Shown: in pieces, positions 1 through 64,000 of the stretch
Layout: every line of letters begins with the position of its first letter
How positions within the stretch are numbered: the stretch's first letter is position 1
Assembly: GCA_963775955.1 (NCBI GenBank)
Contig: CAVZKT010000002.1
Coordinates: forward strand, 228,944-292,943
DNA length: 64,000 nucleotides
From: Candidatus Moraniibacteriota bacterium
Lineage (GTDB): Bacteria > Patescibacteriota > Minisyncoccia > Moranbacterales > UBA2206
Direction of reading: 5' to 3'
Position numbers and translations under genes: made by a program
The notes under the pieces: model-generated
What the model saw: the letters and a program-made list of their open reading frames with translations, nothing else
What the model was told of the DNA's origin: nothing
Database searches by the model: none

Positions 1-1
1 T

Positions 2-902
2 ATGATAAATATAATTGGTAAAACTAAATATGCTTACATTTTTTCAATAACCCTCGACGGTTTTGAGCGTGGTTAGTCTTTTTGTTTGGGGCTTGAAATT
101 CGGCATTGATTTTACCGGCGGGACGCTGGCTGAAATCCAGTTTGCCAATTCAGTTCCGGCCAATCAGGAACTGGAGAATACGCTAAAAAACCTGGATCTA
201 AAAAGTCTTACTTTGCAACCGACCACTAATAATTCCGTGCTTATCCGCTATGCTTCCGAAGACGATAAGATAAATCAGGAAGTTTCACAGAAAATTTCCG
301 AGAGCTATCCCGGAGCCAAAGAATTACGCGCGGATTTCATCAATTCCTCGGTTTCGCAAGAACTGCGCCGGAATTCTCTCTGGGCGATCGTTATTGCGAT
401 TTTAGGAATTATGGCCTATATTGCCTGGGCGTTCCGCAAAGTTTCCCGCCCGGTTGAATCCTGGAAATACGGGCTGGGCGCGGTGATCGCGCTCGTGCAT
501 GATGTCCTGATAACCATCGGCGTTTTTTCAGCGCTTGGGCATTTTATTGGCATTGAAGTGGGCGTGCCGTTTATTGCGGCGCTGCTCACGATTCTCGGGT
601 TTTCCGTGCATGACACGATTGTTGTTTATGACCGGACGCGCGAAAATTTGCTGCGCAGTTCCGCCAAAGAGCAATTTCCGGAAATTGTCAATCGCAGCTT
701 AAATGAAACATTAGTCCGTTCAATCAACACATCGCTCACGGTGCTCCTCACGCTTTTGGCGATTTATATTTTTGGCGGGGAAACTATCCGCGATTTTTCC
801 CTGGCGCTCCTGATCGGCGTATTTTTCGGAACTTATTCCTCGATTTTCATCGCTTCGGCGCTTTTAGTGACCAGCTACAAGTTTCAACTTGCTAAGAAAT
901 AA
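2..902 (+). CDS. secF: Protein-export membrane protein SecF, frame interrupted near 58-64
   Basis: Track ORF 63-902 shows GIDFTGGT near the N-terminus, multiple TM segments and a C-terminal FGTYSSIFIA. ATG at 2 opens another frame (MINIIGKTKYAYIFSITLDGF, stop 74-76) that supplies the missing first TM helix. Removing one base in GGTTTTGAG joins the two. Confidence 0.8.
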
Positions 903-948
903 TTTATGTGGCCCCGTATAATCTTACGATTAACGGGGTAAAAATCCT

Positions 949-1188
949 ATGTTTAATATTTTCAAACGCAATAAGAAGTCTGATGACACGCAAAAGATGG
1001 GGATGCTTCAAAGAATCGCGATGAAAAAAATGATGAATATGAGTCCGGAGGAAAGAAATAAATTGACGCAGGATATGATGAAGCCGGAAAATAAAGGCAA
1101 ACTTTTGCAGGCCATGGAAATGATGAAAAAAACCGGGCAAATAACGGACGAACAAATAGAAGAAGCGAAACAGAAATTGGGAATGTAA
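949..1188 (+). CDS. Small Met/Lys-rich hypothetical protein
   Basis: 79-aa ORF in the secF-GGDEF intergenic gap. Antisense ORF 904-1155 looks like a shadow. No recognisable family. Confidence 0.4.
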   Translation: MFNIFKRNKKSDDTQKMGMLQRIAMKKMMNMSPEERNKLTQDMMKPENKGKLLQAMEMMKKTGQITDEQIEEAKQKLGM

Positions 1189-1214
1189 ATTAAAAAAAGG
1201 AGGTCAATAGATTC

Positions 1215-1922
1215 TTATCTATCGACCTCTTTATATTGGTACATAATTTCATCCGACTTTGCCAGGAGATTTTCAATAATATTTTTTTCAGAAGAGTTGC
1301 CGCAGCAAAATCCGATAGAAGCAGAAAATCTGATCTCAATTGTTTTGTTCCAATATCGCATGCCGGACATTGCTTCCTGAAGCCTCGCGAGAAATTCATC
1401 AGTTTTGTGCATATCGGCGGTTGTCCACATAATAATAAATTCATCCCCGCCTTTTCTGATGATCAGATCTCCGGATCTGACAGTATTCGCCAAATGATTG
1501 GCGAAAAAAACCAAAACCTTATCTCCAACAGCGTGCCCATATTGATCGTTGATTTCTTTGAATCGATCCAAATCAACAAAACAAATACAGATTTTTTCTT
1601 TGTAACGCGAAGCTCTGGCAATAATCATCCGGCAATCATCAAGGAGAAACCGGATGTTATGGAGTCCCGTTAATGCGTCCCTTATGGCCAGTTCTTTTTG
1701 TTTTTTCCTGTCTTTTATTACAACAGAAAAAAGCTTAAAGAAAAGAAGCGTTACAATAAAAACTAACATCTGCCAGCCCGGGGTTCGGTATCCGGTTTTT
1801 GCCAGAAGGGCATCAAAATATTTTGCTGTGCATGACACAATAACAGCAAAAAGAACATACATTACGCCCCTCCAAGAAGGCCGCAATGCATACCATTGAT
1901 CCACAAACTTATCTATTTTCAT
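1215..1922 (-). CDS. Membrane-anchored GGDEF-domain diguanylate cyclase
   Basis: Two N-terminal hydrophobic helices, then DALTGLHNIRF, FVDLDRFKEINDQYGHAVGD and an intact RKGGDEF active-site motif. Confidence 0.8.
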   Translation of the reverse strand: MKIDKFVDQWYALRPSWRGVMYVLFAVIVSCTAKYFDALLAKTGYRTPGWQMLVFIVTLLFFKLFSVVIKDRKKQKELAIRDALTGLHNIRFLLDDCRMIIARASRYKEKICICFVDLDRFKEINDQYGHAVGDKVLVFFANHLANTVRSGDLIIRKGGDEFIIMWTTADMHKTDEFLARLQEAMSGMRYWNKTIEIRFSASIGFCCGNSSEKNIIENLLAKSDEIMYQYKEVDR

Positions 1923-2026
1923 TAGTTTCTCCTTTTGTTAATGAACATTTTATTTTGATTGCTCATCATACACCCAAAATAACTTTTTGTCAAATGCTTG
2001 CAAGCGGGCTTTTTTGGTGATAATAT

Positions 2027-3259
2027 TTGAATATGAATAAAAATCTGGAAAATAAAATCGAAGAAATTCTGACGCGGGGCGTGGAGAATGTTTATCCTGC
2101 CAAAGAGGCGCTTAAAAGCGTTCTGCTTTCAGGTAAAAAGCTGAGAATTTATAACGGCATTGATCCGACCGGCAAACTTCATATTGGTCACGGAGTAGTA
2201 CTGAAAAAAATGAAACAATTCCAGGATCTTGGACATGAAATAATTGTTCTTATCGGAGATTTTACTGCGCGTATTGGTGATCCCACAGATAAAATGGCAA
2301 TGCGAAAGCAATTAACAAAAGAAGAAGTCGAAAAAAATGCGGATGGTTATAAAGAACTTATTGGAAAAATTTTGGATACTAAAAGCGCCAACATGCGGTT
2401 TCTTCGTAATGAAAAATGGTCGAATAAATTAAAGCCGGTTGATATGCTGGATTTGGCTTCACATTTTACAGTTTCACAACTCCTTGAAAGAGATATGTTT
2501 CAGGAGCGCTTAAAGGCAGGTAAAGAAATTTATGCGCATGAATTTTTATATCCCATATTTCAGGCCTATGATTCAGTGACAATGGATGTGGATATGGAAA
2601 TTGGAGGCAACGACCAGACTTTCAATATGCTGGCCGGAAGGACGCTGATGAAAAAAATGAAACAAAAGGAAAAATTTGTTTTAACGGTTAAATTATTAAC
2701 TGATCCGACAGGGAAAAAAATGGGGAAAACGGAGAGCAATGTTGTAAATTTGGATGATAATCCGCAAAATATGTTCGGTAAAATTATGGCCTGGCCGGAC
2801 AATTTGATTATAGTAGGTCTTGAAATTTGTACGGATATTCCAATGGAAAGTATTAAGCAAATGGAAGCGGATATGCAGTCCGGAAAGATTAATCCACGCG
2901 ACGCTAAGCTTGATTTAGCCGAAGAGATTGTGAAAATTTACCATGGCGAAGGCGAGGCCAAAAAAGCGCGGGAATATTTTGTTAATACTTTTTCAAAAAA
3001 AGAAATACCGGAAGATATTCCAGAAATTAAAATCAAAAATATCATTAAAGTTAAGGGCGGATCTAGAGTTGGAATTACTAAGTTATTGGTTGGTGCAAGA
3101 TTAGCAACAAGCTTGAGTGATGCGCGTCGGAAAATAGAACAGGATGGAGTTTCAATTGAAGGAAAAAAAATAAATGATTGGAAAATGGAAATAGGCAAAG
3201 AATATCACGGTAAAAGATTAAAAGTTGGAAGGCATTTTGTGAAAATTAAATTTCAATAG
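2027..3259 (+). CDS. tyrS: Tyrosine--tRNA ligase
   Basis: Class I HIGH motif (KLHIGHG), KMSKS variant (KMGKTE), GIDPTG and a C-terminal S4-like domain (SDARRKIEQDGVSIEG). The start may be ATG 2033 and not TTG 2027. Confidence 0.9.
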   Translation: MNMNKNLENKIEEILTRGVENVYPAKEALKSVLLSGKKLRIYNGIDPTGKLHIGHGVVLKKMKQFQDLGHEIIVLIGDFTARIGDPTDKMAMRKQLTKEEVEKNADGYKELIGKILDTKSANMRFLRNEKWSNKLKPVDMLDLASHFTVSQLLERDMFQERLKAGKEIYAHEFLYPIFQAYDSVTMDVDMEIGGNDQTFNMLAGRTLMKKMKQKEKFVLTVKLLTDPTGKKMGKTESNVVNLDDNPQNMFGKIMAWPDNLIIVGLEICTDIPMESIKQMEADMQSGKINPRDAKLDLAEEIVKIYHGEGEAKKAREYFVNTFSKKEIPEDIPEIKIKNIIKVKGGSRVGITKLLVGARLATSLSDARRKIEQDGVSIEGKKINDWKMEIGKEYHGKRLKVGRHFVKIKFQ

Positions 3260-3263
3260 AAAA

Positions 3264-3287
3264 TCAGCTCATTGAAGCTGGTTTTTT
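3264..3287 (+). terminator. Rho-independent terminator after tyrS
   Basis: CAGCT-loop-AGCTG hairpin followed by GTTTTTT. Confidence 0.6.
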
Positions 3288-3313
3288 AAAGAAGAAAAGG
3301 GAGGTTCTTTAAA

Positions 3314-3601
3314 ATGGAAATAGTTGGTAGTATTTTAGAATGCTGTACTGGCGGCCTGGTTTTAACCATAGTTGTAATTATAGTGGTTATTGCAGAAAGT
3401 ATTGGGAATGAAAAAAGAAAAACCACGATTTTTAAAGTCCCCCTTGGGTGGTTATGCATTCGCATTGAAGATTTATTAACAACTCTCGCAATCAGTTGGT
3501 TTCGCTGTAAATACCCGTTTTTATTTTTAGAAACAGAAGAAACGAAACCCTTGCAGATTACCCATAAAGGAGGGAATCATGCCAAAAAGTTCAACGCTTA
3601 G
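3314..3601 (+). CDS. Hypothetical small protein with hydrophobic N-terminus
   Basis: ORF preceded by AAGGGAGG, a Shine-Dalgarno-like sequence. No family recognised. Confidence 0.35.
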   Translation: MEIVGSILECCTGGLVLTIVVIIVVIAESIGNEKRKTTIFKVPLGWLCIRIEDLLTTLAISWFRCKYPFLFLETEETKPLQITHKGGNHAKKFNA

Positions 3602-3848
3602 GACGAATGGCGGCGTTTGGGCCCATGCGGTCGATAGGCTAGTGGGCCAATACGGTTTTCGAGGCAGCAGAAAAGAAGCCCGCAAGCTCCTGCGCAAATG
3701 CCGGGAGGAAGCGGATAAAGAAGATCGGGTATTGATATCCAGCAAAAATCTCGGCATAGCATCTGCGGAACTTTTGCGTTGGGGCATTCCCGATTGCAGT
3801 TTGATTGCTATTATCAGCAGAGGCGAAGTTGTTTCAGTTATCAGTTAA
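3579..3848 (+). CDS. Hypothetical basic protein
   Basis: ORF preceded by AAAGGAGGGAATC. Locally higher GC. Followed by a strong terminator. Confidence 0.4.
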   Translation: MPKSSTLRTNGGVWAHAVDRLVGQYGFRGSRKEARKLLRKCREEADKEDRVLISSKNLGIASAELLRWGIPDCSLIAIISRGEVVSVIS

Positions 3849-3890
3849 AGAGAAAGGATGAAAAATATTAACAATTCGTTAATTTTTTAA

Positions 3891-3928
3891 CCCCTGCGGC
3901 CAATTTCGGCGCAGGGGCGTATTTTTTT
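3891..3928 (+). terminator. Rho-independent terminator
   Basis: CCCCTGCG ... CGCAGGGG stem followed by a T-run. Confidence 0.7.
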
Positions 3929-3970
3929 GGCTCCGCTTTTTTTATTTCCCGATTCTGCTATAATAAAAAA

Positions 3971-4981
3971 ATGCAAAATAAAAAAATAATTCAGTATATA
4001 TTAATCGCCATATCAATCACGATTTCATTTTTCGCCTTTTGGTCGGTTGAGCGGGCGGTGCGCGTTCCGGAAGCCAGTAATTGGCTGGCGCCGATAGTTT
4101 GGTTTTCTCTGCTTTTTATAATTCTTTGTCTTAATATCGCGCTGGTTAAGGATAAAAGAATCATATATCCGGCCATTTTTGCTTCTCTGCTTGCCTGTCT
4201 TGTTTTTTCTCCCAGCTTCTGGCAGTTTTTAGCCGTATTATTCGGATTTCTTTTGCTTCTGGCGGCGCGCGCGCGGATCCAGGGCGATATTGATTATGGC
4301 AAAAAAATCAAACTATGGAGATCTTTGCGTTTTGGAAAATCATATATATATCTGGCGCTGGCGCTGGTCATTTCCGGCCAGTATTATTTTTTGGTCAAAG
4401 ACGCTCCGGCGCAAAATTTCATTCCGGATTTCAAAGTTGACGGCCTGACGGAATATCTTACGCCCAAAATTCTTTCCGCTGTCAGCCCGGATCTTGCGTC
4501 TTCAGTCGGCGGCGAGACGACCATAGATCAATTTATCATCCAAATGCAAAAAAGCCAGTTGGATCAAGCAGGATATAGCCCGGAGAAACTTGCTAAATTG
4601 CCACCCGATCAGCGCGTAGCTATCCAAAAACAAATTGATGCGGAAATAGAAAAAAATCAGGATGCCCTCCTGGAAGAAGGAAGAAAAAAATTCACAGATC
4701 TCGTTGGCCGGCCGGTAAACGGATCAGAAAAAGTTTCCGCTATTTTTTCGGAAATAATAAACAGCAAGGTGAATGACTATTTAAAACCCGGAAATATTAA
4801 CATAGGTTCACTTCCAGTGGCGCCCATCGTTGCGTTCATATTGTTTTTAACGGTTTGGTCGCTGGGATCGTTTTTGGGAATAATTCTCGTACCAATGGCG
4901 GCGGGAATATTTTGGATTCTTGTTCAAGCGAAACTAGTTACGATATCAAAAATATCGGCGGAAGTGGAAGTAATTGAGTAG
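3971..4981 (+). CDS. Polytopic membrane protein, unknown function
   Basis: 336-aa ORF with several hydrophobic helices at both ends and a soluble central region. Confidence 0.6.
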   Translation: MQNKKIIQYILIAISITISFFAFWSVERAVRVPEASNWLAPIVWFSLLFIILCLNIALVKDKRIIYPAIFASLLACLVFSPSFWQFLAVLFGFLLLLAARARIQGDIDYGKKIKLWRSLRFGKSYIYLALALVISGQYYFLVKDAPAQNFIPDFKVDGLTEYLTPKILSAVSPDLASSVGGETTIDQFIIQMQKSQLDQAGYSPEKLAKLPPDQRVAIQKQIDAEIEKNQDALLEEGRKKFTDLVGRPVNGSEKVSAIFSEIINSKVNDYLKPGNINIGSLPVAPIVAFILFLTVWSLGSFLGIILVPMAAGIFWILVQAKLVTISKISAEVEVIE

Positions 4982-5058
4982 GCGCCGTTGATTCTAAAAC
5001 TCGGCTTTTTTAGATTCCTGCCGGCAGACAGGTTTAAAGCTGAGTTTTGAAGATACGA

Positions 5059-5085
5059 TTAGCACTCGGGGGCAGAGATTGCTAA
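5059..5085 (+). promoter_or_regulatory. CIRCE (HrcA) operator upstream of dnaJ
   Basis: TTAGCACTC-N9-GATTGCTAA versus the consensus TTAGCACTC-N9-GAGTGCTAA. The left arm is perfect and the right arm has one mismatch. It lies 34 nt before the dnaJ start. Confidence 0.8.
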
Positions 5086-5118
5086 TTTTTTTGTTTTGTG
5101 CTAAATTGAGATAAATAT

Positions 5119-6240
5119 ATGGCAAATAACTACTACGATATTTTAGGTGTTTCCAAAAGCGCTTCTGACGACGAAATCAAGAAAGCCTACCGGAAGCTGG
5201 CGCACAAATACCATCCGGACAAAGCCGGTGGAGATGAAAAGAAGTTCAAGGAAATAAATGGGGCGTATCAAGTGCTTTCCGACAAGGCAAAACGCCGGCA
5301 ATATGATCAGTTCGGGCAAACCTTTGAACAAAGCGGAGCCGGACAAGGATTTGGAGGCTATTCATCTGGTGGCTTTGAAGGTTTTGACTTCGGAGATATT
5401 TTCGGCCAGGCCAGGCAGGGCGGCGCGTCTAATTTCGAGTTCGGCGGAGATTTTTCCGATATTTTTTCCGATATTTTTGGCGGCGGCCGGGGGCGCAGCA
5501 GGCGGAAAGCGAAGGCCGGCCGGGATATTCAGGTGGATGCCGAGATAAGTTTTGAAGAAATGGTGAGAGGCGCGGCGCGGAATATCAGACTATACAAAAC
5601 TGTGAAATGCTCAGTTTGCAAAGGCACGGGAGGAGAACCGGGAGTTCGGGAAGAGACTTGTCCGGTTTGTCATGGATCAGGGCAGGTGCAAAAAAACACC
5701 CGCAGTTTTTTTGGCAGTTTCTCTCAAGTTTTAACCTGTCCGGAATGCGCGGGCTCAGGCAAGGTATATTTAAAAAAATGCAAGAAATGCGGAGGCGACG
5801 GCCGAATTAAAGAAGAGCAGGATATAAAAATTGAAATTCCGGCTGGGATTTCCGACGGACAGACGATTTCGCTTGAAGGACAGGGCGAGGCCGGCGAAAC
5901 CGGCGCGCCTAGCGGAGATCTTTTCGCCAATGTCCATGTCAAACCGCATGCGAAATTCAAGCGGGAAGGAAATAATATTACTTCATCAGAATTTATAAAT
6001 TTTTCTCAAGCTGTTTTGGGAGACAAAATTTTTGTAGAAACTATTGATGGCCGGATTAAGATGAAAATTCCTTCCGGAACGCAATCGGGGGAAATTTTCC
6101 GCATTAAAGGCGAAGGTGTTCCCTTTTTGCAAAAAGGCGGGCGCGGGGACCATCTGGTAAAAATAATTGTGAAGATCCCCAAAAATATTTCACGCGAGCA
6201 GAGAGATTTGGTGGAAAAATTGAGGGGTGAGAATGTTTGA
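5119..6240 (+). CDS. dnaJ: Chaperone DnaJ
   Basis: J-domain with HPD, a G/F-rich linker, four CxxCxGxG zinc-finger repeats and a C-terminal substrate-binding domain. Confidence 0.95.
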
Positions 6241-6389
6241 TTTTTTGTTATGCTGATTTTGTGGTATAATATTTTTATGAACCCGGTAGTGAAATTTTGA
6301 CTAAAAATATTTTTTAAAAATATTCCAGGCCGCCGGGACATAAAAAGCTTAAAGCATAATACAAATTTTGATCTTTCTATTTTTTAGAA

Positions 6390-6911
6390 ATGTCAAAATT
6401 CTACTACCGGGTGAACCCCATCACAATCTTATCCAATCTGGGCGTGCCGACTAATCTGACGCAGGACATAATGCTCTTGCTTTTTGCGGCGCTGGCCAGC
6501 TTTGTTTATGGCACGCTGATCGGCCGCTGGCGCCTGATGACGGTGCTCATAAACATTTACGTGGCTTTCGCGGTTGTTGCGGTTATTCCGGCAGATTTAA
6601 TTTCAGATTATAACACGGAACTGCTGATATTTTTTATTCTGCTGATTGGCATGACGCTTTTGAATAAAAGATTTTTTGACATTTCTTTTTCCGGTTCAGG
6701 CACAAATTATATGATGCGCGTGTTCGCCATGAGCTTTTTGGAAATTGCTTTGGTTTTGAGCATCGTTTTTTCGCTGGTGCCGAAGAAAGTGGCGCTGGGG
6801 TATATTTCCGCCAATGCCTACGGTTATCTCGTTGCCGGCTATGCCCCGCTGATCTGGATGGCGCTGCCACTGGTTTATATGTTTTTTATGTATCGGAAGA
6901 TGCGCCGGTAA
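6390..6911 (+). CDS. Small integral membrane protein, unknown function
   Basis: 173-aa ORF dominated by hydrophobic helices. The antisense ORF is a shadow. Confidence 0.55.
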   Translation: MSKFYYRVNPITILSNLGVPTNLTQDIMLLLFAALASFVYGTLIGRWRLMTVLINIYVAFAVVAVIPADLISDYNTELLIFFILLIGMTLLNKRFFDISFSGSGTNYMMRVFAMSFLEIALVLSIVFSLVPKKVALGYISANAYGYLVAGYAPLIWMALPLVYMFFMYRKMRR

Positions 6912-6960
6912 TTATTGACTATTTTTTTACGCATGTTACAATCCGTAATGTTATTTTAAT

Positions 6961-7037
6961 GCGCTCATAGCTCAGCCTGGTAGAGCAGTTGCCTTTTAAG
7001 CAAACGGTCGCAGGTTCGAATCCTGCTGAGCGCACCA
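6961..7037 (+). tRNA. tRNA-Lys (anticodon UUU), CCA encoded
   Basis: Hand-folded cloverleaf: acceptor GCGCTCA/TGAGCGC, D arm GCTC/GAGC, anticodon loop CTTTTAA, T arm GCAGG-TTCGAAT-CCTGC, then ACCA. Confidence 0.9.
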
Positions 7038-7095
7038 ACGAAAATCCTGCTATTGGGATTTTTTGTTTTTGTCTTTTTGTGCTACAATTTATACA

Positions 7096-8172
7096 ATGAA
7101 AAAGTATCTATTTCTATCCATATTAATAATTACGCCGGTAGTCTTTTCCGGTTGTTCTTTGCTGCCGGCCGATACGAACACGGCTAGCGCGCCGGTGGAC
7201 CAGACAAAATCCAAGGGCAGCCTGTGGGAATCGGTTGATGGCGGTAAAGTCTGGGTTGATAAAACCGTAGGCGCCGCGGCAAAAGTTGACACCTCCGGCG
7301 CGGATATTTTGAGTTTAATTGTTAATCCTTATGACGCGAACACGGCCTATGCCGGAGCGCGCGGCGCGGGAATTTTGAAAACCGAAGACGGCGGGCAGGA
7401 CTGGCAATATCTGCCTTTTCAATCCGAAAAAGTTTACGGTTTGGATATGGATCCGATCGACAGCAAAATTATTTACGCGAGCGGAGTCTGGCAAAAGCGC
7501 GGGAAAATTTTCAAAAGCCTGGATGGCGGAAAAACCTGGGAGGAAATTTATACATCGCCTTCCGCGGGGCCGCTGATTATCGCGCTTCAGATTGATAAAA
7601 AGAATCCCGGCAATGTCTATGCTTCCACCAGCGACAATCAGGTTATGAAGACAACTGACGGCGGCGGGTCGTGGAAAAATATTTTTGCCGCTCCCGGACC
7701 GGTTATTAGAATTGCAATCGACAAATTTAACGGTAATTTAATATACTTCGCAACATTGGGAAGGGGCATATTCAGAAGCGCGGACGGCGGAAAAAATTTT
7801 GAAGATATTTCCAAAAACATCTCCCGGCTTATTCTTGGAAACCAGGACATAAATGCGCTGGAAACCGATCCGCAGAATGCCAACTGGGTTTACGCGGCGG
7901 GCGGCGTGGGAATTTTAAAAAGCAAGGATGCCGGCAAGACCTGGGGAAAAATAGAAGTCCTTAACAATCCGGCCGCTTTTCCGGTAAAATCTCTGGCCAT
8001 AAATCCCAAAAATTCGCAGGAGCTTGTTTACGGGGCGGCGCAGGCGGTTTATAAATCAATTGATGGCGGGGCCAACTGGGCGACGACGCAGTTTGAAACA
8101 GCCAAGACAATAAATATTTTGAAATATTCCGCAGCTAATCCAAGCATGCTGTATTTAGGCTTAAGTAAATAA
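7096..8172 (+). CDS. Lipoprotein with BNR/Ycf48-like beta-propeller repeats
   Basis: Signal peptide with lipobox (VVFSGC) from ATG 7096. Repeated SxDGGxxW-type motifs (SVDGGKVW, TEDGGQDW, SLDGGKTW, TTDGGGSW, SADGGKNF, SKDAGKTW, SIDGGANW). Confidence 0.75.
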   Translation: MKKYLFLSILIITPVVFSGCSLLPADTNTASAPVDQTKSKGSLWESVDGGKVWVDKTVGAAAKVDTSGADILSLIVNPYDANTAYAGARGAGILKTEDGGQDWQYLPFQSEKVYGLDMDPIDSKIIYASGVWQKRGKIFKSLDGGKTWEEIYTSPSAGPLIIALQIDKKNPGNVYASTSDNQVMKTTDGGGSWKNIFAAPGPVIRIAIDKFNGNLIYFATLGRGIFRSADGGKNFEDISKNISRLILGNQDINALETDPQNANWVYAAGGVGILKSKDAGKTWGKIEVLNNPAAFPVKSLAINPKNSQELVYGAAQAVYKSIDGGANWATTQFETAKTINILKYSAANPSMLYLGLSK

Positions 8173-8192
8173 TTTTTAAATTTAATTTTTTT

Positions 8193-8750
8193 ATGTACCA
8201 GGAACTAATCGAAAACAAAAAAAGCGAGATGGAAAATTCCATTGAACATTTTAAAGAAGAACTGAATCAGCTGCGCACCGGCCGGGCTTCAACGGCTTTG
8301 GTGGAAAATATTCTCGTGGACTATTATGGCGCGAAATCGCCGATGAAGCAGGTGGCGAGCATTACCATTCCGGAACCGCGCGCCATTGTCATTTCTCCGT
8401 GGGACAAGGGGACACTGGTGAATATTGAAGCTGCTGTCCGGGAATCGCAGCTGAATTTGAATCCAAATAATGACGGCAATGTAATCAGGGTCAATATTCC
8501 GCAGCTTACGGAAGACCGCCGCAAAGAACTGGTAAAAGTTCTGAACCAAAAAGCCGAGGAAGCCAGAATTGCCGTCAGGAAGCACAGGGAAGAGGTGTGG
8601 GAAGAAATCCAGGAAATGGAAAAAAGCGGAAAAATCGGCGAAGATGATAAATTTGCCGGCAAAGATGAATTGCAAAAATTGGTGGATGAATACAATTCTG
8701 TAATTGAAGACATACGCAAGAAAAAGGAAGCAGAAGTAATGACGGTTTAA
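8193..8750 (+). CDS. frr: Ribosome recycling factor
   Basis: Full-length 185-aa match in pattern to RRF (LRTGRA, PLTEERRKELVK-like PQLTEDRRKELVK, IRNIRR-like AVRKHRE). Confidence 0.9.
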   Translation: MYQELIENKKSEMENSIEHFKEELNQLRTGRASTALVENILVDYYGAKSPMKQVASITIPEPRAIVISPWDKGTLVNIEAAVRESQLNLNPNNDGNVIRVNIPQLTEDRRKELVKVLNQKAEEARIAVRKHREEVWEEIQEMEKSGKIGEDDKFAGKDELQKLVDEYNSVIEDIRKKKEAEVMTV

Positions 8751-8756
8751 TTTTTT

Positions 8757-10049
8757 ATGCTGACCATAATTGTTTTTATTTTAATCCTTGGCATATTAAT
8801 CTTTGTCCACGAGCTGGGCCATTTTTTGACGGCGCGGCGAAACGGAATAAAGGCCAGTGAATTCGGCTTTGGTTTCCCGCCGAGAATTGTCGGTTTTCAA
8901 TTTATGTCCGGCCGGAAACACGAGGAAAAGATGGAAATAGAAAGTTTGCAAGTTGAAAAAGTTGACATAAAAACCGGCGACAATGAAGAAATAATCAAGG
9001 AAACAATCACCGAAAAAATGCGCCGAATTGATGAAATTGTCCCGGTGAAAAAATGGAGATTTATCTGGGGCGGAAAAGACGGCGATGATGAAAATGAAAA
9101 ACGGGATTTGGCGGAAGCGCGCGAAAATCAGGAAATAGGCGGAACGATTTATTCCATAAACTGGATTCCGCTGGGCGGCTTTGTGAAAATAAAAGGCGAA
9201 AGCGGAGAGGCTAAAGATGATCCGGACAGTTTCGCCGGCCGGCCGGCCTGGACGAGAATAAAAGTTTTAGCCGCGGGAGTGATTATGAATTTTTTATTCG
9301 CCTGGCTTTTGATTTCTTTCGGGCTTATGATCGGCGCGCCGGAGGCTGTTGAACCGAATCAGTCCGATCCTAATTCCAAGATTCAAATTTCGGAAGTTAT
9401 TCCGGATTCACCGGCGGGCTCAATGGGGCTGAAGGTCGGGGATGAAATTTTGAAAAACGGGCAATTCAAAAATTTGGAAGATGTGCAAAATTATATCAAT
9501 GCCAATAAAGGGCAGGAAGTCATATTGCGCGTAAAAAGGGGCAATAAATTTTTTGATTTGAAGGGAACGCCTCGGGCAGACGCTCCAGTTGGGCAGGGTC
9601 CGCTGGGGGTAGGCCTGGCGGAAACAGTTATAACCAGGTATTCGTTTTTTGAGGCTATCTGGAAAGGTCTGGTCGCAACCGGTAATTTAATCTTAGCGAT
9701 GGCTCTGGCAATTTATGAGATACTCAAAAATCTTTTATTCGGACAAAATGTGATGGTGGAAATCGCGGGGCCGGTGGGCATTGCGGTGCTCACAAAACAG
9801 GTGACGGAATTGGGATTAATTTATATTATCCAATTCGCGGCGATTTTAAGCGTCAATCTGGGAATAATTAACGCGCTTCCTTTTCCGGCGCTGGACGGCG
9901 GGCGCATTCTTTTCATTCTGATTGAAAAAATAAAAGGTTCTCCGGTCACCCAAAAAACGGAACAAATGTTCCATACCATCGGCTTTATGCTGCTTATTCT
10001 CTTGATGATCCTCGTCACTTTCAAAGATGTCGCGAAGTTTATCAAATAA
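8757..10049 (+). CDS. rseP: RIP site-2 metalloprotease RseP (M50)
   Basis: HELGH zinc motif in the first TM helix, a PDZ-like central domain and a C-terminal NALPFPALDGG motif. Confidence 0.9.
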   Translation: MLTIIVFILILGILIFVHELGHFLTARRNGIKASEFGFGFPPRIVGFQFMSGRKHEEKMEIESLQVEKVDIKTGDNEEIIKETITEKMRRIDEIVPVKKWRFIWGGKDGDDENEKRDLAEARENQEIGGTIYSINWIPLGGFVKIKGESGEAKDDPDSFAGRPAWTRIKVLAAGVIMNFLFAWLLISFGLMIGAPEAVEPNQSDPNSKIQISEVIPDSPAGSMGLKVGDEILKNGQFKNLEDVQNYINANKGQEVILRVKRGNKFFDLKGTPRADAPVGQGPLGVGLAETVITRYSFFEAIWKGLVATGNLILAMALAIYEILKNLLFGQNVMVEIAGPVGIAVLTKQVTELGLIYIIQFAAILSVNLGIINALPFPALDGGRILFILIEKIKGSPVTQKTEQMFHTIGFMLLILLMILVTFKDVAKFIK

Positions 10050-10168
10050 ATTCGCACTTAGACCTTGGAGGTCTAAGTCGATAAAGTCGCCCAAAATTAA
10101 GAATAAAATAAAAGTACATATCCGAGTATGTACTCGGGAATGTTCTATTAATAAGTTTAAATAAAAAC

Positions 10169-10333
10169 ATGGCAAAACATTCGCGAAAATTGACCCGCAC
10201 TTCAAAGCACAGCTTTTATGTCGTCATCCCGAAAGAGCTGGTGACTAAATATGGCTGGCGGGAAAAACAGAAGCTGGTTCTGGAGGACAAAGGCCGAGGC
10301 AAAATCGAAATCCGGGACTGGAGAAAGAAATAA
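10169..10333 (+). CDS. AbrB/MazE/SpoVT-family DNA-binding domain protein (54 aa, not in ORF track)
   Basis: Hand translation: MAKHSRKLTRTSKHSFYVVIPKELVTKYGWREKQKLVLEDKGRGKIEIRDWRKK. The SFYVVIPKELV...G motif is the looped-hinge-helix signature. Below the track length cutoff. Confidence 0.6.
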   Translation: MAKHSRKLTRTSKHSFYVVIPKELVTKYGWREKQKLVLEDKGRGKIEIRDWRKK

Positions 10334-10349
10334 AGCCTGTTCGGCGCTT

Positions 10350-10378
10350 TTGACTTCGCTCTGCGGTTGGGGTATAAT
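10350..10378 (+). promoter_or_regulatory. Sigma-70-type promoter upstream of mreB
   Basis: TTGACT, a 17-nt spacer, then TATAAT. Confidence 0.65.
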
Positions 10379-10497
10379 ATCCAAAGCCCTAGCTGGGCTG
10401 AAAAATAAAAATATAAATAAAATAAGCAAACGACATTTCAGAAAAATGTTATTTTTTATTTAGTATTTTTTCTTAAACATAATTGGTGTGGGGATAA

Positions 10498-11580
10498 ATG
10501 AATAAAATCAGTAAATTTTTTAAAAACATCACCGGCGATTTTTTTGGCAAGTTTTCCAAAGACATCGGCATTGATTTGGGAACGGCGAATACCCTGGTCT
10601 ATGTCAAAGGCAGGGGCATTGTCATTAATGAGCCTTCAGTAGTGGCCATCAATAAAAAAACCGGCCAGGTTTTGGCGATCGGCAAAGAAGCCAAAAAAAT
10701 GGTCGGCAAAACCCCCGGGCACATCGTGGCAACCCGGCCATTAGTCAATGGAGTGGTAAGTGATTTTGAAGTCACGGAACAGATGCTTAAATATTTCATT
10801 GACAAAGTCCACCGCGACAGCTTCACCTTGTTTCCCCGCCCGCGGGTGATTATTGGCATTCCGTCTGATGTTACCGAAGTGGAAAAAAGAGCGGTCATTG
10901 ATGCGGTGATGAACGCCGGGGCGCGCGAAGCCTATCTTATTGACGAACCGATGGCGGCGGCCATTGGGGCGCGCCTGCCGGTGCAGGACGCGGCCGGAAA
11001 TATGGTGGTGGACATCGGCGGCGGAACTACGGATATCGCTGTTATTTCATTGGGGGGCGTGGTGGCTTCGAGAAATTTGCGCATTGCGGGAGATGAAATG
11101 AACGAAGATATCATCCATTATTGCCGGGATGAATTTAATCTTTTGATCGGAGAAAAAACCGCGGAAGACGTGAAAATCGCCATCGGCAGCGCGTGCCCCC
11201 AAGCAGAAAAAATGCAGATGCCGGTGCGCGGCCGGGATTTGGTGACAGGCCTTCCCAAGGAAGTTATGATTAACGACGAGCAAGTGCGCGAAGCGCTGTC
11301 CCGTTCCATCCGTATCGTCGTAAATAATATTAAAACCACTATTGAAGAAACTCCGCCGGAACTTTTGGCTGACATTATGCAGCGGGGAATTATTCTGGCT
11401 GGCGGAGGAAGCCTGATTCGCGGCCTGGACAGATTAGTTGCGAATCAAACCGAAATGCCGGTGCGTATGATGGAAGATCCGCTGACGGCGGTTGTGCGCG
11501 GAACCGGCATTGTTCTCGAAGATATTGAAGCGCTCAAAGACGTCTTAGTTGAAAACCAGCATGAAAAATCCTTAATCTAA
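10498..11580 (+). CDS. mreB: Rod shape-determining protein MreB
   Basis: Actin-fold motifs DLGTANT, VVDIGGGTTD and ILAGGGSL. Confidence 0.95.
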   Translation: MNKISKFFKNITGDFFGKFSKDIGIDLGTANTLVYVKGRGIVINEPSVVAINKKTGQVLAIGKEAKKMVGKTPGHIVATRPLVNGVVSDFEVTEQMLKYFIDKVHRDSFTLFPRPRVIIGIPSDVTEVEKRAVIDAVMNAGAREAYLIDEPMAAAIGARLPVQDAAGNMVVDIGGGTTDIAVISLGGVVASRNLRIAGDEMNEDIIHYCRDEFNLLIGEKTAEDVKIAIGSACPQAEKMQMPVRGRDLVTGLPKEVMINDEQVREALSRSIRIVVNNIKTTIEETPPELLADIMQRGIILAGGGSLIRGLDRLVANQTEMPVRMMEDPLTAVVRGTGIVLEDIEALKDVLVENQHEKSLI

Positions 11581-11590
11581 AAACTAAAAG

Positions 11591-12397
11591 ATGCCTAAAA
11601 AATATTTTACTTCCAATATAATTAAATTTTTAATAGTAGCGGCAGTAAGCCTGGCTATAATTTTTTTAAATCCCCAAAGAATTTTCAATCCGGTGCGCAG
11701 AATCCTAGTGGAGGTTGCCTATCCGTTTCAAAAAATATTTTATTTGGGAAGCCAAACAATTTCAAAATCTTTCGCAGTTTTAGGATCGATTGGCGATCTA
11801 AAAACAGAGAATGAGAATTTACTCAAGGAAAATAACACGCTGGCCTTCAAGGTGGCGGAAAGTGAAAATGAAAAAAAAGAAAATGCTATGCTTCGCGACC
11901 AGCTGAATCTGGCGCCGCGAAAGAAATTTGATTTAGTTGCCAGTTTTGTCATTGGGCAGGATCCGCAGCGGCTGGGAAGCTGGATCATGATTGATAAGGG
12001 AGAAACTTCCGGCATAAGGCCGGGAATGCCGGTAATTGCCTACGAAGGCATAATTGTTGGAAAAGTTGAGGAAGCTTATCGCAACAGCTCAAAAGTCAGC
12101 TTGCTTACCGATTCGGAAAGCGCCGCGAATGCCAATGATATGGAAACTGGAGCGCGCGGAATTTTGAAAGGGGAATATGGACTGGGAATTATTTTAGATA
12201 TGGTAACGCAGACGGAAATTTTAAACGTCGGCGATACGATTATGACCTCTGGCTTGGGAGGGGACTTGCCCAAGGGGCTTTTGATTGGGAAAATCCGTGA
12301 AATAAAAATTACCAGCGACAAGCTTTTTCAACAGGCGATTGTTTCTCCGCGCGTTAAATATACTGACCTGGAGTCAGTTTTTGTAATAAAAAAATAA
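11591..12397 (+). CDS. mreC: Rod shape-determining protein MreC
   Basis: N-terminal TM helix, a coiled coil (LKTENENLLKEN) and a C-terminal beta domain. Its position after mreB supports the call. Confidence 0.85.
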   Translation: MPKKYFTSNIIKFLIVAAVSLAIIFLNPQRIFNPVRRILVEVAYPFQKIFYLGSQTISKSFAVLGSIGDLKTENENLLKENNTLAFKVAESENEKKENAMLRDQLNLAPRKKFDLVASFVIGQDPQRLGSWIMIDKGETSGIRPGMPVIAYEGIIVGKVEEAYRNSSKVSLLTDSESAANANDMETGARGILKGEYGLGIILDMVTQTEILNVGDTIMTSGLGGDLPKGLLIGKIREIKITSDKLFQQAIVSPRVKYTDLESVFVIKK

Positions 12398-12945
12398 TGA
12401 CCCAAAAAATAGCGATTTTTCTCCTGTTGTTTCTTTTGGCTATTTTCCAGATTTCTGTTTTGCCGAATTTTTTTCCGGAAAATTCCACTCCCAATATCTT
12501 GCTGGTGCTTTTGATTTTTTGGACGGCGCGCAAAGGGATGGAAAAAACCTGGAAATTGGCAATTTTAGGAGGCCTGATAAGCGACTTATTTTTGTTTATT
12601 CCCGTGGGAGTTAATATCTTTTCTTTTTTTGTCGTAATCACCCTTATTAATTATTTGGCCAAGCGATTTTTAGTTACCCACCAGGCTTGGCGTGTTGCAA
12701 TTTTATTTGTGCTGGTCGCCCTGGGGACGCTTACAAACGAACTCGTACTGGCGCTAGTTGCAAAAACATTTTTTATTTTTCAAAAAGCGGCCATAAATAT
12801 TCCGCCGCTGATCGACTGGGCGTTGGCGTATAAAATAATCAACAGCCTTATTATTTTTATGATTCTTTACTGGCCGTTTAAAAAAATAGAAGCAGTTTTT
12901 AATTTATACGGATCGCGGACTAATTCCAAATCCAGTGTTAGGTAA
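12397..12945 (+). CDS. mreD: Rod shape-determining protein MreD
   Basis: Small polytopic membrane protein. Its start overlaps the mreC stop, in the canonical mreBCD order. Confidence 0.7.
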   Translation: MTQKIAIFLLLFLLAIFQISVLPNFFPENSTPNILLVLLIFWTARKGMEKTWKLAILGGLISDLFLFIPVGVNIFSFFVVITLINYLAKRFLVTHQAWRVAILFVLVALGTLTNELVLALVAKTFFIFQKAAINIPPLIDWALAYKIINSLIIFMILYWPFKKIEAVFNLYGSRTNSKSSVR

Positions 12946-14819
12946 TATTTTTCAAAGAAAAAAAACTTTAAGGGGAGCTGAAATAGAGGATTCCATAATG
13001 ACTATCACTCAAGAGGAAAAAGCTCTTATTGAAACTCCCTACCGCAGAAAAGGGCTTGGCGGGCTCTGGTTTTTTATGGCGGCAGTCTTTGTTGTTTTGG
13101 CTTTCCGCGTATTTTATCTGGATGTCATCAAGGGAGAACATTATGCGGAACTGTCCCGGGGCAATCGTATCCGTTCGCTTGTCATCAAGGCTCCGCGCGG
13201 CAAAATTTTAGATAAATTCGGCAATGCCCTGGTATCAAATATTCCCAGTACTGATGTAATTATTATTCCCTCCGATCTTCCTGAAGAATACGAAAAACGC
13301 AAGCTTCTGGCGCAAACGCTATCCGGCGTTTTGCATATGGAGGAGGGGGATATTGAAACAGCCATTGAAAGCCAGAATCGAAAATTATTGGACCCGGTTT
13401 TACTTAAAGAAAATATTTCCCAGGATGAAGCCCTTATTTTAGCGGAAAAAGCCAAAAATCTTCCCGGAATTTCAGTGGAAAACACTGCCATCCGCAAATA
13501 TGAGAATAGCGTCATATTTTCCCCAATCATCGGCTATGACGGAAAAATTACCCGCGAGGAAATAACAAAAAATCCAGGCTACTCAATGACAGACTATATC
13601 GGTAAAACCGGGTTGGAAAAATATCATGAAGAAGAACTTAAGGGAAAAAATGGCGCCAGTCAAGTTGAGGTTGATTCGCTGGGTAATATTAAAAAAAACT
13701 TGGGAAGCATAAGCCCGCAGGCCGGGGATGATTTAATCCTGAATATCGACGAAGGATTGCAAAAAAAACTGTATGACAGCATGGCGGGCATTTTAGAACA
13801 AACTGGGACTAAAACAGCGGCGGCCGTAGCGATTGATCCGCGAAACGGCGGAGTATTGGCGATGGCCAGCTTGCCGAGTTATGACAATAATTTATTTGCC
13901 CAGGGAATTTCCAACGCGGATTACCAAAAAATTGTAAATGACAAAAACCTCCCGCTTTTTAACCGCGTTATTGCGGGCGAATATCCGCCTGGTTCAACTT
14001 TTAAGCTGGCAGTGGCGGCGGCCGCGCTTACTGAAGGCACGATAACTCCAGACACGAAAGTAAATGACAGCAGTGGAGCTATTAATATCGGTTCCTGGCG
14101 GTTTGGCGACTGGAAAACTCATGGTGTGGTGGATGTGCGAAAGGCGATTGCTGAAAGCTGTGATGTATTTTTTTACAGCGTCGGCGGAGGCTACGGAAAT
14201 ATTCCAGGGATTAGGAATGGATAGAATGAAAAAATATGCAAATCTTTTTGGGTTGGGCAGCCCGACCGGCATAGATCTTCCGGGAGAATCAAGCGGATTT
14301 ATTCCCAGCGAACAATGGAAGCTCGATAAGCTGGGAGAAAAATGGTATATCGGCGATTCCTATCACTGCGCCATCGGCCAGGGCTTTATCACGGTTACTC
14401 CCTTGCAGCTGGTAAATTATATCGCTTCCATTGCCAACGGCGGGATTTTATACGAACCGCATGTTGTCAGTCAAATCAAAAGAAGCGACGGCAGTTTGGA
14501 AACTATAAGTCCAAAAATAATCCGCCAGAATTTTATTTCCAAGAGCGTTATAAATGTTGTGCGCGAAGGCATGCGCCGGACAGTTACCGATGGAACGGCG
14601 CAGACGCTCAAAGATTTGCCGGTAGCAGTGGCGGGAAAAACCGGAACGGCTGAGTTTGGAGGAGAAGGAAAAACCCATGGCTGGTTTGTTTCTTTTGCGC
14701 CCTATGATAATCCGGAAATTGCCATAGCGGTCCTGGTGGAGGGCGGAGGCGAAGGGCACTCAACCGCCGTGCCGATTACGAAAGATGTTTTAAGCTGGTA
14801 TTTTTCTCAACGTAAATAG
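12935..14819 (+). CDS. mrdA: Penicillin-binding protein 2 (elongasome transpeptidase), frame broken near 14204
   Basis: Track ORFs 12935-14224 and 14064-14819 are the N- and C-terminal parts of one PBP2 (STFK active site as PGSTFKLAVA, SCDVFFY, KTGTAE). Dropping one G in CCAGGGATT restores ...GNIPGLGMDRMKKYANLFGLG. Confidence 0.85.
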
Positions 14820-14934
14820 AGTATTTTCTTACTGTTGACAGTTTTTAGCTACCTGATACAATGGGGCTTGTGACTAACTTCTTATAAACATATCACAACT
14901 TTTTGGGGTGATATTTTGTATTATCAGAAAAATT

Positions 14935-15390
14935 ATGCCAAAATTTATAACCGAAGAAGGGCTTAAAAAAATCAAGGACGAATTGGAAAATAGAAAAACT
15001 GCGGAAAGGCAGCGCATCGCCGACGCGATCAAAGAAGCTAAGGAGCAGGGCGATTTGAGCGAAAACGCGGAATACAGCGAAGCCAAGAGGCAGCAGGCGG
15101 AAAACGAAGCCCGTATCGCGGAATTGGAATTTCTACTCAAGGAATCAACCGTAGTTGCTTTCAATAAATCTTCCGAAACGGTGCAAATGGGTTCCAAAGT
15201 CAAGGTGAAATTCAACGGAGCGAAAATGGAATTCCAGATTGTCGGCTCCAACGAAGCCAATCCAAGCGAAATGAAGATTTCCAACGAATCGCCGATGGGC
15301 AAGGGCTTTATGGGCAAGCGCAAAGACGATACGGTGGAAATTGACACTCCCGGCGGGAGGATGAAGTATAAGATTTTAGATGTGAAATAA
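14935..15390 (+). CDS. greA: Transcription elongation factor GreA
   Basis: MPKFITEEGLKKIKDELE..., then an N-terminal coiled coil with DLSENAEY and a C-terminal FKBP-like domain. ATG 14935 is preferred over the track start. Confidence 0.9.
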   Translation: MPKFITEEGLKKIKDELENRKTAERQRIADAIKEAKEQGDLSENAEYSEAKRQQAENEARIAELEFLLKESTVVAFNKSSETVQMGSKVKVKFNGAKMEFQIVGSNEANPSEMKISNESPMGKGFMGKRKDDTVEIDTPGGRMKYKILDVK

Positions 15391-15475
15391 TACTAACTTT
15401 CCTTTCTAGAAAAGAAAGTTACAAAGAAAAGTCCGAGCAGGCTCATAAATTGGCAAATTCACGATTTAGTTTGCT

Positions 15476-15515
15476 AAAAGTTCCGGTTGCCCCGAGGCGG
15501 ACCTGGAACTTTTTT
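15476..15515 (+). terminator. Rho-independent terminator after greA
   Basis: AAAAGTTCC ... GGAACTTTT stem with a GC-rich inner stem, followed by a T-run. Confidence 0.6.
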
Positions 15516-15573
15516 AACGCAAACTTCACCGGAATTTGTAGCAATTTATTTCGCAATGCTCGTTTTTATATTT

Positions 15574-15602
15574 TTGCAAGTTTTGCTTAAATGAGGTAAT
15601 AT
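15574..15602 (+). promoter_or_regulatory. Promoter upstream of lysS
   Basis: TTGCAA, a 17-nt spacer, then TAATAT. Confidence 0.5.
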
Positions 15603-15633
15603 TAAGGTGCTAAAAATAAACTAAATTATCCAA

Positions 15634-17083
15634 ATGAGAGAGGATATTTTAAAAACTAAACTGGAAAAATTGGAAAATATAAAAAAAGCCGGGCTGGATC
15701 CGTATCCGGAAAAAACAGAACGGTCTTTTACTAATGCAGAGGCCCTAGAGCAGTTTAATAAACTTACTGCGAAAGAAATTGCGCTGGTCGGGCGGGTAAA
15801 ATCATTCCGGCCGATGGGCAATGCTGCTTTCGCTCATATAGAAGACGGCACTGGGAAAATCCAAATTTTTTTGGGCAAAAAAAACATGCCCGAAACTGAA
15901 TATAAATTATTTGTTAAAAATGTTGAAGTTGGCGATTTTGTGGAGGCCCGCGGAAAACTTTTCAAGACCAAACAGGATGAAAAAACTCTGGAAGTATCCG
16001 GCTGGAAAATGCTGTCCAAAAACATCCGGCCGATTCCAACCGAATATTTCGGTCTCAAGGATACTGAAGAACTTTTGCGCAAGCGCTATCTGGATTTGAT
16101 GATGAATAAAGAGACGCGCGAAATTTTTAGAAAGAAAAATGTTTTCTGGCAGACTGTTCGTAATTTTCTCGCAGAAGAGGGATTTTTGGAAGTCCAGACT
16201 CCGGTCCTGGAGCATATTCCGGGCGGAGCGGAAGCAGAACCTTTTGTAACGCACCATAATGCGCTGGATCAGGACTTTTATATGCGCATTTCGTTGGAGT
16301 TACCGCTTAAAAGGCTATTGGTCGGCGGTTATGAAAAAGTTTTTGAAATCGGGAGGTTATTTCGCAATGAAGGCATGGATCGCGAACACCTGCAGGAATA
16401 TGACGATGTGGAATTTTATGCGGCTTACTGGGATATGCAAAAAGGCATGGAATTTTCCGAGCAAATGTTTAAAAAAATTGTAAAGCAAGTACTTGGAAAC
16501 GAAGTTTCCAAGTATGAAGACAACGAAATTGATTGGAGCAAAAAATTTCCGATCGTTGATTATTTTACGGAATTTAAAAAAGCAACCGGATTGGATTTGG
16601 AATAAAGATATTTCTGTGGAGGAATTGAAGAAAAAAGCCGATAAGCTTGGAATTAAATACGAAAAGTCCTATGGTAAAGGCAGGATGATTGACGCGCTTT
16701 ATAAAAAAACCGTGCGTCAGAAGATTATCCAGCCCTGCTTTTTAGTCGGGCATCCGATTGAGGTTTCGCCCCTGGCTAAGAAAGATCCTAAAAATCCGAA
16801 AAAAGTTTTGCGTTTTCAAATTGTGGCGGGAGGAAGCGAGCTTTGCAACGCTTTCGCGGAACTCAATGATCCCGTTGATCAGAAAAACAGATTTTTAGAG
16901 CAGATGAAAATGCGCGAGGCGGGCGATACGGAAGCGCAAAGGATGGATGAGGATTTTGTGGAAGCTTTGGAATACGGCCTGCCGCCGGCCTTCGGTTTCG
17001 GCATGAGCGAACGCTTTTTCGCCTTGCTGATGAACAAATCCGTCCGCGAAACCGTGATTTTTCCGACGGTGAGGACAAAATAG
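15634..17083 (+). CDS. lysS: Lysine--tRNA ligase (class II), frame broken near 16598
   Basis: Track ORFs 15634-16605 and 16493-17083 together form a complete LysRS: an OB-fold N-domain, motif 2 (FRNEG) and motif 3 (GFGMSERF). Removing one G in TTGGAATAAAG gives ...TGLDLNKDISVEEL. Confidence 0.85.
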
Positions 17084-17114
17084 TTTTTATGAATAAAAAA
17101 TTTTAGGCGATCTC

Positions 17115-17570
17115 ATGAAAAATATACGAATTGTTAAAATGAAAAAAGAAGACCTGCGTCCTCTCTATAAATTTGGAATGGAATATTGGGATGGATTGCC
17201 TTATGAAGATTGGCTAACAATGGAATATATGAGAGTTTCTTTTAATCAGCCGGGACTTAACTTTACGGCGAAGGATGGCAAGAAGGTTGTTGGCGGCATT
17301 ATTGTTGCGATAGATGAGGTTGTTCCCAATTGGATACGTTATCTTGTTGTTAAAAAAGAATATGCGCGGAAAGGAGTCGGGATAATGCTCATAGAAAAAG
17401 TTTGCTCCAGCCTAAGAAAAGGCGACAGTATTTTCGTGGATACTGGCTTTACGGATAAAAGTGCTTTGAATTTTTACAAAAAAGTCGGTTTTAAAAATCG
17501 AGGAAAAATTAACAGTTTTTATGGGAATCATCCGGGATCTCCAGGTTATATTTTAGAGAAAAACGTATGA
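17115..17570 (+). CDS. GNAT family N-acetyltransferase
   Basis: RKGVGIMLIEK acetyl-CoA-binding motif (Q/RxxGxG/A) and ALNFYKKVGF. Confidence 0.75.
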   Translation: MKNIRIVKMKKEDLRPLYKFGMEYWDGLPYEDWLTMEYMRVSFNQPGLNFTAKDGKKVVGGIIVAIDEVVPNWIRYLVVKKEYARKGVGIMLIEKVCSSLRKGDSIFVDTGFTDKSALNFYKKVGFKNRGKINSFYGNHPGSPGYILEKNV

Positions 17571-18478
17571 GTTGGTTTTTTATTGCGCTGTTAGCACCGG
17601 CCTGTTATGCGGCAACGAATTATATCGACAAGTATTTAATTTCAAAATACTTCAATAATCGCGGAACTGGAGCGGTAATGATTTTTTCTACGCTGGCCGG
17701 GTTAATAACCCTACCTTTTATTTTATTGTTTCAGCCGGATGCGATTTTTTTATCATTTAATCAAGCCATATTAGTATTGCTAAGTGGTTTTATTCAGGCC
17801 TTTGCGCTCCTTCCTTATTTTTATGCGTTAAAAGAAGACGAGACTTCTGCTATCGTACCAATTTATCAAAGTATTCCTGTTTTTAGTTATCTATTGGGAT
17901 ATTTTTTATTAAATGAAATTTTAGCATCAAAACAAGTATTGGGGATGATTTTGATTATTGCGGGTTCAATGGGGATCTCTCTTGAATTAATCGGTAAAAA
18001 AATTCGCTTCAAGGCAAAGCCCTTCTTTTATATGATTTTTTCGTCTGTTTTAATAGCTGTCAGCAGCCTGATTTTTAAATATGTTTCAAATAGCGAAGGA
18101 TTCGGCAAATCTATTTTTTGGTTTTTTATTGGCGCAATTATTTTTTCCTTTACTCTTCTGATTTTCATAAGGTCTTACAGAGAGCAATTTTTTGATGTTT
18201 TTAGAAAGAACGGAATGTTTGTTGTAAAGCTTAATTTGATTAACGAATTTTTTGAAAAAGTAGCCGAGTTTAGCATGAATTACGCAATCGTTTTAGTCCC
18301 GGTGGCTTTAGCCTGGACAGTTAATGGTTTTCAGCCATTTTTTATTTTCTTCTACGGAATAATCCTGTCAATATTCTTTCCGCATATCATCAAAGAAAAT
18401 TTAGCCGCCAGACATTTGATAAAAAAACTGGTATTGATTATTATAATATTTATTGGAGGTTATATGTTAGTAAGATAA
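17567..18478 (+). CDS. EamA/DMT-family transporter
   Basis: About ten TM helices in two repeated halves. Four-base start/stop overlap with the upstream GNAT. Confidence 0.7.
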   Translation: MSWFFIALLAPACYAATNYIDKYLISKYFNNRGTGAVMIFSTLAGLITLPFILLFQPDAIFLSFNQAILVLLSGFIQAFALLPYFYALKEDETSAIVPIYQSIPVFSYLLGYFLLNEILASKQVLGMILIIAGSMGISLELIGKKIRFKAKPFFYMIFSSVLIAVSSLIFKYVSNSEGFGKSIFWFFIGAIIFSFTLLIFIRSYREQFFDVFRKNGMFVVKLNLINEFFEKVAEFSMNYAIVLVPVALAWTVNGFQPFFIFFYGIILSIFFPHIIKENLAARHLIKKLVLIIIIFIGGYMLVR

Positions 18479-18481
18479 TTT

Positions 18482-18853
18482 ATGGGCATCCAAGTTGAAT
18501 TTAATCCGGATTTGGCGTTGCGGGATATTTCTGAATATAAAGCCGGAAAAAGAAAAAAAGAAGAATGCGTTCCCAGTCCTTTAAAGAAAGGTAAAGTTTA
18601 TAGTTTTCTGAAAAAGGGTCAAAGACTTTATTATTTGAGCGATAACAGGTTTTGGGGCAAGGGACAAATCCCTCTCATGCGAACTTCCGGCGGTGAAAAA
18701 TTATCTCGCCCGCTGGCTAGCGTCAAGATTTTAGAAGCGACTCACTTTCTTAAAAAAGGCGAAGTTTATACGAAAGGAAAATATAAAGTTATAGAAGTGT
18801 TCGACGAAAATGATCCAAAGATTCACTTTGAAGCGTGTAAAATAATAAAATGA
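18482..18853 (+). CDS. Hypothetical protein
   Basis: 123-aa ORF tightly packed between neighbouring genes. No family recognised. Confidence 0.5.
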   Translation: MGIQVEFNPDLALRDISEYKAGKRKKEECVPSPLKKGKVYSFLKKGQRLYYLSDNRFWGKGQIPLMRTSGGEKLSRPLASVKILEATHFLKKGEVYTKGKYKVIEVFDENDPKIHFEACKIIK

Positions 18854-19433
18854 AAATTATTTTAGCCACAACTTCTCCGTATCGACAGGAAGCGTTTGGG
18901 ATGCTGGATATTGATTTTGAAGCGGCGGGAAGTAATATTGACGAAACTTTTGACGGACGGCCGGATAATCCGGAGGAGTTAGTCTTGGAATTAGCGAGAA
19001 AAAAAGCAGAATCTGCCGCCGCAAATTATAAAGAAGGCATGGTTATCGGTTTTGATTCCGTGGGCTGGTTTGAGGGTGAAATTTTGGAAAAGCCAAAAGA
19101 CAGAGAGGAAGCTTTTCAAAGGCTCAAAAAATTATCAGGAAATATCCACAAATTCTATACGGGCATTCATTTGATAAATATTTCTGAAAATAAAACTCTT
19201 TCCAGTGTGGCGGAAACAGAAATAAAATTACGCGAATTATCGGACGCGGAGATTAATAAATATCTTGATCAGGATCCTAATTTTATGACCTATGCGATTG
19301 GGTTTGATCCATTATGCCACTTACAGTTCCTCATTCACTAAGAAGCATCAAAGGAAGTTACAATAATTATTTGCGCGGCATACCACTGGAAACAATCGTC
19401 GAATTGCTAAAAGAAATCGGATACAAATTATGA
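18850..19433 (+). CDS. maf: Maf-like nucleoside triphosphate pyrophosphatase, two frame breaks in the last ~120 nt
   Basis: Track ORF 18850-19341 has the Maf N-terminus (ILATTSPYRQE). The conserved C-terminus (SIKGSYNNYLRGIPLETIVELLKEIGYKL, stop 19431-19433) is in another frame and is reached via two +1 shifts near 19312-19318 and 19340-19344. Confidence 0.75.
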
Positions 19434-19621
19434 AAATAGCGAAGAAAATTTTTGATGCGGAAATCGCAATATGCCGGAAGCTTCATAAAAAATCTAAAGG
19501 TTGTCGGTGGGGGAAATGCCAAGATTGCGGCGTGATTCCCTTGCTCTATAAACTTCACAAGGGGCTTTTAATTGAAAAAAAGAAAGACATTTCAAAATTA
19601 AAAAAATCTATCCTAAGCTAA
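19430..19621 (+). CDS. Small Cys-containing hypothetical protein
   Basis: The start ATG overlaps the maf stop (ATGA). Contains CRWGKCQDCG. Confidence 0.5.
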   Translation: MKIAKKIFDAEIAICRKLHKKSKGCRWGKCQDCGVIPLLYKLHKGLLIEKKKDISKLKKSILS

Positions 19622-19658
19622 CTAGGTCAAAAATTAACATATAATCCAACTTAATCAA

Positions 19659-19696
19659 CCTGATTTCCTTATATCCACATGTCCACATAAGGAAAT
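19659..19696. repeat. Hairpin repeat copy 1 (CCTGATTTCCTTAT...GTCCACATAAGGAAAT)
   Basis: ATTTCCTTAT and ATAAGGAAAT are exact reverse complements. Shares about 30 nt with the copy at 20157-20186 and carries an extra ATCCACAT. Confidence 0.8.
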
Positions 19697-19729
19697 GCAA
19701 AAAAAACAAAACTAAATTAATTTACATTT

Positions 19730-19991
19730 ATGCCTAAAGTTAAAGTTTATTCAATTGATCCAAGAGAAAAATATAAAATTACAGGGAGAATTATTTGAAA
19801 TCATTGCTAATTTACGAACCAAAAAAGAAGTCATCGAATTTCTAATTGGCCTGCTTACTCCCAGTGAAATGCTGATGGTCGCAAGACGATTGCAAATTGC
19901 TAAATTGCTGCTAGAGGGCGAAAATGATTTTGAGTTTATTCGCAGAAGAATGAAAGCCAGCAATCAAACAATAGTAAAAGTAGAGCATTAG
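19730..19991 (+). CDS. TrpR-like YerC/YecD-family protein, frame broken at 19784-19786
   Basis: LLTPSEMLMVARRLQIAKLLLEG is the family signature. ATG 19730 gives MPKVKVYSIDPREKYKIT, which joins ELFEIIANL if GGG is read as GG. Confidence 0.7.
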
Positions 19992-20156
19992 CTAAGAGAC
20001 GATGAAAATAAAAACGCGTTTATTGTCAGGAAAATTAAAGAAATCAAAAGAAGGTCGAATTATAGCGGTGGAACGGGAAGCTTATTAGATAAATATGCAC
20101 AGCATAAAGTTTTAAGAGATTTATTTTAAAAACATAAATTTAGGGCGTAGTGTTTA

Positions 20157-20186
20157 CCTGATTTCCTTATGTCCACATAAAGAAAT
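20157..20186. repeat. Hairpin repeat copy 2
   Basis: CCTGATTTCCTTATGTCCACATAAAGAAAT, a direct repeat of 19659-19696 with one arm mismatch. Confidence 0.8.
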
Positions 20187-20265
20187 ACATAAGTAAATAT
20201 ATTTCATGTTCTATATTCACGAAAGATGTATGATGGTATAATATTTTCGTAAGTTACAAATTATT

Positions 20266-21063
20266 ATGGAAAAGTTTATAAAAATCCAAGACAAAAATTT
20301 ATTTCTTCTGAATGGTGATCTTTTGGGACTTGCGGAGGTGCAACTTTGGATCGGCCGGCCGGACGGACCGGCAGATGATGACGACGTAAAAGTTGCCGCC
20401 AGGAGAAACGAAGACAGAAAAACTAATGCTCTCTTGGGAACTGAAGCTATGGATTTGAAGGTTAGCGAAAATTTTCCCGGCTGGTTTGAGGTAGATACGA
20501 ACAATTGGCCGGTTGGAATTTATCGCTTCAATATCCACAGCCGGGCAAATATTCCGGCGCCCAACGGGACAAAACTTCAAAATTTACGGGATCTGCAATA
20601 TTCCTGGCCGAAATTTTCAGATGATGACCTATTGAATTTGCCGGAAAACCAGAAAGAATTTTTATATCTGGAAAAAAACAAACGCGGCTTTTGCATGCGC
20701 ATTGAAAAAAAATCAGATGGCGAAATCAAACCGGCCGGCGATGGAAAAGATTGGATTTCCAACTGGCCGGAAATTAAAAAAGAAACTAAAAAACATATGC
20801 AGGAAAAAATAATCAAAACAAAAAATCCTAAAGGCATCATTGGCATTATTTCACTTCTAATTGTTGTGGTTTTGGCGGCGCTGTGGATGGCCTATCTTAT
20901 GCGCCATAACTGGTTCAATGTGCCGAATATCACAGAAAATCCAGGTTCTACGGGAAATCCAAGTGTGCAAAAGGACGTTCCCGCGCAGCTGGATGACTTG
21001 AGAAATCAGATGAAAACTATCACCGACAAAAAAGATAAAGAAATAAATGACGCGCTAAAATAA
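20266..21063 (+). CDS. Hypothetical protein with a C-terminal-proximal TM helix
   Basis: 265-aa ORF preceded by an extended -10 (TGGTATAAT). One hydrophobic helix (IIGIISLLIVVVLAALWMAYL). Confidence 0.55.
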   Translation: MEKFIKIQDKNLFLLNGDLLGLAEVQLWIGRPDGPADDDDVKVAARRNEDRKTNALLGTEAMDLKVSENFPGWFEVDTNNWPVGIYRFNIHSRANIPAPNGTKLQNLRDLQYSWPKFSDDDLLNLPENQKEFLYLEKNKRGFCMRIEKKSDGEIKPAGDGKDWISNWPEIKKETKKHMQEKIIKTKNPKGIIGIISLLIVVVLAALWMAYLMRHNWFNVPNITENPGSTGNPSVQKDVPAQLDDLRNQMKTITDKKDKEINDALK

Positions 21064-21067
21064 AAAA

Positions 21068-21812
21068 ATGTTGAGCAAAGCGAAATCCGCCTTTGGCGGA
21101 ATAACAAAAATGAAGAATCTATTTACGAATTTCAGCGGATACGCCTCGACTTTTTCCATTTTTATAATTGTAATCATCCTGGTCATTTCCAGTTTTTACG
21201 GCTGGCAGAAATATCAGGAGTATAAATTTCCGGAAAAGGCGGCGCGCGGCGAAATAACCGGGTCGGCTTATTATGCCAAAGCGATTAAGCTGGAAATTGA
21301 CAGGATTTTGAGCAATAAAAACCTGAAGGACAAAAGGGCGATGGAGCTGGCCGAAAGTATCAAAACTATTTCCGATAAATCCGGTTCGTATTCGCTGGAA
21401 GTGCCTCAAAGCTGGACGACAGTTTCCAGTGATGGCCTGAAAAACAATAAACTTTCAAATCTAGTTATGCAAAGCGCATATTTTTCTACTCACGAAACTG
21501 GCGGAAAAAAGTATTATGACGCGGGAGCGAAATTTTCAGTCTCGGCTTTTGCCGGTGAAAATAAAAATATCATAGAAGGAAATGGCGGACACGCGGAATC
21601 TTATTAAAACTGGAAAATATGGCGGACAGGCAGGCGAATTTACTTATCATATTTTTAAAGATCCGGATTCGGAAAATGGAGAGGTGATGGACGGGCATAT
21701 TGCCCGCAGCGGAAAAACTTATTTATTCGCCATAACTTATAATCCCGAAACTTTTTCCGACGCCGAATTCACTTTTCAGGAAATCCTGGATTCGGTGAAG
21801 TTTTTGAAATAA
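21068..21812 (+). CDS. Membrane-anchored hypothetical protein, probable frame break near 21590
   Basis: Track ORFs 21068-21607 and 21582-21812 overlap in adjacent frames and read through as one protein if one base is removed in GCGGAATC. Confidence 0.5.
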
Positions 21813-21856
21813 TCGCAAAATTTTGAAAAGAGTAGATAATATGCTATATTTGATAT

Positions 21857-23152
21857 ATGCTGGATATTAAGTTTATTCGAGAAAATAAAGATTTAATAAA
21901 GCAAAACTGCGAAAATCGCGGGGTCAAGTGCGACATTGACCGGCTTTTGGTTTTGGATAATCAAAGGAAAGAATTATTGCAAGAAATAGAAAAATTAAGA
22001 ACCAGGAAAAATTTGCTTAGTGATTTATTTAAAAGGAGTTCAGGAAGAAATTAAAAAAGCTGGTTTCAAAAATAGAGATGAAACAATAAAGGAGGGAAAA
22101 GAGATTAAAGAAAAATTGAATAAAACGGGACCAGAATGGGAAGAGGCTGAAACGAAATACAGAGAGTTTTTATATAAAGTTCCCAATATAACACATCCGG
22201 ATTCTCCGATTGGCCAGGATGATAGCGAAAATAAAGAAGTTGAAAGATACGGCGAGGAACCTAAATTTGATTTTACTCCCAGAAATCACGAAGAGCTGGG
22301 GAAAGATCTGGACATAATTGATTTTGAAAGAGCGGCCAAAGTTTCAGGTTCAAAGTTTTATTATTTAAAAAATGAAGGAGCGCTTTTGGAGCTGGCGCTT
22401 ATCCAGTTATGCTTTTGAAAAATTAATCCAAAAAGGATTTACTCCTTTCATCACTCCCGATTTAGCCAAAGATAAAGTCTTAGAAGGGATAGGCTTTAAT
22501 CCGCGCGGAAAGGAAACCCAAGTGTATTCTGTTGAAAATGAGGATTTAAGCCTAATTGGCACGGCTGAAATTACCATGGGCGGTTATCATATGAATGAAA
22601 CTATTCCGGAAGAAAAACTGCCTCTCAAATATGCGGCGCTTTCCCATTGTTTTCGGACTGAAGCCGGAGTCATACGGAAAGCACAGCGCCGGGCTTTATC
22701 GGGCGCACCAGTTTACCAAAGTCGAAATGTTTGCTTATGCAATTCCGGAGGATTCGGAAAAAATTCATGAAGAAATAAAAAATATTGAAGTGGAAATTTT
22801 TAAAGGTCTAGGTGTGCCTTTTCGGGTAGTGGATATTTGCACAGGTGATTTGGGCGGTCCGGCATATCGCAAATATGATCTGGAAGGATGGATGACATCC
22901 AAGAACGGCTGGGGGGAAATTACTTCAACTTCAAATACAACTGATTATCAGGCCCGGCGGTTGAATATTAAAGTCCAAAGAAAAGACGGCAAAAAAGAAT
23001 TTTTGCATATGCTTAATGGCACAGCCATTGCAATTTCTCGGGCTCTCATTGCGATTTTGGAAAATTTTCAGCAGACGGACGGGTCGGTAAAAATTCCGGA
23101 AGTTTTACAAAAATATATGCCGGGGAATATAAGTGTAATCAAATCAAAATAA
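21857..23152 (+). CDS. serS: Serine--tRNA ligase, three frame breaks
   Basis: Four overlapping track ORFs together form one SerRS: an N-terminal coiled coil, motif 2 (SHCFRTEAGSYGKHSAGLYRAHQF after repair) and motif 3 (LNGTAIAISRALIAILEN). The breaks lie near 22031-22037, 22405-22409 and 22666-22670. Confidence 0.85.
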
Positions 23153-23545
23153 ATGGAACAAAACCAAAATCATCATAGCAAGCTAACTTCAGAGCAGAAA
23201 GCGGCAGACAGGATTACCGCCATTGTCGGCAGTTGGACTTTTATAATCACGCAAAGCATCATCTTGGTTTTGTGGATTATAGTTAATGTTATAGCCTGGA
23301 TAAGCCACTGGGATCCGTATCCCTTCATACTTTTAAATCTGGTTTTGAGTTTTCAGGCAGCTTTCACGGCTCCGATAATCCTGATGAGCCAGAACCGGAC
23401 GGCCGAACGGGATCGGCACAAAGCGGAAATGGATTTAGCGACAGATCGGCTGGCAGAGCGCGAAATCAAACAAATTCACGAACATTTGGAAAAAATAGAC
23501 AGCGAAAAACTCAGCAGGATTTTGGAGATTTTGGAAAAGAGATAA
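23153..23545 (+). CDS. DUF1003-family membrane protein
   Basis: ADRITAIVGSW, two TM helices, and SQNRTAERDRHKAEMDLATD. Confidence 0.7.
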   Translation: MEQNQNHHSKLTSEQKAADRITAIVGSWTFIITQSIILVLWIIVNVIAWISHWDPYPFILLNLVLSFQAAFTAPIILMSQNRTAERDRHKAEMDLATDRLAEREIKQIHEHLEKIDSEKLSRILEILEKR

Positions 23546-23639
23546 TTTTTGCTATAATTTAAAAAGTCTAATAATTATTAAACAAAAAATATTTACCCCG
23601 TTAGAAATTCAAATGAATTTTATGGTGGGGCAAAAAACT

Positions 23640-24365
23640 ATGAAAATTTCTAATGGAGTGAAGAAATCCGTCGCAATTATTTTCTCGACTGCAGTATTAT
23701 TTTCCGGTAGTTTAGCGCTGGCTAACAGCCAGTCTGCTGCTTCGCAGCAAAACAGAGAAGAAATAAAAAATCAAATAGAAACCAGAAAAGCCGCTCTGGC
23801 GGAAATTAAGACGCAATGGAAAGAACAACGAGTGGCGCTTCTGGACAAATTAAAATCGGAAAAAGAAAGATTGAAAAACGAATTTAAGGAAAAATTTACC
23901 GAAGAAAGATGCAATAGAGTTCGGGCTAGAATAGAAAACAGAAGCGGATTTTTTGCGGGCGCCAAGGAAAAACACATGAGCGTTTATACTAATCTGGTGA
24001 ATAGAACAAATAAATTTATCACGCGGGCGGATGAGCAAAATCTGGACACTGCGACTATTAATGGCCATCTGACTGAACTGGAAACTAAAATCGAGGGATT
24101 TAAAGAAGATTATGCCGCATATGCCGCAAAACTGGCTGAAAACAAAAATTATACCTGCGGTCATGCAGAAGGTGAATTCAGGGGGGTTTTACTTGAATCA
24201 AAAACACTTTTAAAGCAAGTTCATGCTGACGCGGCCGATATCAGGACATATGTCCGCGAAACAATTTTGGCAGATCTGCGCGCGCTCAAAAGCCAAATGA
24301 CTACCGCAGATGATACGGAAGAAGATGAAACGGAAGAGGCTGCGGGAGAAGAAACAAGCGATTAA
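23640..24365 (+). CDS. Secreted coiled-coil protein with acidic C-terminus
   Basis: Signal-peptide-like N-terminus from ATG 23640 (MKISNGVKKSVAIIFSTAVLFSGSLALA). Heptad-rich body and an E/D/T-rich tail. Confidence 0.55.
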   Translation: MKISNGVKKSVAIIFSTAVLFSGSLALANSQSAASQQNREEIKNQIETRKAALAEIKTQWKEQRVALLDKLKSEKERLKNEFKEKFTEERCNRVRARIENRSGFFAGAKEKHMSVYTNLVNRTNKFITRADEQNLDTATINGHLTELETKIEGFKEDYAAYAAKLAENKNYTCGHAEGEFRGVLLESKTLLKQVHADAADIRTYVRETILADLRALKSQMTTADDTEEDETEEAAGEETSD

Positions 24366-24389
24366 TTAAAATAATTTTTTTACAAAACA

Positions 24390-24668
24390 ATGAGTAAGCG
24401 AATTGCAATCATAATTATAGTAATAATCCTGGCGATTACGGCAATCGTTTATGTGGGGATTTGGAACGCGAAAAAAGAAACAACCGTGAATCAAGACAAG
24501 CCTATTTCAACTAAACAGCAGACAAAAGAAACGACGGACAACACAACAGCGAGGGAAACAGCCAAGTCAGCTGATAGTGATATTTCCGGCATTGAATCGG
24601 ATCTGAATTCCATGAGTGACGACAGCTTTGCAGAGGATACCCTTTCCGATTCGGAGGTTGGGCTGTAA
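24390..24668 (+). CDS. Small N-terminally anchored protein
   Basis: One TM helix followed by a polar T/S/D-rich tail. A terminator hairpin follows (AATGGCTT/AAGCCATT, 24669-24690). Confidence 0.5.
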   Translation: MSKRIAIIIIVIILAITAIVYVGIWNAKKETTVNQDKPISTKQQTKETTDNTTARETAKSADSDISGIESDLNSMSDDSFAEDTLSDSEVGL

Positions 24669-24711
24669 AATGGCTTAAAGAAGCCATTCAAAAACCGACG
24701 AGAATGTGGGG

Positions 24712-24740
24712 TTGACCCAGCACTAACTTTGCTTTATACT
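24712..24740 (+). promoter_or_regulatory. Promoter P1 (TTGACC-17-TATACT)
   Basis: Near-consensus hexamers with a 17-nt spacer. The spacer is one arm of a 15-bp inverted repeat. Confidence 0.6.
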
Positions 24741-24800
24741 ATAGGAACTGCGCATAAGGCATTTTGGACATAGTTATCAACAGGGAAAGTTAGTGCTGGG

Positions 24801-24828
24801 TTGACAATATTTACAGAATTGCTAAAAT
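24801..24828 (+). promoter_or_regulatory. Promoter P2 (TTGACA-16-TAAAAT)
   Basis: Perfect -35 placed immediately after the second arm of the inverted repeat. Tandem with P1, about 90 nt apart. Confidence 0.55.
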
Positions 24829-24941
24829 AGTAAAGCTTTAAAAAGCAGTATGCGAAAAGCGCACTTCGAATATTTAACATATTTAACAATCAAAACACCA
24901 AAAAACATTAATTGAAAATTTAATGAAATTAGGGTGAGAAG

Positions 24942-24993
24942 AAACTACATTTGAGCATACAAAAGAGTTGCTGTATGTTGAGATGTAGTTTTT
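24942..24993 (+). terminator. Terminator-like long hairpin downstream of P1/P2
   Basis: AAACTACAT ... ATGTAGTTT outer stem and CATACA/TGTATG inner stem, followed by TTTTT. Confidence 0.45.
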
Positions 24994-25531
24994 GAGTTCT
25001 TTAAATATAAATTTTCGGCGACTAAGCAAATAGCCGTGCGAGTCTGAAAATAGTAGGACGCATGTCACAGAGGGGCAAATTGGGTTTCATCCTGAATCCG
25101 CCAAACTCTATGCTTGGCTAAGTTTAACTGTGCGCACAGCGCTTAGTGGAGCTGGAGTTCTAAACAAGGGAATTGCAGGAGTGCTATTCCTGCCCTCTTA
25201 GTCTCAGTGCCGAAATTAAACCTTTAGCGGTTAGCGCGGTAATTTCAGGATTCTCGCAGAGAGAACCACCGCCTAACCGCTGAAGGAAATTTAAAATTAA
25301 AGCTCGGTCGGCCGAAGAATTTCAAGCGTGACCAGAGACATGCTTGACGGCCTCCACTGGCCGACCGGGACTAATCTGTATAACTTCAAAGAAGTTAGGA
25401 GAAAGAAAAAAAATCTTTCTCCTCATCACTTTGCAGTTATGGATAGTAATTTAATAATTGAATATGTTCAGCAAACCCCAGTTAAATAATTCACATACAG
25501 TGAAATTTAACGGGGTAAAATAAAATAATCG

Positions 25532-25555
25532 CAATTTTTTGCGATTAGTCCTGCC
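25532..25555 (+). promoter_or_regulatory. 5' arm of the putative pre-16S processing stem
   Basis: CAATTTTTTGCGATTAGTCCTGCC pairs over all 24 positions (one U-G wobble) with 28516-28539. Confidence 0.65.
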
Positions 25556-26127
25556 ATTCCGAAGCTCGCAAGAGCGAAGGATGGCTAGTACAGAAATGTA
25601 CAAAAACCCTCCTACGTCCGCCTCGGCGGACTTCGGAAGGGTAAAGAGTCTATTCAAACAAAGAATTTATTTTCTTTAAATAAGGTTTATTGATCCGTCT
25701 TCTCCGCCTTCGGCGGATTCGGCGGGATCTAATAAATCTATCGAAAAAAATTATATTTTTTTCGAGATTTATTGAGAGTTTGATCCTAGCTCAGGATGAA
25801 CGCTGGCGGCGTGGATAAGGCATGCAAGTCGAGAGGGTTTAGACCCTCGGCAAACGGGTTAGTAATACATAGGAACTTCCCTGAAGTCGTGAATAATCCG
25901 GAGAAATCCGGAATAATACACGATATGCTCTACGGAGTAAAGATTTATCGCTTCAGGAGGGCCTGTGTCCTATCAGCTTGTTGGTAGTGTAAAGGACTAC
26001 CAAGGCTATGACGGGTAGGGGGTGTGAGAGCACGGCCCCCAACATTGGGACTGAGACACTGCCCAAACTCCTACGGGAGGCTGCAGTCGAGAATATTCGT
26101 CAATGGGCGAAAGCCTGATGGAGCGAC

Positions 26128-26166
<39 letters not shown>

Positions 26167-26858
26167 TTTCTGAGGGAAGAATTTCGTGACGGTACCGCAG
26201 GAATAAGAGGTTACTAACTCTGTGCCAGCAGTAGCGGTAATACAGAGACCTCAAGCGTTATCCGGATTTATTGGGCGTAAAGAGCATGTAGGCGGATATA
26301 TTAGTCAGATGTCAAATCTTCGAGCTCAACTCGAAAACTGCATTTGAAACGGTATGTCTAGAGAGAGTGAGAGATCGATGGAACATATGGTGTAGCAGTG
26401 AAATGCGTTGATATCATATGGAACACCAAAGGCGAAGGCATTCGATTGGCACTCTTCTGACGCTGAGATGCGAAAGCGTGGGTAGCGAATGGGATTAGAT
26501 ACCCCAGTAGTCCACGCCGTAAACGATGCATACTAGGTATTAGGAGAATCGACCCTCCTAGTGTCGTAGCTAACGCGTTAAGTATGCCGCCTGGGAAGTA
26601 CGAGCGCAAGCTTAAAACTCAAAGGAATAGACGGGGATCCGCACAAGTGGTGGAGCATGTGGTTTAATTCGACGGTAAGCGAGAAACCTCACCAGGGCTT
26701 GAAACTTAGCTGCATTGTGCAGAAATGCACAAGCCTTCGAGGGTGCTAAGCAGGCGCTGCACGGTTGTCGTCAGCTCGTGTCGTAAGATGTTCTGTTAAG
26801 TCAGGAAACGAGCGCAACCCCTATCGTGTGTTACATTGTGTCACACGAGACTGCCCAG

Positions 26859-27048
26859 AACTTTGCACAAGAGTGCAAAGTAAATTCCAAATTACAAATC
26901 ACAAATCCCAAACAAATTCAAAATTCTAAAATACAAATTTCAAAACTTTTAAAAAATTGTTTTGGACATTTGAATTTTGGTCATTGGTGCTTGTTTGGAA
27001 TTTGGTGCTTAGGATTTGGTGCTTACTTTGTCACTCGTGGACAAAGTT
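26859..27048 (+). other. 190-nt AT-rich expansion replacing the helix-40 loop of the 16S
   Basis: Sits between ACTGCCCAG and CTGGGAGGAAGGTGGGG, where E. coli has CCAGTGATAAACTGG. It begins and ends with similar hairpins (ACTTTGCAC/GTGCAAAGT and CTTTGTC/GACAAAG). The centre folds as a long A/T helix. Confidence 0.8.
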
Positions 27049-27279
27049 CTGGGAGGAAGGTGGGGATGACGTCAAATCAGCGTGGCCCTTTGACGCCCTG
27101 GGCAACACACGTGCTACAATGGTAAGAACAAAGGGTTGCCAAGCCGTAAGGCGGAGCTAATCCCAAAAATCTGATCTCAGTTCGGATTGAGGTCTGCAAC
27201 TCGACCTCATGAAGCCGGAATCACTAGTAATCGTAGATCAGAATGCTACGGTGAATACGTTCTCGGATCTTGTACTCAC

Positions 27280-28151
27280 AATAAAAGCGCTGGGCAGTTG
27301 TAAATTCTAAGGAGTTTAAATCTCCTCTCCCGATTTCGTCATCGGGATGTAGCTGAAAGGTAGTCGTTATCCGCGAGGATAATGGTGAAGGATCTGGAAG
27401 CAAAAAATAGTCCGACAAAATCCGCCAGTTGGCGGAGCGCGCATCGACCTTCGGAAGGGTGGTGAGCGAAGGGAAGACGCAAGAATAAGCGCAGTCGGAA
27501 TGTTTGGAAAAGAGTTTATAATGACCCCAGGAGATCTTATGCCGTTCTGATTATGTGTTATAATATAATCAGGTAATGAAACTTACGCGGCGTAAGAAGT
27601 CAGCTGAATCGTAGTATCCCGAGTTCTCGGGAGAAGGATTCACTCAGTGCATATGGAATTAAATCCAAATTATATCGTTGGTCTGGTTGATGGAGAAGGA
27701 AGTTTTACAGCTTATGTAAAAAATCCGGATTCAACCAAAAAAGTTCAAAGGCGGACAAAAGTTGAGCCAAGGTTTTTTCTGAAACTTATCGAGAAAGATA
27801 AAAAAATTCTTGATGAGCTTAAAAAATTCTTCGGATGCGGCAATGTTTATTTTCAAAAAGATAAGCGCGCCAATCATCAAAATTGTTATCGTTATGAAGT
27901 AGCCAACCGCAGTGATTTGGAAAAAATAATAGTTCCATTTTTCAAAAGGAATTCTTTGCAGTTACGCTCAAAGAAAAGTGACTTTGAAATGTTTTGTAAG
28001 ATTCTCAAGATGGTTCAAAAAAAGGAACATCTGAAAGAATCGGGATTAAGAAAAATATATAATCTCAAGCAAAAGATGCATTAGAGCTCGTCGTGTGCGG
28101 GAAATCCGCAGGCACGATGGGAACATCAATTCGTAGTTTTACGAAAATATT
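27280..28151 (+). mobile_element. 872-nt intervening sequence in the 16S (E. coli ~1397-1400 region) carrying a homing endonuclease gene
   Basis: Interrupts the universal GYACACACCGCCCGT: TTGTACTCAC | insertion | CGCCCGTCACACC. Contains structured GC-rich RNA flanks and the LAGLIDADG ORF. Confidence 0.85.
27653..28084 (+). CDS. LAGLIDADG homing endonuclease (single-motif type)
   Basis: NPNYIVGLVDGEGSF is the LAGLIDADG motif. 143-145 aa, the size of the homodimeric I-CreI-like class. Located inside the rRNA insertion. Confidence 0.85.
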   Translation: MELNPNYIVGLVDGEGSFTAYVKNPDSTKKVQRRTKVEPRFFLKLIEKDKKILDELKKFFGCGNVYFQKDKRANHQNCYRYEVANRSDLEKIIVPFFKRNSLQLRSKKSDFEMFCKILKMVQKKEHLKESGLRKIYNLKQKMH

Positions 28152-28485
28152 CGCCCGTCACACCAAGAGAGTCGGTAATACCCGAAGCTCCTGTTTTAAA
28201 GCAGGAACCACGGTAGGATCGATGATAAGGGTGAAGTCGTAACAAGGCATCCGTAGCGGAAGCTGTGGATGGATCACCTCCTTTCTAGGGAGAAATGATG
28301 GAATTCCAGAGCACTGCACTCCGCCAGTCGGCGGAAAAGGTATTCAGCGTCAAAACTAAATATCGTGTAGTGTGGATTTCATCCGCTGGTCGAATCTACT
28401 GAATTATCTCAGTAGGTAACAGCAATGCCCAGCAGTGCTATATGAAACTGCAGGTGTGTTTGTACACGCACCGATGGACACTCGG

Positions 28486-28521
28486 CCCGCCTGCAACGCT
28501 TTGCGTAGCAATGTGGGCAGG
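28486..28521. repeat. GC-rich hairpin element, copy A
   Basis: CCCGCCTGCAACGCTTTGCGTAGCAATGTGGGCAGG. 29/36 identical to the copy inside proS (56248-56283). Its core is shared with 29837-29874. Confidence 0.75.
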
Positions 28522-28539
28522 ACTAATCGCAAAAGATTG
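28516..28539 (+). promoter_or_regulatory. 3' arm of the putative pre-16S processing stem
   Basis: GGCAGGACTAATCGCAAAAGATTG, complementary to 25532-25555. Confidence 0.65.
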
Positions 28540-28693
28540 TTGATTTTTATAACAAGGCACCCGCATAGGGTGTCTTTGTGTTGGTCTACTCCGCTTGAAA
28601 TATATTTATCACTTGACCGTATTATATAATGGGTATATATTCATAACATATAGACTCAGTTAAAAAGCTAAAATAGAAAGGCGGGTGATTAAT

Positions 28694-28951
28694 ATGCCAC
28701 GACAAGACAAAACAGGCCCGATAGGAATGGGACCCGGAACCGGCCGAGGAATGGGTCCTTGCGAAGCAGGTTACGGTCCAGGACTGGGACGGGGACGCGG
28801 ATATGGAAGAGTGATGTGCGGATGGTTCTATCGGAAATATCAGACAATGCCAGAAGAGGAAAGAAAGGATTTGCTCAAAGAAGAAATTGAAGATTTGAAG
28901 CAAGAAATGCAAATGGCGGAAGAAGAACTGAAGGGACTGGAAAAGGAGTAA
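28694..28951 (+). CDS. DUF5320-family protein
   Basis: MPRQDKTGPIGMGPGTGRGMGPC... Gly-rich N-terminus plus a C-terminal coiled coil (EEIEDLKQEMQMAEEELKGLE). ATG 28694 follows AGGCGGGTG. Confidence 0.7.
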   Translation: MPRQDKTGPIGMGPGTGRGMGPCEAGYGPGLGRGRGYGRVMCGWFYRKYQTMPEEERKDLLKEEIEDLKQEMQMAEEELKGLEKE

Positions 28952-29043
28952 TTTCCATCAGAAGCAGTCTTTCTCCTCCTTTAGCTAGCAGAGAAGGAGA
29001 AGGTTGTTTTTGGTGGTATAATCAAGTCAATAAAGAAAAATTT

Positions 29044-29319
29044 ATGGTGAGACCAAGAATGTGTCGGAGGCTTCGTTTCAAGCCAAAAGCCCGCTATTTT
29101 AAACCACGAGGAATTCCAATGCATCAATTGGAAGAAGTGGTTTTAACCAAGGAGGAAATAGAAGCTGTGAAGCTCAATGATTTTGACGGTTTGGAACAAA
29201 CTGAAGCCTCGGAAAAGATGAATACCTCGCAAAGCACTTTTCAGCGGATTTTAGCTTCCGCTAGAGTTAAAATTGCCGAAGCGATTATAAGAGGCAAAGC
29301 GCTGAAAATTGAAGAATAG
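29044..29319 (+). CDS. DUF134 (UPF0251) putative DNA-binding protein
   Basis: MCRRLRFKPKARYFKPRGIP...LTKEEIEAVKLNDFDGLEQTEASEKMNTSQSTFQRIL is the family pattern (HTH-like). Confidence 0.75.
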   Translation: MVRPRMCRRLRFKPKARYFKPRGIPMHQLEEVVLTKEEIEAVKLNDFDGLEQTEASEKMNTSQSTFQRILASARVKIAEAIIRGKALKIEE

Positions 29320-29324
29320 CCAGG

Positions 29325-29345
29325 GGACTAATCGCAAAAGATTGT
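29325..29345. repeat. Third copy of GGACTAATCGCAAAAGATTGT
   Basis: 21/21 identical to 28520-28540. Together the two copies bracket the DUF5320-DUF134 pair. Confidence 0.85.
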
Positions 29346-29358
29346 GAAATTTAGCAAG

Positions 29359-29380
29359 AACCGCTTAAGGGCGGTTTTTT
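29359..29380 (+). terminator. Rho-independent terminator
   Basis: AACCGC-TTAAG-GCGGTT followed by TTTT. Confidence 0.7.
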
Positions 29381-29418
29381 GCGTTGACTGAAAAATCTCA
29401 CTACTCTGCTTTTACCGC

Positions 29419-29447
29419 TTGACTTATTTCAGAATCTAGCTTAAAAT
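29419..29447 (+). promoter_or_regulatory. Promoter (TTGACT-17-TAAAAT)
   Basis: Near-consensus hexamers upstream of ORF 29517. Confidence 0.5.
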
Positions 29448-29516
29448 ATCGTATTGAGTGAAATATAAAGAATAGGACATTAGGACATTACAAATAAAAT
29501 AAAGGGGGACAATGAA

Positions 29517-29780
29517 ATGGAAAGGATTAGGGAAAGAAGCATTAACGCAATAATGCTGGTTGCAGAAAAGAAAGGTCTTCCATTAGTTCCGAGGAAGTGT
29601 GTTGAAAGTGCCTGGAACGGATTAGAACAGGGAGAACTTAACACATCGTTGTATGCGGGCGGTTTATTTTTTGAAGCTATCCATGGGATCGCAACTGAGC
29701 TTTTTGAAACGAAAGGACGCCATAAAGCTTGTCGCCAATATTGCAGTGAGATAGTTTTTTGCCAAAAGGGTAAAATTTGA
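29517..29780 (+). CDS. Hypothetical protein
   Basis: 87-aa ORF with AAAGGGGGAC upstream. Flanked by clusters of ACATT-containing boxes. Confidence 0.45.
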   Translation: MERIRERSINAIMLVAEKKGLPLVPRKCVESAWNGLEQGELNTSLYAGGLFFEAIHGIATELFETKGRHKACRQYCSEIVFCQKGKI

Positions 29781-29836
29781 AAAGTTTAGCACAAATGGGG
29801 GATTTGGTTCATATAACCTGCCCTCTTCTTTTTTTA

Positions 29837-29874
29837 CCCCTGTCCGCAACGTTTCGCATAGCGATGCAGGCGGG
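29837..29874. repeat. GC-rich hairpin element, copy B
   Basis: CCCCTGTCCGCAACGTTTCGCATAGCGATGCAGGCGGG. Stem CCTGTCCGC/GCAGGCGGG. The loop core matches copies A and C. Flanked by T-run and A-run, so it could act as a bidirectional terminator. Confidence 0.65.
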
Positions 29875-29958
29875 CAAAAATCCTCGTTAACATAAAAAGA
29901 AACGACATTCTAACATTCTACAGAAAGCCAGAATGTTATTTTTATCTTTACGCGGCAT

Positions 29959-29982
29959 CCTAACATTCTTAAGAATGTTAGG
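29959..29982. promoter_or_regulatory. 24-bp perfect palindrome CCTAACATTCTTAAGAATGTTAGG (operator-like)
   Basis: Exact dyad symmetry. Further TAACATTCT/AGAATGTTA half-sites at 29911-29919 and 29930-29938. Confidence 0.5.
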
Positions 29983-30096
29983 AATGTTCATGTAAGTAAT
30001 TAATTCCTGAATTAATTCAGTAATTTCCCCAGACCTCGCCCAAAGCGGGGTTTTATGGTATAATAAAAATATAATTGGCATCAGTCAAATATAAAA

Positions 30097-31077
30097 ATGA
30101 ACATAAAAAATAAAAATATTATTATTGCGGGCATTATCATAATTCTGATTATTTCGGCGGCGGTTATGGCCGGCAAATATTATTATCTGTTCAAACCGGC
30201 AAAAAAATCGCCGGAATCCTTGACTGCGGCAACTCCGGAAAAAAATGAGCAGCTCGCAAAAACTGACAAAGTTGAAGAACCGGTTCCGGTTGTAGAAGAT
30301 AAAAATTCCACGGACAAAAATTATGTTAATTCTTCAATAAAGCTGGTTGCCTACAATGGACAAATTTATTCCGCCAAAATTCCCGAAGGCTGGAAAGTTG
30401 ATGAAAGCATCAGCGGAATCAATATTGCCAATCCCGAGGACAGCAATATGGGCGTGGCCTTGATCGCGGTTTCAGGCTGGCCCGGGAAAAGCAGTCCCGA
30501 CGCTTTCATCGAAAAAATAGCCGGCATGGGAGGCTTAAAAGATATAAGCCATATTTCAGAATCCAAAGAGGGAGAGCTCACAAATCCATCCGCTCCCGGA
30601 TATGTCTGGAAAGAAAAGACAAAAATTTTTACCTGTAAAAAAGACGGGACTTCTCTGAAAATTAAAGCCGATGCCGGGGTTATCAACGGCCAGGGGCAAT
30701 ACGTGGCTGTTTTTAAAGGTTTCCAGACAACGCCGGACAAATGGGACAAATGGGCGCCGCTTTTGGAAAGGATAGCTTTGAGCGCGGCCATAACTAATCC
30801 TTCCAAGGTGGGAGGCGCGGATAAAGTCATATTGCCTTCAGCCAAAGATCTGGCCAATGATTCCAGCCCGCTGATGGATGCCTGGAATTATCGCAATGGC
30901 GTTGAAGACCGGGCCTCCCATAATTTCAGCGACGCCACGATGGGCGTGGAATCCGATCTGGTTTCTCCTTCAACCGGGCAAAGTTTTACTTTGCCGCTTT
31001 CAAGCTATGACCCGACAGAAGGCGGTTATCACAATCCCAATGATTATTCGGAGATTTTGGAAGATTCATATAAATAA
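30097..31077 (+). CDS. N-terminally anchored/secreted hypothetical protein
   Basis: 326-aa ORF with one N-terminal TM helix. Preceded by an extended -10 (TGGTATAAT). Confidence 0.6.
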   Translation: MNIKNKNIIIAGIIIILIISAAVMAGKYYYLFKPAKKSPESLTAATPEKNEQLAKTDKVEEPVPVVEDKNSTDKNYVNSSIKLVAYNGQIYSAKIPEGWKVDESISGINIANPEDSNMGVALIAVSGWPGKSSPDAFIEKIAGMGGLKDISHISESKEGELTNPSAPGYVWKEKTKIFTCKKDGTSLKIKADAGVINGQGQYVAVFKGFQTTPDKWDKWAPLLERIALSAAITNPSKVGGADKVILPSAKDLANDSSPLMDAWNYRNGVEDRASHNFSDATMGVESDLVSPSTGQSFTLPLSSYDPTEGGYHNPNDYSEILEDSYK

Positions 31078-31261
31078 ACAGAAGAGGAGTTTTTTGACTT
31101 TGCTGGCCCGGGAATGAACAAACAGCAACCGTTGCCTCATAGGCATACGGCAAAACACCTTAAACGGGTGTTTTTTGCAGGAAAAATCGCTTTTAGGGCG
31201 GTTTTTATTGTGGAAAAAGACAAGAAGGAGATCTCCATCTTTGTGATAACTGTATAGTAGC

Positions 31262-31290
31262 TTGACATCTAATAAAAATAGGCATATAAA
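31262..31290 (+). promoter_or_regulatory. Promoter (TTGACA-17-TATAAA)
   Basis: Consensus -35 with a 17-nt spacer, upstream of ORF 31339. Confidence 0.5.
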
Positions 31291-31338
31291 TAAGGCATTG
31301 GTTTTATTCAAACCAAAATAAAAGTTGAGAGGTGGTAT

Positions 31339-31585
31339 ATGTGGTTCCTTGTTTTTGTTTGTCCTCCGGCGTATTTTTTTATAAGGAAAAAGATAGGCGC
31401 TGGCATATTTAGCTCTGTTATTATGCGCTCTGGCGCTTTTCACGCTCTTCGTGCCTCCAGTTGCAATAGTTTTCGCTTTTATTGCAGTGGCTCACGCGGC
31501 GGTAGATTATGGGAAAAAAGAGCGGACCAGTTTTGCGAAGGAGCAGGCCAGGGAAATTGCCAAGGAGATGAAAGGGCGGGGATGA
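31339..31585 (+). CDS. Small two-TM membrane protein, frame broken near 31395
   Basis: GAGAGGTGG RBS. MWFLVFVCPPAYFFIRKKI continues in the +1 frame as ALAYLALLLCALALFTLFVPPVAIVFAFIAVAHAAVDYGKKERTSFAKEQAREIAKEMKGRG (stop 31583-31585). The track ORF 31339-31713 reads through in the wrong frame. Confidence 0.55.
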
Positions 31586-31697
31586 ATCAATCTGCCCATT
31601 TTAAAAGGGGCTCGTCTATACGCGAGCCCCCATCTTATTTTTTAAACAAGCAAAAAAGCTTGTTTTCATTTTACGCAAGTTGTGGTATTATATTTGC

Positions 31698-32009
31698 ATG
31701 GATCCAGCAGTGAAAATTCGAAATAATATTTTCTTCTATACCTACCTAATAAGAAGTCGTGAGTTTGATGAGATATATGTTGGCTATACCAATGATTTAA
31801 AGAAAAGAATTAATGAACACAACCTGGGTCTGAATAGTTCTACAAAAAGATATATGCCTTGGCAACTGATTTACTATGAAGCCTGTCTTGATAAAAATGA
31901 TGCTGCAAGAAGGGAAAGATACCTAAAAACCTCTCAAGGCGGGCGATTAATTAAACGACGCCTGAAGGAATATCTATTTAGAAATAAGCTTAATCATAAT
32001 AAAATATAA
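31698..32009 (+). CDS. GIY-YIG nuclease-domain protein (free-standing)
   Basis: FFYTYLIRS...IYVGYTNDLKKRINEHN (GIY...YIG motifs) with conserved R and E downstream. Confidence 0.75.
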   Translation: MDPAVKIRNNIFFYTYLIRSREFDEIYVGYTNDLKKRINEHNLGLNSSTKRYMPWQLIYYEACLDKNDAARRERYLKTSQGGRLIKRRLKEYLFRNKLNHNKI

Positions 32010-32051
32010 ATTTGTTTTGGGCTTTCAGCCCATTCGAATTTCTACTGCTGG

Positions 32052-32672
32052 ATGGATAAAAAATCAAAAATATTATTTCTTATTATCGGGCTGTTGATTG
32101 TGGCGTCGGTGGCGGTGACCTATTGGCGCATTATGGTCAAAAAAGATTATATCATTGAAGCGCAGACGGATTGCGATCCGTATACGGACAAGTGTTTCAT
32201 TTGGGAATGCGATCCGGAATCGGATGTTGAGGGGGAAGCTTGTACGGGAGACCCTGATACGGACACTTGGTATTTCCAAGTCGTAAAGCGAAATGCCAGC
32301 CAGATTCCGCTCTGCGATCCTAACACGGATGAAAATTGCGAAGCGCTGGTGTGCGGTGAAAACGAACCAGACTGCGAATATGTTTTTTGCACCGAAGAAA
32401 ATATGGAAGCGCAGTATGCAACTGCCTGCAACGACCCGGAGCAATACACGTTAGAAAATCCAATTGACGAGGAAGAATGCGATCCGGAAGTGGACGAAGA
32501 TTGTGAAGCGGCTGAAGAATGCGATCCGGAAATTGATGAAAACTGCGAAGCGGCTGAAGAGTGTGATCCGGAAGTTGATGAAGACTGTGAACCGGCTGAA
32601 GACTTGCCGGCCGATGAGGCGGAGGAAAGCGGAATTGAAGAAGACACTGTGGGCGCATTTCCGATAGAGTAA
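32052..32672 (+). CDS. Membrane-anchored Cys-rich, highly acidic repeat protein
   Basis: N-terminal TM helix, 20 Cys residues and a very Asp/Glu-rich body with three 14-aa tandem repeats. Confidence 0.6.
   Translation: MDKKSKILFLIIGLLIVASVAVTYWRIMVKKDYIIEAQTDCDPYTDKCFIWECDPESDVEGEACTGDPDTDTWYFQVVKRNASQIPLCDPNTDENCEALVCGENEPDCEYVFCTEENMEAQYATACNDPEQYTLENPIDEEECDPEVDEDCEAAEECDPEIDENCEAAEECDPEVDEDCEPAEDLPADEAEESGIEEDTVGAFPIE
32472..32597 (+). repeat. 3 x 42-bp in-frame tandem repeat
   Basis: EECDPEVDEDCEAA / EECDPEIDENCEAA / EECDPEVDEDCEPA. Confidence 0.85.
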
Positions 32673-32684
32673 AAATCAAAAATT

Positions 32685-33860
32685 ATGTTTTGTGGAGAAG
32701 ATCTGCAAGGTTTAGTAAAAAAAATATCTGAGCATAGCCGCCTTGCCGGTTCAGAGGGGGAACAGAAAGCTCTGGATTTTATTAAAGGTCACCTGCAAAA
32801 AAGCATAGGTGGAAAGTTGAATTTTCAGAAATTTAAATTTTTGGCGTGGTCGGAAAAAAAAGGCTCCGATTTTTTTTGTGGCGAAGAAAAAATTCCCTGT
32901 AAAACAGTCTACTATAGTCCCTCCGGACGTTTTCAGGGCAAATTGGAATATTTTGGAAAGAATGATGATGAGGATGATAATCCATTTGAAGTATTCGCAA
33001 TTAAAAATAGCAAAAAAGATATTCTGGCGCTGATTTATGTTTCCATCCGGTTTTCAAAACCATTCTTCTATAACACCGGAAACCTGGGCTATTTGATCCC
33101 GAGCGCGATTGTGGGTTCTGAATATCTGGATTTAATTAGAAGTAATGTAGGAAAAGAAGCCTCTTTCTCGTGTTCTGGAAAAATTTCCATAAAATATGAT
33201 CATAATCTAATTCACAAAATTAGCAATCGAAAAGGAAAATTTAAACTAGTGCTGGGCGCGCATGTTGATACGATTCCATATTTTAAAGGAGCGCTGGATA
33301 ATGCTTCTGGAGTAGCGGCACTGATGATGCTTTCTGAAAAAGTATCTTCATTAAAACTTCCTTTTGATGTTTGGGCGGTTTATTTCTGCGCTGAAGAAAA
33401 TTCAATGATTGGTTCGAAATATTTTGTGGATATGCTGTCAGAAAACGATCGGGAAAAAATTAAATTTATGATTTCGATTGACGGAACCGGTCTTGGCGAC
33501 AGAGTTGTGGTTTTTTCCGATAAGGATTATTTTCCCCAAGTTGAGAAGGCTTTTTCAAAAATCGGTGACAGTTTAGATATCTTTAACATGGAAAAAAGCT
33601 TGGATTACAGCGATCACTATTATTTCAGTCTTTCCGGAATAGATTGCGCTTTTTTTAGCGGAGAGACAGGAGATTATTATTGCCATAATCAGGAGGCGGG
33701 CAAAAAAGAAAACATGAATACTGATCTGGCGATTAAAGCCTTAGAGGGGACACTTAATTTTGTAAAAAATATCCAATTCAAAACTCCGGACATTGATTTT
33801 AAAAGCAGAAGAACCAGAAAAAACTTAATCAAAAAGGCTCTGCGCCTGATATTTCAGTAA
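32685..33860 (+). CDS. M28-family zinc aminopeptidase-like protein
   Basis: GAHVDTIPYFKGALDNASGVAALMMLSE and CAEENSMIGSKYF match the M28 metal-ligand blocks. Confidence 0.7.
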   Translation: MFCGEDLQGLVKKISEHSRLAGSEGEQKALDFIKGHLQKSIGGKLNFQKFKFLAWSEKKGSDFFCGEEKIPCKTVYYSPSGRFQGKLEYFGKNDDEDDNPFEVFAIKNSKKDILALIYVSIRFSKPFFYNTGNLGYLIPSAIVGSEYLDLIRSNVGKEASFSCSGKISIKYDHNLIHKISNRKGKFKLVLGAHVDTIPYFKGALDNASGVAALMMLSEKVSSLKLPFDVWAVYFCAEENSMIGSKYFVDMLSENDREKIKFMISIDGTGLGDRVVVFSDKDYFPQVEKAFSKIGDSLDIFNMEKSLDYSDHYYFSLSGIDCAFFSGETGDYYCHNQEAGKKENMNTDLAIKALEGTLNFVKNIQFKTPDIDFKSRRTRKNLIKKALRLIFQ

Positions 33861-33929
33861 AAAGGGCAGCCGAGACTGAAGAAAAAAACAACAAAATGCT
33901 TTATTTAAGCGTTAAAATAGCTATTCTGC

Positions 33930-33958
33930 TTGACAGGATGGTTTTTTAGGTGTATAAT
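33930..33958 (+). promoter_or_regulatory. Promoter (TTGACA-17-TATAAT, TG-extended)
   Basis: Perfect hexamers with TGTATAAT. Confidence 0.65.
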
Positions 33959-34069
33959 GGCAGGTTGATAGTTGCAGGTCTTTGGCCGAGCTATTAACAC
34001 AGTTTTTTGACAAAATTAGAAAGGATCCCAGTAGTAGAATAGGATTCGCTACGGGGTAAAGGTGTCGCG

Positions 34070-34651
34070 ATGAGCGGAATATTGAAAAATATTGCCGCGT
34101 TCATTGCGGCATGGAAAGAACGGATAGCGATTATAGGGCTGGGGCACACTTTTGGATACATATTTGACTATGGTTTCAACTATGCGATTTATATTCCCAT
34201 TGTTGCAGTTTATGGCCCGATAAAAGGCGGAGTTATTATGGCGATATTGTCAGTGCCGGTTAACTACCTTTTTATCAAATTCTATGACTGGTCAAAGAAG
34301 GATTGGTTTGGAATCGAAGCTGCTAAGGAGGCGGCAGAGTTTGGACCGGCGTGGATTAGAAAGTTGAGCGTAAAATCCACTTTTGGCAAAGTTCTTTGGT
34401 GGCCATTTTCACGGATGATTCTTATTATTCTGTGGGCAATTAAAAAAGGCGGCGTTGTAGCATTTTTTGCCCTTAGTATGTATACCGATCCGTTTGTAAC
34501 AACGGTATATTTCAGAAAAGAATCCTTTGGCGGACTCAAAAAGAGAGATTGGATGATATTTTTTGGGAGTCTTTTAGCGGGAGATATCTACTGGACATTG
34601 CGAACAGTATTAATAATCTTTCTCGCAAAGAAGGGAGTAAGTTTATTCTAA
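34070..34651 (+). CDS. Polytopic membrane protein, unknown function
   Basis: 193-aa ORF with about 5 hydrophobic helices. Confidence 0.55.
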   Translation: MSGILKNIAAFIAAWKERIAIIGLGHTFGYIFDYGFNYAIYIPIVAVYGPIKGGVIMAILSVPVNYLFIKFYDWSKKDWFGIEAAKEAAEFGPAWIRKLSVKSTFGKVLWWPFSRMILIILWAIKKGGVVAFFALSMYTDPFVTTVYFRKESFGGLKKRDWMIFFGSLLAGDIYWTLRTVLIIFLAKKGVSLF

Positions 34652-34765
34652 GGCATTTTATCGGAGCAACGATAAGATGCCTTTTTCCTTTGCAAAAAAT
34701 CGTTTTAAGCGTATGATAAGGGTAAAGAGAAAGTTTCGTCTGTTTTTTATCATTAAGTTTAAATT

Positions 34766-35554
34766 ATGGGTGAAAAAGGAAAAACAAAAAAGAAAACTGA
34801 AAAATTTGATATCAATAGTATCTATACGCCTTTATCTGTTGCTAAAAAGGAGATTTGGAAACGGCGGAACGATAAAAAATTGCGCAAGAAAGTAGAAGCT
34901 TTTTTAGGTGGCGATGTGCCAAAACCATTCAAGAAAGGACTCAGAGCTGTTTTATCGCGCAGTATAATAACTCCCAATCAAGAACTTTTCTATTTTCTCG
35001 ATTTAGCTAAGAGTACCAAATTAAAGCCCCTTGGATTGGAAGGAGTAGAGGATAAATTTTGCACCAAAAATTACGATAAAGTTTCATTAGGAAAGTTGTC
35101 TTTTATTAGTAATAAAGAGGTTAAGAATAATATAAAGAATAGTGAGTGCAAAAAAACTGTTACCAATGTTATAGACATGATGGCCTCTGATGGCAAGAGG
35201 CTTTGTGATATAAATACATTGTGGGGAGAAGACTTGGCTGGTTTCCACCACCGAATGCTGGAATCCTACAATGCAAAAATCGAAACATTTGATGATTTTA
35301 AATGGTTTGATCATAAGGGAAAGAAAAAAGGAATACGCCAATATTATGAGAATTTTTTTACATTTTTTCTTTGCCACGGCGTACTTTTTGAAAATTTTAT
35401 CAGGAAGAGAAATGAGAAAGAATTTACGGACAATGTTATCATTGAAAGTTATCTGGAAGTTAAAAAAATTTTTGGAAAAGCTCCCTTGATTGTCCCTTTG
35501 CTTCCAATGGAAGATGACGATCACTGGTATTTTAGAAGTTATATCAAAGAATAA
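34766..35554 (+). CDS. Conserved hypothetical protein, paralogue of 48208-48984
   Basis: Shares the N-terminal block IY..L..A..EI.KR.ND..LRKKVEA.LG and later blocks (FHH.., F..HGVL.E.F) with the 48208 gene. Confidence 0.6.
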   Translation: MGEKGKTKKKTEKFDINSIYTPLSVAKKEIWKRRNDKKLRKKVEAFLGGDVPKPFKKGLRAVLSRSIITPNQELFYFLDLAKSTKLKPLGLEGVEDKFCTKNYDKVSLGKLSFISNKEVKNNIKNSECKKTVTNVIDMMASDGKRLCDINTLWGEDLAGFHHRMLESYNAKIETFDDFKWFDHKGKKKGIRQYYENFFTFFLCHGVLFENFIRKRNEKEFTDNVIIESYLEVKKIFGKAPLIVPLLPMEDDDHWYFRSYIKE

Positions 35555-35688
35555 AAAAACAGCAGAGTTATCCGGCCAAAATCGAAAGAACCGCCAAGGA
35601 GAGGATGGGGAGGAAAAAGAGCGGTTGAGCTTGACTTTTCTTATATAATCTCATATAATCTTATATAGTTAATACATAAGATAACTAT

Positions 35689-36748
35689 ATGACCAAAAAT
35701 AGCCGATTTGAGGCAAGATTAGCTACTATTCCAGCCGAAATCTGGTCTAAAATTACTAAAATAGATGAAACAAAAGGAAGATGGATCGGTGGGGTTAATC
35801 TAAGCCCCCAGATTTTAGGTCGCCTTAAAAAGTCGGTTCTCATAACTTCTGCTGGAGCTTCTACTCGCATTGAAGGAGCAAAACTGACCGATGCAGCAGG
35901 TGGAAAAGATGATGCAGGGAGTAATACCAAGTAAATGGGAAAGCCGAGATGAGCAAGAAGTCAGAGGATATTATGAACTGCTTAAAAATGTTTTTGATTC
36001 CTGGAAAGAGCGTATCTTTTAGCGAGAGTTCCATTAAGCATTTTCACAAAGAATTACTGAAATATGTGGAGAAAGACGAGAGGCATCGGGGTGAATACAA
36101 AAAAACTGAAAATACAGTGAATATGCTGGATGAAAAAGGCAATGTAATAGGAGTGGTTTTCAAAACTGTTCCGGCATATCTAACTCCCAAAAATATGCAG
36201 GAGCTGGTTGATTGGACGAGGATGGCGTTGGAGCAAAAGAAAATCCATCCGCTTTTAGTCGTTGGTAACTTTGTTGTTGAATTTCTGAACATCCATCCCT
36301 TCCAAGATGGAAATGGAAGGCTTTCGAGAATTTTAACAAACCTTTTATTGCTCAAGGAGGGTTATTTATACATGCCTTATGTTTCGCATGAAAAATTTGT
36401 GGAGGACAATAAAAATGATTACTATATCTCTCTGCGCCGGAGCCAAAAAACTTTTGGTAAAGTTGAAGATATAACCGCTTGGCTGGATTTTTTTCTGACG
36501 ATGATTTTGAAACAATCTGAAATGGCGGTTGAGCTTCTGGAAAGTGAGCAAGTTGAGAAACTGCTTTCGCGAAAACAATTGAGTGTGTGGGAATATCTGC
36601 AAGCTGTAGTGAAGCTGCTCCGGGAGAAATTGCCGAAAAAACCAAGGTTGCCAGACCGACCATCAATCAGGCGCTAGTGAAGCTACTTAAGTTAAAAAGA
36701 ATCGAAAAAATTGGCTTTGGCAGGGGAACGAGATACAGAAAGCTGTAG
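35689..36748 (+). pseudogene. Fic-domain protein (AMPylase family) with three frame breaks
   Basis: HPFQDGNGRLSRILTNLLL is the Fic motif HPFxxGNGRxxR. N-terminal STRIEGAKLTD, a middle segment QQVEKMMQGVIPSKWESRDEQEVRGYYELLKNVFDSWKERIF and a C-terminal wHTH (PGEIAEKTKVARPTINQALVKLLKLKRIEKIGFGRGTRYRKL, stop 36746-36748) lie in three different frames. Confidence 0.75.
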
Positions 36749-36800
36749 CTAGTTTATTGTTGGGTGTAATTGCATATAATTTGAGATAATCAATTTTTTT

Positions 36801-36986
36801 ATGAACAAAAAACCAAAATATAAAACTTATTATGAATGTTTGAAATGCGGAGACAGGATTCCTATGGATACAAATAAAAAGATGATCCACTGCAAATGTA
36901 AGGCGATTGCTATTGATGGTTGTGAGTTTTATACTAGAATTATTGGAAATAGAAAGGACTTGAAAGAAATTTGCGTTAAATTATGA
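36801..36986 (+). CDS. Small zinc-ribbon-like protein
   Basis: 61 aa with CLKCGD ... HCKCK Cys pairs. Confidence 0.45.
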   Translation: MNKKPKYKTYYECLKCGDRIPMDTNKKMIHCKCKAIAIDGCEFYTRIIGNRKDLKEICVKL

Positions 36987-37374
36987 AAAATAAAAATTTT
37001 GTAAAATGTGAGAATGAATTTGACAAAAATCCCGATTAATGATAAAAATAGATAAAGTTAAGTATATGCAAAAGTATCACGAAAATCGAATGAATCTGAA
37101 GTCATCCGGAATTAATCCGGTAGCTTTTGATTGCGATGCAACCAGAAAAGTTGCTCGTTTAGCCCAGGCGGTTTTTGTGAATTTTAATAGGTTTAAGCAT
37201 AAAACTTTCTAAACTTTTTATATAAATTCATATCCAAAAGACCATCTCGGCTAGATAAGAAGCCGAGCTTTTTATTTAGCGGAGCACATTAAAAATTTAT
37301 TAAGAGGGGATGTTTTTTGAAGTTTTTAGGCAGGGGACGCTTATTGCTAACAATTAAAATGGAGGAAAAAAGTT

Positions 37375-38199
37375 ATGTTAAAAGGCAAAAGAATTATCCT
37401 TAAGGCTGTGAGGCGGGCTGATCTGGCGAAAATTCTAGAATGGTTCAATGACGCGGAAGTTATCCAATACCTAACTCTGTATCTGCCAATGACCGAAAAG
37501 GGTGAAGAAAAATGGCTGGAGGATATCAGCACCACGCGAAAAAATTCAGACGTTGTGTTTCTGATGGAAGTTGTCAGGGGTAAAAGAGTGACTTCAATTG
37601 GGACTTGCGGATTACACCGGATCAATTGGAAGGATCGTGACGCAGAATTCGGCATTGCTATCGGTGAGAAAAAATTCTGGAGCAATGGCTATGGCACGGA
37701 AGCGACAAAACTAATTTTGGGCTATGCTTTCAATCATCTCAATCTTCATCGGGTTTCATCCGGAGCTTACGACTTCAACGAAAGAAGCATTAAGATGCAT
37801 CTCAAAATTGGCTTCAGGGAAGAAGGCCGGGTCCGGCAGTCTATTTTTAAAAACGGCCAATACCGCGACAAAGTTCTTTTTGGGATTTTGCGAGGAGAAT
37901 GGGAGGAGAAAATGAAAGTTGAAGAATTGAAGCAGAAAATCGGTTTCGGAGCGGCAGTAGTTGTATATTATTCAGATTCAAGGAAAGGTTTTCCAAGCGG
38001 TTTGAAGTTTAGCGAATTGGTTGATGTATACAAAGAATCTCCTGAGGGAAGCAATCTTAGAAAAATATGCCAAAAGAAAATATTAAGAAGGGCTAAATCA
38101 TTTCAAGACTGGTTTCAGACATATAAAACTCTCAAAGACGATGCTGATCTTCAAGGTAAGCTGCTAAGTAAAGTGAAAAAATCCGCTCGAAGATTTTAA
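37375..38199 (+). CDS. GNAT (RimJ/RimL-like) acetyltransferase fused to an unknown ~95-aa C-terminal region
   Basis: The N-terminal ~180 aa show GIAIGEKKFWSNGYGTEA and HRVSSGAYDFNERSIKMHLKIGF. No stop before MKVEELKQKIG. Confidence 0.65.
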   Translation: MLKGKRIILKAVRRADLAKILEWFNDAEVIQYLTLYLPMTEKGEEKWLEDISTTRKNSDVVFLMEVVRGKRVTSIGTCGLHRINWKDRDAEFGIAIGEKKFWSNGYGTEATKLILGYAFNHLNLHRVSSGAYDFNERSIKMHLKIGFREEGRVRQSIFKNGQYRDKVLFGILRGEWEEKMKVEELKQKIGFGAAVVVYYSDSRKGFPSGLKFSELVDVYKESPEGSNLRKICQKKILRRAKSFQDWFQTYKTLKDDADLQGKLLSKVKKSARRF

Positions 38200-38206
38200 T
38201 GAATGG

Positions 38207-38602
38207 ATGGATATTTATATCGAACTTGAAACTGGCAAGAAGACGAAGTCAGAGATTGAAAAAATAATGCTCGATGTTGCTGAAAACTTGGAAGAACTAT
38301 TTACGCTTTACTATGTGATTTGTGAAGAAAGTAATTTCGCTGAAGCAGTTGTTGAAAGAATTTCAGAACAAATTGCGCCGATTGAAAAATGGGTTGAAAT
38401 TTACGAACGGATTCCGAGAAAAAAAGAATTCTTTATAATTAAAGAAATCTTTTTCAAGAAGATGGCAGGTTCTCCTGGAGAAATAAGAAAAGCCGGGTGG
38501 GTAAAATCTCATCCGGCTTTTAAATTTTCACATCAAAAATTAAGAAAAAGTTCATTTGGTATCAATACTTGCGATATTTCTAGTTCCCGACTGAATGTCT
38601 AA
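38207..38602 (+). CDS. Hypothetical protein
   Basis: 131-aa ORF. Its 3' end overlaps the convergent amidotransferase gene by about 50 nt. Confidence 0.4.
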   Translation: MDIYIELETGKKTKSEIEKIMLDVAENLEELFTLYYVICEESNFAEAVVERISEQIAPIEKWVEIYERIPRKKEFFIIKEIFFKKMAGSPGEIRKAGWVKSHPAFKFSHQKLRKSSFGINTCDISSSRLNV

Positions 38603-39358
38603 TCTTAATAATTCGTGGTTATTGAATTGTTTCCAACGGACACCTTTTGGAGCTATTTTTTCTGATGAAACTATATCAGAATTTGAATTTTCGGTGTGTC
38701 CTATATAAAGCGTATAGTACTCAAGCATTTTTTTTCTTTTAACTAACTCGCTTTTTTCATTTATCTCACGAAGTGCCCACGCATTTTTACCGTCTGTCAA
38801 TAAAAAATTTAATGCAGTGTAATCAAAATTTTTCTTAACAAAAGAAACTGCCTTCAGGATACCTTTTTGAATGGAATTTGATGTTTGTTTCTTATCTTTA
38901 ATGTTATTAATACATTGTAAAATGTAAACAAAGAACCTTTCTGAATCAGTTTCCCCCTTAATTAGATTTTCAAATTCATCAGTTAAGGGAAGTCGCTTAC
39001 TGTTAAAAATAGTGCCATTTTGACAAAAAGAAAAATTTTTTAAAACAAAAGGATGAGAGTTGAAAAATTTATTTTTGCCTGTCGACGCTTTACGTAAATG
39101 ACCAATAACAATATTTGAATCTAAATCCCTTATTTCTTCAATGATTTTTTTATAAGCTTTACTTTTTATTGCGCTAGAGCCCTCCTTTCTAAAAAGAATT
39201 ATTCTTCTGCCCTTATAAACAACCACACCCCAACCATCCTCGTGTCCAGACTGCGATCCTTTAGGAACACTTCCTTTTTTAGAAAGTAATCGAAAATCAG
39301 CCAAAACCTCAGAGTTGACTTTTTTATTAAAATTATTTACCAATATCATTCTACACAT
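38552..39358 (-). CDS. Class II (Ntn-type, YafJ/EgtC-like) glutamine amidotransferase
   Basis: N-terminal MCR nucleophile (Cys2), HEDGWGVV, and GHLRKAST...NSHPF. Confidence 0.7.
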   Translation of the reverse strand: MCRMILVNNFNKKVNSEVLADFRLLSKKGSVPKGSQSGHEDGWGVVVYKGRRIILFRKEGSSAIKSKAYKKIIEEIRDLDSNIVIGHLRKASTGKNKFFNSHPFVLKNFSFCQNGTIFNSKRLPLTDEFENLIKGETDSERFFVYILQCINNIKDKKQTSNSIQKGILKAVSFVKKNFDYTALNFLLTDGKNAWALREINEKSELVKRKKMLEYYTLYIGHTENSNSDIVSSEKIAPKGVRWKQFNNHELLRLDIQSGTRNIASIDTK

Positions 39359-39430
39359 ATGTTAAAATTATCATAAAATAAAAATTTTTAAAAATTGTGG
39401 GAAGCGGAGTTTTATCCGCTTCCCACTCAA

Positions 39431-40192
39431 TCATGCTTCCAAGGCTTCTTTGCAAAGAGAATGACATCTTTCTGCCCACATCACTACTTCATCCAAATTC
39501 TCAGTTGAGCCGAACATTCTGAACTCGATTGTGCCATGAACAGAGATGCGCACAATGTGCCAACAACTTCTGGGATCATTTACAAAGTTTTTTTCAGTCG
39601 CCTCACGATAGAAATCTGTGAAATTTTTATAACGAGGCGGGTAAAAATCGGGAGCTACTACTCTGTAGATATCCAGGCGCCTGCCGTTGGATTTGTCACC
39701 AAGTTTGCAGAGCAAATCAACTTTGTCTATGACCGAGTTGTACACCTTTATAGCAGTTTCATGGTCGGGCATACCAATGTGAATATGAATACCCGTTACC
39801 TGACATGCTGCAAGCAATACTTCTTTTGACATTTTTTCAGTTATACGCTGATATCTTCCGCTGGGATCGGGATATACGTCGAGGGGCATATCATCAGGTG
39901 CTACTTCAAGAAACAGACGTTCAAAACCAATTTCACTTTCAGCTTTTTTAATTTCCTCCTCATTCTTCAATAATTCGATTTTTACGTTTTTCACTTCGGT
40001 CGGGCCTATCCTATCTTCAAGTTGACAAGCAGAAAGTTCAAAACCGAACCGTCCATTTATTCCTATCCTTGTGAGAACCTCTGGTGAAATAGGAGATATC
40101 TTTCCTTTTTTTACCAAAAAGCATTCTCGTTCGACACCGACCAGTAAGGCACCGTCTTTTCTGAAATTAAACTTCCTGAGAAAGTCTTGCAT
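39431..40192 (-). CDS. Glutamate-cysteine-ligase family 2 (YbdK/EgtA-like) carboxylate-amine ligase
   Basis: GVERECFLV, FELSACQLE and TGIHIHIGMPD blocks. GGAGG RBS 8 nt upstream. Confidence 0.65.
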   Translation of the reverse strand: MQDFLRKFNFRKDGALLVGVERECFLVKKGKISPISPEVLTRIGINGRFGFELSACQLEDRIGPTEVKNVKIELLKNEEEIKKAESEIGFERLFLEVAPDDMPLDVYPDPSGRYQRITEKMSKEVLLAACQVTGIHIHIGMPDHETAIKVYNSVIDKVDLLCKLGDKSNGRRLDIYRVVAPDFYPPRYKNFTDFYREATEKNFVNDPRSCWHIVRISVHGTIEFRMFGSTENLDEVVMWAERCHSLCKEALEA

Positions 40193-40235
40193 TTTAAACC
40201 TCCTTGGAAAATTTTTAGGGAACTAAAAGGAATTT

Positions 40236-40535
40236 AAAAACTCCTCATCCTCACCGCACAATTAAAAATTGTGCGAAAGGACGAAGAGTTTTTGTTTTAC
40301 TTCGTGATGCCACCTTTCTTTTGGAAACAAAAAATCTGCCGTGGCAGACCAGTTTCCACTCATCGACTCAGGCTTCTGATAAAATCAGAACGATATCGAT
40401 TATCCTATGATTACGGAGGATGCCGGATTTCCACTATTGCAGAAACCGCCTTGTCCGAAGCTTTATCGGACTAATCCAGACCCAGCCCTCCGAACATTCG
40501 GAGGATCCAGACTTAGGCTTTGTTATTTTTAAAGT
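40236..40535 (-). promoter_or_regulatory. T-box riboswitch leader (antiterminator/terminator resolved; Stem I/specifier not resolved)
   Basis: Minus-strand RNA: GAAAGG-UGGCAUC-ACGAAG-loop-CUUCGU-CCUUUC (40318-40275) is the canonical antiterminator with a 7-nt UGGN bulge. GGUGGCAUCACG matches the consensus GGUGGNACCRCG. The competing terminator is AACUCUUCGUCCU / AGGAUGAGGAGUU followed by UUUUU (40290-40236). The Stem III-like hairpin GGAAAC...GUUUCC lies just upstream. Confidence 0.75.
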
Positions 40536-40541
40536 ATTTGT

Positions 40542-40569
40542 AGTATAGCAGACACAAAAAAGTTGTCAA
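40542..40569 (-). promoter_or_regulatory. Promoter for the T-box operon (TTGACA-16-TATACT on minus strand)
   Basis: Plus-strand AGTATA at 40542-40547 and TGTCAA at 40564-40569. Confidence 0.6.
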
Positions 40570-40687
40570 TAGCCGTCTGTGGATAAGCTGATTTAAAAAA
40601 ATTCAGGGAGGCACGCGTTAGCAATGCCTCCCTAACATTAAACTTTCTTTCCGCATCCCGGATGGTTTTCCAAGATACATCCCTCAC

Positions 40688-41437
40688 ATGATTTGGGCAC
40701 CATATCTTGGAGCGCGCATTCCGAATATGAAGGGCGTGGGAAAAATCTACAAGGCATTTTCAAATGGTAATTTTACATATTCATCTCACGCTGCTATTTT
40801 TGTTGGTTTTACGCCAGGCAATCCGCAATTGAGAGAAACATTTATAAATCCAAAATTCGGAAAAATATTTAAAATAAAAACAGACGGAGATTATATTGGC
40901 CCCGGCATTGATCATGTAGTACTGGATGGTAAAAATATAATCGATGGTTTTAAGCGTAAGGGGTATGTGACAATCGGAACAGCTGCAATGGATTGGTTTG
41001 ATCCAGAATCAGAATCTGGACAGACATTGATGGCTGACTTTGATCATTTTCTATATTCCAAAACTGATTTTTTAAGGCAAAAAGAATATGTTATTCAGAA
41101 AATTACTGAATGCAACGATAATCCAATATTTGTATTTATGAATATAGGTGAAACGCATGTTCCTTATTATTTTAAAGGGGCACCCTGGTCTAAGCACGAC
41201 AATCCCTGTGTGCCTTTTGGAAGCGATAATTCGCTTGAAAAGAGTAGTTTCAGACAGGGGAAATGCCTCGAGTTTATTGATAATAATATAAAAGAAATAC
41301 TGGATTTGTTTAAGGATGATAATATAATAATTTGTTCTGATCATGGTGATTGCTGGGGTGAAGATGGATTGTGGGAGCACGCAATTCATCATGAAAAAAC
41401 CGTAACTGTTCCGTTGCTCTTTAAGCTGGAGAAATAA
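40688..41437 (+). CDS. Alkaline-phosphatase-superfamily (sulfatase/phosphodiesterase-like) protein, apparently lacking the usual N-terminal metal/nucleophile block
   Basis: C-terminal SDHGDCWGEDGLWEHAIHH resembles the SDHG..GE.G...H motif of the superfamily. The frame is open for about 20 codons upstream with no start codon. Confidence 0.45.
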   Translation: MIWAPYLGARIPNMKGVGKIYKAFSNGNFTYSSHAAIFVGFTPGNPQLRETFINPKFGKIFKIKTDGDYIGPGIDHVVLDGKNIIDGFKRKGYVTIGTAAMDWFDPESESGQTLMADFDHFLYSKTDFLRQKEYVIQKITECNDNPIFVFMNIGETHVPYYFKGAPWSKHDNPCVPFGSDNSLEKSSFRQGKCLEFIDNNIKEILDLFKDDNIIICSDHGDCWGEDGLWEHAIHHEKTVTVPLLFKLEK

Positions 41438-41647
41438 GCATTATTATAGTAATAAACACTTCGTCAATGGCTGATTTGCTCCCTTGACTTTCGATTTTTT
41501 AAGTGTATAATTAACAAGATTTACGCATATTAGCTATGTGGAAGTCAGATGTTCTTTGACAAAAATCCTGTTTTTGACTTATGGCTAATAATGCTATATA
41601 GTTGAAATATGTTTGAAAACACTATTATGCAAAATAAAGGGGGTAAT

Positions 41648-43517
41648 ATGGAAATGAAGGAAAAAAAACAAGACGAGTTTGAGAAGTACAAGCTGGAGGT
41701 GGCTGAATCCGTAAGCGCGGTTCAGAAAAAAATCAGCGAGGAAAAGGATAGTCGCGAACTTGTTGACTTTGATAGCTATCCATCAGAAAAGCTAACGGCG
41801 GAGGTAGCTGAGGTTGTGAGAGAGTCTATCGGTGTCCAAGATGTTGGAGAAATAGGACTGTCAGTTCCACCAGCTCACATATCCGGCGATTTTGCTTTGG
41901 AGGTTTTTGATTTAGCAAAAAAGCTGGGGGAAAAACCAAATGTGCTGGCAAAGAAAATTGCTGATAGCATAAATGGGCGAGAAATGGAGTTGGTCAAGGA
42001 TGCTTCTGTGGCAGGAGCTTTTGTAAATGTGGAAACACGCAAGGAGACCCTCTACCGAGATATTCTTGCAAAAGTTCTTAAGCTCGGAGAGCGCTATGGC
42101 GAAAGTGATATCAATGCTGGCAAAGTGGCAGTCATTGATTATTCGGCTCCGAACATAGCAAAGCCTATTGGAGTCGGTCACTTAAGATCTACAATCATTG
42201 GGCAAGCTCTTGCTAATCTTTACCATGAAACTGGCTACAGCGTTATCAAGGACAATCATCTTGGTGATTGGGGCACGCAATTTGGATCACTCATTTACGC
42301 CTATAAAGAATGGGGTGATGAGAAGAAAATAGCGGAGAACCCAATTGGAGAGCTTAAGGATCTCTATGTTAAGTTTCATGCATTTTCTAAAGAGCACCCA
42401 GAGGTTAAAGATAGTGCTCGCGAGTTGTTTACGCGACTCGAGAAAAAGGATCCCGAGCTGGTAGCTCTTTGGAAGCGTTTTAGGGATTTAAGTCTCAAAG
42501 ACTTTGATCGTGTCTACAAGCAATTGGGAATCGAATTCGACACTAATATCGGTGAGAGTTATTTCACTGAACAAGCTGACAAACTGGTGGGTGAGTGTAT
42601 GACAAAGGGTTTGTGCAGAAAGGATGAAGCGTCGGAGGCTGTTGTTGTTGACCAAATGGGAGAAATTCCGTCTTTTCTATTAAGAAAGCAGGATGATTCG
42701 AGTCTGTATTTGTCGAGGGATTTAGCCACGCTTCAGTTTAGGGTCAAAGCCTTCAAGCCCGATGCTATTTTGTATGTGGTGGGCAATGAGCAGGATTTAA
42801 ACTTCAAACAACTGTTTGAATTTAGTAAGCGCGCCGAATATCTTCCAGACGGCGTGGAAACGAAACACATCGGATTTGGAATGGTCTTGAGAGACGGCAA
42901 GAAGATGTCTACCAGAAAGGGGACACTCATTGAGTTAGAAGACCTGATTGCGCAGTCTGTAGAAAAATCAAAGGAGATATTGCTCCAAAAAAATCCAGAC
43001 GCTGATCCGCAAGAATTGGAAAAAGTGGCTGAGATTGTTGGTGTCGGAGCAATCATTTACAATGATTTGCGCCAGTCGAGAGTAAAGAATATCTCTTTCG
43101 ATTGGGACAGGATGCTTGATTTGGAAGGTGGAAGCGCGGTTTATTCTCCAGTACTCATATGTTCGAATCAATTCAATTCTCAGAAAGCTAACTGAGACTT
43201 ATGGCGAAATTGATTTGAGCACTTTGGAGAAAGGAGAGATTTCTTTCACGAGCAAGAGTGAATTTGATCTTGCGAAGAAGTTAATGATGTTTCCTGCAAT
43301 CGTTGTTAAGTCGCAGGAAACTGATTCTCCTCATCATCTCTGTGTGTATTTGGAGGAATTGGCTCAGTTTTTCAACAGCTTCTACAATGAAGTATCGCTT
43401 CTCAGGACCAAAGATGCAAAGCTTCGTAATTCAAGAGTGGCTTTAAGCAAAGGTGTGGCCTTGGTGATCAAAAAAGGCCTATCTTTACTGAGTATCAAGG
43501 TTCCGGAGAAGATGTAG
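41648..43517 (+). CDS. argS: Arginine--tRNA ligase, frame broken near 43141-43146
   Basis: Class I: SAPNIAKPIGVGHLRSTIIG (HIGH variant) and KMSTRKG (KMSKS). The C-terminal DALR domain continues in track ORF 43116-43517. Removing one T in GTTTATTCTCC gives GGSAVYLQYSYVRINSIL. ATG 41648 follows AAAGGGGG. Confidence 0.85.
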
Positions 43518-43531
43518 AATGAAATAATCAC

Positions 43532-43562
43532 GGCGGTTTCCCTGAAAAGAAACCGCCTTTTT
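43532..43562 (+). terminator. Rho-independent terminator after argS
   Basis: GGCGGTTTC ... GAAACCGCC followed by TTTTT. Confidence 0.7.
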
Positions 43563-43636
43563 ATCCAAATTTAATTTTTTTCCAACTGCCAAAAAGGCGG
43601 TTTTTTGTTTTCTCAAATTTGTGCTATAATAACCTC

Positions 43637-43735
43637 ATGGTCAAGTCGAAACCCAAAAAACTCAAAAACACCTTTTCCTGGATGAATCCAAAGCTGGAAG
43701 TAAAAAAGACTGATAAATATGGGAAGGGAGTTTAA
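43637..43735 (+). pseudogene. Truncated SET-domain gene fragment (32 codons)
   Basis: MVKSKPKKLKNTFSWMNPKLEVKKTDKYGKGV* looks like the N-terminus of small bacterial SET proteins (KLEV.K....G.GVF). Compare the intact SET gene at 49000. Confidence 0.5.
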
Positions 43736-43755
43736 AAAAATGTTACTGAAAATAT

Positions 43756-43848
43756 ATGGAAAATATTTACGTTTCCCTAGATGAAGCGCGGGAAGAAATA
43801 AAAAAGAGGTGGAATGATGTTGAATTGAGAAAGAGGGTTGAAAAATGA
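43756..43848 (+). pseudogene. Truncated copy of the 48208-48984 gene (30 codons)
   Basis: MENIYVSLDEAREEIKKRWNDVELRKRVEK*. About 85 nt are near-identical at the DNA level to 48218-48300. Confidence 0.7.
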
Positions 43849-43986
43849 AATAAAGGACCTATTACTGTTAACTATACAGGCGCTTGACATTTTTTAGAAA
43901 TCTGCTAGTATACCATGAACACCAAGTCAATATGACTAGTGTCAGGCAAGTAACTTGAAAATAATGTTCTAAAAGGAGGATTTGTT

Positions 43987-45120
43987 ATGAAAAACAGGCT
44001 AATTTCCAAAGAGAGGTTAGCTAAGGCACTAGCCATAAAAGATCTCTCGGATCCAGCGAATGGAGTTCATGCGATTAACTTAGTAGTCAGTAAAATTTTT
44101 GACTATCTAACAAAAAAAGCAGGGTGGCCAAAACCGGAAATAAGAAGAGCGAGTCCTATTTCATCAGTCAAAAATGATTTTGATCGGCTGTATTTCCCAC
44201 CAGATAATCTTACTCGTTTGCCTCGCTACACGCGGTATCTTGATGAAAAAACCATATTGAGGACGCACACAACCGCCATGATACCTAATATACTCATAGA
44301 GATACGAGAAAAGGGCTTGATGGATTTCTCTGTTCTCTGTCCTGGCATATGTTATCGCAGGGATGTGGTTGACAGTAGGCATACGGGAGAAGCCTCATCA
44401 AATGGATATTTGGAGGATTAAAAAAGGCACACCAAGGCTTGAACGCAAAGCCCTCATTGATTTGATTGAGTTGGTGCTGGAAGCTGTAATTCCAGGAGCA
44501 AAATATAGGGCCAACGAGGTAAATCATCCCTACACAATAAATGGACTTGAGGTTGAGGTCCTTGTGAAGGGATATTGGCTTGAATTGCTGGAATGTGGCG
44601 AAGCGCACCCAAGGCTCCTCTCTGAGGCTGGACTTGATCCGAAAGAATACTCCGGACTGGCGATGGGTGTTGGACTTGACCGATCGGCCATGTTGTTGAA
44701 GGACATTGAGGACATAAGAATACTGCGTTCGGAAGATCCTCGTATCAAGCAACAGATGACCAATCTTAGTCATTATAAGGCAGTTTCAAAATATCCGCCC
44801 GTACGCCAAGATCTCTCCGTTTCAGTTTTGCAAGAAACAAATGAGGAAGATGTATGCGAAATAATCAAAGATGCTCTTGGTGACAATTCAGATGTTGTTG
44901 AGGAAATTACCATAATGTCGGAACAAATTACGACCGTCTTCCTGCTAAAGCAATTGAAAGGTTGGGCATAAGACCAGGACAAAAAAACATGCTGATAAGA
45001 GTTATTTTAAGATCGCATGAAAGATCCCTCACTCATAAGGAGGCCAATGAAATGAGGGACAATATTTATAGAACAATTAACCAGAGCGGTACCGAAGGTT
45101 ATCTTGCTGGCATTAAATAA
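43987..45120 (+). CDS. Single-chain PheS-like class IIc aaRS paralogue with C-terminal FDX-ACB-like domain, two frame breaks
   Basis: ILRTHTTAMIP, motif 2-like YRRDVVDSRHTGEPHQMDIW (after repair) and motif 3-like GLAMGVGLDRSAML. The C-terminus KYPPVRQDLSVSV...YDRLPAKAIERLGIRPGQKNMLIRVILRSHERSLTHKEANEMRDNIY resembles the ferredoxin-fold anticodon-binding domain. Breaks lie near 44388-44393 and 44924-44928. Strong RBS AAAGGAGG. Confidence 0.7.
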
Positions 45121-45139
45121 GGAGAAGTTCACTTTTTTA

Positions 45140-45175
45140 AAGCCATTCTTTCAAAGGAATGGCTTATTTTTTTTC
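45140..45175 (+). terminator. Rho-independent terminator
   Basis: AAGCCATTC ... GAATGGCTT followed by a long T-run. Confidence 0.75.
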
Positions 45176-45191
45176 TACAAAAATGAACACA

Positions 45192-45220
45192 TTGACATAA
45201 CCACCAATTTAGCATAGTAT
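45192..45220 (+). promoter_or_regulatory. Promoter (TTGACA-17-TAGTAT) for the peptide/rSAM operon
   Basis: Perfect -35 with a 17-nt spacer, 35 nt upstream of the small ORF. Confidence 0.55.
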
Positions 45221-45254
45221 CAATACATAATAAACTAATTATAAAATTAACAAA

Positions 45255-45371
45255 ATGGAAGAAAAAACAACCCTGAAAACCGTCCAAGAGGAATGGATGG
45301 GAGGCACAAAAGAAAATGGTCAGGAGCAACAAGAAGTTGTGGTCAGAGAATGTTCTTGCTCATTTGATTAG
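45255..45371 (+). CDS. Candidate RiPP precursor peptide (38 aa, not in ORF track)
   Basis: Hand translation: MEEKTTLKTVQEEWMGGTKENGQEQQEVVVRECSCSFD*. Lies between a promoter and a radical SAM/SPASM gene. No obvious RBS. Confidence 0.45.
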   Translation: MEEKTTLKTVQEEWMGGTKENGQEQQEVVVRECSCSFD

Positions 45372-45439
45372 CCCCAAAAAACCTAAATATAAGATAAAAA
45401 AGAAATTTTGTAATCGAAACTGTTTTTGTGTTTGAAAAA

Positions 45440-46498
45440 ATGAAAACATCACCAAAAAAATCTGAATTGCACTATGCTTTATGGGAGGTTACTCAAAAAT
45501 GCAATTTGCGATGTATACATTGTAGGGCGGATGCCTCTCCCGAAAAAGAAGAAGGGAAATTAATAGAGGGTAGGGATGCTTTCAGATTAATAGACCAGCT
45601 TAGCGAAATGGGTTGTCCAACCCTAGCGATTACCGGAGGAGAGCCGCTGCTAAGAAAGGATTTGGTTGAAATTGTAAGATATGCAACTTCGAAGAATATA
45701 CGAACAAGAATACAAAGCAATGCCCAACTTTTAACCGATGATATCGCAAGCCGACTAAAGGAGGCCGGGCTTTATTCCTACGGAGTTGGGATGGATGGGT
45801 CAACGCCTGAAATAAATGACAAAATAAGAAATAAAAGCGGAGCTTTTGACAAAGCTATTTCTGCCATCAAATTATTAAAATCAAAGGGGCTTAAAGTGCA
45901 TATTGAATTTACACTTACAAGGTTTAATTTGCATGATTTGCATAATACTCTTAATCTGCTGGAAAAATTGGGAGTCGATACCTTTTTAGCTAGAGCTGCC
46001 ATATTTACTGGTAGAGCCATGGCTAATAATGAAGCATTTAGATTATCGAAACTTGAATATAGAAAATTTCTAGAAGAGATTAGCAGGGAAAGACGGGAAA
46101 GAAAAATTACTCTAAACTGCCAGGATCCACTATATCACCTAGTTGATGACTCTATTACAAAAAAACTTAAAAATTATGGTGATATTTATTCTGGATGCGT
46201 ACTAAGCGGATGTACTGCAGGACTCAATATGGTTCATATTCATTCAAATGGAAATATTGGCATATGTACTTTTCTGCAGAACATTATTTTGGGAAATATA
46301 TTCGAAAAGCCTCTTCAAAAAATTTGGAACGAAAGACTGGATGTCCCGGAAGTAAGAAGATTGGTTAAAAGAGAGTACGAAGGAAAATGCAAATCTTGTT
46401 CTGACAGATACATCTGTGGTGGATGCAGGGCTAGATCTCTTTGTATCTCAAATAATTTATTTGGGCATGATCCTTACTGCTGGAAAAATGAAAAATAA
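45440..46498 (+). CDS. Radical SAM enzyme with C-terminal SPASM-type auxiliary cluster domain
   Basis: CNLRCIHC (CxxxCxxC), AITGGEPLL, and C-terminal Cys clusters SGCTAG...GICTF and CKSCSDRYICGGCRARS. The alternative start is GTG 45428. Confidence 0.8.
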   Translation: MKTSPKKSELHYALWEVTQKCNLRCIHCRADASPEKEEGKLIEGRDAFRLIDQLSEMGCPTLAITGGEPLLRKDLVEIVRYATSKNIRTRIQSNAQLLTDDIASRLKEAGLYSYGVGMDGSTPEINDKIRNKSGAFDKAISAIKLLKSKGLKVHIEFTLTRFNLHDLHNTLNLLEKLGVDTFLARAAIFTGRAMANNEAFRLSKLEYRKFLEEISRERRERKITLNCQDPLYHLVDDSITKKLKNYGDIYSGCVLSGCTAGLNMVHIHSNGNIGICTFLQNIILGNIFEKPLQKIWNERLDVPEVRRLVKREYEGKCKSCSDRYICGGCRARSLCISNNLFGHDPYCWKNEK

Positions 46499-46946
46499 TC
46501 TTTCTTTAAATAAAGACATTTCCATAAGAAAGTGTCAAAAAGACGACCATGCTTTTATCCATGATCTTTCCAAAAAAAACATGGAGAAATATGTAAGAAA
46601 GTATTGGGGTTCGTGGAATAGCAAAAAGTTTAAAGAAAAATTTAATATAAATAACATATCTATTGTTCAATTTGAGGGTAATTCAGTCGGTTTTTTTGAT
46701 TTGGAATTTAAAAAAAATTATTTATATTTGCACAATATCCAACTGGATAAATCAATTCAGGGTAAAGGAGTGGGAAGCTATTTGATGAAAATAATAGAGG
46801 AGAACTCAAAAAATAATAAATTTAATAAAATTAGGCTAGAGGTTTTTAAAGATAGCCCTGCAAAAAATTTTTATCTAAGTTTACATTACAAAATTACTGA
46901 AGATAACGGCACTTCAGTTACGATGGAAAAACAAATTTATACTTAA
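46488..46946 (+). CDS. GNAT family N-acetyltransferase
   Basis: IQGKGVGSYLMKIIE (QxxGxG) and NFYLSLHY. ATG 46488 overlaps the rSAM stop by 11 nt. Confidence 0.7.
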   Translation: MKNNLSLNKDISIRKCQKDDHAFIHDLSKKNMEKYVRKYWGSWNSKKFKEKFNINNISIVQFEGNSVGFFDLEFKKNYLYLHNIQLDKSIQGKGVGSYLMKIIEENSKNNKFNKIRLEVFKDSPAKNFYLSLHYKITEDNGTSVTMEKQIYT

Positions 46947-47001
46947 ATAAAAGACGCTTTGTTTTAACCAGAGCGCCTTTAATTAACATTCTCTTATTTG
47001 T

Positions 47002-48021
47002 TCAGAATGAAAAAAGTTTTTTGGCCGTGTTATAGAAAACATTTTCCATTACTGTATATCTTTTCTTCTGAAACAAGTCTTTTACAGCTCCCACTAAAGC
47101 TTTCATGGCTTGCCAATGTAGATGAATGCATCCTTTTGCCAGGCTGCCATACTTTTTGTGTTCATCTGGATCAACCCAGTGATATAGGTACTCCGTTATT
47201 AGCCTTGTTCCCAGATGGGGGTTTGTGTACAGCCGCGCCCGTATCAGATTGCATGGCTCATCTGATCCAAAAACGATTCTGGCTGGATCAAAAAATCTTA
47301 AAGCTGCCACCACGACATTATAATCAGTGGCTAGAGAAGTATCCATATAAACCTGCTCATGTCGAGATAATTCCGCGTAAATCTTTTCCAGTAAACTAGA
47401 GTGTCCAGTTGGAGAACCTAAATGGGCAAAAATAACTTTTAGCTTGGGAAAATCTTTGAGCATTTTCCAAAAATCACCTCCCATATCTATTGGTTTGGGT
47501 GGATGAAAAATAATTGGAATCCCCAGTATCTGGGCATGTTCAAGAATTTCTGGCTTGAAAAAGTCGTAGATCTTTTCTGCCGGTGGGACAGTGCTGAAGT
47601 TGTACATTTTAAGAGCGACAACACGTTCATCGGTTAGTATGTCTGTGGTATAAATAATATCATCTCCTATGCCACAAACAGCCACTTTATCCAAACAACT
47701 ACTATTTTCAAGTAAATACCTATTTGCTTTCCGGAAATCAACTCCCTGGATGGGAATCGAGAACCTTAATGCGGTTATCTCATGTCCAGGATATAAATAT
47801 CCTTGCAGATTTCTAGATTGTTCAAGACTAAACTCTGAAAATGTTGAAGCCGGATGATTCAAGATAGCATCCTTGAAGTCGGCATGCTCTGAAAGAAAAC
47901 AGTGAGCATGACAATCGATAATTTTCTCTGGCAATAATTTATGGATCTCCATTAGCTTTTTTTCCTTCTCAGTAAAAGCCAATGCATACTGCAGGCAGTT
48001 GCAATTGTTTATAGTTCTCAT
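47002..48021 (-). CDS. Amidohydrolase-2 (TIM-barrel metal-dependent hydrolase) family protein
   Basis: IIDCHAHCF near the N-terminus, FAHLG, and DEP near the C-terminus. Convergent with the GNAT gene. Confidence 0.55.
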   Translation of the reverse strand: MRTINNCNCLQYALAFTEKEKKLMEIHKLLPEKIIDCHAHCFLSEHADFKDAILNHPASTFSEFSLEQSRNLQGYLYPGHEITALRFSIPIQGVDFRKANRYLLENSSCLDKVAVCGIGDDIIYTTDILTDERVVALKMYNFSTVPPAEKIYDFFKPEILEHAQILGIPIIFHPPKPIDMGGDFWKMLKDFPKLKVIFAHLGSPTGHSSLLEKIYAELSRHEQVYMDTSLATDYNVVVAALRFFDPARIVFGSDEPCNLIRARLYTNPHLGTRLITEYLYHWVDPDEHKKYGSLAKGCIHLHWQAMKALVGAVKDLFQKKRYTVMENVFYNTAKKLFSF

Positions 48022-48207
48022 TTTATCAGTACCTCCAAAAGATAGGTGCTACAAATGCGATAATCATCCAGTTTCGTGTTAACATCCGGCACCTCCTTAT
48101 TTTTAAGTTTTTAAAAAACTGCTTCATTAACGATCTCCAACCCTCGATATATTAGTGTACATCTAATTCCGCTTTTGTCAAATGTTTTTTTGTGCTATAA
48201 TAATTTC

Positions 48208-48984
48208 ATGGAAAAGGACAATATTTATGTTTCGCTTGATGAAGCGCGGGAAGAAATAAAAAAAAGGTGGAATGATGTTGAATTGAGAAAGAAGGTTGAA
48301 GCGGAATTGGGAAACAAGTTCATGCCGAGTTTTAAAAATGAACCAAGGGGTGTGACTTTTCGGCAGCTTTGTTCGCCAGACAATGGATTTACTTTTTTTT
48401 ACCAATGTGTAAAATATATTGGGTTAGAACCGCTGATTATGGAATATCATGATGATATATTCACGCACCTCAATGAAGATAAAAAGGGATTGGGTCGGTT
48501 GCGTGTAATACTAGAAGATGGTACAGCGGCTATGGTTGATATTATAGACTTTCATGCAAATGAAAAAAAGAAATTAAGTGGGTGTGTCCTGAAAACTGGT
48601 GAAAAATTAATCAATTTTCATCACGATCTTATTAAAATGCTAAAATATCCTGTTGATTCATTAGAAAATTCAAAATGGTTTAAAGAGATTGGCAAAGCAT
48701 CAGATTATTACTACTATTTGTTACTCCATTTTATTGCCCATGGAGTGTTATGTGAACTTTTTTTTGATGTTGATGAGAGTAATATTGATTTTGCTAACAA
48801 TATCATACTTCCATCAATTGAAAAAATTTATAATAAATTTGGGCTTAAGCCATTAATTATAAGGCAATATCCGCAAAATCAAAGCGAAGCAGAGGATTTT
48901 TATTGGTGGTGTTATCCTCCCAATATAAATAAATTTATTATTAATTTTGCAAAAAATAATAAAATAGATTTTAAAAAAATTTAA
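48208..48984 (+). CDS. Conserved hypothetical protein, paralogue of 34766-35554; apparently leaderless
   Basis: MEKDNIYVSLDEAREEIKKRWNDVELRKKVEAELG. The ATG lies 6 nt after the TGTGCTATAAT -10 element. Confidence 0.6.
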   Translation: MEKDNIYVSLDEAREEIKKRWNDVELRKKVEAELGNKFMPSFKNEPRGVTFRQLCSPDNGFTFFYQCVKYIGLEPLIMEYHDDIFTHLNEDKKGLGRLRVILEDGTAAMVDIIDFHANEKKKLSGCVLKTGEKLINFHHDLIKMLKYPVDSLENSKWFKEIGKASDYYYYLLLHFIAHGVLCELFFDVDESNIDFANNIILPSIEKIYNKFGLKPLIIRQYPQNQSEAEDFYWWCYPPNINKFIINFAKNNKIDFKKI

Positions 48985-48999
48985 ACCTAGTTTAATAGT

Positions 49000-49395
49000 A
49001 TGTTGTTGGTAGAAACAAAATTATACAATAGTAGCTCACATGGAATTGGTTGTTTTGCTAATGAATTTATTAAAAAAGGAACAAAGATTTGGGAGTTTAA
49101 TCCCGAAATTGATTTAAGGTATACCGAAAAAGATCTAGAAAGATATCCTGAGACTTATGCCAAAATTGTTCGCTTCTATGGCTTTACAGAGAAGGATGGT
49201 AATCAAAAGTATTATGTTTTTTGCGGAGATCACGCTCGACATATAAACCATTCCGATAAGCCAAATTTATTGCCTGATTATAATAATAATTGTGATTATG
49301 CCGCAAGGGATATTGAAATAGGAGATGAGCTTACGGCAAATTATTATGAGTACTATGATGATCCAGATGAAGGTTTGCACAGAAGTATGGATTAA
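49000..49395 (+). CDS. SET-domain protein (putative lysine methyltransferase)
   Basis: HGIGCFANEFIKKGTKI, INHSDKPN (NHSxxPN) and GDELTANY (ELxxxY). Confidence 0.7.
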   Translation: MLLVETKLYNSSSHGIGCFANEFIKKGTKIWEFNPEIDLRYTEKDLERYPETYAKIVRFYGFTEKDGNQKYYVFCGDHARHINHSDKPNLLPDYNNNCDYAARDIEIGDELTANYYEYYDDPDEGLHRSMD

Positions 49396-49442
49396 GGATA
49401 TGATACGCATCATCTGCCTTTAATTTTTTAATTAAAAAATAA

Positions 49443-51164
49443 ATGGATAGCAGTTTTAATTTTATTACTAACATCGAGAGTTGCTATGTGGATATTCCTA
49501 ATTTGCTGTATTATTCTCATCTTCCAGCAATAATCATTTCCTTGCTTTTTAGTTTTTTCGTTTATTTTAAAAATAAGACACTATTATCAGCTAAGCTATT
49601 GCTTTTAGTGTCCTTGCTTTTTTCAGCTTGGTCAACTTTTGATATAATAACTTGGGTATATACCGATAGTAGGATTATAATGTTTTTTTGGGCGTTAATG
49701 AATATTGTTGATTCGCTCATGTTCGTTTCTCTGCTATATTTCTCTTATTTTTTTATTGAGAAAAAAGATGCTTCTATTGCTTGGAAAATTTTTGTCATGT
49801 TGCTTTTGTCGCCAGTGATTATTTTAATTTCATCAAAGTTTAATTTAACAAAATTCAATATTACTGATTGTGAGGCGACACAAGGAGGATTATTAAGTTA
49901 CATATATTTCCTTGACATTCTATTTTCTTTTTGGATTATAGTTTTTTTGATTAAGAGCTATATAAAAGCGGAAAAAGAATTTAAAAGGCAAATTATTTAT
50001 TTGTTTTTAGGAGTGACTTTGTTCCTTTTTGCTTTTTTTTGGGTTAATACTATTACGAGCATAACGAAGAATTGGGAAATGGGTCAATATGGACTCTTTG
50101 GCATGACATTTTTTATGGGCATGCTGGCTTTCTTGATCGTCAAATTCAAGGCTTTTGATATTAAACTCATTGGGACGCAGGCGTTGGTGGTGGCGATGGT
50201 GATTTTAATCGGCTCCATGTTTTTCTTTGTCCAGGGGACAACCGCGGTAATTCTCACTGCCGTGACGCTGTTTCTGACGCTGGTTGCCGGCTGGGCGCTC
50301 GTGAAATCAGTGAAATTGGAAGTTTTGCGGAAAGAAGAATTGCAGTTGATGTCCGACAAGCTGGCCAATGCCAATGATCAGTTGCGGAAATTGGATAACG
50401 CCAAATCGGAATTTATTTCCATCGCTTCGCATCAGTTGCGCACACCCCTCACCGCCATCAAAGGCTTTGTGTCTTTGCTTTTGGAAGGTTCATACGGAAA
50501 GCTGGATCCCAAACAGGAAGACGTGCTGAATAAAGTCTATTTGAGCAATGACCGGCTGGTGAATCTGGTGGAAGATCTTTTGAACATTTCCCGCATTGAA
50601 TCAGGACGTATGGAATTCAAATTTGAATTGCGGCAAGCAGAAGACATCTGCCAGGAAGTGATAGACACTTTTGTCATCAGGGCCAGGGAGCACGGGCTGT
50701 TGCTGGAATATAAAAAACCGGCGGAACTTTTGCCGAAAATTATGGTTGACGGCGCCAAAGTCCGGGAGGTTATTTCCAATATGATGGATAACGCGATCAA
50801 ATATACGCCGAAAGGCGGAGTTACGCTTAAAGTTGAAAAAGTATTAGGTGATACGCAGAGTATTCCAAGCCCGGAAGGCTCAATCAGGATTACAGTTTCC
50901 GACACCGGCATCGGCATTCCGGAAACCGAACTGCCCTATCTTTTCGCCAAGTTTTCGCGCGGGAAAGATATTAAGCGCTTGAGCGCCGGCGGCACGGGCC
51001 TGGGCCTGTATGTCGGGCGCAATATGATTGAAGCCAGCGGCGGCAAAATCTGGGCCGAATCGGGAGGACAGGACAAAGGCTCGCGCTTCATCATTGAACT
51101 CCCCATCGGCGAAAACAAAGCCGAGGTGGAAAAACGGCTGGAGAAGTTTATTGAGAAGATATAG
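49443..51164 (+). CDS. Sensor histidine kinase with a multi-TM N-terminal domain
   Basis: About 7-8 TM helices, then the HisKA H-box (FISIASHQLRTPLT) and HATPase N, G1 and G2 boxes (DNAIKYT, DTGIGI, GGTGLGL). Confidence 0.85.
   Translation: MDSSFNFITNIESCYVDIPNLLYYSHLPAIIISLLFSFFVYFKNKTLLSAKLLLLVSLLFSAWSTFDIITWVYTDSRIIMFFWALMNIVDSLMFVSLLYFSYFFIEKKDASIAWKIFVMLLLSPVIILISSKFNLTKFNITDCEATQGGLLSYIYFLDILFSFWIIVFLIKSYIKAEKEFKRQIIYLFLGVTLFLFAFFWVNTITSITKNWEMGQYGLFGMTFFMGMLAFLIVKFKAFDIKLIGTQALVVAMVILIGSMFFFVQGTTAVILTAVTLFLTLVAGWALVKSVKLEVLRKEELQLMSDKLANANDQLRKLDNAKSEFISIASHQLRTPLTAIKGFVSLLLEGSYGKLDPKQEDVLNKVYLSNDRLVNLVEDLLNISRIESGRMEFKFELRQAEDICQEVIDTFVIRAREHGLLLEYKKPAELLPKIMVDGAKVREVISNMMDNAIKYTPKGGVTLKVEKVLGDTQSIPSPEGSIRITVSDTGIGIPETELPYLFAKFSRGKDIKRLSAGGTGLGLYVGRNMIEASGGKIWAESGGQDKGSRFIIELPIGENKAEVEKRLEKFIEKI
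51105..51164. repeat. 60-bp direct repeat, copy 1 (3' end of the kinase gene)
   Basis: ATCGGCGAAAACAAAGCCGAGGTGGAAAAACGGCTGGAGAAGTTTATTGAGAAGATATAG. 56/60 identical to 52971-53030. Confidence 0.9.
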
Positions 51165-51177
51165 AAAGTTATAATTT

Positions 51178-51993
51178 ATGAATTTTGAAAAAAAAGATTT
51201 TGAGCAAAAGGGATTAATAATAGATAAGGATAGGGCTTTAGTTTATTCACAACTGAGTTGCCCCCTGGATTGCAAGTATTGTTTTGTTGAAGATCTGAAT
51301 TTCAATCAAAAGAAAAATGTCTCATATATATCTGAAGAGCAGTTTGAATTAATTGAAAAACTTCCTGAAGAAATTTCTATAATTATGCTGGGTTGTGATA
51401 CTGAATTTTTTCAATCAAGAAAAAACTCTTTGGAAATTTTGGAAAGATTGTCAAAGCTCAATAAGGATATATCTGTAATAACGAAACTGTCATTATCGAA
51501 AGACTTTATTGAAAAGATAAAAGAAATTGACAAAAAATTAAATTACCACAATAACTTCCTGTCCTTCTCGATATCTTTGTCGTCCTTGGACACAGCTGAA
51601 AAGTGGGAACCAAAAGCTCCAAGCCCGGGCAAAAGGATTGAAACACTAAAAATAGCATATGAGTCAAATTTGAAAACTTTAGTTGCCTTACGGCCATTAT
51701 TACCGTCAGCATCGGGGGAAGAGATAGAGAGAATAGTAGCTATGACTGAAAAATATTGTTATGGTTATTATTCTGGCCCACTTTATCTTAAAAAATTAGA
51801 ATTGCCGGGGAATGAAGATATAACTGGCTTAAAAACAGAAAAACTGCAGCCACACTGGATGCCAGAAGGCAACATTTTTTATAAAATAGAAAAAGAAGGC
51901 CAGATGGATTTGCTAAGACAAGTTTTGGCAAAATATAAAAAGCCTTTATTTAGCGGAGCTGCTGAGGGAATGGAATATTTAAAAAGATTATGA
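51178..51993 (+). CDS. Radical SAM protein, SplB/DNA-repair-photolyase-like (COG1533-type)
   Basis: CPLDCKYC (CxxxCxxC) near the N-terminus. EPKAPSPGKRIETLKIAYESNLKTLVALRPLLP matches the family's C-terminal block. Confidence 0.65.
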   Translation: MNFEKKDFEQKGLIIDKDRALVYSQLSCPLDCKYCFVEDLNFNQKKNVSYISEEQFELIEKLPEEISIIMLGCDTEFFQSRKNSLEILERLSKLNKDISVITKLSLSKDFIEKIKEIDKKLNYHNNFLSFSISLSSLDTAEKWEPKAPSPGKRIETLKIAYESNLKTLVALRPLLPSASGEEIERIVAMTEKYCYGYYSGPLYLKKLELPGNEDITGLKTEKLQPHWMPEGNIFYKIEKEGQMDLLRQVLAKYKKPLFSGAAEGMEYLKRL

Positions 51994-52502
51994 AAAATAT
52001 TGAATTAAAAATAATTCTAGAAAATTTTTCAAACATTGTTCAGATTTTGAAGAAGAGCGGAGCACAATTCAAAGGTAAACTTCTGCAGGTTGATACCTAC
52101 TATAATTGCAAAAATGGGCGATTAAAATTTCGAGAGATTAATAATAAGCAGTTTGAGCTTATATTTTACCAACGTCCAAATAAAACAAATTCAAAAATAT
52201 CGGATTACCAAATACTTAATTTTAATAAAAATCAGGCCAGAGGTATTGAAAATATTCTAAAAAAATCTTTAGGAGAAAAAGTCGTAATAAAAAAAGAGAG
52301 AAATCTATGGATCTATAAGAATACAAGAATACATCTGGATATTGTTGAAAAGTTGGGACATTTTTTGGAATTGGAAACTGTAGTTCAAGGGAATAATTTA
52401 AAAAATGCCAGGAAAGAGCATGCGGAAATAATAAATTTGTTAAAAATCGGCAGATTAAAAAAAATAAGCGTTTCATACAGTGATTTATTATTAGTTAAAT
52501 AG
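51990..52502 (+). CDS. CYTH-domain protein (class IV adenylate cyclase / triphosphate tunnel metalloenzyme)
   Basis: N-terminal IELKI (ExExK-type), then RLKFREI, RIHLDIVEKLGHFLELE. Four-base overlap with the upstream gene. Confidence 0.7.
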   Translation: MKNIELKIILENFSNIVQILKKSGAQFKGKLLQVDTYYNCKNGRLKFREINNKQFELIFYQRPNKTNSKISDYQILNFNKNQARGIENILKKSLGEKVVIKKERNLWIYKNTRIHLDIVEKLGHFLELETVVQGNNLKNARKEHAEIINLLKIGRLKKISVSYSDLLLVK

Positions 52503-52503
52503 T

Positions 52504-52965
52504 ATGAGAGCAAAAGAAAAACACTTTGTCGCATCCGGATTGATTATTAATGAGAAAAAGGAGGTATTATTGATTAATCACAAGAAATTGGGGGTATGGT
52601 TGTATCCAGGCGGGCATATAAGCAAAAACGAAACTCCCGAGCAGGCACTTATCAGGGAAGTAAAAGAAGAGACAGGCTTAGATGTTGAAACATTGGGCGA
52701 TAAGGATGAAAGTTTGGGCGATAAAAAGAATGATGTTTTCCCTCTGCGCAGTCCATATATTATTTTATGTGAAAAGATAAATGAGAAAAAAGAGCATTAT
52801 CACATTGATCTTATTTATTTTTGTAAAATTATAGGAAACAATAAAGACAATTTGCAATATAACCTAAAAGAGGTTCAGGGCATCGGATTTTTTAGCAAAA
52901 ATAATTTAAAAAATATCAATCCTTTTCCAAATTTTAGAAAGTTATTAGAAAAAGTTCTTGAATGA
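52504..52965 (+). CDS. NUDIX hydrolase
   Basis: Nudix box GGHISKNETPEQALIREVKEETGL (GX5EX7REUXEEXGU). Confidence 0.85.
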   Translation: MRAKEKHFVASGLIINEKKEVLLINHKKLGVWLYPGGHISKNETPEQALIREVKEETGLDVETLGDKDESLGDKKNDVFPLRSPYIILCEKINEKKEHYHIDLIYFCKIIGNNKDNLQYNLKEVQGIGFFSKNNLKNINPFPNFRKLLEKVLE

Positions 52966-52970
52966 TAACG

Positions 52971-53030
52971 ATCGGTAAAAACCAAGCCGAGGTGGAAAAA
53001 CGGCTGGAGAAGTTTATTGAGAAAATATAG
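52971..53030. repeat. 60-bp direct repeat, copy 2
   Basis: ATCGGTAAAAACCAAGCCGAGGTGGAAAAACGGCTGGAGAAGTTTATTGAGAAAATATAG. Would encode IGKNQAEVEKRLEKFIEKI*. Confidence 0.9.
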
Positions 53031-53071
53031 TCCGTGGGAATTTTAAATTTTAAATTTCAAATTATAACATT

Positions 53072-53761
53072 ATGATTTCGGCTATTTTGCATTTGATTTT
53101 AGCTTTAATTGCGTTTACGGGAGGCGTAGCCGTATTTTATCTCTGGAAAAAACAAAAATTTGGCAAAGAAACTTTGATAAAAAATTTTATCAGCCTTTTT
53201 GCCTGCCTAGTCCTGTATCATTTATCTTTGGCTTTTTCGTATTTTTTATCTTCCGGCAATCTCTTTTTTATGGCCTGGGGCTACATAATCGCGATTACCT
53301 GCCTGTTTTTGCTGGTGTTTTTTGTGTTTAGAATACTATCTTATTTTTCCGGTTATTCCATGCGGCTGTCTCTTGCTTGTGAAATTTTTATTTTATCCGC
53401 AGCCGCGTTGGTTTTTTTCATTCAAGTATATGATTTTCGCCTGCCAAGCATTCTTCCTTCAAATTTTATCGTATGGAACGGCAGTGTTTCAGCGACTATC
53501 ATAATGGTAATCGTGCTTTTAACAGTAACATTAAATTTTATCGCTACGTTCGTAAAGAATCTGAACAAGGCGGATATTTTTATTGAAAAATTAAAGATTT
53601 ATCTTTTAATATCCGGCACTTTATTTATGAATCTCTCATTGATATACTTTTTCGCCAATACTTTTTTTCTGGTGATACTGGCCTTCATTTTGCACTTTTT
53701 GGGAATTATGCTTTTTTCCGCCGCTTTTCTGGCGTACCGCATAGTCCGGGTAAGAATATAA
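53072..53761 (+). CDS. Polytopic membrane protein, unknown function
   Basis: 229 aa with about 7 hydrophobic helices. Confidence 0.55.
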   Translation: MISAILHLILALIAFTGGVAVFYLWKKQKFGKETLIKNFISLFACLVLYHLSLAFSYFLSSGNLFFMAWGYIIAITCLFLLVFFVFRILSYFSGYSMRLSLACEIFILSAAALVFFIQVYDFRLPSILPSNFIVWNGSVSATIIMVIVLLTVTLNFIATFVKNLNKADIFIEKLKIYLLISGTLFMNLSLIYFFANTFFLVILAFILHFLGIMLFSAAFLAYRIVRVRI

Positions 53762-53866
53762 CTTTCGGAGTTATGGGTTACAAGTCGCGGGTTATGCGTT
53801 ACGGGACTGGGGCGGCAACGCCTTTTTTGCTTGCTAAATAAAGTTTTTTGTATTAGAATTGGGAAT

Positions 53867-54319
53867 ATGACCGACTGTATTTTTTGCAAAATTGCCAGAG
53901 GGGAGTTGCCTGCCCACAAGGTTTGGGAGGACAAAAAGCACCTGGCTTTTCTTTCCATTTTTCCCAATACAGAAGGCTTTTCAGTGGTAATGCCCAAAAA
54001 GCATTACGGGAGTTACGCCTTTGACGCGACGGATAAAGTTTTGGCGGATCTAGTCGCGGCTTCCCGAAAAGTCGGAAAGTTGTTAGATCAGAAACTAAAA
54101 GATGTAGGGCGCACGGGGATGATTTTTGAAGGCTACGGCGTGGACCATCTGCACTCCAAACTTTTTCCCATGCACGGCACTAGGGCCAAAAATTGGCAGC
54201 CACGCGCGTCCAAAGTCAATAAATATTTTGAAAAATACGCAGGCTATATTTCTTCGCATGACTACAAACGCACCGATGACGGCAAACTCGCCAAATTGGC
54301 GAAAAAAATCAAGAAGTAG
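53867..54319 (+). CDS. HIT-family protein with a non-canonical triad
   Basis: MTDCIFCKIARGELPAHKVWEDKKHLAFL is the HIT N-terminus. The triad region reads VDHLHSKLFP, with the third His replaced. Confidence 0.65.
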   Translation: MTDCIFCKIARGELPAHKVWEDKKHLAFLSIFPNTEGFSVVMPKKHYGSYAFDATDKVLADLVAASRKVGKLLDQKLKDVGRTGMIFEGYGVDHLHSKLFPMHGTRAKNWQPRASKVNKYFEKYAGYISSHDYKRTDDGKLAKLAKKIKK

Positions 54320-54392
54320 GGCTAGTATTATTCCGGGTTTATAGCCCGGTTTTTCATTTGGCAAAAAGCCGTATTTATAATACACTAAGAGT

Positions 54393-54740
54393 ATGAAAAT
54401 AGTCACGAATAGCGAGAAAATAACCCTGAAAGAATTGGGCGAAATGGCCCAGAAGATATTTGGCAACCTGGTTAAGGGGGTAGTTGACATTGAAAAAGAA
54501 ATAATGGCGGTTGACGCGGATTTGCACGCGGATGAAGAGGCGCTTCTTTTGGAAAAAGGCTCCGAGCAGAAGAATCTGTGGGGAATTAATTTTTACCCAG
54601 AAATGAAAGGTGATGATTTTGTGGAATTTGATTCTATGATTAATTTGCGCCCTTCACAGGATAATCGCAGCCGTAGCGTAGAGAATGCCGAAATTCGGGA
54701 AAAAATAATAAAAATAGCGGATAAATTAATTATAAAATGA
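54393..54740 (+). CDS. DUF5674-family protein
   Basis: Pattern KELGEMAQKIFGNLVKGVVDIEKEIMAVDADLHADEE...NLWGINFYPE recalled from this family. Confidence 0.5.
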   Translation: MKIVTNSEKITLKELGEMAQKIFGNLVKGVVDIEKEIMAVDADLHADEEALLLEKGSEQKNLWGINFYPEMKGDDFVEFDSMINLRPSQDNRSRSVENAEIREKIIKIADKLIIK

Positions 54741-55069
54741 ACATCCAGCATAAAAATTTAGCTGATGGGCGCTGGAATGAACTTTCTTTTTTCGAGCAGA
54801 TGGCCAATGTGGGCAGCGAAGTGGAGCGCACAATTAATTGGAAGAAAAAAGGAAATGCGGAATACAGCCAGATGGCGCTGGAAAGAGCACTGGAACTGCT
54901 GGATTTTTCCAGAGCTGACCAAAAAAACAGAAAACGTCTGAAAGAAGTTTCCCGAGTAAGAGAAGCGATTGTCGATCATTTTTTTGGAAAGAATGAATAT
55001 GCATCTTCTGATGAATCTTGGCAGAAATATTTTTACGCTTTCAATTACGCGGCGAGGGCAGCGCACTAA
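54737..55069 (+). CDS. Hypothetical helical protein
   Basis: 110-aa ORF. Four-base overlap with the upstream gene. Confidence 0.5.
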   Translation: MNIQHKNLADGRWNELSFFEQMANVGSEVERTINWKKKGNAEYSQMALERALELLDFSRADQKNRKRLKEVSRVREAIVDHFFGKNEYASSDESWQKYFYAFNYAARAAH

Positions 55070-55095
55070 AATCATAAATCATTTATTTATTTTTT

Positions 55096-56355
55096 ATGTT
55101 ACAGTCTAAGCTATTCACTAAAACCCAAAAAGAAGCGCCTAAGGACGAGGCGAGTATCAACGCCCAGCTCTTAATAAGAGCCGGCTTTGTTGATAAATTA
55201 ATGGCGGGAGTTTACACCTTTTTACCGTTAGGACTGCGCGTGATGAAAAAGATTGAAAATATCATCCGCGAGGAAATGAACGCCATCGGCGGGCAGGAAA
55301 TTTTTATGCCCGCGCTCCAGCCCAAAGAAAACTGGCTGAAAACCGGACGCTGGGACGCGATGGATGATCTGTATAAAGTAAAGGACGCCAGCGGCAAAGA
55401 ATTCGCCCTGGGGCCGACCCACGAAGAAATCGTGGTGCCTTTGGCGCAAAAATATGTCAATTCTTACCGCGATTTTCCGTTTTACGTTTATCAGTTCCAG
55501 AATAAATTTCGCATGGAACTACGGGCGAAATCAGGACTTTTGCGCGGGCGGGAGTTTATGATGAAGGATTTGTATTCCTTCCACTTAAGCGAAGAAGATT
55601 TCAGCGCATATTATGAAAAAGCGGCCAAGGCCTATGAAAAAATTTTTCAAAGAATAGGGATTGGCGAAAAGACTTATAAAACTTTCGCGTCGGGTGGATC
55701 CTTTTCCAAATATTCCCACGAATACCAGACCGTGACTCCGGCCGGCGAGGATCTCATTCACATTTGCAACCAATGCGGGCTGGCGATTAACGACGAAATC
55801 AAAAGTGAAACCGAAGCATGCCCGAGTTGCAAAGGCGCGGATTTTCGCAAGGAAAAAGCTATTGAGGTTGGGAATATTTTTAATTTAAAAAATAAATTCA
55901 CCAAGCCGTTTGATTTCAAGATAAAAGATGAAAAAGGCGGGGAAAAAGAAGTGATTATGGGTTGCTATGGCCTGGGGCTTAGCCGGCTTATGGGAACAAT
56001 CGTGGAAGTTTTTCATGACGAGAAAGGCATTCTTTGGCCGGAAGCCGTAGCGCCGTTTAAAGCGCATTTGATTAGTCTGGGAAAAAATAGCGAGGCGGAA
56101 AAGATTTACGCGGATTTGCAGAAAAAAAATATTGAAGTGCTTTTTGACGACCGCGATGTAAGCGCCGGAGAAAAATTTGCTGACGCGGATCTGATCGGCA
56201 TTCCGTATCGCGTAGTCGTGAGTGAAAAATCACTGGCCGGCGGCGGACCCGCCAGCAACGCTTCGCGTAGCGATACGGGTTGGGTGGAAGTCAAAAAAAG
56301 AAGCGAAAAAGAGGGAAAGATTGTTGAAATATTGAAACTCTCAAAGATGCTATAA
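55096..56355 (+). CDS. proS: Proline--tRNA ligase, short form lacking the INS editing domain
   Basis: Class II motifs: FMPALQP, FRMELRAKSGLLRGREFMMKD (motif 2) and GCYGLGLSRLMG (motif 3). Only about 60 aa separate motifs 2 and 3, including CNQC...CPSC. Anticodon-binding domain at the C-terminus. Confidence 0.9.
   Translation: MLQSKLFTKTQKEAPKDEASINAQLLIRAGFVDKLMAGVYTFLPLGLRVMKKIENIIREEMNAIGGQEIFMPALQPKENWLKTGRWDAMDDLYKVKDASGKEFALGPTHEEIVVPLAQKYVNSYRDFPFYVYQFQNKFRMELRAKSGLLRGREFMMKDLYSFHLSEEDFSAYYEKAAKAYEKIFQRIGIGEKTYKTFASGGSFSKYSHEYQTVTPAGEDLIHICNQCGLAINDEIKSETEACPSCKGADFRKEKAIEVGNIFNLKNKFTKPFDFKIKDEKGGEKEVIMGCYGLGLSRLMGTIVEVFHDEKGILWPEAVAPFKAHLISLGKNSEAEKIYADLQKKNIEVLFDDRDVSAGEKFADADLIGIPYRVVVSEKSLAGGGPASNASRSDTGWVEVKKRSEKEGKIVEILKLSKML
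56248..56283. repeat. GC-rich hairpin element, copy C, in frame inside proS
   Basis: CCCGCCAGCAACGCTTCGCGTAGCGATACGGGTTGG encodes PASNASRSDTGW. 29/36 identical to intergenic copy A (28486-28521). Confidence 0.7.
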
Positions 56356-56362
56356 AAGTTTC

Positions 56363-56504
56363 AAAAAGAATCGCAAAAATATTTTCTTTGGGGGCTTTTG
56401 TTAAAGTTAAGGTTATTTTAATTTAACTTTGCGGCTTTATTTAAAATTTTTAGACTAATTATTTACATCTGACCCCTGAAAGAAAAATTTTTGCGATTCT
56501 TTTT
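56363..56504. repeat. 18-bp perfect inverted repeat with a 106-nt spacer (proS-ispH intergenic)
   Basis: AAAAAGAATCGCAAAAAT (56363-56380) and ATTTTTGCGATTCTTTTT (56487-56504). Confidence 0.8.
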
Positions 56505-56518
56505 TACTAAACAATAAA

Positions 56519-57391
56519 ATGAAGATTACCCTGTCCAAATACGCCGGGTTTTGCGAAGGAGTAAAACGGGCGTATGAAACCATAATTTCAGCAGTGGAAG
56601 ACCCGAAAGTGAAAAAGCCCATTTATGTGCTGGGCTCTTTAGTGCACAACGCCGACGTGGTAAAAAGCCTTGAAGATCTGGGCGTGAGAAAAATCAAAAT
56701 GGACCGGAATTTATTCAAAAACCTGCGGAATATTAAAAAAAATATCGGCACGCTGGTGATCACCGCGCATGGAATGGGGCCGAGCATTTATGAATTTTGC
56801 AAGAGGGAAAAAATAGACCTCATTGACACAACCTGCCCGCGAGTCGTAAAAGTGCAAAGACTGGCCAAAAATTTTTCCGATAAGCTCCACAAGCTTATCA
56901 TCATTGGGGACAAGCATCACAAAGAAACTCAGGGCATCAGCGAATGGTCGGGCAATACCGCGCGCGTGGTGGAAAAAATCGGAGATTTGAAAAAAATGAA
57001 ATTGCCTTCGGCTAAAAAAATAACCGTTCTTTTTCAGACAACTCAAAATCTTGATTTTGCCGAAATCATCAGCGCTTTTATGGGAAATTTTTGTCCCAAC
57101 GCCAAAATTATGAATACTATTTGCCTGGCCACGCATCACCGCCAGAATGAAGTGAAAAAAATCGCGAAGGTAAATGAGGCGGTGGTGGTCATCGGGTCTC
57201 CTGATTCCGCCAATTCCCGGCGCCTGTGGGAAATCGCCAAAAAAATAAATCCGCAATCCTATTTTGTGGAAAACTTCCGGCAAATTGAAAAAGAGTGGCT
57301 TGAGAATATCAACCGGATCGGCATTGCCGCCGGAGCTTCAACTCCGGAATGGGTGATAAGCGATGTCGTGGCATATCTCAAAAATTTTTAA
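56519..57391 (+). CDS. ispH: 4-hydroxy-3-methylbut-2-enyl diphosphate reductase
   Basis: GFCEGVKRA, ITAHG, DTTCP and GSPDSANS blocks with three Cys ligands. Confidence 0.9.
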   Translation: MKITLSKYAGFCEGVKRAYETIISAVEDPKVKKPIYVLGSLVHNADVVKSLEDLGVRKIKMDRNLFKNLRNIKKNIGTLVITAHGMGPSIYEFCKREKIDLIDTTCPRVVKVQRLAKNFSDKLHKLIIIGDKHHKETQGISEWSGNTARVVEKIGDLKKMKLPSAKKITVLFQTTQNLDFAEIISAFMGNFCPNAKIMNTICLATHHRQNEVKKIAKVNEAVVVIGSPDSANSRRLWEIAKKINPQSYFVENFRQIEKEWLENINRIGIAAGASTPEWVISDVVAYLKNF

Positions 57392-57487
57392 TTTAAAATT
57401 TAAAATTAGAGAGCCCATTATTGCCTTTCTTATTTTGTTAAGCTATAATATAACTATAAAATCAACTTCATAATTAATTGCAAAAAT

Positions 57488-58282
57488 ATGCCTGGCATTA
57501 TTATCGTTGAAGATGATCCGATGATTTCGGAGATATACCAGAAGAAATTTACTGACAGCGGATTCCAGGTTTTTTTGGCGACTTCTGGAGAACAGACTTT
57601 GACTATTGCTAAAAAAGAAAAAATTGACTTGGTTCTTTTGGACTTAATTATGCCGAAAATGAACGGTTTTGAGGTGCTGGAAAATTTGCGCGGCGGCGGA
57701 TATGATCCGGATATAAAAGTAATCGTTTTCAGCAATTTAAGCTCAAATGAGGATCGTGAAAAAGCTGCAAAATTAGGAGCCAACGGTTTTATCGCCAAAT
57801 CCGAATTTTCTCCGAGCGACTTGGTAAAAGAAGTGAGGAGGCTGATGGGCCAATATCAGGAGCAGGAAAAAAATAATTCGCGTGCTATGAACGGCGAAAC
57901 GGCGCCTTCCGGTTCGGCCAAAAAAATCCTGATGATTGAAGATGAAGATATTTTTGTTGAGATGTTTGGGGAAAAGCTGAAACAGGAGGGTTATGCGGTT
58001 TCCTTCGCGCGCAATGGCGCTTGGGGCATGAAAGACGCGCTCAGTGGCAAATTTGATCTTTTTATTATTGATATGGTGATGCCGGCCATGAGCGGAGAGG
58101 AAATGGTAGCCAGGCTCAAAATGGAGGACAATACTAAAAATATTCCAATTATTGTTTTATCGGCTTCCGTGGAAGACGAAACGGCCAAGCGCGTTGAGGA
58201 AATGGGAATAAACGCCTTTTTTGTAAAAACTCAAGTTACCCCCAGCGAACTGGCCAAGAAGGTGGAAGAATTATTAAAATAG
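57488..58282 (+). CDS. Response regulator with two receiver domains and no output domain
   Basis: REC1: IIIVEDD...LVLLDLIMPKMNG...SNLS. REC2: ILMIEDE...LFIIDMVMPAMSG...LSAS. Confidence 0.8.
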   Translation: MPGIIIVEDDPMISEIYQKKFTDSGFQVFLATSGEQTLTIAKKEKIDLVLLDLIMPKMNGFEVLENLRGGGYDPDIKVIVFSNLSSNEDREKAAKLGANGFIAKSEFSPSDLVKEVRRLMGQYQEQEKNNSRAMNGETAPSGSAKKILMIEDEDIFVEMFGEKLKQEGYAVSFARNGAWGMKDALSGKFDLFIIDMVMPAMSGEEMVARLKMEDNTKNIPIIVLSASVEDETAKRVEEMGINAFFVKTQVTPSELAKKVEELLK

Positions 58283-58320
58283 TGGCTAGTAATCAGTAAC
58301 TGGCAGCTAGCAGTTTATTT

Positions 58321-59640
58321 ATGAACAGAAGTTTAATTAATGAAACTCCAAATTTAATCGGCCAAATTGTAAAACTGGCTGGCTGGGTAAATGTGCGCCG
58401 CGACCATGGCAAGCTTATTTTTATTGATCTGCGCGACCGCAGCGGCACGGTGCAGATGGTTGTCATTCCCGATAAGGAAGAAGCGTCCAAAATCGCCAAA
58501 GATATCCGCAGCGAATATGTCATTGAAGCGGAAGGCCTGGTTAAACAGCGCCCGGGCGGGGCGAAAAATGAAAAACTTCCCACTGGCGGAGTGGAGATTG
58601 AGGTGGAAAAGATCAATGTTTTAGCCAAACCGAAAGGCGAATTGCCGGTGGATATTTCCGAAGATGATTTCAATCTTCATCTGGACACGCTTCTGGATAA
58701 TCGGGTTTTAACGCTTCGCAATGATAAGGTCAAGGCTATTTTTAAAGTTTATTCGGAAATTTTGAAAGCTTACGCTGATTTTATGAAAAGGGAAGGTTTT
58801 GTGGAAATTAAGACGCCGAAAATTTTAAGTTCGGCGACGGAGGGCGGGGCTAATTTTTTTAAAATAAAATATTTTGAACGGGAGGCCTACTTGGCGCAAA
58901 GCCCGCAATTTTATAAGCAAGCGGGCGTGGGAATTTTTGAAAGAGTTTTTGAAGTCGGCTCAGTTTTTCGAGCCGAGCCGCACTATACAACGCGCCATGT
59001 AAATGAATACATAGGCCTGGATGCGGAAATGGGCTTTATTGAAACTTTTGAGGATGTAATGGTAGAACTGGAAAAAGTGATGGCGTATATTATGGAGGAA
59101 ATTTCCCAAAATTGCGCCGGGGAACTGGAAAAATATGCGGCCGAAATACTTCCAATGGCAGCCATTCCGCGCTTGAAACTTACCGAAGCGCTGGATATTT
59201 TAGACAAGGAATTTGGCAAAAAAATGGAAACAGTTGATATTGACGCGGAAGGAGAAAGAATGATCGGGGAGTGGGCGCGAAAAAATCATAATAGCGATTT
59301 TATTTTTCTCACGCACTATCCCGCCAACATCCGCCCGTTTTATTCCATGCCGAGCGTTGATCCGGAGTATACGGAAACTTTTGACCTGCTTTATCGCGGG
59401 ATGGAAATTGCGAGCGGCGGCCAGCGAATTCACGGTTACAAACAGCTGGAAGCCAATATAAAAAAACATAAGTTAAAACCGGAAGACTTTGAACATTACT
59501 TGGATATTTTCAAATATGGCATGCCGCCTCATGGGGGCTGGGGACTGGGGTCGGAAAGAATTGTGCAAAAAATACTCGGCCTTAAAAGCATCAAGGAAGC
59601 CATACTTTTCCCGCGGGATGTTAAAAGATTGACGCCATAG
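58321..59640 (+). CDS. aspS: Aspartate--tRNA ligase (short, archaeal/non-discriminating-like type)
   Basis: OB-fold (GWVNVRRDHGKLIFIDLRD), motif 2 (FRAEPHYTTRHVNEY) and motif 3 (GGWGLGSERI). 439 aa with no GAD insertion. Confidence 0.9.
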   Translation: MNRSLINETPNLIGQIVKLAGWVNVRRDHGKLIFIDLRDRSGTVQMVVIPDKEEASKIAKDIRSEYVIEAEGLVKQRPGGAKNEKLPTGGVEIEVEKINVLAKPKGELPVDISEDDFNLHLDTLLDNRVLTLRNDKVKAIFKVYSEILKAYADFMKREGFVEIKTPKILSSATEGGANFFKIKYFEREAYLAQSPQFYKQAGVGIFERVFEVGSVFRAEPHYTTRHVNEYIGLDAEMGFIETFEDVMVELEKVMAYIMEEISQNCAGELEKYAAEILPMAAIPRLKLTEALDILDKEFGKKMETVDIDAEGERMIGEWARKNHNSDFIFLTHYPANIRPFYSMPSVDPEYTETFDLLYRGMEIASGGQRIHGYKQLEANIKKHKLKPEDFEHYLDIFKYGMPPHGGWGLGSERIVQKILGLKSIKEAILFPRDVKRLTP

Positions 59641-59660
59641 CCCGCTTCGCGGGAATTTTC
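59641..59660 (+). terminator. Short terminator hairpin after aspS
   Basis: CCCGC-TTC-GCGGG followed by AATTTTC. Confidence 0.45.
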
Positions 59661-59702
59661 AATTTTCAATTTTCAATCAATGACCAATGACTAAATTTTC
59701 AA

Positions 59703-60917
59703 ATGATTTCAGTGGATAATTTTCACGATGAAAAATTAGACGCTGGGCGGATTCACCTAACCAGCTTTGTTTCTTTCTTGATGGGATTTTCGCAGGCGGT
59801 TTTGGTTTATGTAATATCTTCATATTTCAAGCTGGCGACCGGCACGGAAAATGTGGGAATTTTTTACGCCGTTTCCTATATTATTTTTTTGGTTGTTCTT
59901 TTGAATCTGCACAAAGTAATGCGGGCATTGGGCAAGGCCAATGTTTTTTATTTTGCCCTGCTGGCGAAAATTATCGCCATTGTTTTTTTGATTTTTTCAG
60001 ATCCTTCCGCTGTTGGGATTTTACTTCTGATGCTGTATATAATTCTGGGGCACATTGAATGGGTGGCGCTGGACGTGATTATTGAAAGTTTTTCAGTAGA
60101 CCGCATGTCGGGCCGGATCCGCGGTTTGCACTTAACCATACTTAACGCCGGATTTTTATTCGGTCCCTTTGTTTCCACTTATATTTTGGGCAAAATCGGC
60201 TTTCAGGGAATTTTTGTTTTCTCCTTGATTTTTAACGCTTTTGTTTTTATTTTCGCGCTTTTGAGTTTCCGCAAAGTCAATCATCGTTTTGAGCAGAAAT
60301 TGAAAATTATTGATGTCCTTAAAAAAGTCGCAGGCCGGAAAAACGTAATGCGCATTTATTATATTTCTTTTGTTTTGGAATTTTTTTACGCGCTGATGCT
60401 CATCTACACGCCTTTATATTTGCGCGACCTGGGATACTCGTGGGAAAGTATCGGCATCATGTTTACGATTATGCTTATTCCGTTTGTTGTCTTACAATAT
60501 CCAACTGGAATTTTAGCGGACAAAAAAACCGGAGAAAAAGAGCTGCTTATCCTTTCGCTTTTTATTATGGCGCTGGCGACCGGCGCAATTTATTTTGTCG
60601 GCGCGGGCAGCGTGGTTATTTGGGCGGCGATTTTATTCGCAACCAGGATCGGAGCGGCGCTGATTGAAATTTTGCGCGATTCCTATTTTTTCAAAAGAAT
60701 TGATGGGTATGATGTTGATCTAATTGACTTTTTCAGGACTACTTTGCCAGTCGCTTATATCGTGGCGGCGACACTTTCCTCATTCATCCTCTTTCTTTTT
60801 CCGACAAAATATATTTTTATCCTGACAGCCGCGGTTGTTTTATCCGCCCTTTATCCGGCCATTAGGCTTAAAGACAGCCAATGTGAAGCGGAAGTTTTAG
60901 CTCAAGCCAAGCCTTAA
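59703..60917 (+). CDS. MFS transporter
   Basis: About 12 TM helices in two halves. DRMSGRIRG-like loop between TM2 and TM3. Confidence 0.75.
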   Translation: MISVDNFHDEKLDAGRIHLTSFVSFLMGFSQAVLVYVISSYFKLATGTENVGIFYAVSYIIFLVVLLNLHKVMRALGKANVFYFALLAKIIAIVFLIFSDPSAVGILLLMLYIILGHIEWVALDVIIESFSVDRMSGRIRGLHLTILNAGFLFGPFVSTYILGKIGFQGIFVFSLIFNAFVFIFALLSFRKVNHRFEQKLKIIDVLKKVAGRKNVMRIYYISFVLEFFYALMLIYTPLYLRDLGYSWESIGIMFTIMLIPFVVLQYPTGILADKKTGEKELLILSLFIMALATGAIYFVGAGSVVIWAAILFATRIGAALIEILRDSYFFKRIDGYDVDLIDFFRTTLPVAYIVAATLSSFILFLFPTKYIFILTAAVVLSALYPAIRLKDSQCEAEVLAQAKP

Positions 60918-61055
60918 AATGGCTTATTTAAGCCTCTTACAAAGTCGGAGGAATGTAGAGATGCCTGCGAAGAGGGCGCTTTTTTTGATTTTTTTTGCAT
61001 TTGAAAAGAAGGCGTGAGTGTGCTATGATATTAGAGTAAAAATTAAATTAACAAA

Positions 61056-61601
61056 ATGGCAATATCTAAAAAAATTATCAAATATCTGGAGAACAACAAG
61101 TATAAATACGAAATTGTGGAGCATAAAACCACCTATACCGCCTGGGACACGGCGCAGACGGAAAAAATCAAGCCGCAGGAGGTGGCGAAGGCTTTAGTTA
61201 TGAAAGCTGACGGCGATTATGTTTTGGCGCTGGTGCCTGCCAACCGGAATCTGGACAAGCAAAAATTGCTGAAAGTAATAAATTCTGCCAGGAAGAAAAC
61301 TATTCACCCTGTGGAATACCGCGGAGCGGTATCCCGCCAGGGCGGGATATTCCACAGGGCAAGAAAAATTGATTTTGCCAAAGAGGCCTGGATGAAAAAA
61401 AGTCTGCCTGGCAAAGTCGGCGCCACTCCGCCATTCGCTAAAATTTTAAAAATAGATATTTTTATTGATTCCCTGCTGGCCAAAAACAAAAAAATATATT
61501 TAGGATCGGGGGAATACACAAACTCTGTTAGAGTAAGTACCGGACAATATTTAAAGATAGAAGATCCAGTCAAGGGCAGTTTTAGCAAAAAGAAAAATTA
61601 G
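61056..61601 (+). CDS. YbaK/ProX-type aminoacyl-tRNA deacylase-like protein with an internal insertion
   Basis: VKALVMKADGDYVLALVPANRNLD and GATPPF...IFIDSLL...IYLGSG resemble YbaK/EbsC blocks. Confidence 0.6.
   Translation: MAISKKIIKYLENNKYKYEIVEHKTTYTAWDTAQTEKIKPQEVAKALVMKADGDYVLALVPANRNLDKQKLLKVINSARKKTIHPVEYRGAVSRQGGIFHRARKIDFAKEAWMKKSLPGKVGATPPFAKILKIDIFIDSLLAKNKKIYLGSGEYTNSVRVSTGQYLKIEDPVKGSFSKKKN
61307..61359. repeat. 53-nt GC-rich nested palindrome inside the ybaK-like ORF
   Basis: Outer arms CCCTGTGGAATA / TATTCCACAGGG. Inner hairpins TACCGC-GGA-GCGGTA and TCCCGCC-AG-GGCGGGA. Confidence 0.8.
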
Positions 61602-61602
61602 C

Positions 61603-62334
61603 ATGTATCAATGCAAATTGGAAAAATTTGAGGGCCCGATGGATTTGCTTTTGTCGCTGATTGAAGAAGAAAAGTTGGATATTGCCGAAATCAGCCTGGC
61701 GCGCGTGGCCGATCAATATCTGGGATATATTAAAAACAACGAAAAAATAAAGCTGGAAAACCTGGCAGACTTTTTAGCGGTGGCTTCCAGGCTTATCCTC
61801 ATCAAATCCCGGGCGCTTTTGCCGACGTTGAAACTTTCCGGCGAAGAGGAAGAGGAAATCAAAGATCTGGAGCAGCAGCTTTTGGAATACAAAAAATTCA
61901 AAGAGGCTTCCCTGGCGCTGGGAAAGATGTCGCAGATGGGAAGAATCTGCTATTCCAGGGAGGGCTTCAGCGGCGTGCGGGCGATATTTTATCCGCCGGA
62001 GGACATCGGAATTTTTGATCTCAAAAAACATTTTCTGGCGGTGCTCGCGGAAATTCCGATAATTGAAAAACTAAGCGAGGAAATCGTGGGCGAGGTAGTG
62101 ACTTTGGAAGAAAAAATAAACGATTTGCAAAATGTTTTGCGCCAAGGGATTGAGGCGACTTTTTCCGATATTACCGCCGGAGCTAAAGACAGAATTGAAA
62201 TTATAATTTCATTTTTGGCAATGCTGGAGATGGTGAAGCAAAGGATAATTAACGTAGAACAGGGAGACTTGTTTAGAGAAATAAAATTAAGCGTAAAAAA
62301 AGTTAACGCCCCGCAATGGAACAAAATAAATTAA
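61603..62334 (+). CDS. scpA: Segregation and condensation protein A
   Basis: FEGPMDLLLSLIEEEKLDIAEISLARVADQYL is the ScpA N-terminal signature. Confidence 0.9.
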   Translation: MYQCKLEKFEGPMDLLLSLIEEEKLDIAEISLARVADQYLGYIKNNEKIKLENLADFLAVASRLILIKSRALLPTLKLSGEEEEEIKDLEQQLLEYKKFKEASLALGKMSQMGRICYSREGFSGVRAIFYPPEDIGIFDLKKHFLAVLAEIPIIEKLSEEIVGEVVTLEEKINDLQNVLRQGIEATFSDITAGAKDRIEIIISFLAMLEMVKQRIINVEQGDLFREIKLSVKKVNAPQWNKIN

Positions 62335-62816
62335 AATCGGCGATTGAAAGCATACTCTTAATAAGCGGAGATCCGGTTAAAGTTTCCCGCATTGCCAAAA
62401 TTACCGGCGCGCCCAAGCCGGAAGTGGAAAACGCCGTCAGGATTCTTTCTGGAGAATATTCGTCTGGACAGCGGGGGTTTGTTATAATCAAAAAAGAAGA
62501 CGAAATCCAACTGGCGACCAATCCGGAAAATGCCTCAATTGTTTCGGATCTGATTAAAAGTGAAATCCAGGAAAATTTAAGCAGAGCGTCTCTGGAGGTG
62601 CTTTCCATCGTTGCTTATCGCGGTCCGGTTACGCGCGCGGAAGTAGAAGCCATTCGGGGGGTTAATTGCAGTTTCACGCTGCGGGCGCTTCTGATGCGCG
62701 GGCTTCTGGAGCGGATGGACAATCCCAGAGACAACCGAAGCTATATTTATAAAATTTCTTTCGACTTTTTGAAAAAAATGGGCATTGGAGAGCGCGGACA
62801 AATTGCCGGATTATGA
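62316..62816 (+). CDS. scpB: Segregation and condensation protein B
   Basis: IESILLISGDPV, LEVLSIVAYRGPVTRAEVEAIRGV. Overlaps the scpA end. Confidence 0.9.
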   Translation: MEQNKLKSAIESILLISGDPVKVSRIAKITGAPKPEVENAVRILSGEYSSGQRGFVIIKKEDEIQLATNPENASIVSDLIKSEIQENLSRASLEVLSIVAYRGPVTRAEVEAIRGVNCSFTLRALLMRGLLERMDNPRDNRSYIYKISFDFLKKMGIGERGQIAGL

Positions 62817-62883
62817 GAAACTTTCAAAAGATGAGAGAATAGAAAGCATCATTAATTAATTTAAAATTTAAAATTCTTTTGTT

Positions 62884-63969
62884 ATGTTTGATATAATTTT
62901 AACTTTGATCCTCCTGCCGTTTATTCCCGCCTGGTCGTATGGAAGCATTCCCATCGCGGCGGGGGACATATTTACAGGCTCCAGCAAAACTATTTGCCTT
63001 GAGAGCGCGGAGTCTGATTGTAACAGCGAACCGCAGGCGCCGGGAGAACAGAAGCAAAACGAATCAACGGGAAATTTAGAGAGGCTGGAAAGCGGGGGAT
63101 TTAACGGCTATAATCTTTTTCCGATTGACAAGGCGCTGGCATCCGGCTTTGTGCCGGTGAAAAACACTAGCGCGCCGGACATCCATCTGTGGGCGGATTC
63201 GTCCGTTGCCATTGACGCGGAAAGCGGGACACTTCTGCATTACAACAACGGCCGCCGCCATATGCAAATCGCGTCGCTGACTAAAATGATGACGGCGGTG
63301 CTGGCGATGGAAAAAATAAACGATCTCAATGCCGAGGTTACGCTGGATAAAGAAACTCTCAATCGGGCGGGAACAATTGTCGGCTGTCCGACCAGCACTT
63401 TTTGCAACGGCTACACCATGGTTGGCGGAGAAAAAGTTCGCGCCATTGATCTTTTAAAAGCTATGCTGATGAACAGCGCCAACGACGCGGCGGCGGCTTT
63501 AGCCGTCCATATTTCCGGATCCGAAAAAGAATTTGTAAAGCTGATGAATGAAAAAGCCGAAGACCTGGGGCTCAAGGACACGCATTTTTGCACGGCTTCA
63601 GGGCTTGAAATCGACGGGCAGGAAGACCAATGCTATTCATCGGCCTATGATATCGCGCGCATCGCCGCTTACTCCCTGCAATACAAAAAAATCTGGGAGA
63701 TTATGGCGATTCCGGAAGGAAAATTTTATTCAACCGACGGGAAATACGAACATGATCTTAAAAATACAGACTTGCTGCTGGATAATGTGCCGAATTGCAT
63801 CGGCGGGAAAACCGGGTTTACTCCGCTGGCCGGAAAGTCCTTGCTTTTGGGGGCGCTGGACCCGGCGCGCAAGCACAAAGTAATCGCGGTGGTGCTTAAT
63901 GACGAATACCGCTGGGACGACATGAAAGCTTTGGTCAGCTGGGTTTTTAGTAATTATAAATGGCAATAG
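62884..63969 (+). CDS. D-alanyl-D-alanine carboxypeptidase (S11, PBP5/6-like)
   Basis: SLTKMMT (SxxK), NSANDAA (SxN) and GGKTGFT (KTG). Confidence 0.85.
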   Translation: MFDIILTLILLPFIPAWSYGSIPIAAGDIFTGSSKTICLESAESDCNSEPQAPGEQKQNESTGNLERLESGGFNGYNLFPIDKALASGFVPVKNTSAPDIHLWADSSVAIDAESGTLLHYNNGRRHMQIASLTKMMTAVLAMEKINDLNAEVTLDKETLNRAGTIVGCPTSTFCNGYTMVGGEKVRAIDLLKAMLMNSANDAAAALAVHISGSEKEFVKLMNEKAEDLGLKDTHFCTASGLEIDGQEDQCYSSAYDIARIAAYSLQYKKIWEIMAIPEGKFYSTDGKYEHDLKNTDLLLDNVPNCIGGKTGFTPLAGKSLLLGALDPARKHKVIAVVLNDEYRWDDMKALVSWVFSNYKWQ

Positions 63970-64000
63970 GTTTTTTGGAACTGTCCCGCAGCCAATTCCA

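Follow-up and report, generated by a model that had tools for sequence, protein, structure and literature searches.

The 872-nt insert in the 16S rRNA gene of this contig is very probably a compact group II intron, whose ribozyme RNA of ~434 nt carries a LAGLIDADG homing endonuclease gene in domain IV in place of the usual reverse transcriptase gene. The insert type is already known: group II-like LAGLIDADG introns at this 16S hotspot are described in the literature (Tsurumaki 2024; Salman 2012; Liu 2026). The established picture is unchanged, and our analysis of the 64,000-nt stretch (the window) and of its homologues fills in details of a known class. The interrupted gene is made up as follows.

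25768-28286, forward strand: 16S rRNA gene interrupted by the intron (RF00177, 1279.8 bits)
25768-27279 and 28152-~28286, forward strand: 16S exons, the 3' end GGATCACCTCCTTTCT being read from the sequence
27280-28151, forward strand: complete intron of 872 nt, with boundaries fixed by uninterrupted alleles

The split 16S reads CTTGTACTCAC / AATAAAAGCG...GAAAATATT / CGCCCGTCACACC, the insert being exactly 872 nt. The insertion point lies between C1399 and C1400 (E. coli positions in our own numbering, derived from the sequence of the 1392R primer), and U replaces A at 1396. Rfam also places a bacterial 16S gene here, and the insert that the preliminary description had located in the decoding-centre region is borne out. 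The whole-window Rfam scan gave a single 16S match, which ends at 27331, inside the intron, and left the true 3' minor domain (28152-28286) unreported; an Rfam search matched this domain separately at 28152-28245. The intron thus misleads automatic annotation of the 16S gene. It also interrupts the site to which the universal 1391/1392 reverse primers bind, and makes the gene 872 bp longer. The same gene has a further insertion, in helix 40.

The presence of the insert is far beyond chance: at least 67 other Patescibacteria (CPR) genomes have the same insert, located at the same junction. The predicted ligated junction, CTTGTACTCAC[C/T]GCCCGTCA, is present in at least 120 metagenomic 16S genes that are uninterrupted, some of them from relatives whose 16S shares 86-91% identity with this one. 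Because these genes carry the predicted junction, the exon boundaries first drawn from conservation are exact, and comparison with genes lacking the insert has fixed them. They cannot slide, given that the first intron base is A and the last is U, and that a C flanks the intron on either side. Moving the boundary so that the 5' exon ends at U1396 was rejected; CAC would be lost from the mature rRNA, and the uninterrupted alleles read GTACTCACCGCCCG. The RNA on the 5' side of the open reading frame (ORF) measures 367 nt, in agreement with the first estimate of about 370 nt, and the tail 67 nt rather than about 65. This RNA had been called GC-rich, which holds relative to its surroundings (45.8% and 46.3% GC, the ORF having 32.6% and the window 40.3%) but not in absolute terms; the hairpins quoted from it are real and belong to conserved helices.

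CPR rRNAs hold other insertions, of which that in helix 40 is an example, and one could picture the insert as an expansion segment retained in mature 16S rRNA. It interrupts, however, the universally conserved decoding-centre strand at C1399/C1400 with a segment that contains a translated ORF, and many relatives have an otherwise identical site without it. In PMC11270868, moreover, Brown et al. are cited for evidence that insertions of this sort are removed from transcripts. We consider retention exceedingly improbable.

The ORF within the insert encodes the endonuclease.

27647-28084, forward strand: single-motif LAGLIDADG homing endonuclease gene, starting at GTG 27647 or ATG 27653 (143-145 aa)

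As first described, it carries a single motif; it is intact and matches Pfam LAGLIDADG_1 (PF00961) with E=2.6e-17. Identity across the loci fetched is 36-97%. There are 1219 related protein clusters (90% identity), and the best 120 listed are 142-152 aa in length. The best solved relatives are the half-domains of I-SmaMI and I-OnuI (E~1e-33), and more distant endonuclease relatives sit in 23S genes. The CPR endonuclease that Tsurumaki et al. characterised, I-ShaI, was set aside as a counterpart; it derives from a 23S group I-like insertion and not from this site.

A group I intron has to be weighed here as well, with a core concealed by the ORF or by a shift in the boundaries, given that LAGLIDADG genes usually reside in group I introns and that one of the 23S genes with a related endonuclease, L079, has two group I introns elsewhere in the gene. 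We also take the segment UGCGGGAAAUCCGCAGG to be superficially like the classical group I P/Q elements. As a P/Q element it was rejected: it is the upper helix of domain V, and it follows the ORF without room for P6-P9. RF00028 has no match in the window at E<=10, which supports the original remark that group I hallmarks are missing, and none inside the insert in 20 homologous loci; the same search does find group I introns elsewhere in those loci, for example in L013. With the boundaries fixed, the 5' exon ends in C and the intron in U, so that this insert has neither a 5'-exon U paired to G in P1 nor a terminal G, and no P3-P9 core was found in it. The fold that covariation supports is that of a group II intron, and the probability of a group I intron is negligible.

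The preliminary description is thus upheld in seeing an endonuclease insertion of the CPR type with exact boundaries that is not group I. Its view that the excision mechanism is unclear from sequence alone does not stand: the RNA has the marks of a group II-type ribozyme, for which an exon-final C and an intron-final U are expected, because the EBS1-IBS1 pairing sets the 5' splice site and the 3' end of a group II intron is a pyrimidine.

Among the Rfam models, RF01998 (group II D1-D4) matches the window at 27577-27639 with 30.4 bits, below its cut-off of 35, and reaches 35.5-42.4 bits in 7 of 23 homologous loci. RF00029 has no match in the window at E<=10; in a homologue its domain V half scores 28.9 bits (cut-off 40) and its domain VI half is unmatched. 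The alignment of homologues yields six helical domains in the order I to VI with the ORF in domain IV, and 105 covariation-supported base pairs, 82 of them in domains I-III and 23 in domains V-VI, with the stem of domain IV additional. Domains I-III are 95.9% paired, and 69 of the 82 pairs show compensatory changes; their covariation is 0.695 versus 0.08-0.135 in slid controls, and 0/500 shuffles were as high. RNAalifold gave 83 pairs, 70 with a compensatory change. The 23 pairs of domains V and VI are 97.7% paired and 14 are compensatory. A further covariation scan, of the unpaired columns, was confined to strict Watson-Crick pairs; a version permitting G.U pairs was discarded, swamped by chance matches.

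Several features speak against the group II assignment. The window stays below the Rfam group II cut-offs, its triad is CGU, and domain VI has no conserved branch adenosine. The intron contains no reverse transcriptase, and in place of the canonical ends (5' GUGYG, 3' AY) it starts with AAUAA followed by AAGCG and ends with A-N-U. We treat the GUGYG end as typical and not defining, because genuine group II introns that carry 5' insertions are on record (PMC4424553, PMC13190283). The subclass is disputed, being IIB1 in PMC4424553 and IIC in PMC13190283. The elements of the 5' end and of exon recognition are the following.

27280-27284, forward strand: A-rich 5'-terminal linker AAUAA, between the 5' splice site and the motif replacing GUGYG
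27285-27289, forward strand: 5' motif A-A-G-C-G (family consensus A-N-G-C-G), directly before the first domain I helix
27290-27530, forward strand: domain I, with closing helix 27290-27294/27526-27530
27297-27307/27512-27522, forward strand: long helix of domain I
27310-27326, 27328-27347 and 27352-27401, forward strand: hairpins of domain I
27405-27416/27494-27505, forward strand: domain I arm with the exon-binding stem-loop
27448-27472, forward strand: exon-binding stem-loop, stem CCUUCG/CGAAGG, all six pairs covarying
27462-27466, forward strand: EBS1 GUGAG, at the end of the loop, preceded by G27461 (delta/EBS3-like base)
27275-27279, forward strand: IBS1 CUCAC, the last five 5'-exon bases (16S 1395-1399, U at 1396), complementary to GUGAG
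28152, forward strand: first 3'-exon base C1400, partner of G27461

In the alignment the linker and the first two motif positions together span 7-10 nt across homologues, and a "5' terminal linker" is also reported for the related rns-1396 family (PMC13190283). The GCG of the 5' motif is invariant across homologues and lies 7 nt into the intron in the window; the motif would be the positional equivalent of the G-U-G-Y-G of canonical introns. Both exon contacts expected of a group II intron are found. EBS1 GUGAG and IBS1 CUCAC are mutually complementary and each is invariant in all introns found; as neither ever varies, complementarity is the evidence for this pairing. The second contact is a pair to the first 3'-exon nucleotide (delta-delta' or EBS3-IBS3). 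The position of G27461 tracks the first 3'-exon base in 68/68 introns (G:C in 65 and A:U in 3, with no two of the three A:U introns being nearest neighbours); of about 600 columns, no other shows this behaviour.

Archaeal 16S introns with LAGLIDADG genes occur near this rRNA region, and an intron of that type would be cut at a bulge-helix-bulge by a splicing endonuclease. Here the 16S of the host is of bacterial type, the consensus fold leaves the junctions single-stranded, and the only covarying link between the two junction regions is the single delta contact, which makes such an origin hardly credible. A bulge-helix-bulge drawn from the AAUA...UAUU ends was rejected for want of covariation support.

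Domains II to IV complete the RNA upstream of the catalytic domain and enclose the gene.

27531-27601, forward strand: domain II, basal helix of 13 pairs, 98.4% paired
27578-27582, forward strand: domain II loop GAAAC, which pairs with the domain VI loop
27595-27606, forward strand: conserved AGAAGUCAGCUG, comprising the 3' side of the domain II base, J2/3 (about 27602-27605) and the first domain III base
27606-27641, forward strand: domain III hairpin with the conserved UAGUA/GAAGG internal loop, both helices covarying, matched by RF01998
27643-28086, forward strand: domain IV, enclosing the ORF, stem CUC (27643-27645) with GAG (28084-28086)

The segment AGAAGUCAGCUG is nearly invariant in the alignment and is the core of the RF01998 match. 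The basal stem of domain IV is 100% paired, with compensatory changes in three homologous loci (L031, L035 and L053), and the stop codon of the ORF falls within its 3' strand. The remainder of the intron is taken up by domains V and VI.

28087-28121, forward strand: domain V, with a 10-bp lower helix, a 2-nt bulge (A28110 G28111) and an upper helix capped by GAAAU
28089-28091, forward strand: catalytic-triad equivalent C28089-G28090-U28091 in domain V, with a G.U wobble at G28090
28125-28148, forward strand: domain VI, with a 3-bp basal helix, a 5'-strand AA bulge, a 5-bp helix and the loop AGUUUU
28136-28140, forward strand: domain VI loop bases that pair with domain II
28149-28151, forward strand: last three intron bases AUU (A-N-U in the family, the terminal U invariant)

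The 15 pairs of domain V are 99.4% paired, 6 of them compensatory, and the geometry of a group II domain V, a hairpin of about 34 nt whose 2-nt bulge lies five pairs above the triad, is kept in 56/56 distinct sequences. The cap is GAAAU and not a 4-nt GNRA loop. In the homologue L036, RF00029 aligns the domain V half as AGCCGUAUGcgagGAAAcucgCACGUACGGUU against CGCCGUAUGCGG-GAAAUCCGCACGUACGGUG, with CGC in place of AGC. The triad of the window, CGU, is neither AGC nor CGC; its third pair is compensated (U-A) and the bulge base is changed to match. The third triad pair is C-G in 41 sequences and U-A in 16, in perfect covariation with the second bulge base, which is a pyrimidine with C-G and G with U-A. 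This switch is seen even within the close pair L011 and L012. An alternative register, which takes the AGC of an invariant GAGC upstream of domain V as the triad, was rejected, because its distance to the bulge would be too great by four pairs and the RF00029 alignment puts CGC at the triad.

In domain VI all 8 pairs are compensatory. Its loop pairs with that of domain II: the pairing is 93.2% complete versus 18-57% when slid, and all 5 positions pair in 43/57 sequences, compared with a mean of 20.9 and a maximum of 31 in 2000 shuffles. A bulged branch adenosine, which group II introns typically but not universally have 7-8 nt from the 3' splice site, is not conserved on the 3' strand of domain VI; about half of the sequences have this strand paired throughout, and the sole conserved bulge, AA, is on the 5' strand.

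An RNA of group II descent may also have lost autonomous catalysis, and would then be removed with the assistance of proteins of the host or of the intron, or excised by an RNase without ligation so that the 16S is left fragmented at the decoding centre. The missing canonical 5' motif and branch adenosine, the scores of the window below the Rfam thresholds and the CGU triad are compatible with such a loss; bacteria do have fragmented rRNAs and RNase III-excised intervening sequences, and PMC11270868 raises this for other CPR insertions. Purifying selection nevertheless keeps just those parts that catalysis and the holding of both exons require, namely the domain V geometry, the compensated triad pair with its bulge base, EBS1 and the base that tracks the 3' exon, and binding of the 3' exon has no purpose unless the exons are ligated. 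Nor does the insert resemble an intervening sequence processed by RNase III: it lies in a single-stranded conserved segment, its ends do not pair into an RNase III-type stem, and no covarying pairing joins them. Loss of catalysis is therefore unlikely.

For an active group II intron, we infer self-splicing, exon ligation and a hydrolytic first step from fold and exon-pairing features that can be read in the sequence. The 16S precursor RNA would fold into the six domains that covariation supports. The domain I loop G-GUGAG would then pair with CUCAC plus the first 3'-exon C and hold both splice sites at the active site, as the observed complementarity to the exons and the G:C-to-A:U covariation suggest. 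The triad (CGC/CGU), the 2-nt bulge and the base triple from bulge to triad are sequence features of domain V, which together with J2/3 would form a metal-binding catalytic centre. Splicing would probably start by hydrolysis rather than branching, because the A-rich linker replaces GUGYG and domain VI is without a branch adenosine; we propose this step by analogy with those group II introns of fungal mitochondrial rRNA that bear insertions at the 5' end, and with the in vitro behaviour of group IIC introns. The 5-bp pairing between the domain II and domain VI loops, itself evident from covariation, may position the 3' splice site for exon ligation. Ligation would restore GUACUCAC-CGCCCGU in the decoding centre, and a linear intron would be released. 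At the DNA level, a homodimer of the endonuclease would cut uninterrupted 16S alleles and repair would copy the intron in, that is, DNA homing and not retrohoming. This route is suggested by the protein family, and suitable empty target sites do exist; the candidate endonuclease target on the uninterrupted 16S is CTTGTACTCACCGCCCGTCACACC.

Insertions of this kind were collected by Tsurumaki et al. 2024 (PMC11270868), who list 53 group II intron-like insertions, 39 of them with an endonuclease gene, at the 16IS9 hotspot ("position 1400"). The statement in the preliminary description that CPR 16S genes carry insertions with LAGLIDADG genes is thus matched by insertions of the same kind, labelled "group II intron-like", at the same CPR hotspot. 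The element shares with that set the gene, the position (1399/1400), the host radiation, the LAGLIDADG_1 domain, the Rfam group II signal (RF01998) and the lack of a reverse transcriptase, and it is a member of the 16IS9 set in every respect testable here. The closest loci are labelled Parcubacteria, Moranbacteria and other Patescibacteria. The classification in PMC11270868 is by Rfam match only, with approximate boundaries and without secondary structure, exon-binding sites or splicing chemistry.

A second related group is the rns-1396 group II-LAGLIDADG family, which occurs in Thiomargarita and related bacteria and in a few CPR (Liu et al. 2026, PMC13190283; Salman et al. 2012). The Thiomargarita nelsonii intron FR690945 has 56-60% identity over domains I-III and keeps 63/82 consensus pairs, as judged from the first 345 nt, which were aligned, of the 399 nt given in the supplement. 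The rns-1396 introns and this element have a homologous ribozyme, an A-rich 5' linker with GCGC after it, a domain IV endonuclease with a single motif, an exon-binding loop with G and a 5-nt EBS1 at its 3' end, and no EBS2. They differ in their target. The rns-1396 introns sit after A1396 (..GUACA / CACCGC) with EBS1 UGUAC, whereas the insertion point of the present element is three bases further downstream (..GUACUCAC / CGCCC); its EBS1 is GUGAG, and its hosts have U1396. As all 68 scorable introns lie after C1399 with EBS1 GUGAG, we treat the element as belonging to a sister lineage of rns-1396 and not as a member. Liu et al. place EBS3 elsewhere, in triplets that often cannot pair with the exon C, whereas covariation here points to the base adjoining EBS1.

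Some fungal mitochondrial rRNA group II introns, such as the Grifola frondosa SSU intron, also have LAGLIDADG ORFs and 5'-terminal insertions (Li et al. 2011, cited through PMC4424553). They resemble the present element in their rRNA host, an endonuclease instead of a reverse transcriptase, nucleotides before the GUGYG position and the loss of EBS2 and the branch adenosine (PMC4424553). The endonuclease described here is closest to fungal mitochondrial enzymes of the I-SmaMI/I-OnuI type. The fungal introns differ in being mitochondrial, of subclass IIB1 and on other ribozyme backbones, mostly with double-motif enzymes. Hydrolytic splicing of these fungal introns was reportedly shown by Li et al.

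Group IIC introns, represented by O.i.I1 of Oceanobacillus iheyensis, share with the element an RNA of ~400 nt, the CGC triad, a 3-bp basal helix of domain VI and contacts between domains II and VI. The likeness presumably extends, judging by the O.i.I1 sequence, to the J2/3-domain III signature AGAAGUCAGC...UAGUA...GAAGG. By contrast, group IIC introns carry a reverse transcriptase gene, are inserted downstream of transcription terminators, have a GUGYG-like start, keep the branch adenosine and have EBS3 in the coordination loop. In vitro they self-splice almost only by hydrolysis (PMC4748821). Group I LAGLIDADG introns in bacterial and organellar rRNA genes are alike in the kind of endonuclease, in DNA homing and in their preference for conserved rRNA sites, but differ entirely in ribozyme fold and chemistry, and the insert showed no group I feature.

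Our minor additions are the 3-nt shift downstream of rns-1396 with a re-specified EBS1 and the Watson-Crick contact between the loops of domains II and VI. Taken together, the features allow a joint reading that we offer tentatively and rate slightly below even chances: an undescribed CPR sister of rns-1396 of the same design, moved by three nucleotides through a change of EBS1 from UGUAC to GUGAG, with 3'-exon recognition adjacent to EBS1, a kissing loop and splicing by hydrolysis only. Recognition of the 3' exon would then be like that of subgroup IIA on a IIC-like scaffold, contradicting the published EBS3 assignment, and a 5-bp Watson-Crick kissing loop would replace the usual tetraloop-receptor contact between domains II and VI. 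Judging by its endonuclease clusters, which number more than 1,200, this could be the most abundant endonuclease-carrying lineage of group II introns in bacteria.

The family offers dozens of natural variants of what appears to be a minimal, branch-less group II ribozyme moving by DNA homing. Covariation among them is clean for the catalytic base triple, the 3'-exon recognition and the contact between domains II and VI, and the family would also be a natural case of a group II intron whose target has shifted by three nucleotides. Exact boundaries and a mechanism permit correct annotation and comparison of CPR 16S genes. The host range also differs in one instance from that published: PMC11270868 lists no 16S insertions in Peregrinibacteria, whereas one of our loci labelled Peregrinibacteria (L043) carries the intron.

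The bacterial 16S rRNA gene begins at 25768 (RF00177, 1279.8 bits in the window scan), and its conserved strand CTTGTACTCAC is interrupted at 27279/27280, continuing as CGCCCGTCACACC from 28152, where a separate Rfam match to the 3' minor domain begins. Counted from the 1392R primer sequence, the interruption falls between E. coli positions C1399 and C1400, and the window has U, not A, at position 1396. Re-reading of the sequence, together with Rfam and Pfam, recovered every feature of the preliminary description in its place. The parts of the insert, with the domains assigned below, are as follows.

27280-28151 (+), insert, exactly 872 nt
5' RNA part of the insert, 367 nt, 45.8% GC
27290-27530, domain I, large and multi-helix
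27531-27601, domain II
AGAAGUCAGCUG, conserved junction between domains II and III
27606-27641, domain III
27647/27653 to 28084, ORF held in domain IV, 32.6% GC, Pfam LAGLIDADG_1 (E=2.6e-17)
67-nt tail, 3' of the ORF
28087-28121, domain V
28125-28148, domain VI

The endonuclease gene is intact and conserved. The protein collection holds 1219 relatives, the best 120 of which share 74-97% identity with it and measure 142-152 aa. Scanning one genome per species gave 79 loci, and in 72 of these an insert of 820-1090 nt follows TGTACTCAC. All introns that could be scored unambiguously (68, the window counted in) are preceded by CUUGUACUCAC, start AAUAAA-N-GCGC-NNNN-GCAG and end in ..GUGGGAAC, a hairpin and A-N-U, after which the exon resumes as [C/U]GCCCGUCA. 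The hosts are labelled Parcubacteria, Moranbacteria, Magasanikbacteria, Falkowbacteria, Peregrinibacteria and other Patescibacteria. One intron-bearing locus, L043 (JACRID010000057), is labelled Candidatus Peregrinibacteria, and protein P0011 likewise bears the label Peregrinibacteria; Tsurumaki et al. 2024 (PMC11270868) reported no 16S insertions in Peregrinibacteria. Four remoter relatives of the endonuclease (L076-L079, 36-41% identity) sit in 23S rRNA genes, and that of L079 carries two group I introns, so this protein lineage is common to group I and group II hosts.

A metagenome search for the junction expected after ligation, CTTGTACTCAC[C/T]GCCCGTCA, returned at least 120 uninterrupted matches. 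Those listed include 16S genes 86-91% identical to that of the window, and two of them give full-length, unbroken Rfam 16S matches. The boundaries, which had been placed by conservation, are therefore exact, U1396 is a normal feature of the host, and empty target sites occur in nature. Position 1400 is C in 115 of the 120 matches listed and T in 5; U likewise replaces this universally conserved decoding-centre C in three of the homologous loci (L053, L062, L065).

The 5' RNA parts (57 sequences) and the 3' tails were aligned separately. For domains I-III, RNAalifold predicted 83 pairs, 70 of them with compensatory changes. In the named structure 95.9% of cells are paired, 69 of 82 pairs show double changes, and the covariation score is 0.695, as against 0.08-0.135 with slid partners; none of 500 shuffles reached it. 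In domain IV the ORF is enclosed by a 3-bp stem, CUC/GAG, which shows compensatory changes in three sequences and contains the stop codon in its 3' strand. The tail forms two hairpins (23 pairs, 97.7% paired, 14 compensatory). The overall layout is the group II plan. A scan for strict Watson-Crick pairing among unpaired columns yielded, besides helix extensions and the 3'-exon contact, a single pair, between domain II and the loop of domain VI. Extended, it joins GAAAC of domain II (27578-27582) to GUUUY of that loop (28136-28140). The pairing covaries as UAAAC/GUUUA, GGAAC/GUUCC, GUAAC/GUUAC, GAAUC/GAUUC and AGAUU/AAUCU, with 93.2% of cells paired against 18-57% when slid, and all five positions pair in 43 of 57 sequences (shuffled mean 20.9, maximum 31). 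Group II introns are known to have contacts between these domains, which are tied to the second splicing step (PMC4748821).

The lower helix of domain V has an invariant base (C-G, U.G, C-G, G.U) followed by five pairs that covary and a U.G; it is topped by a 2-nt bulge, an upper helix of 4-5 bp and a GAAAU cap. In the homologous locus L036 the domain V consensus of the group II Rfam model, AGCCGUAUGcgagGAAAcucgCACGUACGGUU, lines up with CGCCGUAUGCGG-GAAAUCCGCACGUACGGUG (28.9 bits, E=1.9e-4 for the stretch), and this alignment identifies CGC as the triad of 41 sequences. The other form, CGU, occurs in 16 including the window (C28089 G28090 U28091), and there the third pair is U-A, not C-G. In 57 of 57 sequences C-G goes with a pyrimidine as second bulge base and U-A with G, a switch seen even within the close pair L011/L012. 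A base triple in the catalytic triplex reportedly joins the bulge base to this very pair in the Oceanobacillus iheyensis crystal structure; on that condition the covariation would be a direct signature of the group II active site.

Exon recognition can be assigned to the loop of a covarying stem (27448-27453/27467-27472), whose last six bases are G-GUGAG. The invariant GUGAG is complementary to CUCAC, the likewise invariant end of the 5' exon. Among about 600 alignment columns, only that of the G just before GUGAG follows the identity of the first 3'-exon base (G:C in 65 introns, A:U in 3, without exception), and the three A:U introns are not nearest relatives of one another. The loop is thus a single uninterrupted guide that reads the ligated junction CUCAC|C, which explains both the C at the end of the 5' exon and the fact that no group I rule applies. 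That the insert breaks this rule had been noted in the preliminary description, and a group I intron is indeed contradicted by the data, as RF00028 finds nothing at E<=10 in the insert of the window or in those of its homologues. A bulge-helix-bulge intron is also contradicted by the data, as is retention of the insert in mature rRNA; Brown et al., as cited in PMC11270868, found such insertions removed from transcripts.

The intron departs from the canon in several respects. Its 5' end is an A-rich linker, and of GUGYG just GCG is kept, immediately before the first helix. The basal helix of domain VI is 3 bp long, and the domain carries an AA bulge on the 5' strand; on the 3' strand the tail alignment shows no bulged A that is conserved. 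The window falls short of every Rfam group II threshold (RF01998, 30.4 bits against 35), while 7 of 23 homologues attain the RF01998 cut-off. A decayed ribozyme, dependent on a helper or merely excised, is nevertheless unlikely, since selection has kept both 3'-exon binding and the catalytic triple. The excision mechanism had seemed unclear; from fold, domain V and exon contacts, we read the insert, whose coordinates are exact, as a homing-endonuclease-bearing group II intron. Group II two-metal catalysis would then be expected. As the intron lacks the branch adenosine and the canonical 5' end, like those fungal rRNA introns that have 5' insertions (PMC4424553), the first step is probably hydrolytic, resembling that of group IIC introns in vitro (PMC4748821). 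Exon ligation would restore the decoding-centre strand, and a homodimeric endonuclease would mediate DNA homing.

In the tail alignment the penultimate intron base (column 73, 28150) varies together with the third basal-helix pair of domain VI (column 69, 28146): where G, partnered by C, is replaced by A, this base is U instead of A. The window has A28146 with U28150. Four introns (L039, L042, L060, L072) carry an extra structured insertion of 50-95 nt in the tail, after the domain V 3' strand (..GCUACG) and before the conserved GGGGAAC, where it would interrupt the domain V base.

Introns of this kind are already known, and the family is catalogued in CPR 16S genes. Tsurumaki et al. 2024 (PMC11270868) listed 53 'group II intron-like' CPR 16S insertions, all at 'position 1400' (16IS9), with LAGLIDADG genes in 39 and reverse transcriptase in none, and a group II-LAGLIDADG intron in Thiomargarita 16S is attributed to Salman et al. 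2012 in PMC13190283 and PMC4424553. The bacterial 'rns-1396' family of Liu et al. 2026 (PMC13190283) is built on a IIC backbone, with a single-motif endonuclease placed in domain IV, a 5' terminal linker in every member, and no EBS2; according to its tables it inserts after A1396 (..CUUGUACA | CACCGC), with G-UGUAC in the loop. Over domains I-III its Thiomargarita nelsonii seed (first 345 of 399 published nt aligned) is 56-60% identical to the CPR introns and keeps 63 of 82 consensus pairs, which makes the window intron a homologue of the family. It sits three bases downstream of the rns-1396 site, with EBS1 re-specified. Neither this shift, nor where the base that binds the 3' exon lies, nor the kissing loop between domains II and VI was found in the accessible literature. 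In Table S4 of PMC13190283 the 'EBS3' triplets of CPR members (UUA, AAA, UAG) are unable to pair with the exon C; in the listed EBS1 strings, however, UGUAC is always preceded by G, in agreement with the adjacent-base 3'-exon contact described above.

The whole-window Rfam scan returned one 16S match, 25768-27331, ending inside the intron because the model's 3' end (the anti-Shine-Dalgarno region) was forced onto intron sequence; automatic annotation would thus cut the gene short and overlook its real 3' minor domain at 28152-28286. The only other Rfam match is a tRNA (6961-7034), with no 23S or 5S rRNA gene in 28290-64000 or 1-25767; small protein-coding ORFs begin near 28695 and 29046. The same 16S gene has a second insertion at the helix 40 tip (26858-27053, between GACTGCCCAG and CTGGGAGGAAGG; 196 nt, 32% GC), which folds as a single long imperfect hairpin (-78.7 kcal/mol, z=-7.4). 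It seems to be present also in the intron-less relative L163 and may be either a retained expansion segment or cut out. A 24-nt inverted repeat (25532-25555/28516-28539, 96% complementary) flanks the gene about 230 nt from each end and is probably a precursor processing stem. Its downstream arm (GGACTAATCGCAAAAGATTG) has a third copy after another 805 nt, at 29325-29347, beyond the next two small ORFs, where 0.04 copies are expected by chance.

Follow-up and report, generated by a model that had tools for sequence, protein, structure and literature searches.

A reduced T-box leader, very probably specific for tRNA-Trp, upstream of a YbdK/GCS2-like ligase gene in Patescibacteria

We analyzed a stretch of 64 kb (hereafter the window) in which a promoter, a T-box-like leader, a ligase gene, a hairpin, and a gene for a class II glutamine amidotransferase (GATase)-like protein follow one another on the minus strand. 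The leader features of the original prediction (promoter, antiterminator, terminator, SD sequence, and ligase ATG) were all found at the places and on the strand it gave. The promoter had 11 of 12 consensus matches and a TG ahead of the -10 element in a consensus scan, and transcription would start downstream of it. The features of the locus are as follows.

40542..40569, minus strand: sigma-70-type promoter, TTGACA (40569-40564), 16 nt, TG-extended TATACT (40547-40542)
40473..40513, minus strand: short Stem I, lower helix 40513-40505 with 40481-40473, upper hairpin 40504-40487
40486-40482, minus strand: GCUGG, 3' internal (specifier) loop of Stem I
40484-40482, minus strand: specifier UGG (Trp codon), then a conserved purine, G, at 40481
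40453..40471, minus strand: variable, optional hairpin GUCCGA-UAAAGCU-UCGGAC between Stem I and Stem II
40426..40447, minus strand: Stem II, GGUUUC (40447-40442) with GAAAUC (40431-40426)
40402..40425, minus strand: Stem IIA/B pseudoknot with F-box-like CCGUAA (40416-40411)
40425-40423 with 40416-40414, minus strand: IIA, CGG with CCG, invariant
40421-40417 with 40406-40402, minus strand: IIB, AUCCU with AGGAU, compensatory changes in 4 of 5 pairs
40362..40400, minus strand: extra helix, AUCGAU (40400-40395) with GUCGAU (40367-40362), around a variable hairpin (40390-40374)
40321..40361, minus strand: Stem III, GGAAAC (40357-40352) with GUUUCC (40328-40323), with an inner hairpin, in the MFE fold
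40275..40318, minus strand: antiterminator, helices A1 and A2, folding at -10.7 kcal/mol
40318-40313 and 40305-40300, minus strand: antiterminator 5' strands GAAAGG and ACGAAG
40312-40306, minus strand: 7-nt T-box bulge UGGCAUC
40286-40281 and 40280-40275, minus strand: antiterminator 3' strands CUUCGU and CCUUUC, behind a 13-nt loop
40236..40293, minus strand: intrinsic terminator, core hairpin 40288-40241 and U5 (40240-40236)
40205-40199 and 40192..39431, minus strand: SD AAGGAGG and ligase CDS, ATG at 40192, 253 aa
39397..39426, minus strand: terminator-like hairpin with a stem of 12 bp at -24.2 kcal/mol (z = -8.3), directly behind the ligase stop codon
38552..39358, minus strand: class II (Ntn, Met-Cys N-terminus) GATase-like protein, YafJ/EgtC-like, 268 aa

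The leader was the sole T-box-like match to Rfam RF00230 in the 64 kb (E 2.9e-4), at 35.6 bits against a gathering score of 93 bits that no related leader reached either. The score is low because Stem I is truncated to ~41 nt and is devoid of the elbow-binding distal platform; it showed neither an AG bulge nor a distal loop nor IDTM motifs, and the description of the leader as a canonical, textbook T-box had to be given up. A class profile built from 32 related leaders, with the window left out, gave a single match at 40511..40255 (E 2.2e-40). The leader was identified in 47 of 80 genomes, with one copy per locus and always upstream of the ligase gene, and was absent from the other 33 ligase loci; more than 120 further instances were found in metagenomes, and 47 genomic and 120 metagenomic relatives made up the comparison set. 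In the searchable literature, we found nothing on T-boxes in Patescibacteria and nothing on a YbdK/GCS2-type ligase of this kind as a T-box target.

In the alignment of related leaders, 94.8% of cells were paired, against 35-55% in slid controls, and compensatory changes occurred in 26 of 34 pairs, values reached by none of 500 shuffles. The compensatory changes, in six helices, show that the structure is under purifying selection across very divergent genomes. The lower helix of Stem I had such changes in 7 of 9 pairs and the upper helix in 4 of 5; Stem I folds as drawn, was parsed in 33 leaders, and measures 34-55 nt among the relatives. Stem II has an invariant UGC...GUG cap and compensatory changes in all 6 pairs, and in the alignment with RF00230 both it and Stem III fell on their counterparts. 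Stem III is flanked by purines (GAGUG 40361-40357, AA 40322-40321) and fits, with its flanks, the RRRxG-Stem III-AA motif, and the F-box-like CCGUAA corresponds to an element with an F-box role (PMC7583486). The extra helix, with compensatory changes in 5 of 6 pairs, lies outside the standard T-box description. The optional hairpin was present in most leaders, with differing sequence and length, and missing in three (L006, L014, and L072); Rfam misaligned it as a Stem I remnant.

The leader shares several elements with the transcriptional T-boxes of Firmicutes (B. subtilis tyrS, glyQS; RF00230), including a specifier in the 3' part of the Stem I internal loop with a purine right after it, Stem III with its flanking purines, helices A1 and A2 with the 7-nt UGGN bulge between them, an intrinsic terminator with a U-tract that excludes the antiterminator, and Stem II/IIA-B with the F-box-like element. 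Unlike them, it has a Stem I of ~41 nt rather than ~90-100 nt, lacks the distal parts that bind the tRNA elbow, has no identifiable K-turn or canonical Stem II S-turn (GAA/AGUA), carries the extra covarying helix between IIA/B and Stem III, and belongs to a Patescibacteria host.

The repeats described earlier as competing upstream of the switch are real, and each now has a place in the leader structure. The two GUCUGGAU copies pair with each other as the lower, G.U-rich helix of Stem I, GGAUCCUCCG/UUCGGAGG form the upper Stem I hairpin, and GGCAUCCUCCG makes up the conserved IIA/B pseudoknot with the F-box-like CCGUAA. The likeness of GGCAUCCUCCG to Stem I is peculiar to the window genome, since the Stem I helix covaries freely elsewhere.

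The specifier UGG and the G after it were invariant in the 33 parsed leaders (alignment A2, columns 50-53), and UGG was found in 107 of 120 independent metagenomic leaders. That another triplet of the loop is read, either GGG (Gly) or UUG/CUG (Leu), is barely conceivable, even though GGG is equally invariant and most leaders have UUG or CUG as the NUG triplet. By established identity rules, bacterial tRNA-Gly carries U73 and tRNA-Leu A73, both of which misfit UGGC, the majority bulge. Further, NUG is AUG in L014 and several metagenomic leaders, the base after GGG would be a pyrimidine instead of the conserved purine, the gene context is Trp throughout, and a sister subgroup fixes the frame. 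This subgroup has a UCG specifier, always has a UGGC bulge, and lies upstream of SerA-like genes; tRNA-Ser of CPR bacteria has G73, in agreement with that bulge, and the subgroup provides an internal control of how the specifier is read.

Helices A1 and A2 were present in all 45 related leaders, with the bulges UGGCACC (30 leaders), UGGUACC (13), UGGUAUC (1), and UGGCAUC (1). The N of UGGN was C or U only, which fits G73 and supports the earlier inference of a G73 tRNA from UGGC. The window bulge, UGGCAUC, departs from UGGNACC; GGUGGCAUCACG does differ at one position from the consensus GGUGGNACCRCG, and an identical variant occurs in L074. The terminator hairpin, of 22-27 bp and -35 kcal/mol (z = -10, 0 of 200 shuffles), shares its 5' strand with the antiterminator 3' strand, so the two structures are mutually exclusive. 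The 13-bp terminator first proposed does pair, but it is the outer part of the longer hairpin at 40288..40241.

Action on translation initiation by SD sequestration is very unlikely, although a truncated Stem I with Stem II/IIA-B has so far been described for translational T-boxes, and the IDTM is described as a requirement of transcriptional ones (PMC7583486). The antiterminator competes with a GC-rich hairpin followed directly by U5, and 43 of 45 related leaders had a corresponding hairpin (median -28.8 kcal/mol, 20 bp) with at least 4 U directly after it. The translational ileS T-boxes of actinobacteria (M. tuberculosis, N. farcinica; TBDB class II) resemble the window leader in their short or "ultrashort" Stem I, the missing IDTM, and the presence of Stem II and IIA/B, a domain needed in them to hold the codon-anticodon duplex (PMC7583486). 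They differ in sequestering the SD and in sensing Ile (AUC), whereas the window class has a strong intrinsic terminator, reads Trp (Ser in the sister subgroup), and precedes many target genes.

Gene associations point to tryptophan. The loci contained 33 tRNAs, of which 18 were tRNA-Trp(CCA), each of these 18 with G73, and TrpRS was encoded in 27 of 80 loci; both adjoin the ligase in many genomes, and G73 fits the UGGC and UGGU bulges. The tRNA-Trp of the window genome lies outside the window, so this G73/CCA match is one seen in relatives. UGG leaders also precede genes for TrpB (567 bits), TrpE/G/D-like proteins (TrpE-like and TrpD-like among them), and TrpRS, and the ligase therefore belongs to a Trp regulon. 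Across the leaders compared, specifier class and gene function matched perfectly. The RNA architecture, specifier, terminator/antiterminator alternative, and gene associations are all evident from comparison of sequences, and the ~340-nt leader is very probably a tRNA-Trp-specific attenuating T-box that drives a Trp-regulon ligase and represents a structurally reduced class, one spread widely among Patescibacteria-type genomes. It would tie a ligase conserved across ultrasmall Patescibacteria to tryptophan supply. Trp T-boxes are known from B. subtilis rtpA (anti-TRAP), trpS, the trp operon, and TrpX/TnaT-type transporters, where UGG likewise senses uncharged tRNA-Trp and switches on Trp-supply genes; rtpA sets a precedent for a target other than an aaRS or an enzyme of biosynthesis.

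A degenerate relic or plain constitutive attenuator that no longer senses tRNA is highly unlikely. In its favor are an Rfam score under the threshold, the absence of the distal part of Stem I, a bulge base that deviates from the consensus in the window, and 33 leaderless loci, but it is at odds with the compensatory changes in six helices, the invariant specifier and UGGN bulge, the match of specifier class to gene function, and the many metagenomic instances.

The reading first favored, a T-box sensing Glu or Gln tRNA (or Asp or Asn) to match gamma-glutamyl chemistry of an EgtA/EgtC-like ligase-amidase pair, is extremely unlikely and is already contradicted by the comparative data. UGGC does imply G73, the ligase has a GCS2 fold, and EgtC is the best, though weak, match of the GATase. 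The invariant UGG reads Trp, a G73 family that had been listed but not favored. No Glu, Gln, Asp, or Asn codon (GAA, GAG, CAA, CAG, GAC, AAC) was conserved in the specifier loop of related leaders, and the syntenic genes are those of tRNA-Trp and TrpRS instead of Glu/Gln genes. Leaders of this same kind also lie ahead of the genes for TrpB, TrpE, and TrpRS. The curated cutoffs for EgtA/EgtC membership were not reached, with the GATase at 53 bits against 218.65 for EgtC (TIGR03442) and the ligase far under the cutoffs of the gshA and YbdK models.

The earlier claims of a tRNA-sensing transcription attenuator and of a GCS2/YbdK-like ligase, rather than an aaRS, as its target were both borne out. 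The ligase matched PF04107 at 37.3 bits (cutoff 21) and also PF12224, carries the GhExE signature as GVERE, and has 610 homologues of ~253 aa. Its AF2 model (pLDDT 92.8) had YbdK (1r8g) as best PDB match, at TM 0.74, and the protein is predicted to be a minimal YbdK/GCS2-fold ATP-dependent carboxylate-amine ligase. Enzymes of this superfamily activate a carboxylate, usually the gamma-carboxylate of Glu (PMC2588565). The fold, GhExE, and other catalytic motifs are shared with YbdK/GCS2 (1r8g, 1tt4), EgtA, and plant gamma-glutamylcysteine ligase, whereas the window ligase is ~100 residues shorter than YbdK/GCS2, 17% identical, below every NCBIfam curated cutoff, and without a sequence-level PDB match. 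A gamma-Glu-Cys/thiol role is disfavored by its place in a Trp regulon.

The GATase matched PF13230 at 76.9 bits and PDB 1te5 at E 5.5e-12. A class II GATase partner of the ligase was found, besides the window, in only 2 of 80 genomes (L060 and L072) and in four metagenomic contigs. The partner slot is usually taken by an AstE/AspA deacylase (AstE, 49 loci), sometimes by GGCT (11), M20 (10), or a class I GATase/C26 (3), and the class II GATase fills this variable, amide-cleaving slot in the window. Among the loci, GNAT acyltransferases can stand in for the ligase, and GNAT-ligase fusions also occur. A hairpin with a T-run lies downstream of the ligase in most related loci; with the strong hairpin behind the window ligase, T-box control of the GATase is uncertain, and ligase plus class II amidotransferase does not stand as the controlled unit.

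We infer tRNA binding and readthrough along the following lines. The ~41-nt Stem I would offer UGG, then G, to the CCA anticodon of tRNA-Trp, and the Stem II/IIA-B pseudoknot probably buttresses the short duplex, as in actinobacterial short-Stem-I T-boxes. With uncharged tRNA, the G73-C-C-A end would pair with the UGGC bulge and stabilize the weak antiterminator against the far stronger terminator, letting RNA polymerase enter the ligase gene; with charged tRNA, the terminator would form. Transcriptional T-boxes generally need the IDTM (PMC7583486, 2020 review), so the function of this IDTM-less leader is put forward as a proposal. The ligase would operate beside interchangeable amide-cleaving enzymes, in the window an EgtC-like class II amidotransferase, as an N-acylation (probably gamma-glutamylation)/deacylation module, which may raise L-Trp for TrpRS by capture or salvage of Trp or a Trp precursor. 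How an amine acylation that spends ATP would help a Trp-starved cell is not obvious, and a ligase paired with a hydrolase looks futile by itself.

Comparable ligase/hydrolase pairs, based on gamma-glutamylation or N-acyl protection, are PuuA/PuuD, EgtA/EgtC, the gamma-glutamyl cycle (GCL/GGCT), and LysX/LysK, and D-to-L amino-acid conversion in Geobacillus uses a GNAT, a racemase, and an M20 enzyme. As in these, an ATP- or acyl-CoA-dependent N-acylating enzyme adjoins one that removes an acyl or gamma-glutamyl group, with similar partner kinds (C26/class I GATase, EgtC-like, GGCT, M20, AstE); in contrast to them, no enzyme modifying an intermediate is consistently present between the steps, and Trp-specific control is new.

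It is also possible, if rather unlikely, that the substrate which the ligase modifies in response to uncharged tRNA-Trp is a protein or is linked to tRNA. The ligase would then be a regulator like anti-TRAP and not a small-molecule Trp salvage enzyme, working for example by gamma-glutamyl tagging as by PafA or charged-tRNA reactions as by GatB, with the partner hydrolases reversing the mark. PafA, which tags proteins, and GatB/GatE, which act on aminoacyl-tRNA, are members of the superfamily (PMC2588565). Further, gamma-glutamyl-amines are substrates of GGACT-type enzymes, the synteny with tRNA-Trp and TrpRS is tight, and rtpA is a precedent for a regulator driven by a Trp T-box (PMC2494555). 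Against this, none of the conserved neighbor genes is a candidate for the tag or its target, the other genes under this T-box class are mostly metabolic (TrpB, TrpE, SerA-like), and the partners are typical small-molecule deacylases.

The T-box unit of the window lies on the minus strand, where a promoter and leader precede the gene of a YbdK/GCS2-type carboxylate-amine ligase and a second ORF encoding a class II amidotransferase-like protein (GATase).

Features of the T-box unit in the window
40569..40542, minus strand: promoter TTGACA-16-TATACT, with 11/12 consensus matches and TG before the -10 element
Between promoter and ligase ORF, minus strand: leader, ~340 nt
40205-40199, minus strand: SD sequence AAGGAGG
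40192..39431, minus strand: ORF of the 253-aa ligase
39426..39397, minus strand: strong hairpin after the ligase stop (-24.2 kcal/mol, z = -8.3)
39358..38552, minus strand: second ORF, 268 aa

The structure of the whole leader stood far above that of shuffled sequence (z = -7). Its 3' end agreed with the original prediction, with helix A1 (GAAAGG/CCUUUC), the 7-nt bulge UGGCAUC, and helix A2 (ACGAAG/CUUCGU) all present and folding to -10.7 kcal/mol in the window; the bulge is one base off consensus (ACC to AUC). This antiterminator was kept in all 45 related leaders, and both A1 and A2 covary. A competing terminator hairpin on the 3' strand of the antiterminator (-35 kcal/mol, z = -10, equaled in 0 of 200 shuffles) is followed by UUUUU; the 13-bp terminator first described is present and mutually exclusive with the antiterminator, and it is the outer part of a hairpin of 22-27 bp. 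An equivalent was found in 43 of the 45 leaders, overlapping the antiterminator 3' strand, with a median of -28.8 kcal/mol and 20 bp, and followed by at least 4 U. The SD sequence of the window lies 31 nt downstream of the terminator hairpin and U-tract and is unpaired. Because the terminator and U-tract are present in 43/45 leaders and the SD sequence is uninvolved, this leader class is, by all sequence criteria, one that acts on transcription. A translational T-box that sequesters the SD sequence and has no intrinsic terminator is very unlikely, given the strong hairpin with its U-tract and the unpaired SD sequence.

The leader had been taken for a canonical T-box, with a scan by the Rfam model RF00230 suggested as the check; the score was 35.6 bits against a curated threshold of 93, and no T-box was reported in the window at the gathering score. 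With permissive settings, the model matched 40475..40274 (E 2.5e-6 for the leader and 2.9e-4 for the whole window), the only T-box-like match in the whole window. The discriminator half and Stem II/IIA-B aligned to the model, and 86 Stem I model positions were collapsed to 10 nt, which accounts for the sub-threshold score. The collapse of Stem I indicates that the leader is not a canonical T-box and that the covariance model alone is insufficient to decide its identity. At the gathering score, 0 of 20 related leaders passed, so the entire group is invisible to standard annotation.

We identified 610 homologues of the ligase of ~253 aa each, and the organism names attached to them, where the sources give any, were those of Patescibacteria/CPR lineages only. 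Scanning one genome per species gave a comparative set of 80 loci, essentially all from Patescibacteria MAGs. The T-box core GGUGG[C/U]ACC[A/G]CG was present upstream of the ligase in ~45 of the 80 loci at a distance of 116-240 nt, occasionally ~530 nt, and all 46 matches to the core in ~0.5 Mb were upstream of the ligase. A profile of the leader 5' half matched exactly once per locus in 47/80 loci and once in the window, each time on the strand of the ligase and upstream of it. A leave-one-out profile built from the 32 other leaders recovered the window leader with an E-value of 2.2e-40, a figure that overstates independence, as do all E-values of profiles made from related sequences.

We wrote an explicit structure on an alignment of 33 leaders, including that of the window; Stem III and the antiterminator were parsed outside this single alignment.

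Elements of the leader, from 5' to the antiterminator
Stem I: short; lower helix 6-11 bp, upper hairpin 4-10 bp (33 leaders)
Variable hairpin: optional, after Stem I
Stem II: 6/6 pairs with compensatory changes
IIA/IIB pseudoknot: IIB with 4/5 pairs compensatory; IIA and the F-box-like CCGUAA invariant
Extra helix: around a variable hairpin, between IIA/IIB and Stem III
Stem III: with RRRxG...AA purines, seen in the window as GAGUG-Stem III-AA; the variable region aligns poorly across the family

Across the 34 pairs of the leader 5' half, 94.8% of cells held standard pairs, versus 35-55% when partners were slid by 1-3 columns, and compensatory changes were identified at 26 of the 34 pairs. The covariation score was 0.565 versus ~0.10-0.13 in the slid controls, and none of 500 shuffles matched any observed measure of pairing or covariation. 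Stem I measured 34-55 nt (median 41) in the 33 leaders and ended in a plain, variable apical hairpin. Neither the AG bulge nor the distal loop of the IDTM, the distal Stem I platform that stacks on the tRNA elbow, was identified in Stem I of the 33 leaders; AGVGA and UGNRA occurred together in 1 of them only, by chance. Sequence inspection revealed no evident tandem G.A of a K-turn/GA motif at the Stem I base, which is flanked by a conserved AAAUCC on the 5' side and GGAUGG at the junction. The canonical Stem II S-turn GAA/AGUA was not seen, and an invariant UGC...GUG stands in its place. A truncated Stem I without IDTM and a Stem II domain are shared with the translational short-Stem-I T-boxes (actinobacterial ileS; TBDB class II), a family defined in PMC7583486, whereas here the truncated Stem I is joined to a terminator. 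In Stem I of most leaders (window 40482-40504, minus strand), the CC at the start of the upper helix offers the GG of the specifier an alternative pairing register, by which the unbound RNA may keep the specifier partly sequestered.

In all 33 leaders, the internal loop of Stem I has the five bases NNUGG on its 3' side, and the next base is an invariant G whose pairing with an invariant U closes the lower helix; in the window, the loop is GCUGG at 40486-40482 (minus strand), with the G at 40481. Judged from sequence, UGG followed by a purine at the canonical specifier position is a reading of tRNA-Trp (anticodon CCA), on which four independent lines agree: the UGGN base, the neighboring tRNAs, TrpRS, and the metagenome scan. 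The N of UGGN was C in 31 and U in 14 of the 45 leaders, so that a G73 partner is expected (C-G or U.G) and A73 is not. The UGGC bulge had been predicted to fit a G73 tRNA, and so it does, Trp having been among the G73 families then named. We found tRNA-Trp(CCA) to make up 18 of the 33 tRNA genes in the 80 related loci, with G73 in all, including the neighbors of UGGU leaders; these genes either precede the leader immediately, in divergent orientation, or come directly after the ligase and its partner. The tRNA genes of the window itself are tRNA-Lys only, and the CCA/G73 match is thus one seen in related genomes. A true TrpRS (TIGR00233, 260 bits) was encoded in 27/80 loci.

Other readings of the loop fared worse. 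The Glu/Gln tRNA originally favored is not supported, since the specifier shows no conservation of a codon for Glu, Gln, Asp, or Asn. Bacterial tRNA-Gly carries U73 and tRNA-Leu A73; a GGG (Gly) specifier was rejected for this discriminator misfit and because conservation and context are also contrary, and an NUG (Leu) specifier for its own discriminator misfit, for AUG in some leaders, and for a contrary context.

An unbiased metagenome scan with a pattern from Stem II/IIA-B alone (20 fixed bases), which recovers 25 of the 48 known leaders, returned at least 120 further leaders. By motif-based counts, the specifier was UGG in 107 and UCG, at the same loop position, in 7 of them; 5 had too little upstream sequence, and 1 was unclear. 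The genes after the UGG leaders encoded the ligase (18), TrpB (10; TIGR00263, 567 bits), a GNAT-like protein followed by AstE (9), TrpRS (6), TrpE-like (6), and TrpD-like (3) proteins, and the contigs with TrpB or TrpE may come from other phyla. In the 80 genome loci, no T-box was found before trpS, 46/46 core matches being ligase leaders; T-box leaders before TrpRS are present in other, metagenomic contigs. The UCG leaders, with the loop GUUCG followed by GG (L094, L100, L113, L136, L138, L162, and L167), all carry UGGC and precede genes of SerA-like phosphoglycerate dehydrogenases, and the CPR tRNA-Ser genes found have G73. This subgroup is a predicted Ser-specific short-Stem-I T-box, and as an internal positive control it confirms the specifier frame and the rule. 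Operons with a UGG T-box followed by TrpRS and an amino-acid racemase (TIGR00035, 166 bits), or by TrpB and TrpRS, were identified in L181, L185, and L192 and also in L107, L110, L157, L183, L184, and L189; they suggest that indole and possibly D-Trp salvage are under common UGG T-box control.

Taken from the architecture, the covariation, the specifier and discriminator logic, and the gene context, the most likely mechanism is tRNA-Trp-dependent antitermination, in which uncharged tRNA-Trp would bring about antitermination and let transcription proceed into the ligase gene.

The ligase matched Pfam GCS2 (PF04107) at 37.3 bits against a cutoff of 21, and Amidoligase_2 also matched. The NCBIfam curated cutoffs for YbdK/gshA, models named for glutamate-cysteine ligase, were not reached, the best being TIGR02050 at 55.7 versus 176.4 bits and the others far below. 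The GhExE signature, defined in PMC2588565, corresponds to G18-V-E-R-E22 and is invariant in the family alignment, as are the motifs HxHxG and R..G.xExR. A search of PDB sequences with the ligase profile gave no match at E <= 0.01, and structure prediction was therefore required. The AF2 model (pLDDT 92.8, pTM 0.91) had YbdK (1r8g) as its nearest structure by Foldseek (E 7.7e-11, TM 0.74, 17% identity), followed by plant gamma-glutamylcysteine ligase (2gwc) and then glutamine synthetases, and the modeled ligase has a GS/GCS fold. Enzymes of this superfamily phosphorylate a carboxylate, as a rule the gamma-carboxylate of Glu, and join it to an amine (PMC2588565).

The second ORF encodes a class II (Ntn) amidotransferase-like protein with an N-terminal Met-Cys (GATase_4, PF13230, 76.9 bits versus 23; PDB 1te5, E 5.5e-12). 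It was weakly EgtC-like (TIGR03442, 53 bits versus a cutoff of 218.65), and with this cutoff missed and no EgtB/D/E-type gene recurring in the 80 loci, membership in the EgtA/EgtC pair of ergothioneine synthesis, to which the chemistry of the two genes had been likened, was rejected. Nor was the expected synteny general: a class II GATase stood behind the ligase in 2/80 genomes and in four metagenomic contigs, and it was rejected as an obligatory partner on account of those 2 loci only. The slot was occupied by several other enzymes.

Partners of the ligase in the related loci
AstE/AspA-family deacylase: 49/80 loci
GGACT/AIG2 gamma-glutamylcyclotransferase: 11/80 loci
M20 ArgE/DapE deacylase, just upstream: 10/80 loci
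Class I GATase / Peptidase_C26: 3/80 loci

Tblastn searches of the window for TrpRS, AstE, GGCT, M20, and CM-MT returned none; its annotated neighbors were GNAT, Fic, an STM4013-family hydrolase, ArgRS, and a PheRS-like gene. Among the T-box-less loci, the gene order M20 > GNAT > ligase is frequent (L022, L024, L025, L030, L031, L042, L048, L049, and L066), and GNAT and ligase are fused in L025 (445 aa), L049 (467 aa), and the ligase-related protein P0084 (434 aa). Some metagenomic contigs have, between a UGG T-box and AstE, a divergent GNAT in place of the ligase. At most of the 54 ligase>partner junctions, where the spacer has a median of 65 nt, the ligase stop is immediately followed by a GC-rich hairpin and a T-run, which could serve within the gene pair either to terminate transcription or to influence RNA stability. 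With this hairpin in place, clear T-box control extends to the ligase cistron, and the partner may be expressed via partial readthrough or its own promoter.

Further genes were observed around these loci. A fusion of chorismate mutase type II and a SAM methyltransferase adjoins trpS and tRNA-Trp in 12 loci, including L001, L002, L012, L020, L033, L037, L051, and L061 (e.g., L020:4850-5998, minus strand), and is reminiscent of the prephenate-dependent synthesis of carboxy-SAM (CmoA). An unannotated protein of ~340 aa (cluster c11) lies between TrpRS and the T-box (L021:1618-2628, L041:218-1300, and L074:1490-2506); it matched indoleamine 2,3-dioxygenase (PF01231) below threshold, at 18.6 versus 26 bits, had GPSG and GT.G motifs and no PDB match, and may be Trp- or indole-binding. 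A second unannotated cluster of neighbor proteins, c8, had no significant family or PDB match.

The ligase and its partner would form a module in which Trp or a precursor is captured or salvaged by N-acylation, probably gamma-glutamylation, and deacylation. This proposal draws on the Trp-supply regulon, on scavenging by Patescibacteria, and on the ligase traveling with N-acylating and deacylating enzymes. The ligase belongs to a regulon whose other members restore Trp supply (TrpB, TrpE/G/D-like proteins, TrpRS, and a racemase after TrpRS), and Patescibacteria, lacking amino-acid biosynthesis, are reliant on scavenging (PMC11665869). The weak point of such a module is that ligation followed by hydrolysis would be futile unless an intermediate step, such as trapping, stereo-inversion, or transport, intervenes. 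A serious rival is a regulatory or a protein- or tRNA-modifying role of the ligase, PafA- or GatB-like; its GatB-like form acting on tRNA-Trp was dropped because no carboxylate precursor of Trp is known. A role in Cys or glutathione synthesis was also rejected, having the wrong specifier and the wrong discriminator. We consider it possible, if rather unlikely, that two linked things hold: that the leaders form a large, uncatalogued class of IDTM-less terminating T-boxes and that the ligase, with its interchangeable deacylase or gamma-glutamyl-hydrolase partners and GNAT substitutes, constitutes an unrecognized ATP-driven route of Trp capture or salvage in amino-acid-auxotrophic Patescibacteria, perhaps through N-acylation or gamma-glutamylation, in transient form, of Trp itself, of D-Trp, or of a precursor.

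T-boxes in general, Trp T-boxes, and short-Stem-I T-boxes are already known; new, on the basis of the open-access literature, are the IDTM-less, terminator-coupled class and its target family. A search of 7.7 million open-access full texts and of bioRxiv yielded no T-box or natural riboswitch regulon in CPR/Patescibacteria/Parcubacteria and no T-box linked to a YbdK-type or carboxylate-amine ligase. Classical surveys place T-boxes in Firmicutes, Actinobacteria, Chloroflexi, Deinococcus-Thermus, and a few Proteobacteria (PMC2494555), and the short-Stem-I model of TBDB was applied only to Actinobacteria and to class I model hits (PMC7778990). Rfam and TBDB-style searches miss a whole T-box lineage, as none of the related leaders reached the gathering score. 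Going by the searchable literature, this would be the first natural riboswitch regulon described in Patescibacteria. IDTM-less terminating T-boxes, if true, contradict the view of the IDTM as essential for co-transcriptional tRNA capture, and a family that combines a truncated Stem I with an intrinsic terminator tests the kinetic case for an obligatory elbow contact in transcriptional T-boxes. The class would bear on how auxotrophic Patescibacteria respond to tryptophan limitation and would offer a handle for conditional gene expression in Patescibacteria, tools for which were called for in a 2024 perspective (PMC11665869). The specifier further provides a tryptophan anchor for more than 600 uncharacterized ligases and their deacylase partners, making their biochemistry directly testable.

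Other genes of the window were also annotated. Divergent from the leader promoter, at 40688-41437 (plus strand), lies the gene of a 249-aa sulfatase-like hydrolase of the STM4013/SEN3800 family (106 bits versus a cutoff of 250), with no evident tie to the T-box unit. A complete 16S rRNA gene was identified at 25768-27331 (plus strand, 1279.8 bits), and with no 23S or 5S reported in the 36 kb downstream or 25 kb upstream of it, the rRNA genes appear unlinked. The arginyl-tRNA synthetase gene at 41609-43517 (plus strand) is in two pieces: its catalytic part runs to 43195 (model position ~451/569), and the DALR anticodon-binding domain (PF05746, 104.7 bits) lies in an overlapping ORF of another frame, 43116-43517. 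The gene could be genuinely split, frameshifted, or misassembled. A PheRS-alpha-like class II core (PF01409) at 43987-44971 (plus strand) is likewise divided into overlapping ORFs, 43987-44421 and 44363-44971, with a weak FDX-ACB match, and two consecutive frame-broken aaRS genes point to assembly indels or to pseudogenes.

Follow-up and report, generated by a model that had tools for sequence, protein, structure and literature searches.

The SrmL gene occupies positions 43987-45120 of the window, the whole 64-kb stretch of DNA analysed here, and encodes a 377-aa protein after repair of two single-base indels. All features described below lie on the forward strand unless stated otherwise. A Shine-Dalgarno sequence, AAGGAGG (43973..43979), stands 7 nt upstream of the SrmL ATG, and a terminator-like hairpin (45140-45165) with a following T-run (feature 45140..45175) separates SrmL from the next gene, which encodes a short peptide. 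The original prediction gave SrmL a promoter, a strong ribosome-binding site and a terminator of its own; AAGGAGG and the hairpin bear out the last two, but the promoter is represented by a sigma-70-like consensus match only, TTGACA-16-TAGTAT (43884..43911; 10/12, with a TG extension), and the six promoter-like matches in the region are not above the chance expectation of 5.2. A second such match, TTGACA-17-TAGTAT (45192..45220), lies ahead of the peptide gene.

The peptide gene (45255..45371) encodes 38 residues, MEEKTTLKTVQEEWMGGTKENGQEQQEVVVRECSCSFD, a candidate substrate of the radical SAM (rSAM)/SPASM enzyme encoded immediately downstream (45428..46498; Pfam Radical_SAM and SPASM), and homologues of the peptide are conserved upstream of rSAM genes elsewhere. 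Pfam also identifies a GNAT acetyltransferase-fold protein (46416..46946) and, on the reverse strand, an Amidohydro_2-family protein (47002..48021). The whole SrmL/peptide/rSAM block is flanked on both sides by an 85-nt direct repeat, whose left copy (43758..43842) duplicates, in truncated form, the 5' end of ORF 48175-48984 and whose right copy (48216..48300) lies within that 5' end; a repeat search and alignment put the copies at 93% identity and a spacing of 4458 nt. The sole tRNA gene of the window encodes tRNA-Lys and lies 37 kb off, and no dedicated, pylT-like tRNA gene is found beside SrmL in 56 loci.

Gene repair, family and fold

In the deposited DNA the single SrmL gene is split into three ORFs (43987-44421, 44363-44971 and 44962-45120), and a 144-aa fragment is among the proteins called on the 360-kb public contig. 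When the repaired protein is aligned to the window (tblastn), residues 1-135 map to 43987-44391, residues 114-313 to 44333-44926 in frame 2 and residues 314-377 to 44926-45117. The first coding piece (43987..44391; residues 1-135) carries the N-terminal helices, LRTHTT and the first half of motif 2. One surplus base at 44392 then interrupts the E135/P136 junction (gga gaa g cct for G134 E135 / P136), where intact relatives read GEPHQMD. The second piece (44393..44926; residues 136-313) carries EPHQMDIW, HPYTINGLE, ECGE, motif 3 SGLAMGVGLDR and the start of the FDX-ACB domain. At the second break (44925..44928), an A-run is shortened from A4 to A3 at 44925-44927 and codon N314 is partly lost (caa[a]at tac for Q313 N314 Y315; relatives have SE(T/Q)NYDRLP), after which the third piece (44929..45120) encodes residues 315-377 and ends at a TAA stop. 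The protein of about 376 residues first proposed after fixing two frame breaks is accordingly one of 377, and its motifs LRTHTT, YRRDVVDSRHTGEPHQMDIW and GLAMGVGLDRS are all present. The repair is confirmed by a 90% identical, unbroken 377-aa relative (P0001) and by hundreds of uninterrupted relatives of 370-380 aa.

The frame breaks are most likely indel errors of the assembly and not signs of gene decay, because genes of essential type elsewhere in the window show similar damage: there are at least seven breaks in five genes, four of them of essential type, and the four housekeeping-type genes encode ArgRS, SerRS, a class II synthetase and a PBP. It is highly unlikely that both frameshifts are real and that the organism is losing SrmL. 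Two breaks within 1.1 kb, both in the deposited assembly and the first outside any long homopolymer, would fit a true pseudogene, but the second break is a homopolymer length off by one base, no in-frame stop interrupts the gene, and none of the family-invariant residues has been lost.

The repaired protein matches the NCBIfam model NF051887, 'PheS-related mystery ligase SrmL', at 435.3 bits against a cut-off of 300 (E 1.6e-130), over model positions 1-348 of 349. The models for bacterial PheS (TIGR00468; 105.2 bits) and pheS_mito (TIGR00469; 145.9 bits) score under their cut-offs of 237.45 and 258.35, sepS reaches 12.7 bits against 380.65, and PylS gives no match in the HMM scan. The window protein resembles other members of NF051887 in its full-length match, two-domain architecture and invariant signature, and nothing sets it apart but the pair of indels in its deposited gene. 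The family is already curated and named by NCBI, with the name applied to actinomycete homologues in NCBI and UniRef, and the window gene adds a member. A literature search for the SrmL family, also under monomeric or PheRS-like paralogues, returned nothing.

Pfam places a class II PheS-type core (tRNA-synt_2d) at residues 26-256 (44062..44755; 2.1e-34) and a divergent ferredoxin-fold FDX-ACB domain at residues 267-366 (44786..45084; 38.8 bits, above the gathering score of 31.1). The FDX-ACB domain carries a family-specific inserted helix at about residues 318-328. As had been predicted, the N-terminal coiled coil of PheS is absent, with no match to Phe_tRNA-synt_N (PF02912) in the Pfam scan. 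An AF2 model of SrmL (pLDDT 86.9) finds human mitochondrial PheRS as its best PDB match by Foldseek (3CMQ/5MGH; E about 2e-27), at TMq 0.68-0.69 over the full length and about 405 aligned columns, and the monomer-type core-plus-ABD fold is predicted to be that of mitochondrial PheRS. The sequence marks SrmL as a paralogue of the class IIc aminoacyl-tRNA synthetases, with a PheS-type core and a remodelled FDX-ACB domain in a single chain. The original claim of a class IIc core joined to FDX-ACB in one chain therefore stands, in the Pfam domains and the predicted fold alike, but the arrangement it calls mitochondrial is no rarity among bacteria: thousands of bacterial proteins have this architecture, and the family is NCBI-curated.

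Mitochondrial PheRS (FARS2; PDB 3CMQ, 3TUP) likewise joins a PheS-type core and a C-terminal FDX-ACB domain in one chain, lacks an editing domain and has the YRRD..D..H motif-2 loop. The two are about 22-24% identical, and they differ in an insertion of roughly 40 residues in the human enzyme that SrmL lacks, in the pocket (FPFT/GWAFG versus HPYT/GLAxG in SrmL), in the anticodon-reading positions (Asp364/Ser375 versus Ser311/Asn334) and in the inserted anticodon-domain helix, which SrmL alone has. Bacterial PheRS, a heterotetramer of PheS alpha and PheT beta subunits, has a homologous core (26-31% identity; class II motifs 2 and 3), and domain B8 of PheT is homologous to the SrmL FDX-ACB; SrmL nevertheless lacks the N-terminal coiled coil, beta subunit and editing domain, and its Phe pocket is different. 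A further comparison comes from single-chain FARS2-like enzymes of Patescibacteria (L019:17952-19094 and L175:5296-6483), which have the SrmL architecture in 380-395 aa and occur in the same phylum and sometimes at the same locus. Unlike SrmL, these enzymes keep the Phe pocket (FPYT, GWAFG), the D-x-Y/S/R tetrad and a strong FDX-ACB match (91 bits); they are 30-36% identical to SrmL and, at 256 bits, score under the SrmL cut-off of 300.

Within class IIc, PheRS has its nearest relatives in PylRS and SepRS. As to phylogenetic placement, a neighbour-joining tree of the core makes the FARS2-like enzymes of Patescibacteria sister to SrmL, and for SepRS and PylRS the answer comes from the HMM scan, which assigns SrmL to neither. 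Together with EpmA/PoxA and the amino acid:carrier-protein ligases, PylRS and SepRS illustrate class II cores in which adenylate chemistry is kept and the amino acid, the acceptor or both are changed. SrmL differs from EpmA in retaining an anticodon-binding-type domain and from pylS in having no adjacent dedicated tRNA.

Active site and anticodon-binding domain

SrmL genes occur in Patescibacteria, cyanobacteria, actinomycetes, proteobacteria, myxobacteria and Gemmatimonadota. Proteins of different phyla share 42-64% identity, and the altered active site does not vary among them. Its signature motifs are LRTHT, PGxCYRRD..H.GEPHQxDxW, HPYT.NGLE and SGLAxGxGLDR. The window protein has the consensus residue of 87-90 members at H94, R124, R125, D126, H132, E135, P136, Q138, D140 and W142 and at H180, Y182, T183, E202, G204, L224, A225 and R232, a signature that is essentially invariant in 87-90 SrmL sequences from at least six phyla. 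C122 and C203 were considered as a possible cysteine pair or metal site and ruled out, since they lack conservation across phyla. The arginines of motifs 2 and 3 do not vary in the family, nor do the residues that grip the alpha-amino group, and from this we infer that SrmL still activates an alpha-amino acid with ATP as the aminoacyl-adenylate. The motif-2 Phe of class II enzymes stacks on adenine; in SrmL this position is Pro136, which is uncommon among class II enzymes that use ATP and counts against the adenylate reading.

The pocket for the amino acid side chain is rebuilt. In the PheS of T. thermophilus, Phe258 and Phe260 form an aromatic pair that recognises the Phe ring (PMC3275996). 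HPYT replaces FPFT in all SrmLs, and the aromatic pair of bacterial PheS is not conserved in the alignment. By alignments and one AF2 model without ligand, Phe258, Phe260, Gly282 and Phe313 correspond to the family-invariant His180, Tyr182, Glu202 and Leu224, and Glu220 to Asp140. The Thermus equivalences of Gly282, Phe313 and Glu220 are presumed from our own alignment to PheS and the Thermus sequence. Published Thermus numbers cover Phe258, Phe260, Val261 and Ala314 only (PMC3275996), the others being our mapping. These substitutions suggest a substrate that is probably something other than plain phenylalanine. Changes in the pocket are not enough by themselves to rule out Phe: human cytosolic PheRS has Asn in place of Phe258 and is still specific for Phe (PMC3275996).

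The anticodon-reading face is altered as well. Human mitochondrial PheRS reads G34 of tRNAPhe through Asp364, Phe366, Ser375 and Arg414, and the D364G substitution abolishes its activity (PMC7540514). By MAFFT alignment only, Asp364 becomes Ser311 in SrmL, Ser375 becomes Asn334 and Phe366 becomes Thr/Gln313, with Tyr315 two residues further on. Arg414 lies beyond the aligned human segment and was matched by eye to Tyr372 in Patescibacteria SrmLs; in other phyla the C-terminus is variable. The inserted helix adjoins the G34-reading face of the domain. The acceptor is probably a tRNA-type RNA, bound by FDX-ACB without the canonical G34 reading of tRNAPhe.

Genomic context and paralogy

No pheS, pheT or other PheRS-type gene is present in the 64-kb window, which extends the earlier remark that no pheT is adjacent. 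Relatives carry both: canonical pheS and pheT lie 7 kb from SrmL at one set of loci (L004-6), which includes the locus of a relative whose SrmL is 73% identical to that of the window (P0013, at L004), and pheS adjoins SrmL at another (L007), in each case on the SrmL contig. The original prediction had left open a housekeeping PheRS or a paralogue; the pheS/pheT genes of relatives and the scores under the pheS and pheS_mito cut-offs favour the paralogue and weaken the housekeeping half. It is extremely improbable that SrmL is the sole, lineage-typical PheRS of a reduced Patescibacteria genome. Streamlined synthetases do exist in the phylum, including the single-chain FARS2-like enzymes, and the window has neither PheRS gene, but it spans 64 kb, whereas the contig is at least 360 kb long. 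SrmL is, moreover, an extra gene in large-genome, free-living cyanobacteria and actinomycetes, it scores under the cut-offs of both PheRS models, its specificity determinants are altered, and canonical pheS/pheT accompany the 73% identical SrmL.

The predicted position of SrmL beside a peptide/rSAM locus proves real and recurrent in Patescibacteria, where both genes lie beside SrmL at nine loci (the window, the P0001 contig, L008, L009, L010, L018, L021, L057 and L171) in at least four gene arrangements. The SrmLs linked to the module are dispersed through both of the main clades of Patescibacteria, and the genetic linkage is conserved within the phylum. Peptide homologues are encoded directly upstream of rSAM at L008, L009, L010, L018, L021, L057, L086/87, L169, L171 and L175. 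The 12 copies, always upstream of rSAM, share TVQ(Q/E)EWMG and a C-terminus of the form (V/I)V(R/K)EC(S/A)CxF(D/N), whose penultimate Phe is invariant (12/12). Peptide and rSAM/SPASM enzyme form a putative RiPP-like module with the peptide as candidate substrate. The rSAM enzymes belong to a small family (49 proteins at E<=1e-60) and reach no NCBIfam cut-off. GNAT and Amidohydro_2 proteins often join the module in Patescibacteria, the latter at L009, L018, L057, L171 and the P0001 contig, and rSAM-GNAT fusion proteins occur in relatives (P0248, P0267 and P0268). A role in anti-phage defence was rejected: the likeness of the rSAM enzyme to viperin is generic only, and SrmL, GNAT, amidohydrolase and a conserved small protein (c13) have no PADLOC match.

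The linkage may be lineage-specific, because most SrmL genes, in cyanobacteria and actinomycetes, have no conserved neighbour. The gene stands alone outside Patescibacteria, and since most members (cyanobacterial, actinomycete and other) have no rSAM neighbour, the core function of the family cannot depend on the RiPP-like module. All-against-all ORF clustering of 85 loci reveals no universal conserved neighbour beyond lineage-specific synteny. At L169, the peptide/rSAM pair has canonical pheS-pheT as its neighbour, and SrmL is absent to a distance of 6 kb. A reverse metagenome scan with the rSAM profile recovers two close orthologues, on contigs too short to show SrmL, and 78 other loci with generic rSAM/SPASM genes at about 30% identity.

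In other Patescibacteria, the gene directly upstream of SrmL encodes c13, a conserved protein of 82-89 aa that abuts or overlaps the SrmL start in nine loci (seven distinct contexts, L004-6 being copies of one). It has no Pfam or NCBIfam match. A second Patescibacteria context holds genes for a LysRS-like protein, two dCTP-deaminase-like proteins, a methyltransferase, a LysA-like decarboxylase and an S66 peptidase; a likeness of this set to microcin C accessory genes was set aside, as all could equally be housekeeping.

Candidate function and significance

Our best guess is that SrmL is an aminoacyl-adenylate-forming ligase with a substrate other than Phe and a remodelled RNA acceptor. SrmL would activate an alpha-amino acid, probably other than plain phenylalanine, with ATP to the aminoacyl-adenylate; its FDX-ACB domain would bind a tRNA-type acceptor RNA without canonical G34 reading; and in the lineage of the window, its product or activity would serve the neighbouring peptide/rSAM pathway. 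Taken whole, this account of an SrmL-family paralogue has about an even chance of being right. A more specific version, in which SrmL is a functional synthetase-type enzyme for a new pair of substrates, is tentative and on balance unlikely: the acidified pocket (His180, Tyr182, Glu202 and Asp140) would activate an amino acid that is polar or cationic and may be aromatic or derived from a peptide, this would be passed to an RNA or peptide acceptor read by the remodelled FDX-ACB, and SrmL would form a three-part system in Patescibacteria with the 38-aa peptide and the rSAM/SPASM enzyme. If true, the system would be a tRNA- or aminoacyl-dependent peptide pathway, or one that makes a PheRS-directed peptide with SrmL as the insensitive partner.

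Resistant synthetase copies occur in antibiotic gene clusters, and microcin C systems include a detoxifying acetylase, a proposed parallel for the GNAT protein. On this model, SrmL would be an atypical PheRS isoenzyme for Phe and tRNAPhe, an inhibitor-insensitive or stress copy that here confers self-protection against a PheRS-directed product of the peptide/rSAM/GNAT/amidohydrolase genes. A PheRS-family gene lies beside peptide and rSAM in every informative locus, mostly SrmL itself, with pheS-pheT in L169/170 and a FARS2-like gene with canonical determinants in L175; SrmL is a second synthetase gene linked to the cluster at nine loci, canonical PheST being elsewhere in relatives. The promoter-like site and terminator of SrmL, its patchy spread over phyla, which fits horizontal transfer of a resistance gene, and the invariant penultimate Phe of the peptide point the same way. 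SrmL is nonetheless often near PheRS genes (L004, L007, L019 and the P0001 contig), so the adjacency at L169 and L175 may reflect ancestry and not function, and L175 stops just after the rSAM gene, with room for SrmL just beyond. SrmL also has a much wider distribution than the rSAM family with its 49 members. Its specificity determinants differ from those of both PheS and FARS2, and several Phe-pocket residues are polar or acidic and invariant across phyla, more change than resistant copies usually show. The equivalent of Asp364, whose loss alone inactivates human mitochondrial PheRS (PMC7540514), is gone in all SrmLs, and the isoenzyme is, on balance, unlikely.

It is rather improbable that SrmL keeps adenylate chemistry and moves the amino acid to a peptide or small protein, such as the 38-aa peptide or c13, with FDX-ACB serving as a protein- or peptide-binding module. 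EpmA/PoxA, which acts on EF-P, and the amino acid:carrier-protein ligases, which derive from SerRS, offer models for such a reaction. The lost G34-reading residues and the helix inserted in FDX-ACB are consistent with it, as are the tight linkage to the peptide, the abutting or overlapping c13 gene, the lack of a dedicated tRNA gene nearby and an R-x-C-[SA]-C-like motif common to peptide (RECSC) and c13 (ARCSC). That motif is, however, short and variable, the FDX-ACB still exceeds its Pfam gathering score, and the motif-2 loop is like that of mitochondrial PheRS. Peptide and c13 are, furthermore, absent beside cyanobacterial, actinomycete and proteobacterial SrmLs despite their identical active site.

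Synthetase paralogues with kept adenylate chemistry and new partners have revealed pyrrolysine, the modification of EF-P and the carrier-protein ligases. SrmL is strongly conserved and has an invariant, altered active site, yet it is a 'mystery ligase' to NCBI curators. The locus gives two handles on this question, a conserved peptide and rSAM/SPASM partner set and a defined list of family-specific substitutions in the active site and anticodon domain, and a natural control is provided by the single-chain FARS2-like enzymes of Patescibacteria, which keep the canonical PheRS determinants. They are also relevant to how the single-chain PheRS architecture of mitochondria arose, because the design clearly exists in free-living bacterial lineages.

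The SrmL gene and its family

In the window, SrmL is encoded by three ORF calls on the same strand (43987-44421, 44363-44971 and 44962-45120, +) that together make up one gene. A tblastn comparison of the repaired 377-aa protein with the window places residues 1-135 at 43987-44391; the part that runs to residue 313 lies in the next frame and ends at 44926, while residues 314-377 reach 45117, followed by a stop codon at 45118-45120. Reading of the DNA locates the first frame break at 44392 (+), a single extra base (gga gaa g cct), and the second at 44925-44927 (+), where an A-run is short by one base (caa[a]at tac). The repair is validated by an uninterrupted relative of 377 aa at 90% identity (P0001) and by hundreds of relatives 370-380 aa long. 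All motifs quoted in the original prediction are found in the window DNA. The promoter, ribosome-binding site and terminator ascribed to the gene hold as candidate sites, a promoter-like TTGACA-16-TAGTAT (43884-43911), an AAGGAGG read from the DNA 7 nt 5' of the ATG, and a 3' hairpin with a T-run (45140-45175), but all are consensus matches only, and promoter-like matches around SrmL are no more numerous in the region than expected by chance.

Pfam scans detect tRNA-synt_2d (2.1e-34, residues 26-256) and FDX-ACB (38.8 bits against a gathering score of 31.1, residues 267-366), the two domains predicted for the protein. As also predicted, the Pfam scan finds no PheS N-terminal coiled coil in SrmL. 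No pheS, pheT (the alpha and beta genes of bacterial PheRS) or other PheRS-type sequence occurs elsewhere within the 64-kb window. An AlphaFold2 model built with 24 homologues is confident (pLDDT 86.9), and its best PDB matches are the human mitochondrial PheRS structures 3CMQ and 5MGH (full length, E ~2e-27, TM 0.69), with bacterial PheS cores ranking behind. The description of a single-chain, mitochondrial-PheRS-like architecture is right, and the find is not an artefact.

The gene is a member of an already named, curated family, and its architecture is not unique to the window genome. On NCBIfam NF051887, 'PheS-related mystery ligase SrmL' (cut-off 300), repaired SrmL scores 435.3 bits along its full length; it falls under the cut-offs of the models for mitochondrial-type PheRS (145.9 vs 258 bits), bacterial PheS (105.2 vs 237 bits) and SepRS. 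Actinomycete homologues already carry the SrmL name in RefSeq and UniRef; no publications on the family were found in the literature searched. Searches return 868 matches at E<=1e-10 for the window SrmL and, for a Virgisporangium homologue used as query, 4,880 at E<=1e-30; a species-genome scan finds relatives encoded on 177 stretches. Among the sources of these relatives are Patescibacteria, cyanobacteria both heterocystous and not (Scytonema, Calothrix, Fischerella, Chlorogloeopsis PCC 6912, Nostoc), Micromonosporaceae and further actinomycetes, Rhizobium tropici, Arenibaculum, Myxococcus, Polyangiaceae and Gemmatimonadota. The fusion of a catalytic core to FDX-ACB, originally regarded as the mitochondrial arrangement, is therefore not limited to mitochondria.

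Amino-acid pocket and anticodon domain

Across at least six phyla, the active site of the 87-90 SrmLs compared is essentially invariant. SrmL shares with PheS and the mitochondrial single-chain enzyme FARS2 the LRTH(T/S) motif, the arginines of motif 2 (R124) and motif 3 (R232), Q138, an acidic side chain at position 140, and A225, which corresponds to Thermus Ala314. By homology, it is these residues that bind ATP, the alpha-amino group and the carboxyl group, and because they are kept, we infer that SrmL still forms an aminoacyl-adenylate. Other positions carry invariant substitutions: His180 stands in for Phe258, Tyr182 for Phe260, Glu202 for the initial Gly of the GAGMV strand, Leu224 for (F/W)313, Asp140 for Glu220, Trp142 for a Leu and Pro136 for the motif-2 Phe preceding HQ. 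Thermus numbers other than Phe258, Phe260, Val261 and Ala314 follow our alignment-based mapping. Bacterial PheRS recognises the Phe ring through an edge-to-face aromatic network of Phe258 and Phe260 (PMC3275996). Human cytosolic PheRS, however, accepts an Asn in place of Phe258 (review, PMC3275996), so the pocket changes point to an amino acid that is not plain Phe without proving it.

Human mitochondrial PheRS reads G34 through Asp364, Phe366, Ser375 and Arg414, and the D364G substitution abolishes activity (PMC7540514). At the first three of these positions, the alignment places Ser311, Thr/Gln313 and Asn334 (invariant) in SrmL, with an invariant Tyr315 two residues past Thr/Gln313. By eye, Arg414 corresponds to Tyr372 in Patescibacteria SrmLs; the C-terminal position is variable in other phyla. 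A helix, LPxxAxxRLGI (~residues 318-328), is inserted between two FDX-ACB strands, and the SrmL FDX-ACB domain, searched by itself at the sequence level, fails to retrieve PheRS structures. Across 56 loci, no tRNA gene lies beside SrmL.

Besides SrmL, Patescibacteria have FARS2-like single-chain enzymes of 380-395 aa (L019:17952-19094, -; L175:5296-6483, -). Unlike SrmL, these keep the canonical Phe pocket, FPYT/GWAFG, as well as the D-x-Y/S/R tetrad of G34-reading residues, and they match FDX-ACB strongly (91 bits). They score just under the cut-offs of pheS_mito, pheS and SrmL, and a neighbour-joining tree, built from 196 core columns without bootstrap values, places them as the sister group of SrmL, which is monophyletic in it. 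The FARS2-like enzymes are a natural control for SrmL. They may be real bacterial monomeric PheRSs, which would make them relevant to how the mitochondrial enzyme arose.

The peptide/rSAM module and other neighbours

On the 3' side of SrmL lie a 38-aa peptide ORF (45255-45371), an rSAM/SPASM enzyme (45428-46498), a GNAT gene adjacent to and overlapping the rSAM gene (46416-46946) and, on the opposite strand, an Amidohydro_2 protein. The same order is found on the contig of the closest relative, and the proximity of SrmL to a peptide/rSAM locus, first seen in the window, recurs in L008, L009, L010, L018, L021, L057 and L171, where the peptide adjoins SrmL. SrmL-peptide loci show at least four distinct gene orders or orientations, and the SrmLs of peptide/rSAM loci are 52-90% identical and spread over both main Patescibacteria SrmL clades. 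Peptide homologues share the C-terminal consensus TVQ(Q/E)EWMG...(V/I)V(R/K)EC(S/A)CxF(D/N) and always lie directly 5' of the rSAM gene. With 49 proteins at E<=1e-60, the rSAM family is small, and many of its contigs agree in length with SrmL-bearing contigs, suggesting that these are one and the same. Natural rSAM/SPASM-GNAT fusions of ~500 aa within this family (P0248, P0267, P0268) support a functional link between the rSAM and GNAT genes of the window.

An 85-nt direct repeat (43758-43842 and 48216-48300, 93% identical) exactly flanks SrmL, peptide, rSAM, GNAT and amidohydrolase, suggesting that the block was inserted, moved or rearranged as one unit. Its upstream copy duplicates, in truncated form, the 5' end of the ORF at 48175-48984, whose 269-aa product has no family match.

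Among informative loci, the module always adjoins a PheRS-family gene, whether SrmL, pheS-pheT or a FARS2-like enzyme. In L169/L170 (5807-9704), a gap of 46 nt separates the peptide and rSAM genes from canonical pheS-pheT, which come next on the same strand, with no SrmL within 6 kb; this pheS is short (257 aa), lacks the coiled coil and carries a Cys-rich insertion (CTICKGKGCPVCKETG). In L175, the module is divergent from the FARS2-like enzyme, and the contig stops right after the rSAM gene. The constant neighbour may reflect function or ancestry, the latter because SrmL itself is often near PheRS genes (L004, L007, L019, the P0001 contig).

In other Patescibacteria, the conserved 82-89-aa protein c13 abuts or overlaps the SrmL start codon (L004-6, with L004:9735-10004; L010:3826-4074; L013:7180-7428; L016; L017; L019:9735-10004; L020). 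It carries the motifs KARCSC, SSSPSAAYEMIF and KAGRWLAVLRRDY and has no match in Pfam, NCBIfam or PADLOC. A convergent LysRS gene, of class I, follows SrmL in L001-3, in a predicted operon with two rSAM genes that it overlaps in L001 (7876-11590, -). A class II-like LysRS of divergent sequence, likewise convergent with SrmL, follows it in eight loci (L013, L014, L016, L017, L019, L020, L027, L052), and after this LysRS come two dCTP-deaminase-like genes, a methyltransferase, a LysA-like decarboxylase and an S66 LD-carboxypeptidase-like gene. The window lacks c13, and no LysRS gene adjoins SrmL there either; the 5' gene is ArgRS. A small set of amide-bond enzymes lies 5' of ArgRS (38552-40192, -; 40688-41437, +), comprising an EgtC-like class II glutamine-amidotransferase-like gene, a GCS2/amidoligase-like carboxylate-amine ligase and a sulfatase-family hydrolase.

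Rival readings and the role of SrmL

The original prediction weighed a housekeeping PheRS against a paralogue. The lack of another PheRS in the window would fit SrmL as the sole housekeeping enzyme of a reduced genome, but relatives favour the paralogue. A SrmL at 73% identity (P0013; contigs L004-6) lies 7 kb from canonical pheS (347 aa, coiled coil present) and pheT on the same contig, and canonical pheS adjoins SrmL in L007. In free-living cyanobacteria and actinomycetes with 5-9-Mb genomes, SrmL stands by itself as an additional gene whose neighbours are not conserved, and some Patescibacteria have two copies, one of them degenerate in L011. SrmL is a paralogue, not the housekeeping PheRS. 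The canonical PheT of L004 (17354-19333, -) is itself only 659 aa, with ~110 residues after the catalytic-like domain and no Pfam tRNA_bind (B2) or FDX-ACB (B8) match even at E<=0.1.

The frame breaks could mark a decaying pseudogene, yet every family-invariant residue is present in the window SrmL. A 144-aa N-terminal fragment is a called protein on the 360,084-bp NCBI/ENA contig, so the breaks belong to the deposited assembly. Housekeeping genes in the window are also split: ArgRS (catalytic part 41609-43195, DALR part 43116-43517), a PBP transpeptidase (12935-14224 and 14064-14819; whole span 12935-14819), a class II tRNA-synt_2 enzyme (15634-16605 and 16493-17083; whole span 15634-17083) and SerRS (three pieces between 22020 and 23152). 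These point to an indel-prone assembly or else a frameshift-accumulating genome; the former is the economical explanation for all the breaks, and those of SrmL are probably not biological. A complete bacterial 16S rRNA gene (25768-27331) is usable to place the organism. Further rivals cast SrmL as a true, inhibitor-insensitive PheRS serving as an immunity gene, or as a ligase aminoacylating a peptide or protein.

On the best-supported reading, SrmL is an adenylate-forming, catalytically competent paralogue of single-chain PheRS, in which both the pocket and the anticodon reading head appear, from sequence, to have been re-specified. SrmL would make an aminoacyl-adenylate in a re-specified pocket, would probably still be RNA-directed through the altered anticodon domain and, in part of the Patescibacteria, would have been recruited to, or travel with, an rSAM-modified peptide pathway. 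Defined specificity-determinant substitutions, a FARS2-like bacterial sister group, a recurrent SrmL-peptide/rSAM partnership and a repeat-bounded block are added here, and together make the question of SrmL approachable by experiment.
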